Positions 1 through 64,000 of a stretch of DNA of 64,000 bases are shown here, one piece after another; the stretch's first letter is position 1, and the number at the start of each line of letters is the position of its first letter. Origin of the DNA: Hydrolagus colliei (lineage: Eukaryota); assembly GCA_035084275.1 (NCBI GenBank), contig CM068771.1, positions 1,488,001-1,552,000 on the forward strand. The letters run 5' to 3'. A program made the position numbers and the translations under genes. The notes under the pieces are model-generated. The model did not search any database. It was not told the origin of the DNA and saw only the letters and a list, made by a program, of their open reading frames with translations.

Positions 1-485
1 TACTCGTCCTCACTTTCCATTCACGTCCTTGCCCCCTCCTACCTTTCTGACCTGCTGTCCCTCTATCAACCTGCCCACCTCCCCCCATACAACGTACCAC
101 GATCTTCCATGTCCCCCGCCCTACCCACGCTGCCATCAGTGAACAGACTTTCAGCCTTTCTGTCCCCACACTCTGGACGTGAAAGGCACTGTATGAATGT
201 AACTTTGTAGTTTATGTATTTTGTCCCTTGGGGTAGTGTTTGGGTTTTGGGCGGGTAGAGATCAATGACGAAGTATGGGTGGAGTAATGCAGAGGAACTG
301 CGGCATCATGTTCCATCACGCTAATGGTGAGGTGGACCGGGTGAGAGCCATGGGGCAGGCCACAGCTCGATGAGCACAGGGAATGCACAGGTTGGTTGGG
401 GTTTAGAATGTCACAGAAGTAGGGAAGAGCAAGGCCATGCAGGGCTTTCAAAGTGAGCACCAGTTTGTTGAACTGTATCCTCTAT

Positions 486-771
486 AGTAATAATCCTTGC
501 ATTTCATATAGCGCTTTCCACATCTCAAAGTGCTTCACAGAATATACTGTAAAGTGACTCGACTGTATATTTGTGGGCGAAACGTGACAACCAATTGTGC
601 ACAGCAGTGTCCCACAAACAGTTGTGAATTGAAAAGACAATTTTTTATTATTGTGGATTTTTAGTTATGGATTATTATTGGGTGTGTGGAGTAAGGAAAG
701 TTGCCCCTTATCTGCCTGGATTCAAACACGCTTGTAAGGCTAGTGCTGTAACCAATGATCTACAGGAGCTC
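486..771 (-). mobile_element. tRNA-derived SINE (Deu-domain/L2-tail type)
   Basis: Reverse complement of the recurrent SINE: head gctcctgtag..tggttacagc, core ggacactgctgtgcacaattgg, tail aaatgcaaggattatt. Boundaries approximate. Confidence 0.7.
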
Positions 772-950
772 TATGTGATGGGAAGCCAGTAGAGTCAAGT
801 GAGGATGGGTATGATAGGGTCACAGAGCCTGATGCGAGAGGACAAAGGCTGCAGAGATTCTGGATGATCTCCAGCCTATAGAGGAAGGAATTGTGGAAGC
901 CAACAAGGAGGGAATTTGTGTAGTCGTGACTGGTTGTTATAAATTTGTGT

Positions 951-1235
951 AATAATAATAATCCTTGCATTTGATATAGCGCTTTTCACATCTTATCGAT
1001 GTCGCAAAGCACTTCACAGAATATACTGTAAAGTTAATTTGACTGTATATTTGTGGGCGAAAAGTGGCAGTCAATTGCGCAACAGCAGAGTTCAACAAAC
1101 AGTCGTGGATTGAAATTCCCAATTTTTTTTTTTTGTTTACCTATTATTAGGCATATGGAGTAAGGAAACTTGCCCAATTTTGCCCTGACCAGCCTGGATT
1201 CCAACATAGCTCTAACCACTGAGCAACAGGACTCT
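951..1235 (-). mobile_element. tRNA-derived SINE, near full length
   Basis: Same head, core and tail as the copies at 17981, 37735 and 43686. Confidence 0.75.
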
Positions 1236-1380
1236 GGCTAAAGAGGCCAGGTCTTTCAGGACTGTGTGTCTCACACACTCTTATTCTGCTTCACTCTAGC
1301 ACTTTCTCTCACTCGCCCACAAAACAGTCACTATACTTTAGTGTGTCACACACAAAACAACCAGTCACTGCACCTTACAG

Positions 1381-1869
1381 CAGTGGTTTCCGAACTTTTA
1401 ATAGGGGCGCACCCCCTAATTTAGCAAAGTTTTCATCGCGCACCCCCTCTCCTTCACATTAAATCATTTTCACAAATAACAGCAAATTCAAGAATTTCTT
1501 GACCTATTTTGATTATCAAAAAACATTAAATTGTTAAAAAAAAGTAATTAAATGAAAAAAATAGCTAAAATTGTGAAACCAATTACTAGCATTTGCAATT
1601 TACAACACAGTATATGTTAGTGTGATGTGGGAGCTTGATTTTCAAGTTTCTCCCCGACTCCCTGCCCAGCTCACTCGCTCACTGCTGGTATCACTCACGG
1701 GTCCTACCGCTGTTGCACCCCCTTTTAACCCACTGGCGAACGACATATTAGCGAAAGTCGCAACGTTAAGCGGGGTTTACCTGTAATAAGAACAATAATG
1801 GCCACACACCCCCCAAGCCAACAGTACACGCCCCACAAGGGAGGCGGCCACACGGTTTGGAAACCGCTG
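1381..1869. mobile_element. hAT (Charlie-like) non-autonomous element/MITE
   Basis: TIRs CAGTGGTTTCCGAAC and GTTTGGAAACCGCTG (13/15). 8-bp flanks ccttacag/ctttacaa (6/8) look like a decayed TSD. Contains a Tigger-like end near 1765-1786. Confidence 0.7.
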
Positions 1870-2555
1870 CTTTACAATGTTTCTCACCCAAATCACAATC
1901 ACTACAGTGACCCAATCCCCCCCCCCTTGCAGTCACTCACCCACCTTTTCTGAATTATTTGGTCACATGTGGCTTTGCCAGCACATGGCCAGGGGGGAAC
2001 AATAGCAGCAAGTGACCAGATGGACAAGAGAGAGGCGACGGCTTTAACCACTGAGCTGCAGGACTGTGGCTCGCCGAGGCAAATGGTCGGTCTCACTTCG
2101 CAAACCACATTTCCGTAGCTCAGTGGACATGGCCCGCATAGTTCTGGATGATCAGCAACCTACGGAGGGAGGAATTAGGAACGCTGACAAGCAGCGCATT
2201 GGCGTAGTCGAGTCGTGATGTGTTAGAACCATAAATGAGGATTTCAGCAACTTTGAGCATGAGGTAATGGCGGAGTTGGGCAATATTGCGGAGATGAGGA
2301 AAGGCAGTGTGGGTCATTGCTTGAGTGTTCAACCAAGGAGGATGATACTGCCAGTGCCTGACGCATGAAGGTATGAGGGGCTTGACAGCCTGGGGTATGA
2401 GACATTGGTGTAGCCAGGAGATGCTGCAGAGATGGGTGAAAGCATTTTATCTGGTTGTGTTTATCAATTGTAATGAAATATTACAGTGGAATATTGTGGA
2501 TTATCCTCAACCTGGAATCAGGACTCACTGTTTATTTATATTCACTTTGTTTCAG

Positions 2556-2651
2556 CAAAAGCTGCAGGAATCCCTAAAAACCCTTCAGAAACAGTTGGAT
2601 GAAATGTTTCAGTGTCAGAGAGAAGAAGAAGCGAATCTACTGGAAGTGAAG
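2556..2651 (+). CDS. TRIM gene A, coiled-coil exon (96 bp)
   Basis: ttcag|CAAAAG...GTGAAG|gtgag; QKLQESLKTLQKQLDEMFQCQREEEANLLEVK. 96 bp, phase 0/0, is the canonical TRIM exon size. The RING/B-box exon was not found in the window and is presumably upstream. Confidence 0.85.
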
Positions 2652-3094
2652 GTGAGAGGTGCCCAGAGTGTGCATTTTTAGTCTAACCACCTGTAACTGC
2701 ATATCTTGTCATTGATATCACGGTTTGGCAGGCTTCTCTGCTGCTTGTCCAACAAGGACTTTACTCACCAGTTAGGGATTTGGTTTCAGGATTAAATAGC
2801 AGGAGTAGGTTGACTCCCTGTCCCAGTGACTTGTCTGGCCTTCCAGGTCCTGCCGATGGGCTGGGCTGTCATCAGATACTGCAGTTCTACCTGGCTCAGG
2901 AACTGGACCAGAGACCATTACAGAGGCTGGCTCAACTCGTCATTTATGTGTCACCTTGGGACCAGTTAAGTTCAGGAGACCCCAGCCCACTCGACCCAGG
3001 AGAAAATTATACCCTGTTCACAGATAATGTAACCACGACTGACAGTCCGAGCCCCTGTTCTTATTTTTGGATAACCTTCTCTTTATTGTGACAG

Positions 3095-3325
3095 AGACAA
3101 GCCGAGCGTCTTAGGAAGAACATCGAGGCTGAATTTGCTAAACGTCACCAGCTTCTGACGGAGGAGCAGCGAGATCTGATCAGTAAACTCAGACGGCAGG
3201 AGGAGACCCTCGTAGGACAAATAGAAAACAATAATAGCGACATTTCCACACAATTGAGTTTGATTAACCAGCGAATAGCGGAAATCGAGACACGACTGAC
3301 TCTCCGTAACACCAAATTCCTGAAG
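3095..3325 (+). CDS. TRIM gene A, coiled-coil exon (231 bp)
   Basis: acag|AGACAA...CTGAAG|gtac; RQAERLRKNIEAEFAKRHQLLTEEQRDLISKLRRQEE...TKFLK. Canonical 231-bp TRIM exon. Confidence 0.88.
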
Positions 3326-3328
3326 GTA

Positions 3329-3585
3329 CATACAACAACAACAATTTACATTTATAGAGCGCCTTTCACGTCGGGAGGACGTCCCAAGGCGCTGAACAGG
3401 AGGCGTGTGACCCGAGCTGGGAGGGGAGTGTTTGGGAAGGGGTGAAACACGAAGGGGAGGTCAAAGAGTTTGGGGTGGAACAAAAGGCACGATCGAAGAG
3501 GAAAGTCTTCAAACCGGCCTTGAAAGAGGAAAGGGAAGAGACGAAACGGAGGGATTGAGGGATGGCATTCCATAAGGACATACAT
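3329..3585 (-). mobile_element. L2-clade LINE 3' end
   Basis: Reverse of the L2 3' end (LWNAIPQSLRFVSSLSSFKAGLKTFLF, then aaaggcgctctataaatgtaa(ttg)n). Confidence 0.8.
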
Positions 3586-3845
3586 ACATAGTCTGTGTAT
3601 CTGGTAAGATAGACAGTTTGTGTGTTCATGCTGGTTTGTCTGGTATGATAGATAAAGAGTGCGTGTGTTAATGCTATTCTGTGTTCGGTATAGACGGACA
3701 GTGAGTGTGTGTATTGCTGGTGGATGTCTGGTGTGATGGACAGATAGGTGAAGTTGTTAAGGGTGAATTGGGAAGGATTGCATGTGACTTGAAGTGGCTG
3801 ATTTACTGCGATTGTGCTGTGACTCAGATCGGAAATTTTGTTTTA

Positions 3846-5318
3846 CCGTAAATACCCGCGTATAAGGCGCACTTTTTGGCACGTCGGAAGATCTCGAAAG
3901 TTGGGGGTGCGCCCTATACGCAGGTACAAGAAATTTTGAGCCTCGGAGATACAGTAAACAGGAGGGGCGGCCGGCGCGCTGTCAGCCGGGGTTTGGTCAG
4001 TGTCCGGCGGGGGTTGGGGGGAAGCGGGTGATGGGGCTTCGGCCTCGGCCGCTCGGGCAGCGGCAACAGCAGCGGACTTCAATACCGTGCCTGCTGCCTG
4101 CCTTCTGCCAAACCCAGTCTGCCNNNNNNNNNNNNNNNNNNNNNNNNNNNNNNNNNNNNNNNNNNNNNNNNNNNNNNNNNNNNNNNNNNNNNNNNNNNNN
4201 NNNNNNNNNNNNNNNNNNNNNNNNNNNNNNNNNNNNNNNNNNNNNNNNNNNNNNNNNNNNNNNNNNCTCTCCCTGCCTGCCTGCCTCTCTCTCTCTCTCT
4301 CCCTGCCTGCCTCTCTCTCTCTCTCTCTCTCCCTGCCTGCCTCTNNNNNNNNNNNNNNNNNNNNNNNNNNNNNNNNNNNNNNNNNNNNNNNNNNNNNNNN
4401 NNNNNNNNNNNNNNNNNNNNNNNNNNNNNNNNNNNNNNNNNNNNNNNNNNNNNNNNNNNNNNNNNNNNNNNNNNNNNNNNNNNNNNNNNNNNNNNNNNNN
4501 NNNNNNNNNNNNNNNNNNNNNNNNNNNNNNNNNNNNNNNNNNNNNNNNNNNNNNNNNNNNNNNNNNNNNNNNNNNNNNNNNNNNNNNNNNNNNNNNNNNN
4601 NNNNNNNNNNNNNNNNNNNNNNNNNNNNNNNNNNNNNNNNNNNNNNNNNNNNNNNNNNNNNNNNNNNNNNNNNNNNNNNNNNNNNNNNNNNNNNNNNNNN
4701 NNNNNNNNNNNNNNNNNNNNNNNNNNNNNNNNNNNNNNNNNNNNNNNNNNNNNNNNNNNNNNNNNNNNNNNNNNNNNNNNNNNNNNNNNNNNNNNNNNNN
4801 NNNNNNNNNNNNNNNNNNNNNNNNNNNNNNNNNNNNNNNNNNNNNNNNNNNNNNNNNNNNNNNNNNNNNNNNTCTCCCCCTCCCTGCCTGCCTCTCTCTC
4901 TCTCTCTCTCTCCCTCCCTCCCTGCCTGCTTGCCTGCCTGCCTCCCTCCCTCCCTCCGTCCCTGCCTNNNNNNNNNNNNNNNNNNNNNNNNNNNNNNNNN
5001 NNNNNNNNNNNNNNNNNNNNNNNNNNNNNNNNNNNNNNNNNNNNNNNNNNNNNNNNNNNNNNNNNNNNNNNNNNNNNNNNNNNNNNNNNNNNNNNNNNNN
5101 NNNNNNNNNNNNNNNNNNNNNNNNNNNNNNNNNNNNNNNNNNNNNNNNNNNNNNNNNNNNNNNNNNNNNNNCTCTCCCTACCTACCTGTCTCTCCTGCCT
5201 CCCTCCCTTCTGCCGGCAATATCATCGAACATTCTTCCACTTTTTTTCACCAAGAAAAGGTCAAAAGTGGGGGGATGCGCCTTATACGCGAGTGCGCCTT
5301 ATACGCGAGTATTTACGG
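3846..5318. mobile_element. Tc1/mariner (Tc2/pogo-like) non-autonomous element with internal CT-rich VNTR
   Basis: TA|CCGTAAATACCCGCGTATAAGGCGCAC ... GTGCGCCTTATACGCGAGTATTTACGG|TA: TIRs with a TA target duplication. The interior is (ccctgcctgcctctct)n interrupted by N-gaps. Confidence 0.85.
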
Positions 5319-5639
5319 TAATTAATTAAAACAGTTTATTGCTGTTAACACAACCCTGGCTTCACCTGTCACAACCACTTATGCCATCATCTTGTCACTA
5401 TTCTGGCCATATTTATTTGCATAATAACCTGTAATATAGTTTATATTTATATACCGTATGTCTAATCTACCACTCCTGTTACCTCACCAGTGAGACAATT
5501 TGCATAGGAGTGACAATTTATTAGTTTATCTCAATTTAACACAAATCACAGAACAATCTGCATAATACCTGTTCAATGTCATCTCGATGGCTGTGTGGAA
5601 GATTGATTCAAGCTTTCTTTGCTTTTATTTCCTCTTCAG

Positions 5640-5662
5640 GATATCACGTCCATCGTTGACAG
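5640..5662 (+). CDS. TRIM gene A, 23-bp exon
   Basis: cttcag|GATATCACGTCCATCGTTGACAG|gt; DITSIVD(R). Canonical 23-bp TRIM micro-exon, phase 0/2. Confidence 0.8.
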
Positions 5663-6225
5663 GTCTGTAATATTTCCTTACATCCCTCTCGTTAGTGGTA
5701 TTTCCTATTCTCAGTGTGCATCAGAAGGTGATATTAGTCACAGAGAGACTTACGTGTGTGAGAGCCCAGAACATTATATTTCTCCAGGCTATTTTCAAAT
5801 ACTACAGGATATTTTGATAATGGTGAAGTCTTGTAGCTCAGTGGTGAGTGCACTCGCCTTGCAAGTGAGAGACCTGAGTTCATTTCCTGGCTTGGTACAA
5901 CCTTATTCATGGATAATAATCCCTCAAGAAAAAACAATTATAAATTGATTGATTAAACTTTAAATTGAATCCATATTATTAATGGGACACAAGAATGCTC
6001 AATTGGCTTCCCTGTTTCAACCACCAATATATTCGCTTTGCACTTTCTTCCCTGAGCGCTTTAGGATTCACAAATATGAAAAAAGCTTTCCAATCGACAA
6101 ACAACAGTATTTCTACTTAGTGCTTGGTGTCAAATAGGGAAACTTCCCTAATTTGCTGATGAAAATCTCCTGAATCATCAATATTGTGTGTAAATTTGTC
6201 TAAACAAGTTTCTATCTGTGCTCAG

Positions 6226-6341
6226 GTCTGATGTTGAAATCAAGAAACCCACAAAAGTGTCTGTTCATGTGGCTGAGGGGGATCTCAATGGGCCTCTGTG
6301 GAGCAGAGGGTGGAAACGGATGTTAAAGGGCATCATGGCAG
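6226..6341 (+). CDS. TRIM gene A, linker exon (116 bp)
   Basis: ctcag|GTCTGATG...ATGGCAG|gtaac; SDVEIKKPTKVSVHVAEGDLNGPLWSRGWKRMLKGIMA. Phase 2/1 fits the flanking exons. Confidence 0.82.
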
Positions 6342-6640
6342 GTAACACTGGCACTTACTGTGATCCTGAGATCAGAGTCTGACTCTGGGAATAGACGTGG
6401 AGTAAATGTCTTGTTCTCTCTCCTCATCTCCTCAGCCGGGAATGATCAATGAGATCATTGAGAGCTCAGCCCACCTCAGCCCTGTGATGGGCCCCCGGGT
6501 CACAGCCAGACATTACTGGTGTCCCTGGTGTAACCTGAGACACACAGAGCAGAAATCCAAACCTCACTGAATGAACCAGTGAAATATCATGTCAGCCATT
6601 CACCACTCGAGCACCAACATGTCAACATTCTCTGTTTCAG

Positions 6641-7155
6641 CTCCAGCCTCTGTGACTCTGGATCCTAACACAGCCCATCGCCAGCTCATCCTGTCTGAGG
6701 ACCGGACCCGAGTGAGATGCAGAGACAGAGATCAGCAGGTTCCTAGCACCCCGGAGAGGTTCCGTTACAAGCTCAGTGTCCTGGGGTCTGAGTGGTTCAG
6801 ATCAGGGAGACATTACTGGGAGGTGGGGGTGGAGAACAACACAGACTGGATAGTGGGGGTGGCCCAAGAGTCTTTGCCCAGGAAGGGGAGATTCACACAT
6901 GAACCTGAGACTGGAGTCTGGGCTGTGAGGCTGCTCAATGGGACATATGAAGCTCTAACTTCACCTCCTACTCCCCTCCGCCTGAGTGTGAGACCCCGGG
7001 TGTTGGGTGTGTACCTGGACTATGAGGGAGGACAGGTGTCGCTGTACGACGCTGACCAAATGTCTCATCTCTTCACATTCACCCACACGTTCACTGAGAA
7101 ACTCTACCCTTACTTCAGCACAGATTGTGACACTGACCTGACACTGATCAACTAG
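6641..7155 (+). CDS. TRIM gene A, terminal PRY/SPRY (B30.2) exon
   Basis: tttcag|CTCCAGCC; [21 protein letters not shown]...GRHYWEV...[17 protein letters not shown]...[13 protein letters not shown]. The five exons sum to 981 nt, in frame to TAG. Confidence 0.92.
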
Positions 7156-7204
7156 CAGGGATGAGGATGACAATCAGACAGAGGGTACAAGGGCTAGTGG
7201 GCAG

Positions 7205-7625
7205 ATAATGGAGGCGACCATAGGAACAAAGAAACAGGAGGAGGCCATTCAGCTCCTCCAGCCTGTTCCCCCCATTCTATGGGATCATGACTAACCTGTT
7301 CCTCAGTTACCTTGCCTTTGCCACATGTCCTCTTTATCCGCTGAACTAACAAACATTTAACCCCCTCGGGCTTGAAATTGAGAATGGATTGAGCTATAAT
7401 CCACAGCCTTTTGGGAAGAAAGTTCCAGCTTTCCACTAACATTTGGGTGATAAACCGTCTCCTAGTTTTACTTCGAAATAGCCTGGCTTTAACTTTAACA
7501 CTTTAGCTGAACAGTTTCTCCCAATTGAATTGCTTTATCATTTTAAATTCCTCAATTAGATCACCGCTCATCCGCCTAGGGGACCAGCAAGCAGGTTTAT
7601 GCCTCCTGTCCTCATAATTTATCCC
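7205..7625 (-). mobile_element. CR1 LINE 3' remnant in the 3' UTR of TRIM A
   Basis: Antisense CR1 tail (ggaggccattcagctcctccagcctgttcc...). A homologous insert follows the PRY/SPRY copies at about 14100 and 18340-18690. Confidence 0.6.
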
Positions 7626-8519
7626 GTTAAATCCTGACTCTACAAATGTAATTACGTATTGTATAAGTATTACAATAAAACAGACAAATGTACCATCTCT
7701 CTGTGTGATGTCTGATACATATCGGTCGGCGATGTCGCCTCGGGCACTTTTCAGCATTAAATAAAGCAACAAAAGGTAATCCCGATGACCCTTCGCGGCC
7801 GTAACGTGGACCCCCGCGACCCCCCGAGGTTGGCAACCACTGGTCCAGAGAAACACAGTCACTGATACGCAGATTGCCCAGCACAGCCGTCGAACACAAG
7901 CCACAGCCGATACACACCAAACAGCAGCTAAAGTCAAGCGATCCGACAAACAAGCGGGTTCCTGCTGTAAACTGAGCCTGCGTGTGGAGTGAGGAAACTT
8001 GCTCAAAGTTCCTTTTTTTTTCCTTTTTTTTCCCCAAAAAGGGGGGAGCATCGGAGTAGTTTCCTAATGTCTGTTTTGGGGTTTTTATGTTTTGGCCTAC
8101 CATCCGGTAAGGAAAGGATGGTGGAGCTGGGATTAGCCCCTTTGTAACTGCTCCCTGTAAATAAAGGCAGCAGTGCAGAGAAGCGAGGAGGCCCTGGCAT
8201 AAGGGGATGTGGGCAATAGGCGTTTAGGGTCGAGAATGCTAGGTTTTGGGGGTTTTCTCCACAAAGAAGGATGTTTTTTTTGGGGTGTGGTGATTGTTTT
8301 TTTTGTTTCGCGTGTGTACGGAGTCAGGGCCGATGCGGAATGTCACGGGAGAAAAGGACTTAGGCAAATGGATGTGACGGGGAAAAGTTTAGAAAACAAA
8401 TTATATGATTTTAATCAAATTAAAAAGATATATTTGTTTAAAAAAAAGAAACTTGCTCAAAGTTCCGTCTTCTCCAGGAATCGAACCAGGATCCTCTCAC
8501 TGTCTGTGGCCTAATATGG

Positions 8520-9040
8520 CACAAGGTTTGCTGAGGGGGGCGTGACGTGCTCACCGCCTCAGCAGAGCGCGGGCCGTGATTGATCACCTCGCTGACCAAT
8601 AGGAAACTACGGCTAAGGGAGGGCGGGTGTTCAAAACAGCCAATGGTAGTGCGGATGGGAATCGGTGATGGGGGGGGGGGTTCGTGAATGATTGAGGAGA
8701 ACATGATTGACAGCGAAGCTGACGAATGGGTAATTGGGGAGTGATGAACGTAACCAATCGGTAGCGAATAGGCGGGGACAGAGTGACGGTTGGTGGAAGA
8801 TTTAGAGGCGAGCACGTGATGGATGTGGGCACGCACCAATCAGAGTCTGGAGTCTGATTGACACAACCGTTAACCAATGGAAAGCTCTGTCCGACGCGGC
8901 GGGTGTTTGAAAAGGACCAATAGGGGGAGAGCGAGTGGGCGGGGGAGAGAGTGACGGTTGTGGGAGAAGCTCAGACATGGCGATGACAAGTGGAGCGGCA
9001 ACGAGCGGCTGGACAACAGGTCACTGACAGAGGGTCCGGT
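8520..9040 (+). promoter_or_regulatory. CpG-rich, multi-CCAAT (NF-Y type) promoter-like region with a possible first exon
   Basis: CCAAT at 8596, 8640, 8754, 8836, 8874 and 8917; ATTGG at 8733; TGACGT near 8545; GC boxes; high CpG density; candidate donor CCG|GTCAGT near 9038. Confidence 0.55.
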
Positions 9041-9049
9041 CAGTGAGAG

Positions 9050-11115
9050 AGAGAGTGAGAGTGAGAGAGAGAACGGGAGTGTGTGAGAGAGAGTGAGAGG
9101 GTGTGTGAGAGAAGGAGAGTGTATGAGAGAGAGAGTGAGTGTGAGAGAATGTGAGAGTAAATGTAATTGTGAGGGGGGTGGGGGGGCGGTGTGTGTGGGG
9201 GGTAAGGGGGTGTAAGTGTGTGTGTGGGGGGGGTAAGTGTGTGTGGGATGGGGGGGAGGGGGGTAAGTGTGTGTGACGATGAGTGTGTAAGTGTGTGTGG
9301 GGGGGAGGGGGGTGTAAGTGTGTGTGACGATGAGTGTGTAAGTGGTTGTGTGACAGTATGTCAGTGTGGGTGTGTAAGTATTTGTGTGAGGGGGTGTGTA
9401 GGTGTAAGTGTGTGGGGGGGGGGGAAGTGTGTGTGGGGGGGTGTAAGTGTGTGTGACGATGAGTGTGTAAGTGGTTGTGTGACAGTGTGTGAGTGTGTAA
9501 GTATTTGTGTGTGGGGGGGGTGAAAGTGTGTGTGGGGGTGTTTCTGTGGGGACACTGTAAGTGTGTGTGTGTGGGGGGGGTAAGTGTGTGTGGGATGGGA
9601 GAAAGGGGAGGTAAGTGTGCGTGACGATGAGTGTGTAAGTGGTTGTGTGACAGTATGTCAGTGTGTGGGTGTGTGTAAGTGTATGTGTGAGGGGGTGTGT
9701 AAGTGTGTGTGGGGGTGTTTCTGTGGGGACACTAAGTGTGTGTGTGTGGGGGGGGTAAGTGTATGTGGGAGGGGGGGGTGTAAGTGTGTGTGTGTGTGGG
9801 GGGGGGGGTAAGTGTGTGTGGGAGGGGTGTGTAAGTGTGTGTGGGGGGGTGTAAGTGTGTGTGGGATGGGGAGAGGGGGGTGTAAGTGTGTGTGTGTGTG
9901 GGAGGGTGTAAGTGTGTGTGTGGGGGGGGGGGGTAAGTGTGTGTGTGTGGGGGGGGTAAGTGTGTGTGGGAGGGGGGTGTAAGTGTGTGTGTGGTGGGGG
10001 GGGAAGTGTGTGTGGGATGGGGGGGAGGGGGTGTAAGTGTGTGTGACGATGAGTGTGTAAGTGGTTGTGTGACAGTATGTCAGTGTGTGGGTGTGTGTAA
10101 GTGTAAGTATGAGGGGGGGTGTAAGTGTGTGTGGGGGTGTTTCTGTGGGGACACTGTAAGTGTGTGTGTGGGGGGGGGGTAAGTGTGTGTGGGAGGGGGG
10201 GTGTAAGTGTGTGTGTGTGGGGGGGGGTAAGTGTGTGTGGAAGGGGGGTGGGGGTAAGTGTGTGTGTGGGGAGGGGGGGTGGTAAGTGTGTGTGGGAGGG
10301 GGGTGTAAGTGTGTGTGGGAGGCGGGTGTATGTGTGTGTGGGGGGGGAAGGTAAGTGTGTGTGGGAGGGGGGTGTAAGTGTATGTGCGGGGGGGGTAAGT
10401 GTGTGTGGGAGGGGGGTGTAAGTGTGTGTGTGTGGGGGGGGGTAAGTGTGTGTGTGTGTGGGGGGGTAAGTGTGTGGGAGGGTGTGTAAGTGTGTGTGTG
10501 TGGGGGGGGGTAAGTGTGTGTGGGAGGGGGGTGTAAGTGTGTGTGTGTGGGGGGGTGTAAGTGTGTGTGGGAGGGGGGGGGTGTGGGGGGGGAAGGTAAG
10601 TGTGTGTGGGAGGGGGGTGTAAGTGTATGTGTGGGGGGGGTAAGTGTGTGTGGGAGGGGGGTGTAAGTGTGTGTGTGTGGGGGGGGTAAGTGTGTGTGGG
10701 GGGGGTAAGTGTGTGTGGGAGGGTGTGTAAGTGTGTGTGTGTGGGGGGGGGGGTAAGTGTGTGTGGGAGGGGGGTGTAAGTGTGTGTGGGAGGGGGGTGT
10801 AAGTGTGTGTGGGGTGGGGTAAGTGTGTGTGGGATGGGGGGGAGGGGGGTGTGAGTGTGTGACGATGAGTGTGTAAGTGGTTGTGTGACAGCATGTCAGT
10901 GTGTGGGTGTGTGTAAGTATTTGTGTGAGGGGGTGTGTAGGTGTAAGTGTGTGTGGGGGGGAGAAGTGTGTGGGGGTGTTTCTGTGGGGACACTGTAAGT
11001 GTGTGTGTGGGGGGGGGTAAGTGTGTGTGGGATGGGGGGAGGGGGGTGTAAGTGTGTGTGTGGGGGGGGGGGTAAGTGTGTGGGGGGGGGGGGGGGAGGG
11101 GGGTGTAAGTTTGTC
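9050..11115. repeat. GT-rich complex minisatellite (gtaagtgtgtgtggggggg)n with a higher-order unit
   Basis: Directly visible. Longer blocks recur, e.g. gtgtgacgatgagtgtgtaagtggttgtgtgacag and gggggtgtttctgtggggacactgtaagt. Confidence 0.95.
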
Positions 11116-11377
11116 ACTCTGTCTCGCCTTCTAACAGAATCACAGTTTTCCTGACTTTGTCCCCAGTTGTTTTTNNNNNNNNNNNNNNNNNNNNNNNNNN
11201 NNNNNNNNNNNNNNNNNNNNNNNNNNNNNNNNNNNNNNNNNNNNNNNNNNNNNNNNNNNNNNNNNNNNNNNNNNNNNNNNNNNNNNNNNNNNNNNNNNNN
11301 NNNNNNNNNNNNNNNNNNNNCTGGCTGGGGGTGAGGAGAAGCCTTTTCTCACTTTACAGCCTTGTACACATCTCCAC

Positions 11378-11686
11378 CGGTGCGCGAATCAGCGACTTCG
11401 CGGTCACGGATTTAAAATAGTTTCAAAACGGTGCCCGAGGGGAGCCGAGGACAAATGTTTTCACTCAGCGGGTTGTTCGAATCTGGAATGCGTCGCCTGG
11501 AAAGGTGGTGGAGGCTGATTCAATAACAGCTTTTAAAAGAGAATTAGATCTTTATTTAGGGAGAGCAGGTCTGTTAGGTTATAGGGAGAGAGCTGGGCAG
11601 TGGGATTGAGTTGCTCTGTTTCAAAGAGCCGGCACAGACTAGACGGGCAGAATGGCCTCCTTTTGTGCCGTATAATTCTATGGTTC
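11378..11686 (+). mobile_element. CR1 LINE 3' end
   Basis: Matches the 3' ends at 46690-47013 and 53590-53888 (gggcagaatggcctccttttgtgccg...attctatg). Confidence 0.8.
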
Positions 11687-12889
11687 TATTAAATTAAACT
11701 CGTCCCCCAGTTTGGTTCATTTTCATAATAATAGTCATCTTATCAGAAAGACATGATATGGCGCTCCATTTAATGCAAGGATAATTATTTAAAATAAGCA
11801 AATATACGTCAAAGGGATGTAACATGTGTGTGTTGTTAATGGCAAACAGGCTTGGTGGCTGAAAGGGGGAATGGAAATTCCGTGTTAATGTGAAGGGGGC
11901 TGTGTGGGGTGTGCCAGCATGTACGGTATTAATGGGGTTTGTGAGGTTAACAAAACAACTCAACAACAACAATTTATGGAGCGCACTTTATGTGTGATAG
12001 CATTGTGTGGCAGTGGTGCAGGATGCTACCACAGATGAAATGCACTATGGAGGAGTCTGAGTTTGGTTTCCGTTCAGTAACTGGGAGCAGGTGGACCCTG
12101 GTGAGGACTGGTGTCATGGGGATACAGTGTTTTTGATATGAACTGCCCTTTTTTGTCCACCTCTCAGCATGAAATATCTGAAGCCTTTGTTCAGAATGAA
12201 AGCCAGGAAGAGAGAGCCAGTGAGGAAGAAAAGCAAGGAAGTAAACAGCTAAATGTTAAACAAACTTTACATTCCAACAAGGAAACCGGTCATTTGGTCC
12301 AGCTAGACCATCCCGGTATTATTAGTCAATATTCACTTTACAGTATATTTTGTGAAGCGCTTTGAGACTTCGATAAGATGTGAAAAACGCTATATCAAAT
12401 GCAAGGATTATTATTATTTTCCCATAGTAACTACAACAACAATAAATTACATTTGTGTAGCTCCTTTGATACTTGTGATATTTATCTAATACCCGTGTCC
12501 CCTGGTTTCACTCTGAAGTGGCCTGGTTCTAATTTTATTTTGTTTTAGATTCCCCACCAGATAAAATAGCTTCTCTGTATCTACCCAATCAATTCCTTTT
12601 ATCATCTTAAATATGTTGAACCTCCCACCTTCTAATTCAGAGGTGAGAGTGAGACATACAGAGCCAGACTGATGCACAATAACAATATTCATAGGTTCTT
12701 CTTTTCAGGATTCTGTGTACACTTCAATTCTCAATCCTGCTGTTTTTATTTACTCTACAGGGGTCCGAAAACCTGTGTTTTGTTTGCCTTCAGGTGACTG
12801 TCCCTTTAAAGAGCTGTTCTGTGAGCCTCACCCAAGCAGACACTTCAAGGCAAAGAGCAAGTCAGAAACAGCAAAGAGCGGATGGTAAA

Positions 12890-13210
12890 ATGGCGTCGGT
12901 AAAGGAACTAGAGAACAAGAGAAATGAATCCACTTGTTGAATCTGTCTGGAGTTTTACACGGATCTGGTGACTATAGATTGTGGGCACAACTACTGTGTG
13001 TGTCCTGTCCACAGTGCAGGCAGCAGATTCCCCAGCGGATTATTAGGCCCAACAGAATTCTTTCTAACATGGTGGAGAGTGTTCGGAGACTGAGCCTGAA
13101 TCCGTGATTGGAAGAGGTGGGAATCCAGTGTGAAGAACATGAGGAGAAGCTGAAACTGTATTTGCAAAACCGATCAAGTAGCGATCTGTGTGGTCTGTGT
13201 GATGTCCCTT
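12890..13210 (+). pseudogene. TRIM pseudogene B, RING/B-box remnant
   Basis: ATGGCG; MASVKELENKRNESTC*ICLEFYTDLVTIDCGHNYC...CPQCRQQIPQRIIRPNRILSNMVES...CEEHEEKLKL...TDQVAICVVC, with stops, a deletion and a frameshift. Confidence 0.85.
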
Positions 13211-13415
13211 GATCTCCTCATCCTCTCAATAAGATCATTGGGAGCTCGGCCACCTCAGCCCTGCGATGAGCCCCGTGTCACAGCCAGACATTACTGTTGT
13301 CCCTGGTGTAACCTGAGACACACAGAGCAGAAATCCAAACTTCACTGAATGAACCAGTGAAATATGTCAACCATTCACCACTCGAGCACCAACATGTCAA
13401 CATTCTCTGTTTCAT

Positions 13416-13895
13416 CTCCAGCCTCTGTGACTCTGGATCCTAACACAGCCCATCCCTGGCTCATCCTCTCAGGACTGGACTCGAGTGAAATACAGTGACA
13501 GAGATCAGCAGGTTCCTGACGGACCGGAGAGGTGACCCACTGTCCTGGGGTCTGAGGGGTTCACATCAGGGAGACATTACTGGGAGGTGGGGGTGGGGAA
13601 CAACACATACTGTATAGTGGGGGTGGTCCAAGAGTCTGTGCCCAGGAAGGTAGGTTTCATACATGACCCCGAGACTGGAGTCGGCTGTGAGGCTGTACAA
13701 TGGGAAATCTAAAGCTCTAACCTCACATCCTATCCCATCCTCCCCCTGAGTGTGAGACCCCAAGTACTGGGCGTGTACCTGGACTATGAGGGAGGACAGG
13801 TGTTGCTGTATGATGCTGACCACATGTGTCTTCACTTTCACCCACAGGTTCACTAAGAAACTCTTCTACACTGTGTGACACTGACCAGCTGACAG
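13416..13895 (+). pseudogene. TRIM pseudogene B, PRY/SPRY exon remnant
   Basis: Paralogous to 6641-7155. The acceptor AG is mutated to AT (tttcat|ctcc), and there are internal deletions and frameshifts. Confidence 0.88.
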
Positions 13896-14499
13896 GGGTG
13901 AGGGTGACTAATCAGAGAGAGGGTACGGGGGTTACTGGGCGGAGTGAGGGATGAGGGTGACCAATTGGAGGAAGGGTACAGGACCTGAGCAGGTGGGGAA
14001 GGGTCAGTATAGGGGCAGGGGACAGAGAGTAGGAAGTGTATGGGTGGTGGGAGTGGAAGGCTCCTGCAGCTCAGCGGTTAGAGCAACTCCAAATAATGGA
14101 GTTGGAGGAACATAGAAACAGAAGGAGGCCTTTCAGCCCCTCCACCTCTACCGCCCATTTTATAAGATCATGATTGACCTTGACTTCAAGTCCAGTTACC
14201 CCACTTTGCCCCATATCCTCTGAATCCATTGAACTAACAAACATTCATCCACCTCAGTCATGAAATTGCCAATGGATCGAGCCATAATCCACAGCTTTTT
14301 GGTGGAAGATAATTCCAGATTCCCACAAACATTTGGGTGATAAACTTTCTCCTATTTTTACTCCTAATTGGCCTGGCTTTAACTTTAAAATGATTCCCCG
14401 TCATGCTCCAGGGGATGCAATTTCTCTGTATCTACTCTATTGAATTGCTTTATAATTTTTAAATCCTGAATTAGATAACTTATCCTTCTAAATTCAGGG

Positions 14500-15065
14500 G
14501 ACCAGAGAGCAGGATATTGCAATATGCCCTCATAATTCAACCTGTTAAACCCTGCCGTGAAAGGCGCTCTACAAATGTAATTACATATTGTATTGGTATA
14601 ACAATAAACAGACAAATGTACAATCTCTCTGCGTCACATGTGAGCTATGATGTCAGGAATAACTGATGAGATTCAAGACACGACACAGAATGAGGAATAG
14701 ATACAGGAGCCATCTATATTGACATACCACTGTTAGTATCAAGACTATACAAATAAAATACATAATCCTTGTATTACTAAAATTAGGGAAACTCAGCAGG
14801 TTTATGCATCTTGTCCTCATAATTTAAACCAGTTAAGGCCTAGGATATTCTGATGTGAAAGGCGCTATACAAATGTAATTATGTATTGTATTGGTATTAC
14901 AATAAAACAGACAATGTACAATCTTTGTGAGCTGTGATATCAGCATTAACTGATGAGATATGAGACACGACACAGAATGAGGAACAGATACAGGAGCTGT
15001 CTGGATGGAGACACCAAAGTTAGTATCAGACTATATCAATAAAATAAATAATCCTTGTATTTCAT
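14500..15065 (+). repeat. About 300-bp direct tandem duplication, each unit with AATAAA
   Basis: gtgaaaggcgct(c/a)tacaaatgtaatta...aataaa...gagacacgacacagaatgagg occurs near 14558 and again near 14862. Confidence 0.75.
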
Positions 15066-15723
15066 ATTTCATGTAGTGTTTTTCACATCTTCTGGATGTA
15101 TCAAAGTGCTTCATAAAATACACTAAAGTTAATTTATGTCAATTTGTGGGTGAAATGTGGCAGCCAATTGGAATAGAGGAGTGTCACAAACAGTCATGGA
15201 CTATAGAGGTACTGTATTACAATTGTATCAGATTGTATAGAGGCGCTCATTGTTAGATATCAGTGTTAATATCCAACAATATAGAGATGTATATCAATGT
15301 TAAAATGATAATACCATATAGGCGCACACAAACTCAGACCAAGACATGCAAACATATACTGTATGCACAAATATGCACTGTGATAGACACATACAAAAAA
15401 AAATAGACTCGCATAAACAGACATGCAAATATATACAAATACAGGTACACAAGCACAACAACAACAATTATATCTGCGGTGCCTTTCAAATCGAGAGAAC
15501 ATTTAAAGGTGCTGGACAGTCAGTGTTTCGGATCCGAGCTGGGTTTGGGATTGAGGTGCGTGGAAGCAAGGAAGAGAGGGCAGATGGGTTAACTGACGGC
15601 ATGGTCAAAGAGGAGTGTCTTCAGGCAGGACTTGAAGGTGGCTAGGGAGGGACAAGGATTGACAGTGAGCACAAACACACACACAGATGTACAAACACAC
15701 ATAGATACATAAACATGCAAATA

Positions 15724-16870
15724 CAATAAAAGCCCGTTTATCTGTGACCCGATCAACTGTAACTTCCATATAAGCTCAAATAAAGGTCCCCATTCAAATA
15801 ACCGGATCTTACCTGGCACAATTGCTGTGGCATATTCATTGAGTCAATGGTCACAGAGAGTCCAGTACGATTAGTTCTGAATGCTGCCGTTAATGGCACT
15901 TCCGGTTTTTCCTCTTAAAACGGCACTGTCGGTTTTTCCCCTCTTCTTTATCTTTCTATCTCTCCCTTACCTCCCTTTCTCTGTCTCTTCCATTTCTTTC
16001 TATCTCTTTCTTTCTGTCTTTCTTTCTCGCTTTCTCCTTTTTTTCTCTCGTTCTCTTGTTCGTTCTTTGTCTCTCTCTCTCTCTCGTTCTTTCTTTCTCT
16101 CGTTCTTTCTTTCTCTCGTTCTCTCTCTCTCTCTTCTTTACTTTTGTTTTCTCTATCTCTCTCTATGACAGTTACTATATGATGCCTGTGTAGCCTGATG
16201 CGTAGGTTCATACACTTTTTTGATGGTGGAGAAGGAGAGATAGGAAGGGAGAGAGAGGGTGGGGGAGGAAAGAGGGATGGGAGAAAGAGAGAGGAGGGGA
16301 GAGAGAGGTGGGGGAGATGAGGGGAGAGAGAGGGAGATGAGTTGATTAATTTAGATGGAAAATGAGAGGAGTGGAGGGGGTTTCGAGCCATTGAGATGCC
16401 AGATTGACTTGNNNNNNNNNNNNNNNNNNNNNNNNNNNNNNNNNNNNNNNNNNNNNNNNNNNNNNNNNNNNNNNNNNNNNNNNNNNNNNNNNNNNNNNNN
16501 NNNNNNNNNNNNNNNNNNNNNNNNNNNNNNNNNNNNNNNNNNNNNNNNNNNNNNNNNNNNNNNNNNNNNNNNNNNNNNNNNNNNNNNNNNNNNNNNNNNN
16601 NNNNNNNNNNNNNNNNNNNNNNNNNNNNNNNNNNNNTGCCACTTTAGGAGGAAAAAACTCTTCCGTACATCATTGTAGAAGATTGCTTTGGGATTGTGTG
16701 CAGTTGATTACAGACTAGTCCATATTTATTGCTTTATTGGTAAGTATCTGTACAATATTTTATTATTATTTAGTCTATCATTAATATGGTATGTTTAAAA
16801 AAAAGTTTTTTTTAATGTTTAACCGGCAATGGCGGGGTCCCGAGGGTGCCGGATAAATGGGCTTTTACTA
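15724..16870. mobile_element. Tigger/pogo-like DNA transposon remnant with internal CT/GA microsatellites and a gap
   Basis: TA|CAATAAAAGCCCGTTTATCTG ... CGGATAAATGGGCTTTTACTA|TA: inverted termini (17/21) with TA flanks. Confidence 0.6.
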
Positions 16871-17129
16871 TAATAATATTAATAATTTTGACCAAATATA
16901 ATTCTATTGTTGTGTATTTGTGTATCTGTGTGCATTTGCATGTCTATTTACGTGAGTCTATATGTCTTTTTGTATTTGTATGCATCTGTCACTGTGCTTA
17001 TTAGTGTATGTGAGTTTGCGTGTCTTTATGTTCTCTGTGAATTTGTGTGTGCCTCTATGATGACATTATAATTTTAACAGTGACATCTCTATATCATCAG
17101 AAATTAATACTGACACCTCCATATACCCC

Positions 17130-17568
17130 AGTCCTTGCCCCAGCCTCCACTGGCTCCCTGTCTCCGAGAGGATCAATTTGAGGATCCTCAACCTTGTCTT
17201 CAAATCCTTCCACTCCTCTGCACCCCCTTACCTCTCTGAACTCCTCTCTCCTCAAACCAGCACCCATTGCCTTTGCTCAACTGGGTCTGGCCGCCTCATG
17301 TCCCCCGAATCCTCCATTCCACCCTTGGCGACCGTGCCTTCACTATGCCCCGAGGTTCTGGAATTCCCTTCCTCACTCCCTTCACTTCGTCCCCTCTTTT
17401 CCCAGTTTCAGGTCCCAACTCAAGACCTTTCTCTTCGACCATGGCTTTGGTCACCTTTCTACCCATGCCCCCGGCTTGGCCTCGGGATCCGATATTGTTA
17501 AGCGCTCTGAGACGCCATCTGGCATAGAGGGTGCTATATAGATCGAAGTTGTTGTTGTTGTTGTTGTC
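17130..17568 (+). mobile_element. L2-clade LINE 3' fragment
   Basis: LHWLP..RI.FKIL-type RT C-terminus, then tail aagcgctctgagacgccatctggcatagagggtgctatatag(ttg)n. Confidence 0.8.
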
Positions 17569-17980
17569 TGATATTAACATTGAACATCTCTTTCCAGTCT
17601 GATATAATAGTATAACCTCTATTCCAATTGGCTGCCACATTTCACCCACAAATTCATAGTAATTAACTTTACAGTATATTTTGTGAAGCACTTTGATACA
17701 TATAGAAGTTGCGAAAAGCTCTATATGAAATACAATGATTATGTGTTTTATTTAGATAGTCTGATACTAACAGTGGCATCTCATTATAGACAGCTCCTGT
17801 ATCTGTTCCTCATTGTGTCTCACATCTCATCACAATTAATCCTGACATCGTAGCTCACACGTCACACAGAGAGATTGTCTTGCTTTATTGTAATAACATT
17901 ACAATAAGTAATTACATCTGTAGAGCATCTTTCATGTCAGGGTTTAACACGTTAAATTATGAGGACAGGTGGCATAAACC

Positions 17981-18263
17981 GCTCCTGTGCCTCAGTGGTT
18001 AGAGCACTTGTCTTGCAAGCTGGAGAGACCAAGCTGGGGAGACCTGTGTTCGAATCCAGGTAGGTCAGGGCAAAACCTTCGGCAAATTTCCTTCCTCTGT
18101 GATTTCATTCCACGACTGTGTGTGGGACACTGCTGTGTGTAATTGGCTGCGACAATTTGCCCACAAATATATACAGTCAATTCACTTCACAGTATATTCT
18201 GTGAAGCGCTTTGGGATGTTGATAAGATGTGGAAGGCGCTATATCAAATGCAAGGATTATTAT
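17981..18263 (+). mobile_element. tRNA-derived SINE, full length
   Basis: A box (ctcagtggttagagc), B box (gttcgaatcc), core and tail; flanked by an ataaacc repeat. Confidence 0.85.
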
Positions 18264-18758
18264 AAACCTGCTCTCCATTCCCCTAAGGTTAGAAGCATGA
18301 GGGGTGAATTAATTGATGATTTTAAAATTATATAATGATTCAATAGTGTAGATACAGAGAAACTGTATCCTCTGGAGAATGAGGGGGAATCATCTGAAAC
18401 AAAAAGCCAGGCTATTTAGGAGTAAAACTAGTGGACAGTTTATCACCCAAATTTTAGTGGGAATCTGGAATTCTCTTCCCCTAAAAGACTGTGGATTATG
18501 GCTGGATACATTCACAATTTAGAGACTGAGGTTTAATAATTTTGGTAGTTTGGGGGATTAATGGGATATGGGGCAAAAGCAAGGTAACTGGTCTTGAGAT
18601 ACAGGTCAGTCATGATGGTATAGAATGTGTGGAACAGGCTGAAGGGGTTGAATGGCCTCTTCCTGTTTCTATGTTCCTATGTCACCTCCACTATCTGCCC
18701 AGTAACCACTGTACCCTCTCTCTGGTTGGTCACCCTCACCCCTGCCAGCTGGTCAGTG

Positions 18759-19264
18759 TCAGGCCTGTTGACACCATGTCAAGAAGCAAGGGTAGAGTTT
18801 CTCAGTGAACGTGTGGGTGAAAGTGAAGAGATGAGCCATGTGGTCAGCGTCGTACAGTGACACTTGTCCTCCCTCATAATCCAGGTACACGCCCAGCACC
18901 CGGGGACTCACACTCAGGGGGAGGGGGGTAGGAGGTGAGGATAGAGCTTCATATTTTGCATTATACAACCACACCGCCCAGACTCCAGTCTTAGAACCAG
19001 GTGTGAATCCCCCCGTCCTGGACGCAGACTCTCGGGCCACCCCCACTATATAGCGTGTGTTGTTCCCCACCCCCACCTCCCAGTAATGTCTTCCTGATGT
19101 GAACCCCTGAGACCCCTCAGACCCTAACTGGGGCCAGCTAAATGAACACTTCATCAAGTTAGCATCCTGCTGCTCCCTGTCATCGTATTTCAGTCGGGTC
19201 CGCTCCTCAGCCCGGATGAACTTGGGACGGGCTGTGTTAGGATCCAGAGTCACAGAGGCTGGAG
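18759..19264 (-). CDS. Intact TRIM-derived PRY/SPRY exon; candidate last exon of the stonustoxin-like gene
   Basis: tttcag|CTCCAGCC acceptor (phase 1), open for 168 codons: [15 protein letters not shown]...GRHYWEVGV...[17 protein letters not shown]...EKLYPCFLTWCQQA*. No TRIM coiled-coil or linker exons were found between it and the toxin-like ORF. Confidence 0.75.
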
Positions 19265-19370
19265 CTGAAACAGAGAATGTTGACATGTTGGTGCTCGAGT
19301 GGTGAATGGTTGACATATTTCACTGGCTCATTCAGTGACGTTTGGATTTCTGCTCTTTGTGTCTCAGATA

Positions 19371-19548
19371 AAAGGGAATTAGATCTTTATTTAGGGAGAA
19401 CAGGTCTATTAGGCTATGGGGAGCGGGCAGGGCAGTGGGATTGAATCACTCTTTTCAAAGAGCCGGCACAGACTAGATGGGCCGAATGGCCTCCTTTTGT
19501 GCCGTAATATTCTATGAATCTATGAATCTATGAATTATACCAGGAACA
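19371..19548 (+). mobile_element. CR1 3' tail inserted in the TRIM-derived intron
   Basis: aaagggaattagatctttatttaggg...(ctatgaat)n. TRIM-intron homology resumes on both sides. Confidence 0.85.
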
Positions 19549-21414
19549 CCTTTAATATCTGGCTATGACCTAGAGCCATATCAACACAGGGCTGAGGTGG
19601 GCTGAGCTCCCAATGATCTTATTGATTATACCTGGCTGAGGGGATGAGGAGAGAGAACAAGTGACAAAGCGAGTTCCAAAGCCTTGGGGCAGAGTGGCAG
19701 AAGGCATTGCCACCAATGGTGAAGCGGAGGATTCGGGGTACAATTAGGAGGCCAGACCTGGTGGAGCGAAAGCAACTATATTATTGTCATTACTGTACTT
19801 CCTCTCTGTTTATACTTACCCTATCCAATTCCTCTACCCTCTCCTCCAATATTGTGGTATGGTTGTATCCTCTTTTGTGAAGACAGAGCGAAGTACTCAT
19901 ACAAAGTAATCGTTCAGTGCATCAGCCATGCCATCTGCCTCCATAATAAGATTTCCACCTCGGTCCCTAATTGGCCCCACCCTTACTTTAACTAACTTTC
20001 TATTCTTGATTATGTAAATACTTGTAAATTACCTTAGGGTTTCCTTTAATGTTATATGTTACTCTTTTCTAAAACAATATAATCATGTTGCCCTCCTTAT
20101 TTCCTTTTTCAGTTCTCCTCTGCACCTCTTATATTCTGTTTGGTTGTCTGCTGAATTTTGGACCTGGCATTTGTCATCAGCCTCCTTTTTCTGTTTTATT
20201 TAATTCCCAATTTCCTGCGTCATTCAGGGAGGTTCCGATGCCCTTCTTTTTCTCTTTGTGGGAATGTATTTGTTCTGTCTGTGAACTACAACAACAACAA
20301 CTTCGATTTATATAGCGCCCTCCACACCGGATGGTGTCTCAGAGCACTATCCGCTACTTGAAGACTTCCCATTGCTCTTTAAATGTTTTACCTGCCAATC
20401 TTTCTTTCCAGTTCCCCTTGGCTATGGTTCTTTTTAAAGCACTGAAATTAGCCTTCTTCTAATTGGGTATCTTCAAGTTTGATCGTTTCTTGTCGCTTTC
20501 CATAAATACTCTGAATCTAATTATGTTGTGATTAATATTACCCAGATGAGGCTAGATTATTGAGGCTAGAGGGTTGCAGTGTCCCTAGCAGATAGGTAAG
20601 GTGCTGCTCCCTGATCTTGCACTGCGGTTCATTGAAACAGATTAGAAGACCTTGGATGAAGAGGTCATACTGCGAGTGGGAAGGAGAGTTGAAATGGCAA
20701 GAAACTGGTAGGTAATTGTTGTACTTGCTGAACTATCTCTGTATATTGCTCTGAACATCTCATCATCCGGTCCCTTTTATTCCACTACCCATACCATATG
20801 TCTAACTCGATGGAAATGTGTACATTACCCTAATCCTGATCTTGTATTTCATTCCCCATACCACAATCCTGATTTTGAAGACTCTGCTTAAACTAGCTTG
20901 TACATTAAAGATTGATATGAATTGATACAAATTTGATTTTAGATCTAGTGTTGAATTAATAACTGAATGGCTTCATTCTACACTGTAGCTCCCAATGTTT
21001 CTATGAACATAAGCAATTTATTTGCCTTCCTCTCCTTATATTCAAAATACTTTAAAGTGAGTATATGAAAGATTGTGTTGAGAGTCTCTGTTATTTCGCC
21101 TCTGACCACCCACACAATTTTATAAGGCATGTTTTTCTCTTATCTCTCTTTGATTATCGAGGTAATTTATTGTAATTGCAAGCTTTTTCTGGTCATCACT
21201 CCAATTTGGTTACAGAATCTCCTCCCGAATCCCATTTTCATCACTTTAGGTGTCAATGATAAAACCCCCAAAGTTGATCAGTAGTCTTGCTGATACTTTA
21301 TGTTTAATACTATCATCACATTATCCTTTTAAATTACAATTACATTATCCTAATGATGTAAGTTGTAGTAGAATCTTGATTAAAAACTTCATGCTCACAT
21401 TATTCCTACCTCTC

Positions 21415-24299
21415 TCATTTACCTTTTTGAAGAATTTCTGTCAAACTTTTTGTTTTCATCTTGCTCAGATCTGCAAAGAGTTGTTTCATACTGTTAAAGT
21501 TGTCGTCCTTTCTATCACTGTCACTACAATTGGTGGTGTCTCCAGAGGTTACGGTGTGGCTGAACATAGCTGAAGTGTTAAATCTAAAGTGAAATGGCAA
21601 CTTGTCAACTTTGGGACACGGCAATTGAGCTTGGATGATGGCCTTGAGAACAGCAGGATCCTGTCCATCTGCGAAGGTGACCAGCACACGGATGTTCTCA
21701 GTAATATCTTTGCTAAACATGGAAATCAATGAATTAAATTGACATTCCTGTCCAGATGTTAATTGCACTAAATTGGCTTGGACAACAAGGCACAAGGCAT
21801 CGAGTTGTTTTACACCTTTTTGAGAAGAAAATAGATCTTTAATCTGATAATGGAGCTTGCAACATCTGATGTATTCGGGGATGCGTTTATTTTGTAATGT
21901 GTGTCCAAATCTGAGGATGTCTACTATAGTCAGAGTGAAAGGAATCGCGAATCCCTCTTGGTGGTTGATTTCGTAGATAACGAATGAAGGTATATCAGCA
22001 TGGGAGCTGTTTGTTTCTTCTTCCATCAATTTATAACGGAAAGTGTCCCCCTGCTCCACGCCGAGGACATAGTTCATCATGTCATTGATAAGGTTCTTTT
22101 TTCCAAATCCTCTTTCTCCAAGAAGCAAGATTGTCTTCGCATTGTGTGTGGGTGAGTGGCTTCCAAGGCTGTATTTTATAACCTGTCCATTCTTACCAAG
22201 TTTCTCTGTGTTTAAAGGGAGCTTGTATATAGCGTACTTGCTTGTTAACAAAGTGCTTCCTATGAGAGGTATTCGGACCGGTGACTTTGGTGTGTTGTCT
22301 ATTGTTATTGAAGCCAGGTGACTGGGTGCACTCTCCACCTGTCCACACACAGCAGAAACTCTCATTGTGTAAGTTGTGCTGGGTTTGAGCTCCTTCAACA
22401 AGTAAAGAGTTTCATTGCCTTTCGTCCTGAGCTTTTCCCATGTGTTGGCCTCAGGTGTGGAGATGACGTTCATGGTTTGTCTATATTCTAATTTGTAGTA
22501 ATCTATACTGACTCCATGTCCAATCTTCGTAGGTCTTTCCCAGGAGACTTCCACTTCAAAACCCTTTACCTGGCATATTGATACATTCTCAGGTGCACTT
22601 GTGGGTAGGGTAGTCACAATCACAATATTGCTGGGTGGGCTACACCCTACTCTATATTGGAGCAGATATTCCTCGAATGTAGATAAATCAGTTATGGTGC
22701 AGATATTTGATTCTACCTCTGTTTTAAGAGTTGTCCTTTCTTCTATCTGGGTGCTGCGGTATTCCACCCAGTACCGGCCAGACTTTTCATTGCCAGAGTT
22801 TAGTGCCTGTAACCGCAGTGTTATACTGTTATGTGTCTTTCCTTCAACTGATGGTGCCTGGGGTTGTGCTGGAGGCTTGAAGCACTGGCTCACCAACACT
22901 CCTTCTTCGTACAAGTATATGGAAGCTCCCACATGCTCTTTCTCTGGCATAGAAGCAACAATGAACTTAGTATTTTTATCTTCTTTGTTGGATGTGTAAA
23001 ACTTGGTGAATAATTTTGTCTGCTCCCACATTTTACTGTGCACGGTGTCTGAGTGGAACCATTGCTTCTGATCTGAAGTTGGAATCTGGGTCTTCTCAGT
23101 GGTTTCATGTTGAAGATAATTGGTCATTTCTAACAGATACAAATCATCCTGATGCAGTGATGTGAACATAAAGCAGACCACATACTTTGTGGTCAGATCA
23201 TATATCTCACTATCGATCTCCCCGCGTGATTTTAACATTTTTATGCCATTCATTTTGCTGATGTAACCTCTGACCAGTGACATCTCCTTGTTCTTATCAT
23301 CCATCCATTGTGTGAGTGACTGCTGTCTGAATGGGGATTGTTGGATCTTCTTCAGAATATCCACCAGTTTACCTTCTTCCTCCCCACCTCCTCGTATGTT
23401 CGGCAACACTCTGGACAAGTCCTTCTGGAAACCATCTTTGTGCTCCATGCACATTGCTCTGAATCTCCGGATCTTTTTCGTTATCTCTGGACATTGATCA
23501 CTGACAGGGTCTTTCATCATATCATTGCACCTCATCTCAACCTCATTGAAATGCTCCAGAACAGCCTGAGACCGATTGACCAGATTTATACTGATGTCCC
23601 GTATAAGCTGAGCTGCTTTTTGGTCAAGGGCATTGAGTGGATAGAGCCAGGCTTTCACAGGCACGGCTTGTTTTCCATCCTCCCCCAATAGCAGCGGTAG
23701 AGTTGCGTAAACGTTCATAGCATCTTCGTATGTGGTGGGATTGTTTGGCATAGCAAAATCGCCATAGAAAGTGCAGCTAAATTTCTGGGTATTTACTTTC
23801 ACTTCCTTTTTCATATTCAGTGAAGCTTCGCCCTGGATTCCAACCTCTGGTATGATTTTAATTGAAACTTCCATTGTACCCTGAACATCTGTTACTGTCT
23901 CTGAAGAAGAGACTTCTCGATCAAACACAAAGAATGCCTGAGCGCCATACAGCACTGCTGTCACCACGTGGGTAGCTGAGCCCTGTTCAAACATATCAGG
24001 GTAAGATACATTCTGTCGCCCCAAGTGGGTCATTGTCAATTGCTCAAATGTTGTTGTGGTGGAATATTGGAGGGTCACACGGGCCTGCTGCTCAGATTTC
24101 TTTCTGTCATTGAGAAACTTGGCAGAACCGCCCACATCGACCAATCCACCCAGAAAGCTCCCCTTCAATGTCGCTGTGACATTCAGGGCTTTAGCTTTGT
24201 CCTCAATACAGTCTGAGGCCATTACGTGAAACTCAGTATTCGGCTGTGGTCTCACATACACGTTCTTGCTCAATGTGTCGAGGTCCCACAGTGTGACAC
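21415..24299 (-). CDS. Stonustoxin/verrucotoxin-like protein, large exon (MACPF-like, helical, thioredoxin-like, 2x FN3, degenerate GTPase)
   Basis: ttttccag|GTGTCACA acceptor. SNTX motifs: SFLGGLVDVGGSAKFL, ARVTLQY, ATHVVTAVLYGAQAFFVFD, FSCTFYGDF, PVKAWLYPL, VVCFMFTSL, GASIYLYEEG. Then two FN3 repeats and KTILLLGERGFGKKNLIN...LTIVD...LDALCLVVQA...VLVTFAD. Confidence 0.93.
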
Positions 24300-24699
24300 C
24301 TGGAAAATCAAATGAGGAAACATATTAGTACTCAGTGTAGTACAACAGCAATATTACATTTATACAGCAACATTCTCATAGAATCATAGATTCTTATGGC
24401 ACAGAAGGAGGCCATTTGGCCCATCAAGTCTATGTTGGAGCTTGAGAAAGAGCAATTCAATCCCATTCCCCAGCTCCCTCGCCATATCCATGCAACAACG
24501 AAAACGAAATTACATTTATATAGCGCCTTTCACGCCGGGTGGACATCCCAAGGTGTTGAACAATCAGGTCGGGACCAGAACAGTGGGGGAGGGGTCAGGG
24601 TAGGAGGAAGGAGAGTAGCAGAATTGACTGTATATTTGTGGGCAAAATGCGGCAGCCAATTGTGCACAGCAGTGTTCCAGAAACAGTTATGCAAGTGGG

Positions 24700-25215
24700 A
24701 TTAGGGGAGAAAGGGGGGGAAAGGGTAAGGGGGAGAGAGAGGGAAAGGTGGGGTGGGGTAAAGTCAGGGAAGTAAAGGGGGAAGAAAGAGGGATAAGGGG
24801 AGAGAGGGAGGGTAAGGTGGTTGGGGGGGATAAAATCAGGGAGAATTGTGGGGAGAAAGGGGGGTAAGGGGGAAGAGGGAGAGAAGTGGGAAAAGGAGGA
24901 GAGATAGAGAATTGGGGAAAAGGGAGCAGATGGAAGGAAGAGGGAGAAGAAAAGAGATGGAGGGAAGAAGAGAGGGAAGAAATGGGGGAAGAGAGGGAGG
25001 GGAAAGGAAGGGAAGGGGATGGAGAGGGTAGGAGTGAAAGAGCGAGAGAAAGGAAAGGGGGGAAGAGAGATGAGGGAAGCAGGGGGAAAGAAAGAGGCAA
25101 TTAAAGAGGGGGTAGAGGGAGACAACGAAGGAAGGGAAAGGAGACAGACAGACAAAGGGGGGAAAGGGAGTGAGGGAAGGAAAGTGGGTGAAGTGTAAGG
25201 GGCAAAGCGGAGGGA
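24700..25215. repeat. Purine-rich (GA) low-complexity tract
   Basis: Almost entirely G/A on the + strand; lies in the toxin-gene intron. Confidence 0.9.
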
Positions 25216-25384
25216 GTCAATCAACAGTCAGTTAGCCACTCTCCCTGCCATCCCTAGCGCTAGAGCCACAATCTCAAGTATATGGTTTCTCGACACCTGT
25301 GGGTATGTGTGCGCATGTGGGCAGGCGCTGTGTATGTCTGTGGGGAGGGGCCGTCCTACCCAAATAAATGTTTACCTCTCTTTT

Positions 25385-25925
25385 AAAATTTGTTATGGAA
25401 TCGGCCTCCACCAGCTTTTCAGGCAATTCATTCCAGATTCGAACAACTCACTGAGTAGAAACATTTCTACTGACCTCCCCGCGGCTTCTTTTTGAATCTA
25501 TTTTAAATCTGTGACCACGAGTCACTGATACACCCACAAGTGGAAACAGTTTTTCCATGTTTACTCGATTGAATCCACTCATGATCTTGAAAACCTTTAT
25601 TTGGTCTCCTTGTAACCTTCTCTGCTCCAATAGGCATAAACCTAGCCTCTCTACCCTTTCCTCATAACTGAAGACCCTCATTCCTGGTACCATGCTGGTA
25701 AATCTCCTCTTCTCCCTTTCCAATGCCTTAACATCCTTCCTAAAGTGTGGTGACCAGAATTGAGCACAGTACTCCAGCTGAGGCCTAACCAATGTGCTAC
25801 AGAGGTTAGTCAGAACTTTCTGATTTTTGTACTCTATGCCCTATTTATAAAGCCTAGTATCCCGTATTCTTTTTTTTTAACAGCATTCTCTACCTGTACT
25901 GCCACCTTCAAATAATAACTTGCAC
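25385..25925 (-). mobile_element. CR1 LINE RT 3' fragment
   Basis: ORF 25448-25792: VRPQLEYCAQFWSPHFRKDVKALER...RRLQGDQIKVFKIM. Confidence 0.88.
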
Positions 25926-26384
25926 AAACCCCCACGTCTCTCTGTTCCTTCACCGGCCTAGAAGGGAGGAAGTGAGGCTGAGGTAATGCGTGATTGAGTT
26001 CCAGAGTGTGGGAGCAGAGAGGCTGAAAGCTCAGCCACTAATGGTGGGGCGGGTCGAGTGGGAGACATGGTGCAGACCGGAGCCCTCTGAACAGATGGAG
26101 TGGGCAGGTTGGTAGGCTACCAGCAGGTCAGAGAGGTAGGAGTGGGAAATGCCAGCGATAGCCTTGAAAGTGTGGATGAGGATCTTGAAATTTATCCTCT
26201 GACAGACGAGGAGCCAATGCAGCTGGGCAAGGGGTCGTAGCGCCGGGTTCAGGAGAGGACACGAGCTGCAGAATTTTGGATGGTCTGCAGATTGAGAATG
26301 GAAGAGTTGGGAAGGCCAACAAAGGGAGTTTCTGTAATCAAGTCTTCCTGGGACAAATGTATGGGTGAGATTTCTGCAGCCTAT

Positions 26385-26900
26385 CCACTTGCTCCATTAA
26401 GCACCCGCCTCCGCGACCACATAACCCCCACCCTCGCCCGTCTCCACTGGCTCCCCATCCTCCAGAGGATCGAGTTTAAGATCCTCGTCCTCACCTACAA
26501 GGCCTTACACGACCTTGCCCCATCCTACTTAACCAATCTATTCTCCCCCTACACGCCCACCCGGACCCTCCATTCAACAGGACTTGGCCTGCTCCAAGCC
26601 CCCCGCCCGAACCGCCCCACCATCGGAGGCCGGGCCTTCAGTTTCTCCGCTCCCACCTTATGGAATGCCATCCCTCAATCCCTCTATTTTGTCTCTTCCC
26701 TTTCCTCTTTCAAGGCCGGTTTGAAGACTTTCCTCTTCGATCGTGCCTTTTGTTCCACCCCGAACTCTTTTACCTGCCCTTCGTGTTTCACCCCTTCCCA
26801 AACACTCCCCTCCCAGCTCGGGTCACACGCCTCCTGTTCAGCGCCTTGGGACGTCCTCCCGACATGAAAAGCGCTCTATAAATGTAAAGTGTTGTTGTTG
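26385..26900 (+). mobile_element. L2-clade LINE 3' fragment
   Basis: [38 protein letters not shown]...LWNAIP, with a (ttg)n tail. Confidence 0.88.
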
Positions 26901-27365
26901 TAGAGTAAACGTATGGGACAGGCTGCGTGGTAGTGATGGAAGAAATTATTGAAATTCCAATGATGCGGCATTCCCACCTACTCATCATCCCCCACCTTTT
27001 CTTTTTGTGGGGGTCTGAGCCCATCCATGTGAAGAATTCTGAATTGTTATTCATATCCACGACTATATGTGGGACACTACTGTGCACAATTTGCTGCTGC
27101 ATTTTGCCCACAAATAAATGGTCAATTCAATTTACAGTGTATTCTGTGAAGTACTTTGAGACGACGCGAAAGGTGCTATTATTATATTCCATGTCAAGGG
27201 ACCCATATTAATGTAAGTTGTTGTCAGTGCTGCTGATATCATTAGGTCCACTGTCATGTTTGTTTCATTTCCAGATAATATTGTATACACTTTTTACTTT
27301 CTCTATCTCAACATATGGGTGTAGCAGAGCACAGACTAGGTAGAGCAGTTACTGTCTTACATTAC

Positions 27366-27456
27366 CTGGGATCAGAGAGTCTGAGCGACAGTCATACAAC
27401 ATCCCCAACTGGAAAGGGCGGCCTAAACACGCCACCTCTGTATTCACATTCGCCAT
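27366..27456 (-). CDS. Stonustoxin/verrucotoxin-like protein, first coding exon
   Basis: ATG at 27456; MANVNTEVACLGRPFQLGMLYDCRSDSLIP-G|gtaat, the SNTX-family LGRPFxLGMLYD motif. The phase-1 donor matches the acceptor at 24299. An acceptor upstream at 27484-27483 implies a further 5' exon. Confidence 0.92.
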
Positions 27457-29239
27457 TATCGGCACTGGCCACACCGTCACTACTGTAGGCAAAGAGAATG
27501 ATTAATTATTATCATTGAAATATCTCATTATTTCATGGGTAGACACTGTGAAATATACCATAACAATTATTACTGTTAGATGCTGCAGCACCTGGCTCCA
27601 TATCATGTTAAGGAGGTTTGGGAATGAAATACAAGTTATTGTTTTAGAAAGTAGCAATTAGAAGTATTAATACAAATTATTGAGTCCTGACAAAGTGTCA
27701 TGGAGCGAAACATTGACTCTATTTTCCATCCTCCAGAAATGCTGTCTAACCTGCTGAGCATTCCTAGCAATTTCTGTTTTTGTTTCAAATATCTAGCATC
27801 TGCAGTATTTTGCATTTATGTACGTTTTTGGTGTTGATAATTCTAGTGTTTGTCCAACAATTCTATTCTCTATAAATTATTCTATTCTTCTCCACCACCA
27901 TTTCTCTCAGCTCCTCCTTCACAGATCTGTCCTTGCCTGGTTTTATTTTTGTCCATCCTGAAGTCCTCACTTTACATCTGCCAATGGCTTTTCTTCCTGC
28001 CCCCGTAATGGCACATAAAATTCTATGTGATCCTGCTCGTTAGTGTCATTTGCAGGGATGGGGCCAACTTATATGGTATTTTGGCTTGTAACAGATGTAG
28101 GTGGAAAATAATTGAAGTATTTTTCCCACTCTCTGCATACTGCTCCAGTACTGCCAAGCACTCTGGAATGCTACCCTGAGTGAAGGGCACTATGTTCACT
28201 ACTTTAATAACACATGTTATTAATAACACATGTTATTAAAGTAGTGAACTGTAAGGTAGAATTGCAATGAAAGATTTTAGTGGTCGTGTATGGGGTGATA
28301 GGATGGGCATCATCAGCATAACGTGATTATGCCCATTTAGCTATAATAATAATAATAATAAAAATCCTTGCGTTTGATATATCATATCTTATCGACGTAT
28401 CAAAGCACTTCACAGCAGAATATTCTGTAAAGTGAATTGACCAGCTCAGTGTTTGGAGCACTGGTGTTGCAAGTTGCAAGACCTGGGTTCAATTCCAGGC
28501 AGCGCAACGTAATCCCTCAAAAATCACGAATAATAAATTGCTCACTTCTATTAATGACTGTTTGTGGGGCCTTCCTGTGCACAATTGTCAGCCACATTTC
28601 ACCTACACTCAGTGCACTTCACAGTGTATTCTCTGAAGGCATTGAGACCCCTTGAAGACGTGAAAAGCACTCTATTAAATGCAAGGATTATTATTATTAA
28701 GGTGGAGTTAAACCAATGAATGGAGTATGCATCTGAAATGGCATAAATTGTTTAGGAGGGTTCCTAATTACTATAAGGTAAACAGGGTGTAACAAAATCT
28801 ACCCAATAGATTGTTGGAGGGGAGGGGAGTGAGCAGGTTTGGGATGAGGGAGGACAGAGAGTGGCAGGGTTATGACTGAAGGCATGGTCGCAAGGGGAGG
28901 TCTTCAGACTACTCTTGAAAGAAGTCAAGGATGGAGAAAGGCAGAGGGATTGTGGGATGGATTTCAAAAGTATAGTGTCATAGTGGCCGAAAGTATCACC
29001 ACCGATGGTAGGGTGAGTCCAGTGGGGGCGTATGGTACTTGCCAGAGTCTACTGAATGCAGAGAACAGATAAGTTAATTGGTGATCAAAATGGCAGAGAG
29101 GTTGGAGGGGAAACTCATGGAAATCGGTGAATAGGTCATATGCAATTAATCTAGGCAGTCACTAACATGATAGATGTCTATGGATACCATGTTGTGAACT
29201 TGTGGAGGCCTTCAATGTATTGATTAGATGGCTTCCATT

Positions 29240-29499
29240 AAATGGTTTCCAAACTGTGGGGTGCGCACGGGGTGGGGAGTGGGGGAGGGAGCAGAGCCTT
29301 AGAGTCTTGAGCCCCGAGTGCATTGGGAGCCAAGGATCCGAGCGAATGTGGAGCTGAGGACCTGAGTGTGTGGAGTCGAGGACTGGAGTGTGTGGAGCCG
29401 AGGACCCGAGTACCTGAAGGAGTGGGGGGGGCACAACAAAATCTTTCCTGAGTTGGGCAGTTGGGGGGTGCTGCTTTTTTTAAAGTGTTGAAACCACTG
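29240..29499. mobile_element. hAT-like MITE with an internal ~21-bp tandem repeat
   Basis: Termini aaatggtttccaaac / gttgaaaccactg; internal (gagccgaggacccgagtgtgtg)n. Confidence 0.5.
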
Positions 29500-32279
29500 T
29501 GTTAGAGCCATCGTAAAGCAAGCAAGAGGACATGGGTTCAATTCCTAGGTAGGGCGGAACATTAGGCAAATATTCTTACTACATATGCCTTTTTTTTTGT
29601 GCTGGCTGGAATGGATGTATGAAGAATGTGCTTTCCTTCCAAATTGGAATTTTATTCACGATACATTTGTCTTTCAATTTCACTTACTGATTTCTTTATT
29701 TTGTTGACAAGCCAATGCCAGTGGTGGGAAAAGTGTGGCTGGGGAGATGAAGCAGGTGTCAGCCACTAAGCACAGGTAGTGGGCAGCTTGGTTGGGGGTA
29801 ACATTCTAATTTGGAGGGAAAGCACATAAAATGTCTTTCTTCCCACATACATTCTAGTCAGCAAAAATATAAGCATATGGAATATCACAAATTAAATAGG
29901 AGTAAGTGCACTGTAACTTAAATTCTGAACAATTGTGTTTTGCAAAGAGCTTTGACATGTTCAATGTTACAAAAACTCTTCCGGATTAATGTGAGTTATT
30001 ATAATGGAAGGACAAATTGTAAAGGTGTTTTTCGGTGAGTGAGTTTACTCCCACTGAACTGACACTAACTCAAAATAAACTGAATTCTCTAGCACAAACG
30101 TAGGTGTCCCCTGACAAGCCCGACTTTCCCCATCTAGTTACTCAACTGACAACAACAATTTAGATTTGTATAGCACTGTTCACATCAGAAATATGTACAA
30201 AAGCAACATAAACAGAAGATGTGGACCTGCTTTCTTATCATGGCCCCAAAAGAAGATCAGCTGGTGGGCTCACCTCTCGGACAGGCTAAGCCCGGCCTCA
30301 GGCTAGTGACCAAGTACTCAATATCTCTGTATTTCAGTTTATTTGCTTCTGCTTTATGAGGCCAGATCAAATTGAAACTCAGTGAGGAACTACAGCAATA
30401 TGGGAGAGCGGATACCATATCACTCCTAATAGAAGACCATCCTCCATGACTGTAGTGTGGCAGGGCGTTCCAACCCTTTGGCTGCAGGGGACAAGATGCT
30501 GAATTTGAGAAATATCCGCCATCCACAAACCAATAATTTGGAGTTTCCCGTCCTGAAAATTCTTTAAAACCCCCGAATGTAGCTCAAGGAGTAACTGATA
30601 AAAAAAAAAAGTTAATATGCCAACACGAACAGCACCCATTATGCTGTCTAATGTCTCAGAGTGCTTAACAAAAGCAGGGCGTGAAGCTGAGCTGGAGGGA
30701 GGGGAAGTTGCCGCTAAGCATAGTCGAAAATATAAAGTCTTCAGGCACAATACTAAAAATAAGGCGAAGGGATTGAGAAAGAGAGTGTCAACATTTTAGG
30801 GCGTAATGGCTGAAAACGTAGTAACTGATTGTGGAGCAGTGGGAATGAGGGATAAGCAGGATGCCAGTGGTAATTGTGGGATATGGGTTGAACAGTAAGC
30901 TGGTCAGAACCATAAGAAGGTGTCTGGTTGTGCAGCTAATGAAGTTGTGTGGAAACATTGTGCAGCTAATTAAGTTGTGTGGAAACAGTGGAGCCCAGCA
31001 AAGACCTGTATGATGGTTGAATTGAGTTTAGAGTGGCTATGAAGAGGGGTGGTAGAATTCTGAATGAGTTGGATTTTGTAGATTGTGGAGCTTGGGGACC
31101 CGTGAGCAGAGCACTGCAATAGTTCAGCAAGAAGTGATGAAAGCATGGAAAATCGTTTCTCATTGGGTCTCAACTGAAGGATGAGAAATGATCCCTTTGA
31201 TGTTCCTTACCCTGTGAAACAAATTGCAGCAGCTCCCAGGACGTCTGTCACTGTCCCGCTCCCTCTCAGTGCAAAAAGCAGTCAGGACTTCTGTTGAGTT
31301 TCTCTTCTGCCCTAACTTGAAATACTTCTAAATGTGAGTGCCTTATTGGGGAATTAACTTGATAGAAGGAGGAGATTCCACGACTTTGAAGGTCACATGT
31401 AAGGGTTTGGCTCACTGTCAATATTTCTCTTCCATCACTGCAGTAAACACAGCAAAGAGCTAATTTCCTAACATACTCAAGTTAAAATCTTTGAACGAAA
31501 CAAATTATCATTCAATCAGAGCATCATGTATTTCAGTACTTAGAGCATTTCCATTACAAGAGAGAGACTAGGGTTCGACTCCAGGCAGAATGATATCTTG
31601 GACAAGTTTCCTTTTTCCAAATGCACAATAATAGTCCCTCAAAACATACAATAATCAATTGGTCAACTCAACCCACCACTGTTAGTATTTGCTCTATGTG
31701 TGGAGTCATGCGTACAGCTGTAATCATATAGTGGTCAGTATTGTGGCTGCAGACAACTCGTTTGGAATCCAAGTAATGGCAATTTGCGTCCCTTTACGGT
31801 TTGATACATTTTTGAAATGTTTTAAAGTAACCTTAGTGCACAACGAATGCCAATTTGAAATTCTATTATTTGCATTTAATAGTTAATCATAATAATCCTT
31901 TCTAATGCTGCCAACTGTGCATCTACATCCATTTAATTATAATTCTGCCATTGGTGGAAGGAAAGTTTACACATTGATCGCATTGTGCATTATGGAAATT
32001 ATTCAGAATAGCTAATTGACTTGGTGGGGATGAGACATTCCACTCATGGCACTGTAGTCATATCCTTGTCCATATCCACCATAGTAACTACTATAGTAGT
32101 TATAGCCAGTATAATCAAAGCCACCCTGCCTACTGTAACTTTAGCTGTTGTCATAGCATTCGAGTATCTACTGCAGAATCCCTGATACCAGTTCTGACAT
32201 GGACTACATCTGCTTCCTCCAGTTCATCCTCCACAACCAATGCCCCTGCCATTTCCTGAGAAGGAACCTCACCCTACCC

Positions 32280-32735
32280 ATTGCTATAGCTGCTGATAGG
32301 CAGCTGATATTGAATTCAAGATCCTCGTCCTCACTTTCGACGCCATTCATGGCCTTGGCCGTGCCTATCTCTCCAACATGCTGTCTCCTTATCAGCCTGC
32401 TCATGCCCTCTGATCATCAGGCTCCGGCCTGCTCCATGTCCCCCGCTCGAACACCCCTAACATCGGTGGCCAGGCTTTCAGACTCTTTACCCCCACACAC
32501 TGGAACTCCATCCCCCAATCCCTTCCCCCCTTTCCTCCTTCAAGGCCAGTCTCAAAACCTTCCTCTTCGACCATGCCTTCTGCTCCACTCCCAACTCTAC
32601 CCCCTCTCCCACTCCCTTCCACCTACCCTGACCCTTCCCACCCTGCTCGGGTCTCAACTGAGACCTAACTGTTCAGCGCTTTGGAAAGTCCTCACAACGT
32701 GAAAGGCGCTCCATAAATGTAATTTTGTTGTTGGT
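32280..32735 (+). mobile_element. L2-clade LINE 3' fragment
   Basis: gaattcaagatcctcgtcctcac...aaggcgctccataaatgtaa tail. Confidence 0.7.
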
Positions 32736-32739
32736 AGTT

Positions 32740-33515
32740 GGACAACAATGAATTGACACTTGCTAGTTTCAACATCATTGTATTTGTTCTTTATAATTTT
32801 CTTCTCCGACTCTTCATTTTTAAATGGGATAAAACAGAATCCTCACGTCTTATTGGTCTTGCTGTCCATGGGCAGTCAAAATGATTCTGACTGAACAAAA
32901 GCTCCAAAGTGTTCTCGGAACCTCTGCTCTCTTGTGACTGTATATAACTCTGAATATCTTCGAGAATGAATTTCTTTACTGCTTGCTCAATCTTGTCCAT
33001 TGATTTCTTAGGATTTTTTTCCATGCAGTTTAGGGACTTTCTGTTGTAAAACTTGTCAGTGCTAACAGATTCTTTGAAGAGAAAAAATCCAATGCCTCCA
33101 GATCTCGTGCTCACACGATCTATTATGATGTTATCAGGAACAGCTACAAAAAAATTATACTTGTAAAGTGCCTTTCATGTCCGGAGACGTCCCAAGGCAC
33201 TGGACAGTCATTGTACTGATACCCAATCTGCAGTTGAGGATGGGGATAGTGGAGGATTTGGGGGGTTTGGGGTTTACTGATGGAACTGTTGAGGAAGGTA
33301 TTGAATCGGAACTTGAAGGGTGCGAGGGAGTGGATGAGTGGAGGAAATGCTGAATAGAATTACAGAGATTTGGGGCACAGTGGCTGAAGGCTCTCCCTTG
33401 GTATGAACCAAAATTTCACCAAATATGGAAATTATAATCTGTCGGATCTTTTTTGCTCATGTCCCAGTTGAGGCCTCCCACAAACATTTTTCCCACGTCT
33501 TCTTCGAGTATTAAT
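32740..33515 (-). pseudogene. Processed pseudogene of an hnRNP A/B / D-family two-RRM protein, split by an L2/SINE fragment (about 33160-33398)
   Basis: EEDVGKMFVGGLNWDMSKKD, RSGGIGFFLFKE, AVKKFI, LPMDSKTNKT*GFCFIPFKNEE and SKCQFIVVQ follow the hnRNP A/B RRM1-RRM2 order with no introns; frameshifts and stops are present. Confidence 0.8.
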
Positions 33516-33754
33516 TTTTTAGCAATATTAAGCAACTCAATATGGAATAAAAAAGATTGCCTAAGGTTTCCTCCTGCCATGGAATCTAACCTCGGTTCTC
33601 TGGTGGCAGGATGATACTCCCCTACGCTCACATATTTTACTTGTATATTAATTATATTATGTCAATGTTATATTAACTAGTTACATAATTTGTTGTATTT
33701 AATGAAACAATTAATCCAAATGTTGACCTCAGGGTGATTGGAACACAAAGTATT

Positions 33755-34855
33755 ATAAGAACATAACAGCATAAGAATTAGGAGCAGAAGTAGGCAATTT
33801 GGCCCCTCGAGCCTGCTCCGCCATTTAATAAGATCATGGCCAATATATTCTATCTCCACCTGCCCGGCATTATCACCATATCCCTTAATCCCTTGATCCA
33901 TAAGAAATTTATCAATCTCAGTCATCAATATGTTCAGCATATATCATATGCTGTGGACTGAGTATCCACAGCGCTTTGGGGTAGAGAATTCCATAAATTC
34001 ACTATCCACTGAGTGAAGAAATTTTTCCTGAACTCAATGCAAAAGGGCTGATCTTCAGGCTGTGACCCCTGGTTACAGTTTTTCCAACTAGGGGAAACAA
34101 TCTCCCACTATCTACTCTGCCTTTCCCCTTAATAATCTTATAGGTTTCAGTAAGATCACTTCTAATTCTTCTATATTCTAGAGCATATACAGTGGGTCTT
34201 GATTGCTTCACCTGACCTCATTACTCATTCCCCTCATCCCAGGTACCAATCTTGTGAATTTATATTGTAACCCCTCCAAGGAGAGTACATCCTTTCTTAA
34301 ATAAGAAACCAAAACTGGACACAGTATTCCAGGTGGGGTCTTACCAGGGCCATAGACAGCTGCAGCAAGACTTCCCTACTCTAATATTTTAACCCTTTTA
34401 TAATGAACGCAAACATACCGTTAGCCTTCCTGACTGCTTGCTGTACCTGCAAACTAAACTTTTGTGACTGGTGTACAAGGACACCCAAGTCCCTTTGAAT
34501 GCTAACACTATCCAATCTATCCCCTTCTGAAGAATAATCTGCTCTACTGTTTTTACCACCTAGGTGCATGACATCACACTTCCCTACATTATATTTCACC
34601 TGCCACCTACCTGCCCATTCACCTAGCCTATCTATATCGTGCTGCATTTTTAAAATGACATCCTTGGTGTTTACTCGACCACCTAATTTAGTGTCATCTG
34701 TGAAGTTGGATATTTTAAGTTCGATGTCCTCATCTAGATCATTGATGTAGATTGTAAATAGTTGAGGCCCAAGCACTGATCCCCGTGGCACTCCATTAGT
34801 CACATACCACCAACCTGAGAAGGACCTGTTTATCCCTACTTTTTGTTTCCTGAGC
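33755..34855 (-). mobile_element. CR1 LINE RT fragment
   Basis: GVPRGSVLGPQLFTIYINDLD...ISNFTDDTKLGG...KYNVGKCDVMHLG; tail (cttatgtt)n. Confidence 0.9.
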
Positions 34856-35687
34856 TGAAGTCAGTTAAAACACGTGAATTCTCAAACCATGATACAGCAC
34901 TGTTTCATACAGTTGTGAGGGTAATGAGGAGGAGGACGAGCGGTCACCACAGTGAAGACAGGTGCTGTGGAAGGTAGAAAGAGAGAACGAAAGACATCAT
35001 AGCGTTAGTAAAGGAAGCTAAATTTACTCAAATCATCCCACTTTGAGATGTAGTTGAGCAAGTATGTAGTGTGAGAGTGGTGATGGTGAAAACATGATTT
35101 TAGCCACACAGACAAGAGTCTAAACGATGTTGTATTGGGGAATGACATGCGATAGGTTGATCAGAATCTGATGGGTGCGCGCGTATAATAAATAAATAAT
35201 AATAATAGTCTTCACTGTTGATGTAGCGTATTATTATGTCTTCAAAGAAAACCAAGAAACCCATGTAGAATATTCTATCAATTTTAATTACTGTGTATTT
35301 TTGAAGGAGGAACGGTGATGGAAGAGGTGATGTTCAGGCGAGTATGGGGCCAGAGGAGCCAACATTCCGGAAAACTCTGAGATAGGTTGACTCGGTGGTG
35401 AAATTTCGTCTTGGTGTGAGTAAGAGTTTATCATTATGCTTTGGCTTGGTAAAATCACTAAGACTTCCGAGACATTTTGATGTATTTTATGGTAAGCATT
35501 TACTTAAATTTTCCAGTACAAAATATAAACAACAATCCTATACCAAACTCTTATATTATTTCAGCTGATTGTTTCCCCTAACGCACTTTACGTCAATGAG
35601 GTTGGTCACTGTGCATCCACAAATTCCAGGTGCTAAAACCTGAATGGGAAATATAAATCACTTGGAATACTGTTGGATATCAGGTTG

Positions 35688-36278
35688 ATAAAGCTGCTGA
35701 AACCTTGGTCCATGCCTTTGTCACCTCTTGGCTGGACTATTGCGATGCCCTCCTCTCCGGTCTCCCCTCCACCACAATCCACAAAATCCAGCTAATTTCA
35801 AACTCTGCCACCCGCAGACTCACTGGCTCCAAATTTGGTTCCCTATTACCCCAGTCCTTGCCAGACTTCACTGGCTCCCTATCACAGAGAGGATTGACTT
35901 CAAGATCCTCACACTTGTTTTCAAATCCCTCCACTCCTCTGCACCCACCTATCTCTCCAATCTCCTCTCTGTCCAAACCAGCACCCGCTGCCTTCGCTCC
36001 TCTGGGTCTGGCCTCCACCATTCCTCCGAATCCTCTGCTCCACCCTCGGCGACCTTGCCTTCAGCCATTACGCCCTGAGGCTCTGGAACTCCCTTCCTCA
36101 CCCACCTCGCCTCGCCCCCACCCTCTCTTCCCAGTTTCAGGTTACAGCTGAAGACCTTACTTTAGGTTACCTTTCTGCCCCTGCCCCTGGCTCAGTCCCG
36201 GGATCCGCTATTGTGAAGCGCTCTGAAATGCCGTCTGGCATGGAGGGCGCTATGTAAATCAAAGTTGTCGTTGCTGTT
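35688..36278 (+). mobile_element. L2-clade LINE 3' fragment
   Basis: [20 protein letters not shown]...[22 protein letters not shown]. Confidence 0.85.
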
Positions 36279-36864
36279 ATAATTCAGGAAGACATTTTAT
36301 TTTCTTAATTCAGAGTTTCACAATGAAACACTGCTTCTTATCTACATTAATTAATTGTTAATTTAATGTATTGTTCTCCTACTTCAAGTGGAGATTTAGT
36401 TCTAACTTGCTTTTTTGTCTAACTTGAATTTTTACTTCCTCGTTTCACCTCCCTCCTCTTTACACTGACTAATTTCTCTCGTGCTTCTGCTTGTTTGGAA
36501 CTTCCTTATTTCCCTCTTGATGTCTCTGGTCAGTCTCTTTGCCTCTGTATAATTCCGTTTATCTGGTTTCTAATTGACTGATCTTCCCTTAACCCCAATT
36601 TGCAGCTGTAGCTTTGTGCTGGTCGATTACCAACAAATTATGCCCTCAGTAAATGGTCTGCTCTGTTGTATGTATCATGCATTTTTCTGTCTCAGTTTGC
36701 TGCACCATCCACCTTCTAGAAGTCCCTTAATATTAGGGTAACACGTGTTTTCTCCTGCCTTGTTTCAGTACCTCATGTATTTTCACAATATACGCAATGT
36801 ATTTCCTTGCTCTGGATGCAGGACTCTCTGGGTTGGGGGCAGCGTGGCTGAAGGCTCACCTTTG

Positions 36865-36980
36865 GCATAGGCCAAAAGTTCAACAAATATGGCAAAAATT
36901 ATCTGTGAGATCTTTTTTACATGTGTTCCAAACTTTGGCCTCCCACAAATATTTTCCCCACGTCTTCTTCGAGCATTCAT
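36865..36980 (-). pseudogene. Second, partial copy of the hnRNP A/B-type retrocopy (start of RRM1)
   Basis: LEEDVGKIFVGG; shares the L2 junction seen at 33370-33400. Confidence 0.65.
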
Positions 36981-37734
36981 TTTTGAGCAGTTGCCCTCAA
37001 GATTGATACATTAAGATTGACTAAGGCTTCTTCATGACCGGGAATAAAATTCTGGTCCACTTAATTGACTGGTGAGCATGCAAAGCAGCATTGCACTAAT
37101 TGCTGTTATTACACAGCAAAATGTATTGTACAATCAAGCTGATGACATGTTCTGCTTTCAAACACAGAAAGCACAAATGTGGCAGGGTGATGCTCTTCCA
37201 TGCGCAAATATTTTACTTCTATATTAGTTATACTTTATATCAACATTATATTAACTATTTACTTAATTCATCGCATTTTTTGTAATAATAAATACAAATG
37301 CTGACCTCGGGGTGAAAACGTGTTAAAACGTGTGACCTCAGGTTAAAACATATGAAATCTCAAACCATCATAGAACATTATATCATATAGCTGTGAGGCA
37401 AATGAGGTGGAGGAAGAGTGGTGGTCACCATGGCGAAGTCAGCCATTGTGGAAGGTAGAAAGGGAGGAGGAAAGATACGCTAGGGTTAGAAAATGGAATT
37501 AAATTGATTCAAATCGTCCGAGTTGAAGTTGAGTATGTATGGAGTGTGAGAGTGTAGATGGTTGTTGGTAGAAACATGATTTTAGCCACGCTGACTGCAG
37601 ACAAGAGCTCTGCAGGATGTTGTATTGGGGAATGATATGTGACAGACTGATCAGAATCTGATTGATGTGCGCATATAATAAATCAATAATAATAATATTC
37701 TTTACATTCTATATAGTGTATTATTAGCATATCA

Positions 37735-38066
37735 GGAGCTCCTGTGGCTCAATGGTTAGAGAACTTGTCTTGCAAGCTGGGGAGACGAAGCTGGGGATTG
37801 AATCCAGGCAGGTCAGGGTGAAATCTTGGGCAAGTTTCCTTACTCCACATGCCAAATAATAATCCCTCCAAAAAAAACACGATAACAAAATTGGTCATTT
37901 CAATCCACGACTGTTTGTGGGGGACAATGCTGTGCACAATTGGCTGCCACAATTCGCCCACAAATATATACAGTCAATTCACTTTACAGTATATCTGTGA
38001 AGTGCTTTGGGACATCGATACGATGTGAAAAGCGCAATATCAAATGCAAGGATTATTATTATTATT
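37735..38066 (+). mobile_element. tRNA-derived SINE, full length
   Basis: ggagctcctgtggctcaatggttagag...aaatgcaaggattattattatt; absent from the paralogous duplicate near 35230. Confidence 0.85.
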
Positions 38067-41000
38067 ACATCTTGAAAGAATAGTAAAAAACCCTTGCAGA
38101 ATATTCTATAAATTTTAATTACTGTGTATTTTTTGGGTGCAATGGTAATGGAAGAGGTGAAGTTCGGGGTGAGTATCAAGCCAGAGGAGCCAACATGCAG
38201 GACATCTCTGAGATAAGCTGTCTCTGTGGTGAGCTTTCGTCTTCTCCATAACACCATATAGAGCTGGATTCTGGTGCATTTCTTGTTGGTTAGTGATATG
38301 TGACTTGTAGTTTTGTGGGGATTTCGCTTTCCATCAAATGGAATTATTGGAAGGTGTAAGTAAGATTTTATTCTTATGCTTTGCCTTGATAAAAAACAAG
38401 TCTTCTGAGACATTTTGTTCATATTTCCGGATAAGTATTTACTTCAATTTTCCAGTATAAAAAGTGTGAGACAATCTTAAACCAAACTCTTATATTATTT
38501 TAGGTGAGTGATTCCACTAATGCACTTTACATCAATACCGTTGGTCACTAATTATCCACAAATTTGTTGTGCGAAAACCTGAATGGCAAAAAATAAATCT
38601 ATTGGAAAACATCTGGATATCAAGTTGAAGGTTTTTGGGGTCAAAGAAGACTTTTCCTATTCCTGATTCCGAGTTGCGCAACCAAACTGCATCTTATCTA
38701 CATTTATTAATTAATTGTTCAATTAATGTATTGTTAATTGAACAATTACATCAATGTACATCAAGAGGAGATTTGAGACTTTTTTTGTCTATCTTAAATT
38801 TTTACTTCCTCATTTCACCTCCCTCCTATTTACACTGACTAATTTCTCTCGTGCTTCTGCTTGCTCGGAACTTCCTTATTTCCCTCTTGATTTCTCTGGT
38901 CAGTCTCTTTGCCTCTGTATACTTCCACTTATCAGGTTTCTAATTGATTGATCTTCCCTTAACCCCAATTTGCAGCTGTAGCTGTATGCTGGTCTCTTGT
39001 AAACACATATATAGGATAGGCAGTTAGTGGAGTCAGGTGAAGGTAATGGTGTCATGGCAGCAGAGGCCAAAGACTGCAGAGTTCTGGGAACTCTGTACCA
39101 TATGTAGTGAAGAGTTTGGGTTGCTGACTTGCAAGGAATTTGCCTAGTTAAGACTGGATGTTATGAATGCATGTTTGAGAGTTTTGTTGCCCTGCGGGTT
39201 AAGCTACTCATTATTTCCCTGGAAGGTCTCACCATGTTCACCAGTGTATGGAGACTACAAGGAGCAGGTTGAATAGAGCCCAGTTGTTCTTGAGATTGGG
39301 TAGCCCAGAGTGCGTGTTGGAGGTAACTGCTGGAGTGTATCAGCTAATATAGCGTTGCTTTGTTGTCATGGCTAAATGCTAAAAGTGTTTTAAGAATATA
39401 AGTTACAAGTGTGAAAGTTGCAAAGCAAAGTATCTGTAAGGCAGATCCCAAAAATGTGGCACAATATGATCAGGACTTACAAGCACACAGGAAGTATGTC
39501 CAAAACCACAAACCCCATGAAGGGACCAATCAGGAGAGAATAAAAGCGAGAACCGAAACAACTGGCCTGGTTAATCATTGATCCTCTGAGTAGGCACCCA
39601 GATAAGTAGTGTTATTGCCAATTTTGAGACTGTTGCTATGCAAGCTTGTGGAAGATAAGTCATGTATGAAATTGTTGTTACGAAGGTTGCTGTTACACGA
39701 TATGACCAGATAGGGTGTTGAATTTCTTGAAAGACAACTTGGCTGAAATTTTGAAGTTGTCCTTGGGAAAAAAAAGGTGTGTTAGATGTATTTCCAGAAT
39801 GGTAGCGGAGCAGTGCACGAGAAGACAAGTTCTGTAACAGAAATCCAGAAGCACTGTTTTGGTCTTAAGTATTTCCTCCAGTTCCTTATTATCCACATTG
39901 CCATCACTTGCAATAATTACAATAATATTCTTACGTGTACAACCTATTTCATTCCTTATGATAATATCCGATCTATTACAAATGAATGTTCCTTATCAAT
40001 GCAATAATAACTATTTATTATTTTAATATTATTTGGAAACACAGCCATTATTCATGGATTCGTTGATTACATGCAGTTTCTGTTACAGTTCTCTCTACAA
40101 ATATCTTTCTTTCCTGACTTTTTCTTGGCTGGTTATGCAAATATACAATTATGATCACACGGGTTGAAACTCATTGCTTCATTCCACTAATTTTATCTGT
40201 CAAAATGAAAGGCTCGTACATGTTACAGCTTCTGATATAATCATCCATATTTCCTTTCTCTGATGTGTGGTCAGTGGCAGGACACTGATGAACACTGCAG
40301 AACAATTTATTGCCTTGCCTTTCTGCCATACAATCCCATAATATGAAATAAAATAATAAGTGCAATAATTAGATTATTATTAATAATTGTTAGATATTTT
40401 TACATTTTCTCCAGCCCTGCTTAGCAACCAGGGAATAAGATATATGTGAGAAAATAAAAATGTTATGTGTTATGAACTATGCAGCTCTTTATCAATATCA
40501 ATTGAAGCACTATCTTTTTACCATATACCAGCCCATTAGAAAAAAACTTTGAAATATGTCTCAGTATTTAATGACATTCTACTCTGTTGGGATAAATTGT
40601 TGTTCAGTTATCTTCATTTACTATCTAATATTTAGAAGCTTGGCTTTCATATAGCTCATCCAAATTATTCTTGTATTGTGATGTAATCTACAGTACTTGT
40701 ATAGTATGTAGAGACCTGCAGTCCATGGGTTGGAGTTCTTGCCTTAGAAACAAATAACATGCGTTCAATTCCAAACAGGATGAAAGCTGGGAAAGTGTGC
40801 TTACTTGTTAATAATCCCTAAACAAAAACAAAAAACCCAATAATCTTTTAAATCCGTGATTTATTCGGGGGGGCACGGCACGGCTATTTGCGATTGACCA
40901 TGGCATTTCACCCACATATATACAGTCAATTCACTTCCGCAGTACATTCTATGAAGTGCTTTTAGATGTCCAAAAGATGTGAAAAGTGCTATAACAAATG

Positions 41001-41730
41001 CAAGGATGATTAGTTTTAGAGAGATAGGAATGATCCCTCTAAAATGTGCATCCACATACCATGATCAGTGTTGGAGATGCAGTGATGCTGTTTACTTGTG
41101 TCAAAATACTCTACCCCTCTAGTGAGTGGGAAATATAATGCTAATTGTTTTTGTTGATTCGTACAATTACAAACCTCGAAAATCCACAGCCCTTCTCTTG
41201 CCAGCTTGAACTTTGCCCTTACTTTCTAACATATGACCTATATTATCAGATGACTTACGAAGGGAGCTATATCTTTATTCTTCTTGTTATTTTTTTATTG
41301 TGCAGGTGTATCTATAATCTGTTTCTTTAATTTATCTGTTTCCACCCACAAGATTGCATGTGCGTTGATCTTAGTCAGCAACTTCTCCTATGGTACTTTA
41401 GCAATGCCCCTCTGGAAATCGAAATGAACTACACTTCTTGTTGTATTCTGAAGATATCATTTGGTTTGGTCAGTCTGAAATTCTTTTTGAGTGTCCATAG
41501 GGATGTTCATCATAATATTATCCTTCCTTTGATATAATAGTAATAGATAACAACCAATAGGCAGGACAGTGGTGGATAAATATTGAAGCAATTGACAAGA
41601 AACAAAACTGCCTCACAATAATAAAAATCTTGCATGACATCTTTGCACCACTGGGATGATCTCACAAATATAGTTTATTTGTTGCAAAATACAGTCGGAG
41701 TGAGAAACGCAGAACATTTGCCTAAAGCTT

Positions 41731-41821
41731 GGGCTTGTTCAGGATTTGAACCCGGGACCTCTCACATGTTTATTCAGTTGCTCACGCCTAATCGATAATC
41801 ATACCCCCAAACCAACGAGCC
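41731..41821 (-). tRNA. tRNA-Pro(AGG)-derived gene with a 19-nt insert at the canonical intron site; probably a pseudogene
   Basis: GGCTCGTTGGTTTGGGGGTATGATTATCGATTAGGC[GTGAGCAACTGAATAAACA]TGTGAGAGGTCCCGGGTTCAAATCCTGAACAAGCCC. About 9 substitutions from vertebrate tRNA-Pro; anticodon stem weakened. Confidence 0.75.
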
Positions 41822-42163
41822 ACATATGTTAAAAAGCTGAAATTTCAACAAATGAATGTGGCAATACAAAACTGAATAGATCTTGGTTGATTTCATTTAC
41901 GTTTACCAAAGTTTGATCTTGTTTATCATGATCATGTTCTTCAGACAAAAAAAACAGTACTCATCAGTCACTGACTCAATGTGTCCAATGGCCCACATTC
42001 CATGGATAATGTACAGAAATAAAAGCTATCAACAAACATTTTCTTTGCTTATTGTCAAAGAGTTGGTTAGCTTTCCATCGAATTTGAATTTCAATGTAGT
42101 TTCAAACTGTCAGTGCAGCTCAACTGACAGAAACTCTCACATTGCATGAGATTCCACAAGATG

Positions 42164-42235
42164 TGTTCAATTTTGTAATGGTGAGTACTCTTGTCTCTGA
42201 ATCCAGCAATCCGAGTTCAAATCTCTACAGAACCT
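42164..42235 (+). tRNA. tRNA-Gln(CTG) pseudogene
   Basis: ...TGTAATGGTGAGTACTCTTGTCTCTGAATCCAGCAATCCGAGTTCAAATCTCTACAGAACCT. The acceptor, anticodon and T stems are broken; the B box is intact. Confidence 0.8.
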
Positions 42236-42990
42236 TGTCATCCTCCTGCCTTAACAACCAAATGTGTCTTTGCTGTTTTTTTCAATTAAAATTAAATAAA
42301 ATTCAACAACAACGAATACAATAACTTGCATTTATCTCGTCCCCTTCAAGCCAGATGGCACATTGGATCGCTAATTGAGCATTAACGAATATGAACTGAC
42401 TGATGCTGTATGAACACCCAAAAACATTACCCTGTGACCCCCATTATTATCTAATAATATGAATCACTTGAATGCAACATTTCTGTTTATCCCCAACAGC
42501 AACAATAAAAGCAATCATAATAATAATGCTGGTACTTGATGTAGCGCTTTTCATGTTTTCTCGACACTAGACATTCATGGGCGAATTACACCCAGCAGTA
42601 ATATCCATTTATGAAGCCAGCTTCATATCCATCGTGACTTGGAACATTAAAGTTGGAGTTTTAATTTACTAAACATGACAGCCTCTTTTTTGGTTAAAGA
42701 ATTTTAACACTGTCAACAAATGTAGACAATGAAAACATCTGGAATTAACTGTAGCAGTGTTTCACATTGTCAATTGCTGTGAAGATTGACAACTTTCTCT
42801 CTTGTGATATAAACAGTTTTCATAAGTCTCCCAAATGACTAGTCACTTGTTAATATGTAGAAACTTATATTGTCTTCGCTCTGACCCTGCCTGAAGAGGA
42901 TGATCTTCATGCTCTGTATATTAGAATAAAAGTATTTAAATGAAACACAAAACAGAATTAATGTTTTTGATGGAGTTATGCTGCAAAGCA

Positions 42991-43062
42991 AGGTTCTGTA
43001 GAGATTTGAACTCGGATTGCTGGATTCAGAGACAAGAGTACTCACCATTACAAAATTGAACT
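42991..43062 (-). tRNA. tRNA-Gln(CTG) pseudogene, inverted copy
   Basis: Reverse complement identical to 42165-42238. Confidence 0.8.
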
Positions 43063-43228
43063 TATGGTTAAAATCTGATCCTTTGACATCCATTTTAAGC
43101 TTTTTCAATACATAAATAAACACACAGAAATGTTGTCCACCAACGTATGACAAATGGACAGAACTCCTCATGACAGGACAGACTTGGGGAATATCGATGC
43201 TGTGAGTTACAGTTAAACTGATCCAAAA

Positions 43229-43301
43229 TGCTGAAACCCAGGATTGAACCAGGGACCATTAGATTTTCAGTCTAACCCTCTCCCAACTGAGCTATTTGAG
43301 A
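43229..43301 (-). tRNA. tRNA-Phe(GAA)-derived gene, probably a pseudogene
   Basis: TCTCAAATAGCTCAGTTGGGAGAGGGTTAGACTGAAAATCTAATGGTCCCTGGTTCAATCCTGGGTTTCAGCA followed by TTTT. About 9 changes from the canonical sequence, including acceptor-stem mismatches. Confidence 0.8.
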
Positions 43302-43685
43302 TCATATATAATTGAGTGTTTCCTCCTGCTTTTTTTTTAAAAAAAAGCTTCCAACCTTTTGTTTTCCAGTGAAACTCTTTTTATCACTTTAGTTGTTCAT
43401 ATTGGTGACTTGATAACAACAATCTACTGACAATATATTTTATTTGTATGTGGCCCTTTCTGGTTGGGAGATTTATCACAGATATTTGTCATCTCAAATT
43501 GGCTGGAGAGAATGCTGGAACTTCACTGGAATTTTAATCACGTTAGTGTCTCAGAATGACCAAAATAATTCAGTTGGATTGGAGGAAGAAGATCACTGGG
43601 CACATCCAGCCTCAGTTGCTGAGGACAAATCATCGACTATTTTCCTGATGTCTGCTGTGCCCTGCAATACTAACCTGCTAACACA

Positions 43686-44000
43686 GAGTCCTGTAGCTCA
43701 GCGGTTAGAACACTCGCCTTTCAAGTGTGAGACCTTTATTTGAATCCATGGCGAAATCTTGGGCAAGTTTTCATACTCCACAGGCCTAATAATAATCCCT
43801 CCAAAGAAAAACCACAATAATAAAATGTGGTTATTTGAATCCACAACTGTTTGCGGGATACTGCTGTGTGCAATTGGATGCTGTGCTTCGTCCACAAATA
43901 AACAGTCAATTCACTTTGCAGTCCACTCTGTGAAGCGCTTTGAGATGTCTAGAATATATCAAAGGTGCTATATCAAATGCAAGGATTATTCTGATTATTA
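43686..44000 (+). mobile_element. tRNA-derived SINE, full length
   Basis: gagtcctgtagctcagcggttagaacac...caaatgcaaggattatt. Confidence 0.8.
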
Positions 44001-44679
44001 ATGCTAATTAACATTTGATCCATCTCTATGAACATACTGAAATGTATGAACACACTGAACTGTTTTTGCTGAATGCCGAGAAGCATCAAATTTCTAATAT
44101 CATTGGACGCGACTCATTCCTCAAACAATCAGGATCAAGTTCGTTGATCACCTTTCCAGTAGCACTGGAACCTGGCAGCCACACTGTGTCCCAGTGACCT
44201 GATCTATATACAGTATTCAATGTGCCTTCTGAGCCAATCATTATAAACCGAGACAGGGGATTGGGTTGGGGGTGGGGTGTACTTGCCAGAGAATAAACAG
44301 GGTATAGTCAACACATTGAAATGTTTAATGGAAGAGGAGGATTAACAAGAAGGGTAGAACAGAAGATTGTTTCCTGGGACTGTGTCTTTGTTCCCCTTGT
44401 GATGGGAATGGGGAATAAGTCCGTCAGGGTGGCCGCTGTTCGACAACTGACATGGAGCAGTATCATGTACCAGATGGAGGATTTCCAGCTGTTTTTTTTA
44501 AAAGAAATACCTAGAGGGTATAATGGAGAACAGTGGACAGAAATTGATTCATTTTGTGCGCGGGACGGCAGCTTGGAATCAGGGGCTGCGGACACAATGC
44601 AAACAAACCGAGAATGGGAGTTCGGATTAGAGAAGGGGTGGGGAATGGTCAAAACACATTAATGTTGAGTGGAAAATAG

Positions 44680-45005
44680 CAACAGCAACAACTCGGATTT
44701 ATATAGCGCCCTCCACAGTCTCAGAGCGCTTCACAATGACGGATCCCGGGAACGAGCCAGGGGCAGATGACCAAAGGCACGGTCGAAGAGCAAGGTCTAC
44801 AGGTGGGACCCGAAACTGGGAAGAGAGGGGGCGATAGGCGAAGGGAATGAGGAAGGGAATTCCAGAGCCTCAGGGCATAGTGGCTGAAATCACGGCCGCC
44901 GAGGGTGGAGCGGAGGATTTGGGGGACATGGTGGAGGCCAGAGCCGGTGGAATGAAGGCAACGGGAGCCGGTTTGAGGAGAGAGGAGGTCGGAGAGGAAC
45001 AACAA
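44680..45005 (-). mobile_element. L2-clade LINE 3' fragment
   Basis: Reverse of [13 protein letters not shown] plus tail; interrupted at 45016 by the Tc2-like element. Confidence 0.75.
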
Positions 45006-45015
45006 CTTCCATTTA

Positions 45016-45719
45016 CCGTATATCTCCGCGTATAAGGCGCACCCCCCACTTTTGACCTTTCCTTGGTGAAAAAAACCCGGAAGCATTTTCAATGATATTG
45101 CCGGCAGAAGGGAGGAGAGACAGGAGAGACAGGTAGGTAGGGAGAGAGAGAGGCAGGCAGCCAGGGAGAGAGAGAGGGAGAGAGGCAGGCCGGCAGGGAG
45201 GGAGAGAGAGAGGGAGAGAGGCAGGCCGNNNNNNNNNNNNNNNNNNNNNNNNNNNNNNNNNNNNNNNNNNNNNNNNNNNNNNNNNNNNNNNNNNNNNNNN
45301 NNNNNNNNNNNNNNNNNNNNNNNNNNNNNNNNNNNNNNNNNNNNNNNNNNNNNNNNNNNNNNNNNNNNNNNNNNNNNNNNNNNNNNNNNNNNNNNNNNNN
45401 NGGGAGAGAGAGTGGGAGAGAGGCTGGGAGAGAGGCAGCCCGGGAGAGAGAGAGAGAGAGAGAGAGACAGGCAGCTTGGGAGAGAGAGAGAGAGAGGGAG
45501 GGAGGCAGGCCGGCAGCCCGGGAGAGAGAGTGGGAAAGAGGCAGGCTGGCAGCCTGGGAGAGAGAGAGAGAGAGAGAGAGGGAGGGAGGCAGCCCGGGAG
45601 AGAGAGAGGGAGAAAGGCAGGCAGGCAGGGAGGGAGGTAGGGAAGCAGGCAGGGAGGGAGGGAGAGGCAGGCAGAGAGTGCGGCAGGGAGTGAGGGAGGC
45701 AGACTGGGTTTGGCAGAAC
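45016..45719 (-). mobile_element. Truncated second copy of the Tc2/pogo-like element at 3846-5318
   Basis: TA|CCGTATATCTCCGCGTATAAGGCGCAC terminus; reverse complement of 4104-5318 including the VNTR; the other terminus is missing. Confidence 0.8.
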
Positions 45720-46123
45720 TCACACTCACACATCAATTCTCAAAAAACTCACACAGCCTGACAGACACAGAGGAAGAAACCACAAAACAGAACATTTCCC
45801 AGAGCCTTTTACCCAGAGACAAGTGAGGAGCAGCTCCCGAGCCTCCCACTGGCTGTGAGTGTGAGAATCAGTGTGCGATCCAGTAAGTGAGTTAGTGTTG
45901 GAGCTGAGAGGCTTTTGTGTAAGTATGAGAGTCCATTAACCAGCCAGCGTCCAGCTAGTGTCCAACTAATGACGAAGGATTGTGGACCCCGAAACGTTGA
46001 CTCTTTTTCTTTTCTCCATGGATGCTGCCTGACCTGCTGAGTTTCCCCAGCAACCTTTGTTTTTGTTGCAAGATTCCCAGCATCTGTGGTATTTTGCGTT
46101 TTGCGAATGACCAGCCAGTGACT

Positions 46124-46512
46124 ACAACAACAACAACAACAACAAGTTACATTTATAGAGCGCCTTTCACGTCGGGAGGACGTCCCAAGGCGCTGAACAG
46201 GAGGCGTGTGACCCGAGCTGGGAGGGCAGTGTTTGAGAAGGGGTGAGACACGAAGGGGAGGTCAAAGAGTTCGGGGGGTGGGGAACAAAAGGCACGATCG
46301 AAGAGGAAAGCCTTCAAACCGGCCTCGAAAGAGGAAAGGGAAGAGACGAAACGGAGGGATTGAGGGATGGCATTCCATAAGGTGGGAGCGGAGAAACTGA
46401 AGGCCCGGCCTCCGATGGTGGGGCGGTTCGGGCGGGGGGCTTGGAGCAGGCCAAGTTCTGTTGAACGGAGGGTCTGGGTGGGTGTGTAGGGGGAGAGTAG
46501 ATCGGTTAGAGA
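46124..46512 (-). mobile_element. L2-clade LINE 3' fragment
   Basis: Near-identical to the reverse of 48540-48912. Confidence 0.85.
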
Positions 46513-47013
46513 GTGACCAGCTGCTGTCGAGCTAGGATGGTACCAGGAATGAGGGACTTTGGCTGTGAGGAAAGGCTAGATAGTCTAAGCTTATTCTCTC
46601 TAGAACAAAGAAGATTGAGAGGAGACCTGATAGAGGTTTATAAGATTACCAAATGCTTCGACAGGGTGAATAGGGAAAGACTGTTTCCACTGGTGGGCGA
46701 ATCAGTGACTCGTGGTCACAGATTTAAAAGGGTTTCAAAACGAAGCAGAGGGGAGCTGAGGAGAATTTGTTTCACTCAGCGGGTTGTTCAAATCTGTAAT
46801 GCATTGCCTGAAAAGGTGGTGGAGGCCGATTCCATAACACGTTTTAAAAGGGAATTAGATCTTTATTTAGGGAGAACAGGTCTGTTAGGTTATGGGGAGA
46901 GAGCTAGGCGGTGGGATTGAGTTGCTCTGTTCAAAGAGCCAGACAAGACTAGATGGGCCGAATGGCCTCCTTTTGTGCCGTATATTTCTATGATTCTATG
47001 ATTTTATGATTCT
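46513..47013 (+). mobile_element. CR1 LINE 3' fragment
   Basis: RMVPGMRDFGCEERLDSLSLFSLEQRRLRGDLIEVYKI, with an (attctatg)n tail. Confidence 0.9.
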
Positions 47014-47857
47014 AGTGTCCATCTAGTGACCAGCCAGTGACCAGTCAGTGCCTAGTCAGTGACCCGCCAGTGAGATGATGAGATCTCTGGTCGCTCTTGC
47101 CATGCTCCTGCCTGTGTGCAGTGAGCTACACAGTAAGTGGCCACCAAACTTGTACTATTCCGGTTTGCTATTATTCGTTGCCTTGTTTGTGGGGGCGGGG
47201 CTGGGAATGTGATACTGTGAGAGGAACTGAGGCGTGTTTTGTGGGTTTGTAGAGGCTTTGTGTGTATGTGTGTGTGTAGAAGGTAGTGTTTGTAGAGGGT
47301 ATGTTTGCGGAGGGTATGTTTGTAGAGGGTATGAGGGTGGTTTGTTGGAGGGTATGAGCTGGGTATTTGCAGATGGTATGGTGGGTGGGGGCGTGTGTGT
47401 AGAGGGTAATGGGGTTGTGTACAATGTATGATAGGTGGTGTGTGTAGACGGTATGAGGGGAGGTGTGTGGAGGGCATACAGGGATGTGGAGGGTATGATA
47501 GTGAGATGTTTAGAGGATATGGGAGAGGGTGGGTGTTTAGATGGTATGGGTGAGGTTATGGGGGGAGTTGTGTAGAGGGAATGAAAGGGGGGGTGTGTAG
47601 AGCGGATGGGGTGGTGGAGGGTATGGGTGTGTGTAGAGGGTACGTGGGGCATGTAGTTTGTATGAGAGGCTGGACTGCATATGTGGGATGTGCGGAGGGA
47701 GTGAGGAGCTGAGGGTTATGTGGAGAGAGTGAGAGTCTGAGGGGTGTGTGGAGGGATTGAGGGGCTGAGTGGTATGTGGAGGGTATGAGTGGCTGATGAG
47801 GGAGGAGATCAGGGAAGAGATTGCACTGGGTTCCTTTCCTCAGCCTGCCACATTTCT

Positions 47858-47942
47858 ATGAGATTGTTGGCTCCCCCTTCCTGTGTGTTCACCGTGACTC
47901 GTGTGCTCAGTGTAACTGTAGATATTTCTATGTACAGCTTGT
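47858..47942 (+). CDS. Candidate leader exon of the MHC class I-like gene (uncertain)
   Basis: ATG...TTG T|gtgagt gives a phase-1 donor compatible with 49216; MRLLAPPSCVFTVTRVLSVTVDISMYSL is only weakly signal-peptide-like. Confidence 0.3.
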
Positions 47943-48427
47943 GTGAGTTTGTACGTATACTTTGTTGGGATTTCCGATCCTGAGAGTTCAGAATAATGAC
48001 CCAACAATCCTTAGTAACGGTATGGTGAGTTATTGATTGCAAGCAATTTTAGAATGATAGAATAAAAGAGCAAATAATCATACGAACAGTTCTATGTAGA
48101 ATACAATGCTGGATTCAAGCTGTTACCCCATAAGTCAGGCTCAGGCTTCTCGCAATACTCACTCCTAACTTTCCTTCCAACTTTCCCTTTTCTGCCTGTA
48201 AAACAAAACAACTGGAACCATGACCCGTTGCAGTAGTTCTGGACAACAGCGGCAGGCTGGAGATCTCGGTTTACTCTGAGACACTCCCCAATTGTCATAA
48301 TGAGCCACTGTTTCACTCCTATCTTTATACATCTCCACCAGCCTCGCTTCTCTTGATGAGCAGAGCGGTTCTCAAACACCTCCCCATCTACCCAGGCCTG
48401 TTTTGCTTGCCTCCTTTGTTTTCCCAA

Positions 48428-48912
48428 ACCTTGCCCGTCTCCACTGGCTCCCCATCCTCCAGAGGATCGAGTTTAAGATCCTCGTCCTCACCTACAAGGC
48501 CTTACATGGCCTTACCCCATCCTACTTAACCAATCTACTCTCCCCCTACACGCCCACCCGGACCCTCCATTCAACAGGACTTGGCCTGCTCCAAGCCCCC
48601 CGCCCGAACTGCCCCACCATTGGAGGCCGGGCCTTCAGTTTCTCCGCTCCCACCCTATGGAATGCCATCCCTCAATCCCTCCGTTTCATCTCTTCCCTTT
48701 CCTCTTTCAAGGCCGGTTGGAAGACTTTCCTCTTCGATCGTGCCTTTTGTTCCACCCCGAACTCTTTTACCTCCCCTTCGTGTTTCACCCCTTCCCAAAC
48801 ACTGCCCTCCCAGCTCGGGTCACACGCCTCCTGTTCAGCGCCTTGGGACGTCCTCCCGACGTGAAAGGCGCTCTATAAATGTAAATTGTTGTTGTTGTTG
48901 TTGTTGTTGTTG
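48428..48912 (+). mobile_element. L2-clade LINE 3' fragment
   Basis: [28 protein letters not shown]...; (ttg)n tail. Confidence 0.88.
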
Positions 48913-49215
48913 AGAGGGGAATGTGAGTCTGGTGTTTTTGTATAGACAAATTGTTTGTCTCCCTTTTGCTCAAGGTTGCTGACCATGCCTGTGTTGTGGC
49001 TAGATTGCTTGAATTGGTGCCTGATTGGAACTAACTATAATTACTTTTTAATACCTCCATATCCCAACAACCGTATGTGTTTGCATGTACACTGTGGGTG
49101 TGATTGTGCTCAGAGTGCGCTCTGTATGCGCAAAGTGTGTGGAATGCGTGTACAGCATTTACTCTGAATGATCTGATACACAGATACAACCCATGTGTTT
49201 GTTCCTGTCTGACAG

Positions 49216-49464
49216 GGCCTCGGGTGGTGAGATGGTTGCACACATTGGTGTCAGGAAACCGAGATTTGCCAGAGTACAACCTTGCTGCGATACTAGATGA
49301 TGTAGAGTTATACCACTATGACAGCAACAGTCAGAGGATTGTCACCAGGATTGCAAGTCTACAGGGGGCTGTAAGAGAACAGCGCTTCCATGCACGTGTA
49401 GAGGTTGTGAAGCAAATGAAGGAGAACATGTTGTATATGATGAAGAGGAGGAATATTACGAGTG
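49216..49464 (+). CDS. MHC class I-like heavy chain, alpha-1 exon
   Basis: gacag|GGCCT...AGTG|gtgagt, phase 1/1; GPRVVRWLHTLVSGNRDLPEYNLAAILDDVELYHYDSNSQRIVTR...KRRNITS. Has the class I DDxxxxxYDS pattern and the N86 glycan sequon. Confidence 0.85.
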
Positions 49465-51106
49465 GTGAGTGCTTTAATTCTCCCTGTAAGAATCCAGTAA
49501 TCTTCACTGTAGATCTGCGTGAGACTGTTGGTGTGTGTGAATATGTGAGGTAGTGAGCGTGACTGTCTGTTGATCACTGTGCCGCCCCCAGCCCACCCCT
49601 CCCTGAAAATGCTCCACTGTCTACTCCCTTCACTGCACTGCTCTGCTCTGTCCTTCTCTCCCTTCGCACTCCTCCCCTCCTCGATCCTGGACCCTATCGC
49701 TGCTGCCCTGTGCTCCAGCTTGAGCTTCCTCTGCCAGATCCATAGTGGCTCCTGGTGATGGTTGTCCCAAAGCAGCCGATGCAACTGCCCATTGCTTCAC
49801 TTTCTCTGACACAGCCAACTTCGCCACCTCCATAAGACAATCATCTCTTCGCTCAGACATAGGCTTACACTTCCAAACATCACACCCCTCCTATCATGTC
49901 ATTGCCTCCCAACCCAGAAAGGAAAACCTTCACAAACCATTCAAGCCCTCCTCCATCGGCTTATCTATTTGTATTTCTCTTCGAAACGTCTGCTACATGT
50001 TAAATAAAGCCTTCACAGTCCATGACCTAAATCTGGATGAGAGCATTCCTATTAGACTGACAGAAACCTGTCACCCTGATTGAAGCATCCCGCTACAATA
50101 TAGCCCACCTCCTCTGACTTCACTGACCTCCTCGCCCTAACCTCGCCCTCCATACAAACTTCTCGATCCATCTAAGGGTTCAGCCAATTAACCGCATTTT
50201 TCCTCATGGCCTTAACATCTCCAATCACACATAAGAGCATCTCAAACCGTTTCCTTCCCCTCATCTTCTCCCACCTCCCCTCTTCCAAACTATCCATCAT
50301 CTTTTTCCAAAATTGGGAAAAACAGCTTTTCCTGGGTCCCCGACGAACGCCCTCTCCTTGGATCTCTTCTAGCTCTGGCTTTCTACCCCTGCAATATGGA
50401 TTCTGCTTTGCCCACAGCACAGAGATAATGATTGCAAATTGACGAAAGACATCCTTTTTCGTTGTGACCATGGTTCTTCCATCTCCTCGTTCTCCTGGAC
50501 CTCTCAGCCCTGTTCAATCGATTTGACCATCAACATTCATACTCATCCACCTCAGTAGGTCCACATTGATAACTTCCATGCCTATGTGCTCACATTATCA
50601 AACAAGTTATACTCGAGTTTGACTCCCTTTTGTCGAATGGATCGATTTGAAAGTACTCACATTTGTCTTCATAAATCCGCTCCTTCCCTAGCACCTCCAT
50701 CCATCTCTGACCTGCTTAGCCATGAACTCAATACTCACTACCACCACTCCACCCTCCCGCTTGTCTCTCATATTTTTCACTTCACAATCAGAGGCCACAA
50801 TTTCAGGCACTACACCCCCCGAATATCTGGACCACTCTTCCTCCATCCATCCATCCATCTTGCCCTTTCCTTCTCCATCTTCAGGTCACTTCCAAAGACC
50901 TTTCTTTTCAAGCCTACGGTCACATCGCCAGCTTTGCCACTGTCAATTGTTGTGGAATGCTATCCTGCATGAGGGACTCAAATGGAAGTTGTTGCTGTGA
51001 GCTATTATTGTTTGCTGTTGTATGACTTGGACTTGGAGTGAGTGCTTCTAAGTTTGTCAGTGAGTCTGTTGGTGGACGCACCCACTGACCAGAATGGCTA
51101 TTTTAG

Positions 51107-51382
51107 GTTTTCACTATGGGCAGGTGATTTATAGCTGTGAAGTGAGGGACGACGGCCAAACCGATGGACACATCACAGTCGCGTTCGATGGTAAAGATTT
51201 TATCAGCTTTGATAAAAATGAGCTGAGATGGATCTCTGCTGTTCCCGAGGCTCAGACCCTGAGACACAAACTGGACAATGACAGAGTCATGAAGCAGTTT
51301 TGGAAACAGGAACTGGAGAATGATTGTGTTAGTAGAATGGATGAATATCATCAAGTTTCAAAATCCATATTTCAGAGACAGA
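51107..51382 (+). CDS. MHC class I-like heavy chain, alpha-2 exon
   Basis: ttttag|GTTTTCAC...CAGA|gtgagt; GFHYGQVIYSCEVRDDG...FDGKDFISFDKNELRW...LENDCV, with the two canonical cysteines. Confidence 0.92.
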
Positions 51383-51508
51383 GTGAGTGTCTTTTTTATA
51401 TATAATAATATCATATCGTATTATTGTATTATCTTGTCATTCGGTTAGCCTTATTGTGTCAGGGTGGACTCAGTGCTGAGCTGTGTGCGACTGTGCTCCC
51501 CTCCCCAG

Positions 51509-51787
51509 GCCGCCCTGACGTCTCAGTCAGTTACAGGAGGGACCTGGCGGGGAGAGCCCTTCTCTCCTGTCTTGTCACTGGCCTCTATCCGCGGCCCATC
51601 GATGTGACCTGGACAAGGGACGGCAACACTGTCCACGAGGTGGTGTCCAGTGGTGTATTACCCAACCACGATGGCACCTTTCAGATAATGAAGCAGATGG
51701 AGCTGGAGACGGGTTCCATGGAGGGGCAAGGCTTCTCCTGTCTGGTGGAGCACAGCAGCCTCCAGGGGGTCATGGAGGTGCCGTGGG
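51509..51787 (+). CDS. MHC class I-like heavy chain, alpha-3 (C1-set Ig) exon
   Basis: ccccag|GCCGC...TGGG|gtaag; LSCLVTGLYPRPIDVTWTRDG...VLPNHDGTFQ...FSCLVEHSSL. Confidence 0.93.
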
Positions 51788-52160
51788 GTAAGATCAACAA
51801 CAATTGGTGTTGATACAGCAACCTTACATGAGGCAGCATCTCAGAGTATTTATTGTTGGCGGAGATTGGTAATGAGCAGGGGGAGAGGAAGTTGACCATA
51901 AGCACTGTCGAAGAGGAAGGTATTCAGGAATGATCTGAAAATGAGGACTGATGGCATAATTCTGGGAGATTGATGGAGAGAGTGATAATGTAACAGTGCA
52001 TATTTGGTGGAAGCACAGTTTCTGATTGTGAAGTGCAGGGGACAAGAGGCAGGAACCTATCGAGAGGAGTGGGAGACTGGTGATGTGGTGAGCAAACTGT
52101 TTGGAGGGTTAGGGTAGGCCAGTTCATGCAACGATTTGTAGACAACTGTGAGAACTTTGA

Positions 52161-52395
52161 ATAATAATAATAATCATCCTTGAATTAGATATAGTGCCTT
52201 ATCATGTCTTCAAGACATCTCAAAGTGCTTCACAGAATATGTTGCAAAGTGATTTGATTGTATATTTTGTGGGTGAAACGCGGCAGCCAATTGTGCAAAG
52301 TGTCCCACAAACAGTCATGGATTGAATTGACCAATTTATTTGTTTGAGTGATTATTATTAGGCGCGTGGAGGAAGGAAACTTGCCAAAGCTATCG
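52161..52395 (-). mobile_element. tRNA-derived SINE fragment
   Basis: Reverse of the SINE core and tail. Confidence 0.7.
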
Positions 52396-52411
52396 CCTTT
52401 CCTAGAACCCT

Positions 52412-53888
52412 AGGTTACTAAGGGAGGCACGGGAGCAAATAGCAGGGACTCTGGCCACGATCTTTCAATCTTCCTTGGACACAGGGGTCGTGCCAGAGGA
52501 CTGGAGGATAGCTAATGTTACTCCATTGTATAAAAAGGGGCAGAAGGGCAAGCCTGGTAACTACAGACCAGTCAGTCTAACGTTGGTAGTGGGCAAACTT
52601 CTAGAGTCCATAATCAGGGACAAGGTAGATCTTCACTTAGAAAGATATAAAGGTCAGTCAACATGGATTTGTTAAAGGCAAATCTTGCCTTACAAATTTT
52701 TTGATGAGGTAACGGAATGGGTGGATAATGGTAGCGCCGTTGATGTAGCTTACATGGACTTTCAAAAGGCATTTGACAAAGTGCCACATGAGAGACTTAT
52801 TAGGAAATTAAAGGCCAATGGCGTAAAAGGGACAGAGGCAGCATGGATCCACAACTGGCTGCGAGACAGAAAGCAGAGAGTTGTAGTGAGCGGCTGTTTT
52901 TCAGATTGGAGGGAAGTGAGCAGTGGTGTGCCACACGGATCAGTTTTGGGACCATTACTGTTTGTAATCTACATCAATGATCTGGACTTGGGTGTACGGA
53001 GTACAGTTTCCAAGTTTGCAGATGACACTAAGTTAGGGAGAATAGTAAATAGTGAGGAGGATAGTAGCCATCTGCAAGAGGATATAGACAAATTGGTAAA
53101 GTGGGCAGACACATAGCAGATGAAGTTTAATGCAGAGAAGTGTGAGGTGATTCATTTTGGGAGAAGAAATGAAGGGAGGCAATATAGGCTAGATAGTACA
53201 ATTTTAAATGGTGTGAAGGAACAGAGAAACCTGGGGATTTGTGTTAGTGACTCGTTGAAGGTGGCAGGACAGGTAGACAAGGCTGTTAAGAAGGCATATG
53301 GGATACTAGGCTTTATAAATAGGGGTATAGAGTACAAAAGTCAGGAAGTGCTGACTAACTTCTATAGGACTTTGGTGAGGCCTCAGCTGGAATACTGTGT
53401 TCAATTCTGGTCACCACACTACAGAAAGGATGTGAAGACATTGGAAAGTGTACAACGAAGAATTACTAGGATGGTGCCAGGATTGAGGGACTTCAGCTAT
53501 GAGGAGAGGCTAGATAGGCTAGGATTATTCTCTTTGGAGCAGAGAAGATTGAGGGGAGACCTGATAGAGGTTTATAAGATCATGAGGGGTGTGACTCGTG
53601 GTCACAGATTTAAAATAGGTTCAAGGCGAAGTAGAGGGGAGCTGAGGAGAAGTTTTTTTCACTCAGCGATTTGTTCGAATCTGGAATGCATTACCTGAAA
53701 AGGTGGTGGAGGCTGATTCGATAACAACTTTTAAAAGGGAATTAGATCTTTATTTAGGGAGAACAGGTCTATTAGGCTATGGGGAGCGGGCAGGGCAGTG
53801 GGATTGAATCGCTCTTTTCGAAGAGCCGGCACAGACTAGATGGGCCGAATGGCCTCCTGTTGTGCCCGAAAATTCTATGAATCTATGA
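52412..53888 (+). mobile_element. 5'-truncated CR1 LINE (RT domain, disabled) in the class I alpha3-TM intron
   Basis: VPEDWRIANVTPLYKKG, YMDFQKAFDKVPH, GVPHGSVLGPLLF, FADDTKL. In-frame TAG at 53115-53117 plus frameshifts; (attctatga) tail. Confidence 0.95.
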
Positions 53889-54589
53889 ACCCAGGTATCT
53901 CACTTACTTGTAAGTTGAGTGCTCTAAGCACCGAGCTACAGGACCGCACAAACTCAATACATTCTACTATAGGGAGCCAGTGGAACTTAGCGAGGTCTGC
54001 GATGTTGGAATGCAGGCTGGTTGATGAAATGGGCAGGGGAGTTCTGGAATAGTTGAAATTTGTTGACTGTGGAGCTGGCGAGATGAGTGAGAACGGATTA
54101 GAAGTCTGGACAGGAATGATGCAGACATAGGCGAGGTTGATGGCTGTGTTGGGTTTCAGCTGTAGGTCAACAATATGATGGAGATGGAGATAGGTGGTCC
54201 TTGTCAGGGACCAGATGTGGATGAGGAAATGCAACTGTTGGTCAAACCTGATGCCTAGGTTATGTAAGTCTTAGCACATTTCCGGGGAGGTTAAGGAGCT
54301 CAGAGCAGCAGGAGACAGGAGAGAAGAAATAGATGCGAGCAAAGGAGTATAGTTTGCAGCTTGTATTCAGCTACTGGACATTAGCGCTAATCCAGATCTT
54401 GATGTCTTACAAACATGATGAAAGGACACTAATGGACCTGGAGTCACAGCACAAGGAAGAAAAGAAGATTCAGGTGTAAGGGTTGATTTAAATTTGTGAT
54501 CCTGTGATGATGTAAGGACTAATCAAATTTTGTACAGTTAATATGCAAGTTTATTAAAACAGATTAATAAGTTATAAGCCACTAAAAAT

Positions 54590-55060
54590 ATAAATCGCAA
54601 CAATGTTTGTGTATTGCCACATAGTTCACAATGATTTGAGTTGGCCAAACCAAGTCAGAGGCGAGTGAGATAGATTAGCAACATCTAATTTAATGTTCAT
54701 TTTAATCCACATATAAGTCCTTCAAAAGGCATCCAAGTATTGTTGTATGGATTCCAGTTCCATATCCGAAAGTATCCAGGTATTATTATGCAGTTTCCCA
54801 GTTTGATATCCAAGCACCATTGTACGTCTAGAGTTGCTCCACTCATAGTCTTGATCTTCCCTTTCTTCTGAAGCTGGAAAATGGTTCGAAACTCCAAGTT
54901 CCAATGTCTTCCTTTCTCCCTGTTCATTCTCGAATCGATCTCTCGTGTTCCAGAGGTGACCTTTCACCCAGTGACCTTTGAAGGATGGTTTCTCTGGAAA
55001 AACAAATGCAACACGGCTCCCTCTCCAGTTGCAGACCATCTCTCCATGAGATAATTATTG
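54590..55060 (-). mobile_element. Possible L1/Tx1 ORF2 C-terminal remnant
   Basis: Degraded frame W..W....RL*LGLANSNHCELCG resembles the non-LTR C-terminal zinc knuckle. Confidence 0.35.
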
Positions 55061-55475
55061 AGCAGGTCTGGAAGCAGTTTTCTGTTGATGAACAGTCTTT
55101 TCATTCTTCTATGAAGCTAGTCACAACCAAGCCCTTTCATGTGCAATTGATTACATGTCTCATATATAATATAATTTGAAATATTATTTGACACATTGGG
55201 AAACACATCACAGATCACAATGGGAAACAGGGAATAACATGAGGAGTCAGTTTGTCTCTAGGACATCATTCTGACTTCTTAAATAGCTACCCATCTCTCT
55301 TACCAAATTGTTTCTCCAACAATCGCATACCCCTTACCTGTCTGGCTTTCCATCCTCCAATAATCTACATTTCCTCCTCTCTTCACATCCTCCAACCCTC
55401 TCCCTCTACCAGATTACTCTCCTCTCTCACTCTCAAAATATTAATGAAAGATTGTTTTTTGCTCACTCCAAACAG

Positions 55476-55601
55476 ATGGGAAAACAAAGAGAACTGCGGC
55501 TGGTTATGCTACATGGATCCCGGGCCTGATCGTTGGGCCTCTACTGATTTTGTTGATTGTTGTTGGTATTCTCATCTATAAAAGAAAGAGAGAGAGAAAA
55601 G
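55476..55601 (+). CDS. MHC class I-like heavy chain, transmembrane exon
   Basis: aacag|ATGGG...AAAG|gtgagg; DGKTKRTAAGYATWIPGLIVGPLLILLIVVGILIYKRKRERK: hydrophobic stretch plus basic stop-transfer, phase 1/1. Confidence 0.88.
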
Positions 55602-56003
55602 GTGAGGAATTGGGACTTATGGTAGGGGCGCAGGGAGAGAAGGAGGGCAGTGTGGAATTTGGGTGTAATTGATCTCCCTGAGCTTCAACTCAGAGGTGTT
55701 CACTACATCAATCTGTCCTCCCTGTTTATCAGCAGTGATAACATTGGCTTTTGATTCACTGATGCCTTATCCATCATTGTTTGTCTGTATGACCAAGTTT
55801 TCCTTGTCTGTGCATTAGAAAGGACTATGTATCTGTGATTCACTGGATGATGTGTGAGGCCTGCTATTGTCTGTGTGTGTGGATGGGGGGAATGATGGTT
55901 GTCTCTATATGTGCCTGGCTGTTGTTGTTCTGTGTCACCACGTATTTGAGGATATCATGAGTGTCACTAGGTCACTTTGTAATTAATGCCTGGTTATTTA
56001 CAG

Positions 56004-56036
56004 GACCCGGTTCTCACCAGTACAAACCTCCATCCA
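56004..56036 (+). CDS. MHC class I-like, cytoplasmic exon 1 (33 bp)
   Basis: tttacag|GACCCGGT...TCCA|gtaagt; GPGSHQYKPPS. Confidence 0.7.
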
Positions 56037-56489
56037 GTAAGTCAAAAACATTGAATACAGCATCAGTTTACATAATGCAATTGAACTCACATGCGACATT
56101 TGAACATCTCTGTCCCTACATTCTAAAACTCTAGCCCACAATCCCTCCTCCTGAGCCTCACTCTTGCATTGAAATTTACATGGTTCCTTCTAAAGCCCTT
56201 ACTCTTTGACAATGCCTAGAGCCCCCATCCAATCCATGCCCTCCATGTTGTGACTCCAACTCCCAGGTTGGGTCGAAAATCCCTGTGTCCAGCTCCGTTC
56301 AACATCTTTTTGACATGATGGGTTGAAAATGTCATTTGTTGTTCTTTACTCACCTCACAAGCGTTTATATCTGACTCCAAAATTTGACATACAGCCATTT
56401 TCTCTGACTGTAACATGCGTGCATTTTCTCTGATCTTAACATAAATATTTGTCTGTCATACTCTGACTCGATCTTTACTCTGTTTTCAG

Positions 56490-56533
56490 TAATAGGTGAA
56501 GAAAGCAGCCAAGAATCCTTCGATCTACCACAG
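56490..56533 (+). CDS. MHC class I-like, cytoplasmic exon 2
   Basis: ttttcag|TAATAGGTGAA...CACAG|gtaag; (II)GEESSQESFDLPQ. Alternative in-frame acceptor at 56496. Confidence 0.55.
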
Positions 56534-57528
56534 GTAAGAGTTAGTCTCTTCAAAGTGCTCTGAGACGCTGTCCGGCATGGAGGGTGCTATATAAATCAAA
56601 GTTGTTTATGTTGTTGTAGTCAGTGCCACATGACCTATCAGTCATTAACCCACTGTGTGGATGAAGACTTGGCTGTGATAATACCACTGGGGCCATGGAA
56701 TCTACTTCCCCCTATGCCCCCCTCACCCCAGCTCCACCCAACATGCTTACTTGAGATTAAGAAGTGATCAAGGTGAATTTTAGATGGCATTGTTTATCTA
56801 GTGGCCACTTTCACTGCATCCATGACACTGGTCAGAGAGGCAGCCACTCTTTCCACTTGGCTCCTGTGATCCATATATCGAAAGCCCCGAGGGGTTGTGC
56901 TGTCTTTACTGGAGAAACAGCGGGAAGCTTTAGAGACAGTAGAAACCTGTGTGGGTTTAGCTGTTTAGATTCCAGCAGTTACCACAATGTGCACGCTTGG
57001 GTCCCCAAGCCATGGTTCTTGCAACCCTCCACAATGTTTCCCTACATAAAGAACGAGATTACACATCCCATCCCAGATATTGGATGGATTGGGATTGATG
57101 AGTTCCATGGCTGGACTAGAAACACTTAAGCACAGTGATGGTTGTGCCCGTGTATCAGCTGTTTGATCAGATTGATGGGTCATGTGGTTGTAATGTGTGT
57201 CAGACACCTGACTGATCTTTGTGGGGCAAGAAACCTGCTGAATTTCAGCTCAGAGCTCTGTTCAGTAACTCAATCACTTCCCTCCAATTTTACACCAATG
57301 CTGACGATTCCTTGGTGCTCATAAAATCATCTGCTTATATTCCTGCATGTTGACTCTGTGCACGAGTGTTGGTGTGTCTATATGTGTGTGTGTGTTTGAC
57401 TATGTGTTATGTAGGTGTGTGAGTGTCAGTGTATTTGTGTATAATTGTCTGTTCTCTTTGGCCATGAAATTGATGAGTGCATGACTGTTACTAGGTCTCT
57501 GTAATAAGTGATGACTATTTAATTACAG

Positions 57529-57573
57529 AACCTGGAACTCTTCAGTACAGCCGTCCATCCAGTCAAAGAATAA
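57529..57573 (+). CDS. MHC class I-like, candidate last coding exon
   Basis: aattacag|AACCTG...GAATAA; NLELFSTAVHPVKE*. Phase 0 fits the previous donor, and its acceptor region resembles 55945-56003. Confidence 0.45.
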   Translation, partial: NLELFSTAVHPVKE

Positions 57574-59605
57574 CAGGGAAGCTGAGAATTGGATGGATGG
57601 ACATGAACTGTGTGATGGAAGGGACCTATGTGACATATTCCGTGTACAATTGTGTTTCAGAAGTCTGTTGATTACAGGTGTTTTGTGACTAACGCAATGT
57701 ACATACCCAGAGTATACTGATGTACAGGGGTTTTCTGTCAGCCAGTTACATACAATCATTTTCTAACTAACAATGGTTTACTTTCCAGCTGCAGCTCTGC
57801 ATTACCTGTTTCATCATTATCTGATCAGTAACATGTGTAATAAGTAAACTTGGCATTTGTCTGGAGGAGCAGTTCATCAATATACAGAAACATGTGAATT
57901 TTAATTTAAATAGAGAATTTTGACATTGATATGAGAATAGAAGATGTAAATATATAACATTAAATGTATAAAGAAGAAAAATGTGTATTTTCTACTGACA
58001 AGAACAATGTGACTTGTATGTGTAACTAGCTGAGCCCACGGAGCTTCGGTTGCAATGTGGAATGTAGATTGACACACAGACATTCACACAGACAATGGGG
58101 AAAACATTGTGTATTTAACAAAAGAGCAAGCAACCTTTTAGATGTGCCTTTGTGTCTTACCAATTATAATAATCCTTGCATTTGATAAAGCGCTTTTCAC
58201 ATCTTATCAACATCTCAAAGCTCTTCACAGACTATGCTGTAAAGCGAATTGACTGTATATTTGTGGGCAAAACATTGCAACAATAATAACAACAAATTGC
58301 ACTTATATAGCGCCTTTCACGTTGGTAGGACATCCCAAAGCGCTGAATTGTGCAGCCAGTTGTGCACAGCAGTGTCCCAGAAACAGTTGTGGATTGAAAT
58401 GACCAATTATCGTGGCAAAGCACAACGAAAGAGAGAATTTGAGACTTTTGAACACAAAAAGGCAGTTACTTGGGAACAGTTTTGCCTTTAAATACACATT
58501 TAATTCACTTTACAGTGTTTTGTCTGAAGTGCTATCAGACACCTGGAAGATGTGAAAAGCGCTAAATGAAATGTATTGTACCAGTCAGAACTGACCAGTC
58601 AGAATAGCTGCTTCTATAGTATGTGACATCAATTGTTTTACCACTAACCTTGCGCTCTTGCGTAGTGGTTAGGCATCCAGATTCCTTTGTAGAATGATGA
58701 TGTATTTATCCTTTAATATGAATTGATGTGGATGCACACCGGGTGATTCCAAAGATTTTAAAGCCCATTTGGGAAGTTGACAGTTTCTGATATAGCTAGT
58801 CTGTTTTTGTTGGGCAATATGGATAAATTTGCTGGTGGGCGGTAGGGAGAGGATTTGAGATGATTATGTATTTAGAGGAGGAGGAATATTTTGGGAGGGG
58901 ATTGTTAAGACAGGATTGGATGTTTGCCTCATGGAAATAATTGGTGCAGAAAGCATGAGCGATGGCACTGTTGGGGTGGCTGCTCTGGAGCAGCCAATTC
59001 TGGGCCTAGTGGAAAATGCATGTCCCGGAGCAGAGGGAGGTAATCGTTGAGTCTACGAGAAAGAGAAGGTGGGATAGAAGTGGGATAGAAGCACAGTGTG
59101 GCAGTAGTGGATAGGGTGGTGTGGGTTAGAAGCAGGGGCATTTTGAGGTGGCTTAGTTCAGGTTGTGTTGGCAGCCAAAACACAAACATAAAGACTGTCG
59201 GGAACAGATCAATGGGACAGCATTAGGCTGCAGGACACAGTGGGGGGGGGGGGGGGGGGGGGGGGGGGGAGCTAGGATGATAGTCATGGCTTAGATGAGA
59301 GACCAGGAGAGAAATACGGACAATGTAGTAGAAAGATAATTGGGTATGCTTTCCCTACCCTAAACAGATGTTGCAGAACATAATGGAAGATTTTGTGCTT
59401 TGCGATTCTGTTGCAGATACCATGCATATTTCATATTTTGGAGCTTATTCAAAGCATATTTTCAATATAACTCATAAACAGTAGGAGATCCTGAAAACAA
59501 TGCCCATTTCACTCACATGTACAAGACGTTTCTCTATGAATCATGTCTCCACATAAATTGGTTATTTATTGAATTATGGGCAAAATCACAGAAAGCTTGT
59601 CTTTC

Positions 59606-59880
59606 TAATAATAGTAATCCTTGCATTTAATATAGCGCTTTTCATACCTTCTCAACGTCTGAAATCACTTCACAGAATATACTGTTGAGTGAATTGACTG
59701 TATATTTTGTGGCCGAAATGCGGCAGCCAATTGCATACCGCAGTATCCCACAAACAGTCGTGGATTGAAACGACCAATTAGAATTTTTTTGGGGGGGATT
59801 ATTATTAAGCGTGTGAAATAAAGAAACTTGCCCAAGGTTTCGCTGTGACCTGCCTGGATTCAAGCACCAAGATTCAAGCA
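59606..59880 (-). mobile_element. tRNA-derived SINE
   Basis: Reverse of the SINE core and tail. Confidence 0.75.
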
Positions 59881-60846
59881 GTGGTTAGAGAATTCTCTGA
59901 GCATGCCTGGCAGCATTTATGGAGAAATGAAAGTATATCAATGTTTGAAACTGGGTCATTTGCAGTTCAGATTTCCCCTGACTAAAGGATTATAACTTAA
60001 GTGTGGGGGATGATGCCTTTCTGATTTTAGGTCCCCCAAAAATTGTTACTCAAAAATAAATTGTCTTGGTCAGTATAGATCACTTTTACCTATGTATAAA
60101 AATAGATAGTTTCAAATACAGCATATGTATGCTTATACTACATTTGCTTATACCCTGCTTATACTACATTTGTGTGTAACTCATAAGAAATGAGTGTGAT
60201 GTGTAACAGGATTGTATAGAAAGTGTAGGTAATGCTTAAAAAGCTTATGTAATGCCAATGAAACATGTTCATGGGGCCTTGATTTTCAAACAATTTATTC
60301 ATTTTTATGTTTCAGAGAGTAATAACTCACAACACATTGACAAAAGTGGCTCATTAATATTGGAGGAAAATGTAAAATTATGCTAAGGGGCAAATAATAT
60401 TCAGATGTTTCTCACAATAACACTGTACCATGCAAGTTAGTGTGAATCTTACAATGTGATTACACTCAGGCTGTATTGTGTGAGTGTGCTTGTCACACTC
60501 AGATTGTAGTGTACAAGATAGTATGACTGTCACAATAGGTTTGACCATATGAGGATCAAAGGTAGATTTGAGGGGTGTGCGAGATTCCCAGAATGTGCTG
60601 CATGCATTACAGCTGCTCACATTTAGCTTTGCCACTGGGTGTGGGTCTAATCTCCTTTATACAGATAACTGAACCATAAAATTTCTGTATTTGTGCTCAG
60701 GATGGACTTTGTTCATAAGCAAGTATTACAACGTTGGAGCTGTCATCTGTAATAGCTGTAACACCAGCTTTGAGTGGTCATGTGGGAGAAGACACACATT
60801 TTATGTTTCAGGAAGCAGTTTTGTTTCAGGAAGTGCTGAGGTTGAA

Positions 60847-61257
60847 ATGGCGGCTGAATACAAGTCTCACAGTCTGACTGAAGAGTTAATTTGTCCAGTT
60901 TGTCTGGAAATCTTTACCAATCCTGTTACCTTGGATTGTAGCCACAGCTTCTGCTGCTCCTGCATCACACGGTGGTGGGAGGATCAGGGACCAAATTCCT
61001 GCCCCATTTGTCATACGGCTTTCCCAGAAAGGAACTTCAGGCCCAGTCAGGCCCTAGCCAATCTGTCGGAGAAAGCTTGGAACTTCGGACTGGCACAAGG
61101 AAGGATGGGAAAAAGTCGTTACTGTGAGGAACATCAGGAGGAACTGAAGCTGTTCTGTGAAACAGACAAGAAACTGATGTGTCTGGTTTGCAGAGATGCC
61201 CGAGAGCATAGAAACCACAGGTTCATCCCTATAAAGGAGGCCCTTCAGATCTACAAG
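60847..61257 (+). CDS. TRIM gene D, RING + B-box2 exon
   Basis: ATGGCG...TACAAG|gta; CPVCLEIFTNPVTLDCSHSFCCSC...CPIC (C3HC4 RING) and CEEHQEELKLFCETDKKLMCLVCRDAREH...H (B-box). Confidence 0.93.
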
Positions 61258-61350
61258 GTAAAAGGCCCCAGAATGTCAATCATTCCCAGTCTGATCTAAT
61301 TCTCTGTTTATTTAAACAGGATTTTTCTCACAGTTTCTATTTATTACCAG

Positions 61351-61446
61351 GCAAAAGTGAAATCCTCCATAGATTCTGTGACACAGAGAAAAGCCACTGC
61401 TCTAGAAGCTGAAGTTAACCAGAAACGGAAGATTGTACAAGTTAAA
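61351..61446 (+). CDS. TRIM gene D, 96-bp coiled-coil exon
   Basis: accag|GCAAAA...GTTAAA|gtaagt; AKVKSSIDSVTQRKATALEAEVNQKRKIVQVK. Confidence 0.88.
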
Positions 61447-61758
61447 GTAAGTTGTGTTGGGGCTGATTGTCTGGGCTTTCAATGTTCTGTGTGTATGTAG
61501 TGTGCAAACTGCCTGATCTGGGCTGACAGTGTGTCTCTTTGCCATTTCTACAAAATGTGATATCTGGGCTCTCGGTTTATACATGGTTTAATATCTGGGC
61601 ACTTCGTATGTCCCTGTTTACTGTGTGTACACATTGTAATGTCTGTGGCTCTCAGTTTGTAACCCATTAGCACAGGAACATGGTGTGTTATCTCGGCTGT
61701 CAGTGTGTTTCCCTTTACAGCATATTTGCAGTATAATGTCCTTTGCTTTATTTTACAG

Positions 61759-61989
61759 GAACAAACAAGCAGTTGGCTGAATCACGTCACAGCCGAGTTT
61801 GCTAAACTGCACCAGAATCTGACTGAGAGAGAACAGTGTGCAATTCGACAGCTCAGAGAAAGAGAGGGGAAGATTTTACACGAAATGGAGACAAATCTGC
61901 AAGAGATTCAGTGCAACTTAAGTTATATTCAGATAAAGCTCTCAGAGCTAACGAAACAGATGGGGGAAGACACATTCACCTTCCTGCAG
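61759..61989 (+). CDS. TRIM gene D, 231-bp coiled-coil exon (gene presumably continues beyond the window)
   Basis: ttacag|GAACAA...CTGCAG|gtac; EQTSSWLNHVTAEFAKLHQNLTERE...TFTFLQ. Confidence 0.9.
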
Positions 61990-62097
61990 GTACAGAGATG
62001 AAATTATAATTTAGTTCAGTAAAAGCTACACACAGACTAACAGAAAGTCAAAGTCTGAGTATTACACTTGTCGAGTGCTGTCACTCAGTGGTTACAA

Positions 62098-62525
62098 CAC
62101 CAACAACATTACGCTTATAGAGCGCCATTCACATCGGGAGGATGTCCCAAGGCGCTGAACAGTTCGGGACCCGAGCTGGTGTGGGGGAGGGGGTGGAGGG
62201 GTTGGGGTTGGGGTAAGGGGAAGGAGAGTAAGAGAGGGGGGAAGAGTTAGGAGGGGAACAGATAGCAAGGTCGAAGAGGAATGTCTTCAGACCGGCCTTA
62301 AAGTAGGAAAGGGAGGAAGCGAGGCGAAGGGATTGCAGGATGGAATTCCAGAGTGTGGGGGCAGAGAGGCTGAACGCCCGGCCACCGATATTAGGTCGGT
62401 TTGCGTGGGGTACATGGAGCAGGCCAGAGCCTGCTGAATGGAGGGGTTGGGCAAGCTGATAGGGAGACAGTAGGTCGGAGAGACATGCGGGCGCAAGTCC
62501 GTGAATGGCCTTGAAGGTGACCTTA
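62098..62525 (-). mobile_element. L2-clade LINE 3' fragment
   Basis: caacaacattacgcttatagagcgcc tail in reverse, followed by L2 RT C-terminal sequence. Confidence 0.75.
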
Positions 62526-63434
62526 GAGCACTTTACTTAAAAGCAAGTTTGATTCCCAGCCAGGTGAAACCTTCGACAAGTTTCCTTACTCCACATGCCT
62601 GATATTAGTTCCTCAAAAAACACCAAGTTTGCAGTGACCAACACTGCAATCCATGACTGTTTATGAGAAGTTTCTGTGCAATTGGCTATCATGTTTAACC
62701 CACAAATATACAGTGAATTCACATTACAGTATCTTCTTTGAGACACTGAGAAGACGTTGAAAGCACTATATCAAATGCAAGGATTATTTTGATGTTATTA
62801 TTATGTCAGTAATTTTATTGATTGGATAAGATATGAACACAAAAACAATCATTTTTAATTTACAACTGGTAACATTTTTTCTAGACTGATGATATACTCT
62901 ATATAAGTGTTTCTCAACAACTGGTCAATGGACCAGTGCTGGTCCACAGCAGCGTCTTCGCTGATCCGTATGAGATTAGAGAAAAAATAAATACAGTACA
63001 GTATACAGTATATCAATTTTTTTTTAAAATGACACAGAGGTCTAAACGGAGTGGATTTTCACAAATCCCAAACAGTTGATGGTAAGTTTACATTCCATTT
63101 CATGTCGCTCCACTCCAGGTCTTCCATTTAACATTGGGTTTCCAGTGACCTGCGGTGGGTACAATGACAGAGTAAATGACCTGCGCTCACTTCAAGTCAA
63201 AGGTTTCTTCTAAAATGTAAAATAACAGCATGCAAAAATAACATTTTTTATTGTTATCTGTGCTAAATAGGGTGAGTTTCAGATTATTCAACTTAATTAA
63301 ACCCCAGTGTCTGCACTTTCATTTCATTTCAAGCTTCTATTTCTCCTCCGACGGATTGCCTGCTTTCTTCCACCTCCGATGGATTGCCCAACTCTGGCAA
63401 TATCTCGCCCCAAAAGTGGCTTAAACCCTAGTCC

Positions 63435-63995
63435 GCACCTTAGTCACTGCCTGGTTGGACTATTCCATGTCCTCCTCACCGGTCTCCCCTCTAACACAAT
63501 CCATAAAATCCATCTCATTCAAAACTCTGCCGTCCACATTCTCACCTGCAGCAAACTTTGCTCCCCCATTACCACAGGCCTTGCCAGACTTCACTGGCTC
63601 CCTGTCCCAGAGAGGGTTGATTTCAAGATCCTCACCTTGGTTTTCAAATCCCTCCACTCCTCTGCACCCCCTCCCCTACCTCTCTGATCTCCTCTCTCCT
63701 CAAACCAGCTCCCCTTCCCTTCGCTCCACCAGGTCTCGACTCCTCAGTATCCTCTGAATCCTCCGCTCCACCCTTGGTGGCTATGCCTTCAGCTACTATG
63801 CCCCGGGGCTCTGGAACTCCCTTACTCATTTCCTTCACCTCTGTCCCTCTTTTCCCAGTTTCAGGTCCCAGCTGAAGACCTTTCTCTTCGACCGCACATC
63901 GGTCACCTTTCTACTTCTGCCCCTGGCTTGGTCACGGGATCCATTGTGGTACAGCACTCTGAGACGCCATCCAGCTTGGAGGGCACTACAACAAT
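63435..63995 (+). mobile_element. L2-clade LINE 3' fragment
   Basis: GLPSNTIHKIHLIQNSA...[18 protein letters not shown], plus tail. Confidence 0.85.
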
Positions 63996-64000
63996 TGAAG

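Follow-up and report, generated by a model that had tools for sequence, protein, structure and literature searches.

Classical stonustoxin-like proteins (~700 aa) consist of a MACPF/CDC domain, a FAT-like helical domain, a thioredoxin-like domain and a PRY/SPRY (B30.2) domain (PDB 4WVM), and are encoded by three-exon genes. An unnamed family of long stonustoxin-like proteins (~1250-1330 aa) contains FN3 and septin/AIG1-like GTPase domains and is found in sharks, rays, turtles, crocodilians and ray-finned fishes. These correspond to the sntx-like genes with a 'lost third exon' of PMC10566576. In zebrafish, B30.2 exons belonging to different gene families have been documented to undergo conversion with one another (PMC4852459).

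We analyzed a window of 64,000 nucleotides from Hydrolagus colliei (contig CM068771.1, positions 1,488,001 to 1,552,000), in which a stonustoxin-like gene had been predicted to be spliced onto a B30.2 exon captured from a TRIM gene. With moderate confidence, we favor the reading that this gene belongs to a chimaeric subfamily with a TRIM-derived B30.2 domain, which is degenerating in the window copy. The original prediction held as to gene type, TRIM origin and phase match, but not as to novelty, the use of the exon deduced from its open frame, or the strength of the B30.2 coupling.

The stonustoxin-like gene and its splice sites

The stonustoxin-like gene and the B30.2 exon downstream of it (copy C) all lie on the minus strand. 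Exon 1 (27366-27456; ATG...CCAG/GTAATG, slashes marking splice sites) begins with the start codon and comprises 30 codons plus 1 nt. It has no evident signal peptide and is 93.5% identical to residues 1-31 of the Callorhinchus protein P0001. Intron 1 (24300-27365, 3066 nt) contains transposon fragments and ends in the acceptor ttttccag/GT at 24300/24299. A putative reverse-transcriptase-like ORF, assigned by eye from its translation, lies within this intron at 25448-25792.

Exon 2 (21423-24299, 2877 nt) contains an uninterrupted frame of 958 codons. It encodes a MACPF/CDC domain (24294-23563), the stonustoxin helical domain (23562-23278), a thioredoxin-like domain (23247-22873), two FN3 domains (22872-22258) and a degenerate septin/AIG1-like GTPase domain (22200-21424). 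Pfam matches were obtained for Stonustoxin_helical, Thioredoxin_11, FN3 (twice) and, weakly, MACPF_SNTX. Residues 2-486 matched stonustoxin alpha and beta (PDB 4WVM) with E = 1e-100 to 1e-103, and exon 2 was 71% identical to P0001 over 962 aa. In comparison with the Callorhinchus paralogue, dN/dS was 0.39 for the gene body and 0.26 for the MACPF region. Thus, the gene body is intact and under purifying selection.

Alignment with the long forms revealed that the GTPase motifs have degenerated. The P-loop (22096-22119) reads GERGFGKK where full-length relatives have GATGSGKT, and the G3 region (21904-21924) reads VDILRFG in place of IDTPGFG, followed by a 6-aa insertion. The septin Pfam match to the domain reached 17.6 bits, below the cut-off of 26.2. 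Homology to the full-length relatives ends exactly at the exon 2 donor. As originally proposed, the ~270-aa coiled-coil/Cys-rich tail of these relatives is absent; no remnant of it was found in intron 2.

The donor (21415-21425; AAG/GTAAAT, phase 1) reads CAAAAAG/GTAAATGA and is followed by an in-frame TGA (21417-21415) six bases into the intron. Scored with a simple position weight matrix, it was the top GT across the exon 2 span (8.7 bits). Intron 2 (19265-21422, 2158 nt), which shares homology with the intron of a Callorhinchus paralogue over its first ~690 nt, ends in a polypyrimidine-AG acceptor. This acceptor, ttctctgtttcag/CTCCAGCC, starts the B30.2 exon at 19264, with the frame open to a stop at 18761-18759. 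Since donor and acceptor are both in phase 1, splicing would place a TRIM-type B30.2 domain where the tail was lost. The joined exons (91 + 2877 + 506 = 3474 nt) would encode 1157 aa. The form lacking the second splice would have 991 aa, ending in QKGK; two AATAAA motifs identified by motif scan (21166-21171 and 21017-21022) may provide its 3' end. Exons, splice sites, in-frame stop, join and AATAAA motifs were all located where they had been predicted.

Origin of the B30.2 exon

Copy C (18759-19264, phase 1) comprises 167 codons and a stop. The 103 nt of intron 2 next to it (19265-19367), including the acceptor, are last-intron sequence of TRIM type; in Callorhinchus, TRIM39-like genes carry the same flank in front of their B30.2 exons. 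This stretch contains an in-frame ATG at 19316. A more distal piece of TRIM last intron (19535-19661) was 83.5% identical to 6410-6533, upstream of a TRIM exon in the window (exon A, see below), and also matched the last intron in TRIM39-like genes of Callorhinchus. The two pieces are separated by an interspersed-repeat insertion (19368-19534) of family D4, which has copies elsewhere in the window and in Callorhinchus loci. The 5' breakpoint of the captured fragment lies at ~19661, inside the TRIM last intron. On the other side of copy C, a TRIM-type 3' flank forming the rest of an inverted-duplication arm (16893-18758) is homologous to sequence downstream of copy A to 18403 and downstream of copy B to 16893. 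Intron flank, exon and 3' flank aligned with TRIM39-like genes at 81-89% nucleotide identity, and the window contains no minus-strand TRIM exons able to own exon C, as had been claimed.

The two other SPRY copies lie on the plus strand. Copy A, a third SPRY copy that the original prediction did not mention, belongs to an intact TRIM39-like gene, of which 2553-7155 is the 3' part (tblastn with Callorhinchus TRIM39-like proteins). This gene has coiled-coil exons at 2553-2651, 3092-3325 and 6224-6367, and its last exon is the intact B30.2 exon A (6641-7155; Pfam PRY 1e-21, SPRY 1.6e-23). Copies A and C were sisters at 99/99 in the nucleotide tree, A being the closest relative of C. Copy B is a TRIM pseudogene (12794-13866) with RING/B-box sequence (12794-13213) and a frameshifted B30.2 region (13412-13866). 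Its acceptor AG is changed to AT, and at least four frameshifts are present. An inverted duplication of ~2.3 kb (13226-15476 versus 19625-16893, 78-80% identity) carries B and C on opposite arms, and the decayed sister copy had been correctly recognized.

Copy C fell inside the TRIM39-like clade in two trees (support 98/95 and 98/97), whereas the classical stonustoxin PRY/SPRY domains formed a separate clade (100/100). B30.2 identity was 64-78% to TRIM39-like proteins versus 26-36% to classical stonustoxin PRY/SPRY. The closest solved structures were TRIM21 and butyrophilins; 4WVM was not in the best 60. The AU test rejected a topology that joins the copy C B30.2 and the PRY/SPRY of the 700-aa classical stonustoxin-like proteins in one clade (p = 0.0009). 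Derivation of the PRY/SPRY exon from a TRIM gene is well supported by these alignments and trees.

We consider it very unlikely that the exon is instead the ancestral third sntx exon, kept through the gain of the FN3 and GTPase domains and later overwritten by gene conversion from a TRIM gene. The three-exon structure of classical genes and the zebrafish precedent would fit such a history. Window copies group together and Callorhinchus copies group together in the nucleotide tree, and the length of the TRIM-intron flank differs by locus (~27; 105; 103 + insert + ~120; at least 135 nt), both of which are expected under ongoing conversion. However, SPRY is absent from all listed non-holocephalan long forms and from the canonical Callorhinchus long form P0019, and the domain preceding the exon is a truncated GTPase instead of the thioredoxin-like one. 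TRIM homology extends from the intron through the 3' flank and, as an arm of the inverted duplication, for a further ~1.9 kb, arguing for a segmental copy rather than a short conversion tract. Rejection of the joint clade also speaks against overwriting, and a complete overwrite would in practice equal a new acquisition.

The same layout in Callorhinchus milii

The layout of a stonustoxin-like gene with a TRIM-type B30.2 exon is not in itself new, as it already exists in elephant-shark gene models. The three-exon structure and the junction ...K-A-PAS(L/F)TLDPNT are identical in the RefSeq models of three paralogues (LOC103181032, LOC103179749 and LOC103173967), which show the splice predicted for the window. 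RefSeq has listed the fused LOC103181032 model (XP_007895419.1 = XP_042200731.1; 'uncharacterized protein', 1159 aa) from 2014 on, and two annotation releases, made on two assemblies, gave the same prediction. In the literature, we found no paper describing the layout. The donor AAAG/GTAAGTGA and its in-intron stop are kept in all four Callorhinchus loci inspected (L001, L003, L004 and L005). A same-strand SPRY exon, always in phase with the donor, lies 2-5.5 kb downstream in three of these four and in the window.

Note that RefSeq models may chain exons on protein homology alone. The fused models could then be artefacts that chain homology to classical stonustoxins, with the SPRY exons being debris of TRIM duplication or SPRY-only genes read from the in-frame ATG, and no chimaeric gene existing at all. 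Annotation differences are consistent with this. One Callorhinchus paralogue appeared as two separate genes in the annotation of 2014, a short SNTX-like gene (P0004) and a 200-aa SPRY-only gene (P0236), and Ensembl SPRY-only models start at the ATG equivalent to 19316. Other Ensembl models, 'classical' and ~704 aa long, omit the FN3 and GTPase-like domains, and the window has no strong phase-1 donor where these would splice. The 2021 model of LOC103181208 splices from the same donor and leaves out the SPRY exon, showing that the coupling to B30.2 had been overstated. Moreover, when a fragment of P0001 that spans the junction was searched against the protein collection, no independent protein crossing the junction was retrieved. 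Nevertheless, we judge this explanation unlikely. It would have to account for the recurrent in-phase SPRY exon, for the stability of the LOC103181032 model and for a copy C without TRIM exons of its own. The SNTX-linked B30.2 domains of P0001 and P0005 have kept nearly all conserved positions, as expected for expressed exons. The RefSeq model XP_042200713.1, in which the conserved donor is joined to other, non-homologous 3' exons, is model-based evidence that would fit a working donor. Judged from sequence, the conserved chimaeric architecture is real and a variant of known B30.2 exon shuffling.

State of copy C and relation to known systems

In Pfam searches, copy C scored 79.8 bits for SPRY and 23.4 bits for a partial PRY, below the cut-off of 27.5. 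Its PRY half is diverged, and a 1-bp deletion near the 3' end removes the last beta-strand, which is present in all relatives (the protein ends ...YPCFLTWCQQA). Neither this frameshift nor the PRY divergence had been noted before. Copy C has lost 15 of 72 conserved positions, including ERF of the PERF motif and one conserved Trp, compared with a family median of 2 and with 1-4 in the SNTX-linked Callorhinchus copies. Its terminal branch measured 0.88 versus a median of 0.23. AlphaFold2, run with the same alignment for copies A and C, gave a mean pLDDT of 95.6 for A and 71.7 for C, with residues 1-50 of C (the PRY half) below 50; pLDDT does not measure stability. By these measures, no other B30.2 in the clade is as degenerate as copy C.

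The fusion might still be the working product of the window gene, its B30.2 exon selected as a module that recognizes pathogens or other targets and is coupled to the pore-forming part, and its odd sequence adaptive, a possibility that we consider rather unlikely. The splice sites are strong and phase-matched, the arrangement is conserved among paralogues, and copy C is open while copy B is frameshifted. Copy C has accumulated 86 lineage-specific changes with no stop in 167 codons (P ~0.055 under neutrality), and its frame survives several in-frame indels. Its SPRY core motifs are retained and modelled with confidence, and its most diverged patch is a loop also variable in P0241. The B30.2 exons of the family show dN/dS > 1; but values of 1.1-1.5 were obtained in every B30.2 comparison, bona fide TRIM genes included, and therefore do not separate selection from decay. 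Given the open frame, the SPRY core and a patch that is variable in relatives too, fast adaptive change may be at work instead of decay. Against a selected module stand the lost conserved positions and terminal strand, a PRY half not predicted to fold, the distribution of changes over codon positions (34/30/22), which is compatible with no constraint, and the outcome of the junction search. The argument that the exon stays open and so is used is weak: copy C is more degenerate than the rest of its clade, and a neutral sequence would stay open in ~5% of cases. We prefer decay: the exon is probably decaying in the Hydrolagus window. With the gene body intact and the B30.2 exon degenerate, the main product is probably the 991-aa form or a fusion with a crippled PRY half.

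We propose that the gene is a member of a SNTX-like subfamily so far found in chimaeras (Holocephali) only. Its ancestor would have been a long form with MACPF/CDC, helical, thioredoxin-like, two FN3 and septin/AIG1-like GTPase domains and the coiled-coil/Cys-rich tail. Two exons would have encoded it, a short exon 1 and a single exon 2 of very large size. In the subfamily, exon 2 would have been shortened right behind the GTPase-like domain, whose motifs degenerated, and a consensus splice donor would have come to mark the end of the reading frame. A neighboring TRIM39-like gene would have contributed its 3' end (the single B30.2 exon with some last-intron sequence before it and the 3' flank behind it), placed 2-5 kb downstream on the same strand and, in the Hydrolagus window, forming one arm of the inverted duplication. 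Splicing would exchange the lost tail for a TRIM-type B30.2 domain, and the stonustoxin family would have gained B30.2 a second time, separately from the classical PRY/SPRY. The product would probably be an immune protein of the cytosol that forms pores or attacks membranes, its targeting module exchanged for a fast-evolving TRIM recognition domain.

LOC103181032, LOC103179749 and LOC103173967 share with the window gene the donor with in-intron stop, the acceptor flank, the junction and the domain order. LOC103181032 is a paralogue and not an orthologue (dS 0.41 for the gene body versus ~0.1 for adjacent TRIM sequence). In contrast to copy C, its B30.2 still has the terminal strand and almost every conserved position, and the extent of the TRIM-derived flank differs between Callorhinchus and the window. 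All 958 exon 2 residues are collinear with the long SNTX-like forms, at 47-52% identity to shark and ray members; the window gene differs in its degenerate P-loop and G3 (GERGFGKK, DILRFG) and in having the donor and TRIM B30.2 exon in place of the tail. With the classical stonustoxins it shares homology over the N-terminal 486 residues, the lack of a signal peptide, the short exon 1, the large exon 2 and a terminal B30.2 exon. In contrast to these, it has two FN3 domains and a pseudo-GTPase between the thioredoxin-like and B30.2 domains, and its B30.2 is TRIM39-like. As a further difference, no sign of venom use or alpha/beta pairing was seen for the window gene. In common with fish NLR-B30.2 proteins and finTRIMs are a single-exon B30.2 that moves between clustered immune families and is added C-terminally to an effector or sensor (PMC2657112, PMC4852459), dN/dS > 1 and signs of exchange or conversion. 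The recipient here is a relative of MACPF/CDC pore-formers with a pseudo-GTPase instead of a NACHT-LRR protein, the donor is TRIM39/A33-like, and the lineage is Holocephali instead of teleosts.

Gene body and exon layout

The stonustoxin (SNTX)-like gene lies on the minus strand. Exon 1 (27456-27366) begins with ATG and ends at CCAG|GTAATG. Exon 2 (24299-21423), preceded by ttttccag, contributes 958 codons in an unbroken frame and ends at a phase 1 donor, CAAAAAG|GTAAATGA, with a stop codon six bases inside the intron. In a simple donor matrix this site ranks best among the GT sites of the exon 2 span. The candidate third exon (copy C; 19264-18759, minus strand) follows 2158 bp past the donor, with the acceptor ttctctgtttcag|CTCCAGCC opening a 167-codon PRY/SPRY (B30.2) frame. 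Joining the three exons gives 3474 nt (1157 aa), and the unspliced form has 991 aa with the C-terminus QKGK. Thus, the features on which the original prediction of a fusion to a captured TRIM exon was built (exons, donor with intronic stop, acceptor and 3474-nt join) are all present on the minus strand, and a motif scan placed two AATAAA motifs at 21166 and 21017, as claimed. Note that the window contains six N runs. Intron 1 holds an ORF (25448-25792, minus strand) that looks like the C-terminal portion of a LINE reverse transcriptase; repeats related to it (families I2 and I6) occur at other places in the window. Elsewhere, a 23-bp TG/G-rich minisatellite (~47 copies, 9733-10842) generates a spurious 707-aa ORF (8870-10993, minus strand) and a strong GC skew. 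A tRNA-Phe (GAA) called by ARAGORN at 43230-43300 (minus strand) could be a real tRNA gene or the head of a tRNA-derived SINE.

The encoded protein begins with an SNTX-type MACPF/CDC domain. Residues 2-486 of exon 2 matched chains A and B of the solved structure 4WVM with E values of 1e-100 to 1e-103. The Pfam model MACPF_SNTX scored 25.3 bits on exon 2 alone, slightly below the cut-off of 27, and 33.9 bits on the full-length protein of Callorhinchus milii LOC103181032. The SNTX-like order continues with Stonustoxin_helical (FAT-like; PF21109, 124.5 bits) and Thioredoxin_11 (PF18078, 137.2 bits), followed by two stretches of FN3 (PF00041, 63.7 bits) that align collinearly with longer relatives. 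Indeed, exon 2 is collinear over all 958 residues with proteins of ~1250-1330 aa that form a large unnamed family in sharks, rays, turtles, crocodilians and ray-finned fishes. Such long forms run from FN3 into a septin/AIG1-like GTPase and then into a coiled-coil/Cys-rich tail. The window gene keeps the GTPase-like domain but has lost both the canonical G1 (GxxxxGK[ST]) and G3 (DTPG) motifs: G1 reads GERGFGKK versus GATGSGKT in the long forms, and the G3 region DILRFG versus DTPGFGD. The Septin Pfam score is 17.6 bits, under the cut-off of 26.2. Homology to the long forms ends precisely at the donor, and the ~270-aa tail is absent. A relaxed tblastn search for a remnant of it in intron 2, covering the 2.2-kb intron of the window and Callorhinchus, found nothing past the donor.

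In classical ~700-aa stonustoxins the PRY/SPRY domain immediately follows the thioredoxin-like domain, whereas in the window gene ~480 residues (the two FN3 stretches and the GTPase-like domain) lie between. As in stonustoxin, a signal peptide is lacking in the window gene's family. Comparison of exon 2 with the closest Callorhinchus paralogue yielded a dN/dS of 0.39 (0.26 for the MACPF part) at a dS of 0.41, which argues that the gene body in the window is a working gene.

TRIM origin of the B30.2 exon

The B30.2 exon with its flanks is present in three copies in the window. Copy A (6641-7155, plus strand) is intact and belongs to a real TRIM39-like gene as its last exon; the 3' part of that gene (2553-7155, plus strand) comprises coiled-coil exons at 2553-2651, 3092-3325 and 6224-6367 and the complete B30.2 exon, and is apparently intact. 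The RING/B-box exon of that gene is expected outside the window or in the gap-rich stretch 4000-5300. Copy B (13412-13866, plus strand) is frameshifted, has its acceptor AG changed to AT and adjoins a broken RING/B-box exon, marking a TRIM pseudogene. For copy C, a search of the window for RING, B-box and coiled-coil exons on the same strand found none. Its surroundings are those of a single terminal TRIM exon: exon and flanks are 81-89% identical in nucleotide sequence to TRIM39-like loci of the window and of Callorhinchus. The upstream homology covers the last 103 nt of the intron and ~120-125 nt more beyond an inserted repeat, ending at ~19661 inside the last TRIM intron, ~40 nt before the expected position of the penultimate exon. 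The 3' flank is also TRIM-homologous, and Callorhinchus TRIM39-like genes have the same intron flank and acceptor. The possibility that the ~110-nt intron flank is a constrained element was discarded, its 91-92% identity to Callorhinchus TRIM flanks being predicted by a synonymous divergence of ~0.1. In-frame ATGs in this flank (19316, minus strand; 6589, plus strand) open SPRY-only ORFs of 185 and 188 aa, and the Callorhinchus Ensembl models P0230 and P0241 start in the same way.

Copies B and C lie on the arms of a ~2.3-kb inverted duplication (13226-15476, plus strand; 19625-16893, minus strand) centred near the N run at 16412-16636. An assembly artefact or fold-back was ruled out because the arms are only 78-80% identical. 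Further along the window, TRIM first exons (RING, B-box and start of the coiled coil) occur at 60757-61446 and 61753-61989 (plus strand); their nearest match is 'nuclear factor 7, brain-like' of Callorhinchus, at 54.5% identity. Both in the window and on Callorhinchus scaffold MU249860.1, TRIM and SNTX-like genes are intermingled.

The B30.2 domain of LOC103181032 shares 64-78% protein identity with Callorhinchus TRIM39-like proteins, and the solved structures best matching copy C are TRIM21 and butyrophilins, with 4WVM outside the 60 best. In a maximum-likelihood tree, every SNTX-linked B30.2 fell inside the holocephalan TRIM39-like clade (support 98/95), and these copies did not group together. 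When the PRY/SPRY domains of nine classical ~700-aa SNTX-like proteins (paddlefish, gar and teleosts) were added, they formed their own clade (100/100), with 26-36% identity to the LOC103181032 B30.2. Forcing classical and holocephalan SNTX-linked copies into a joint clade cost 60.8 log-likelihood units and was rejected (AU p = 0.0009). Thus, the window gene does not have the classical architecture with a PRY/SPRY of the SNTX lineage; its B30.2 sides with TRIM39-like proteins. Flank homology, tree placement, structure matches and the rejected joint clade together give good support to the proposals that copy C is TRIM-derived and that B30.2 was independently re-acquired.

As to whether this happened once or repeatedly, the evidence points both ways. 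The truncation and the donor are shared, arguing for an old common arrangement. Between gene bodies dS is 0.41, which makes these paralogues far older than the B30.2 exons, where copy C and the others differ by a dS of 0.16-0.23. In a tree that included the flanks, the window copies grouped together, with A and C as sisters (99/99), as did the Callorhinchus copies. The length of upstream TRIM intron retained differs by locus (~27 nt; 105 nt; 103 nt plus insert plus ~120-125 nt; at least 135 nt). The youth and local relatedness of these exons point to later replacement or conversion with neighbouring TRIM genes as the source, a process documented for zebrafish NLR and finTRIM B30.2 exons (PMC2657112, PMC4852459). 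Repeated capture and gene conversion would each account for the copy-to-copy pattern.

The same layout in Callorhinchus gene models

The best database match of the window gene (71% identity) is Callorhinchus LOC103181032, an 'uncharacterized protein' of 1159 aa whose prediction did not change between two RefSeq releases (XP_007895419.1; XP_042200731.1). Its locus shares the three-exon structure and the acceptor flank of the window gene, with CATAAAG|GTAAGTGA as the donor, and the junction of its protein, ...VLHK-A-PASLTLDPNT..., is identical to that originally derived for the window. The same splice is modelled for LOC103179749 (K-A-PAFLTLDPNT) and LOC103173967 (K-A-PASLTLDPNT), and the short models P0002 and P0004 end in QKGK. 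Among four Callorhinchus paralogue loci inspected, the donor is kept in every one, and in three a B30.2 exon follows on the same strand at a distance of 2.5-5.5 kb. The layout is thus conserved in chimaeras, but its handling by annotators has been inconsistent. The same loci appear variously as fusions, as short genes with a SPRY-only gene alongside, or as 'classical' 700-aa stonustoxin-like proteins, which gives the layout relevance for annotation.

The ~704-aa Ensembl/UniProt 'stonustoxin subunit alpha-like' models (P0055, P0070 and similar) join the thioredoxin-like domain straight to the B30.2 exon, omitting the FN3 and GTPase-like region. Their junction matches no canonical donor-acceptor pair, so these Callorhinchus models are probably homology-projection artefacts. 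In the window, a search for a strong internal phase 1 donor after the thioredoxin-like domain found none, and a 704-aa 'classical' isoform is therefore unsupported there.

One paralogue departs from the pattern. In the current RefSeq model of LOC103181208 (XP_042200713.1; 14413-20008 of its locus), the conserved donor of exon 2 is spliced past the nearby B30.2 exon (16910-17422) to two unrelated 3' exons (19660-19812; 19886-20008); the 2014 annotation had the skipped exon as a separate 200-aa gene. According to this gene model, one donor may serve different terminal exons in different paralogues. Neither these 3' exons nor the small exon that lies upstream in the SPRY-only model P0236 have homologues in the window.

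A search of the protein collection with a 320-aa piece of the LOC103181032 protein spanning the junction returned only matches confined to the SPRY half, an outcome that speaks neither for nor against the junction. We found no published description of the fused layout in the literature; the stonefish genome paper covers bony fishes only. The fused layout is already in RefSeq, though undescribed.

Condition of copy C and a possible role for the fusion

We next consider whether copy C is used. All B30.2 pairs compared (A, C and the Callorhinchus loci L001/L002) gave dN/dS values of 1.1-1.5. Since real TRIM genes behave in the same way, the ratio says nothing about the function of copy C and was discarded as a test. 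In these exons codon positions 1 and 2 change more than position 3, which together with the high ratios suggests diversifying selection across the whole TRIM39-like B30.2 family. Diversifying selection has been reported for finTRIM and TRIM5.

Conservation was scored at 72 positions, each conserved to 90% or more in a set of 41 chondrichthyan TRIM B30.2 domains. Copy C departs from the consensus at 15 of them, including ERF of the PERF motif and a conserved Trp, compared with 3 for copy A, 1-4 for the Callorhinchus SNTX-linked copies and a family median of 2. A 1-bp deletion converts the terminal strand, ...DLTLxx in all relatives, to QQA*. The PRY part covers only profile positions 1-29 of 49 and scores 23.4 bits against a Pfam cut-off of 27.5. 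Copy C therefore lacks a complete PRY as well as the terminal beta-strand; the SPRY core remains recognizable (PF00622, 79.8 bits). AlphaFold2 models of A and C, built from one identical 35-sequence alignment, gave a mean pLDDT of 95.6 for copy A, in which all strands were modelled, the last one (165-169) too, and of 71.7 for copy C, where residues 1-50 fell below 50 and the SPRY core (residues 51-160) reached 76-95.

The original prediction had taken the open frame of copy C as a sign of use. The C lineage carries 86 private nucleotide changes (34/30/22 by codon position), and a stop-free frame survived in 5.5% of sequences simulated with an equal number of random changes. Together with the 15 lost positions, the missing last strand and the sub-threshold PRY, this makes the step from open to used the weakest of the argument, and use of the window copy is not supported by its sequence. 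In our reading, exon C is under relaxed constraint. Rapid adaptive change is a less probable explanation of its divergence, with some points in favour of copy C: the frame was kept through in-frame indels, against four or more frameshifts in copy B, the SPRY core has been preserved, and the most diverged patch coincides with a region that is variable in relatives too. On the reading of relaxed constraint, the window locus is likely to yield mainly the 991-aa short form, or else a fusion protein in which the PRY half is defective. In conclusion, the original interpretation is supported in part: the chimaeric layout and its TRIM origin are real and conserved, but the sequence lends no support to the claim that the window copy is used.

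TRIM-type B30.2 is a fast-evolving protein-recognition domain. In most vertebrates, proteins of this family carry a GTPase and tail alongside a perforin-like module; in chimaeras, the GTPase catalytic motifs are lost and the tail is gone, and a TRIM-type B30.2 could be spliced on instead. From its domain content, the protein is most likely a cytosolic immune effector whose targeting part has been exchanged. If expressed, the fusion would mean that within the stonustoxin family a perforin-like pore-former had been joined to B30.2 a second time and independently, with the B30.2 taken ready-made out of a fast-evolving TRIM cluster. It would offer a natural experiment on the exchange of targeting modules upon a membrane-attack scaffold, the GTPase and coiled-coil tail being swapped for B30.2. 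The window alone is of lower interest because its B30.2 copy looks degenerate.

We regard as rather improbable the broader proposal that in chimaeras the conserved exon 2 donor is a docking point for interchangeable 3' exons, into which TRIM39-like B30.2 exons of the TRIM cluster around it would have been repeatedly copied or converted, yielding diversifying cytosolic pore-former proteins with swappable TRIM-type recognition heads. If true, such proteins would be the MACPF equivalent of the NLR-B30.2 system of fishes, and the stonustoxin design of MACPF plus B30.2 would have arisen a second time, by convergence. The case is one of B30.2 exon shuffling between clustered immune genes, a known kind; an expressed fusion would add a MACPF example to the shuffling known from the NLR-B30.2 and finTRIM families.
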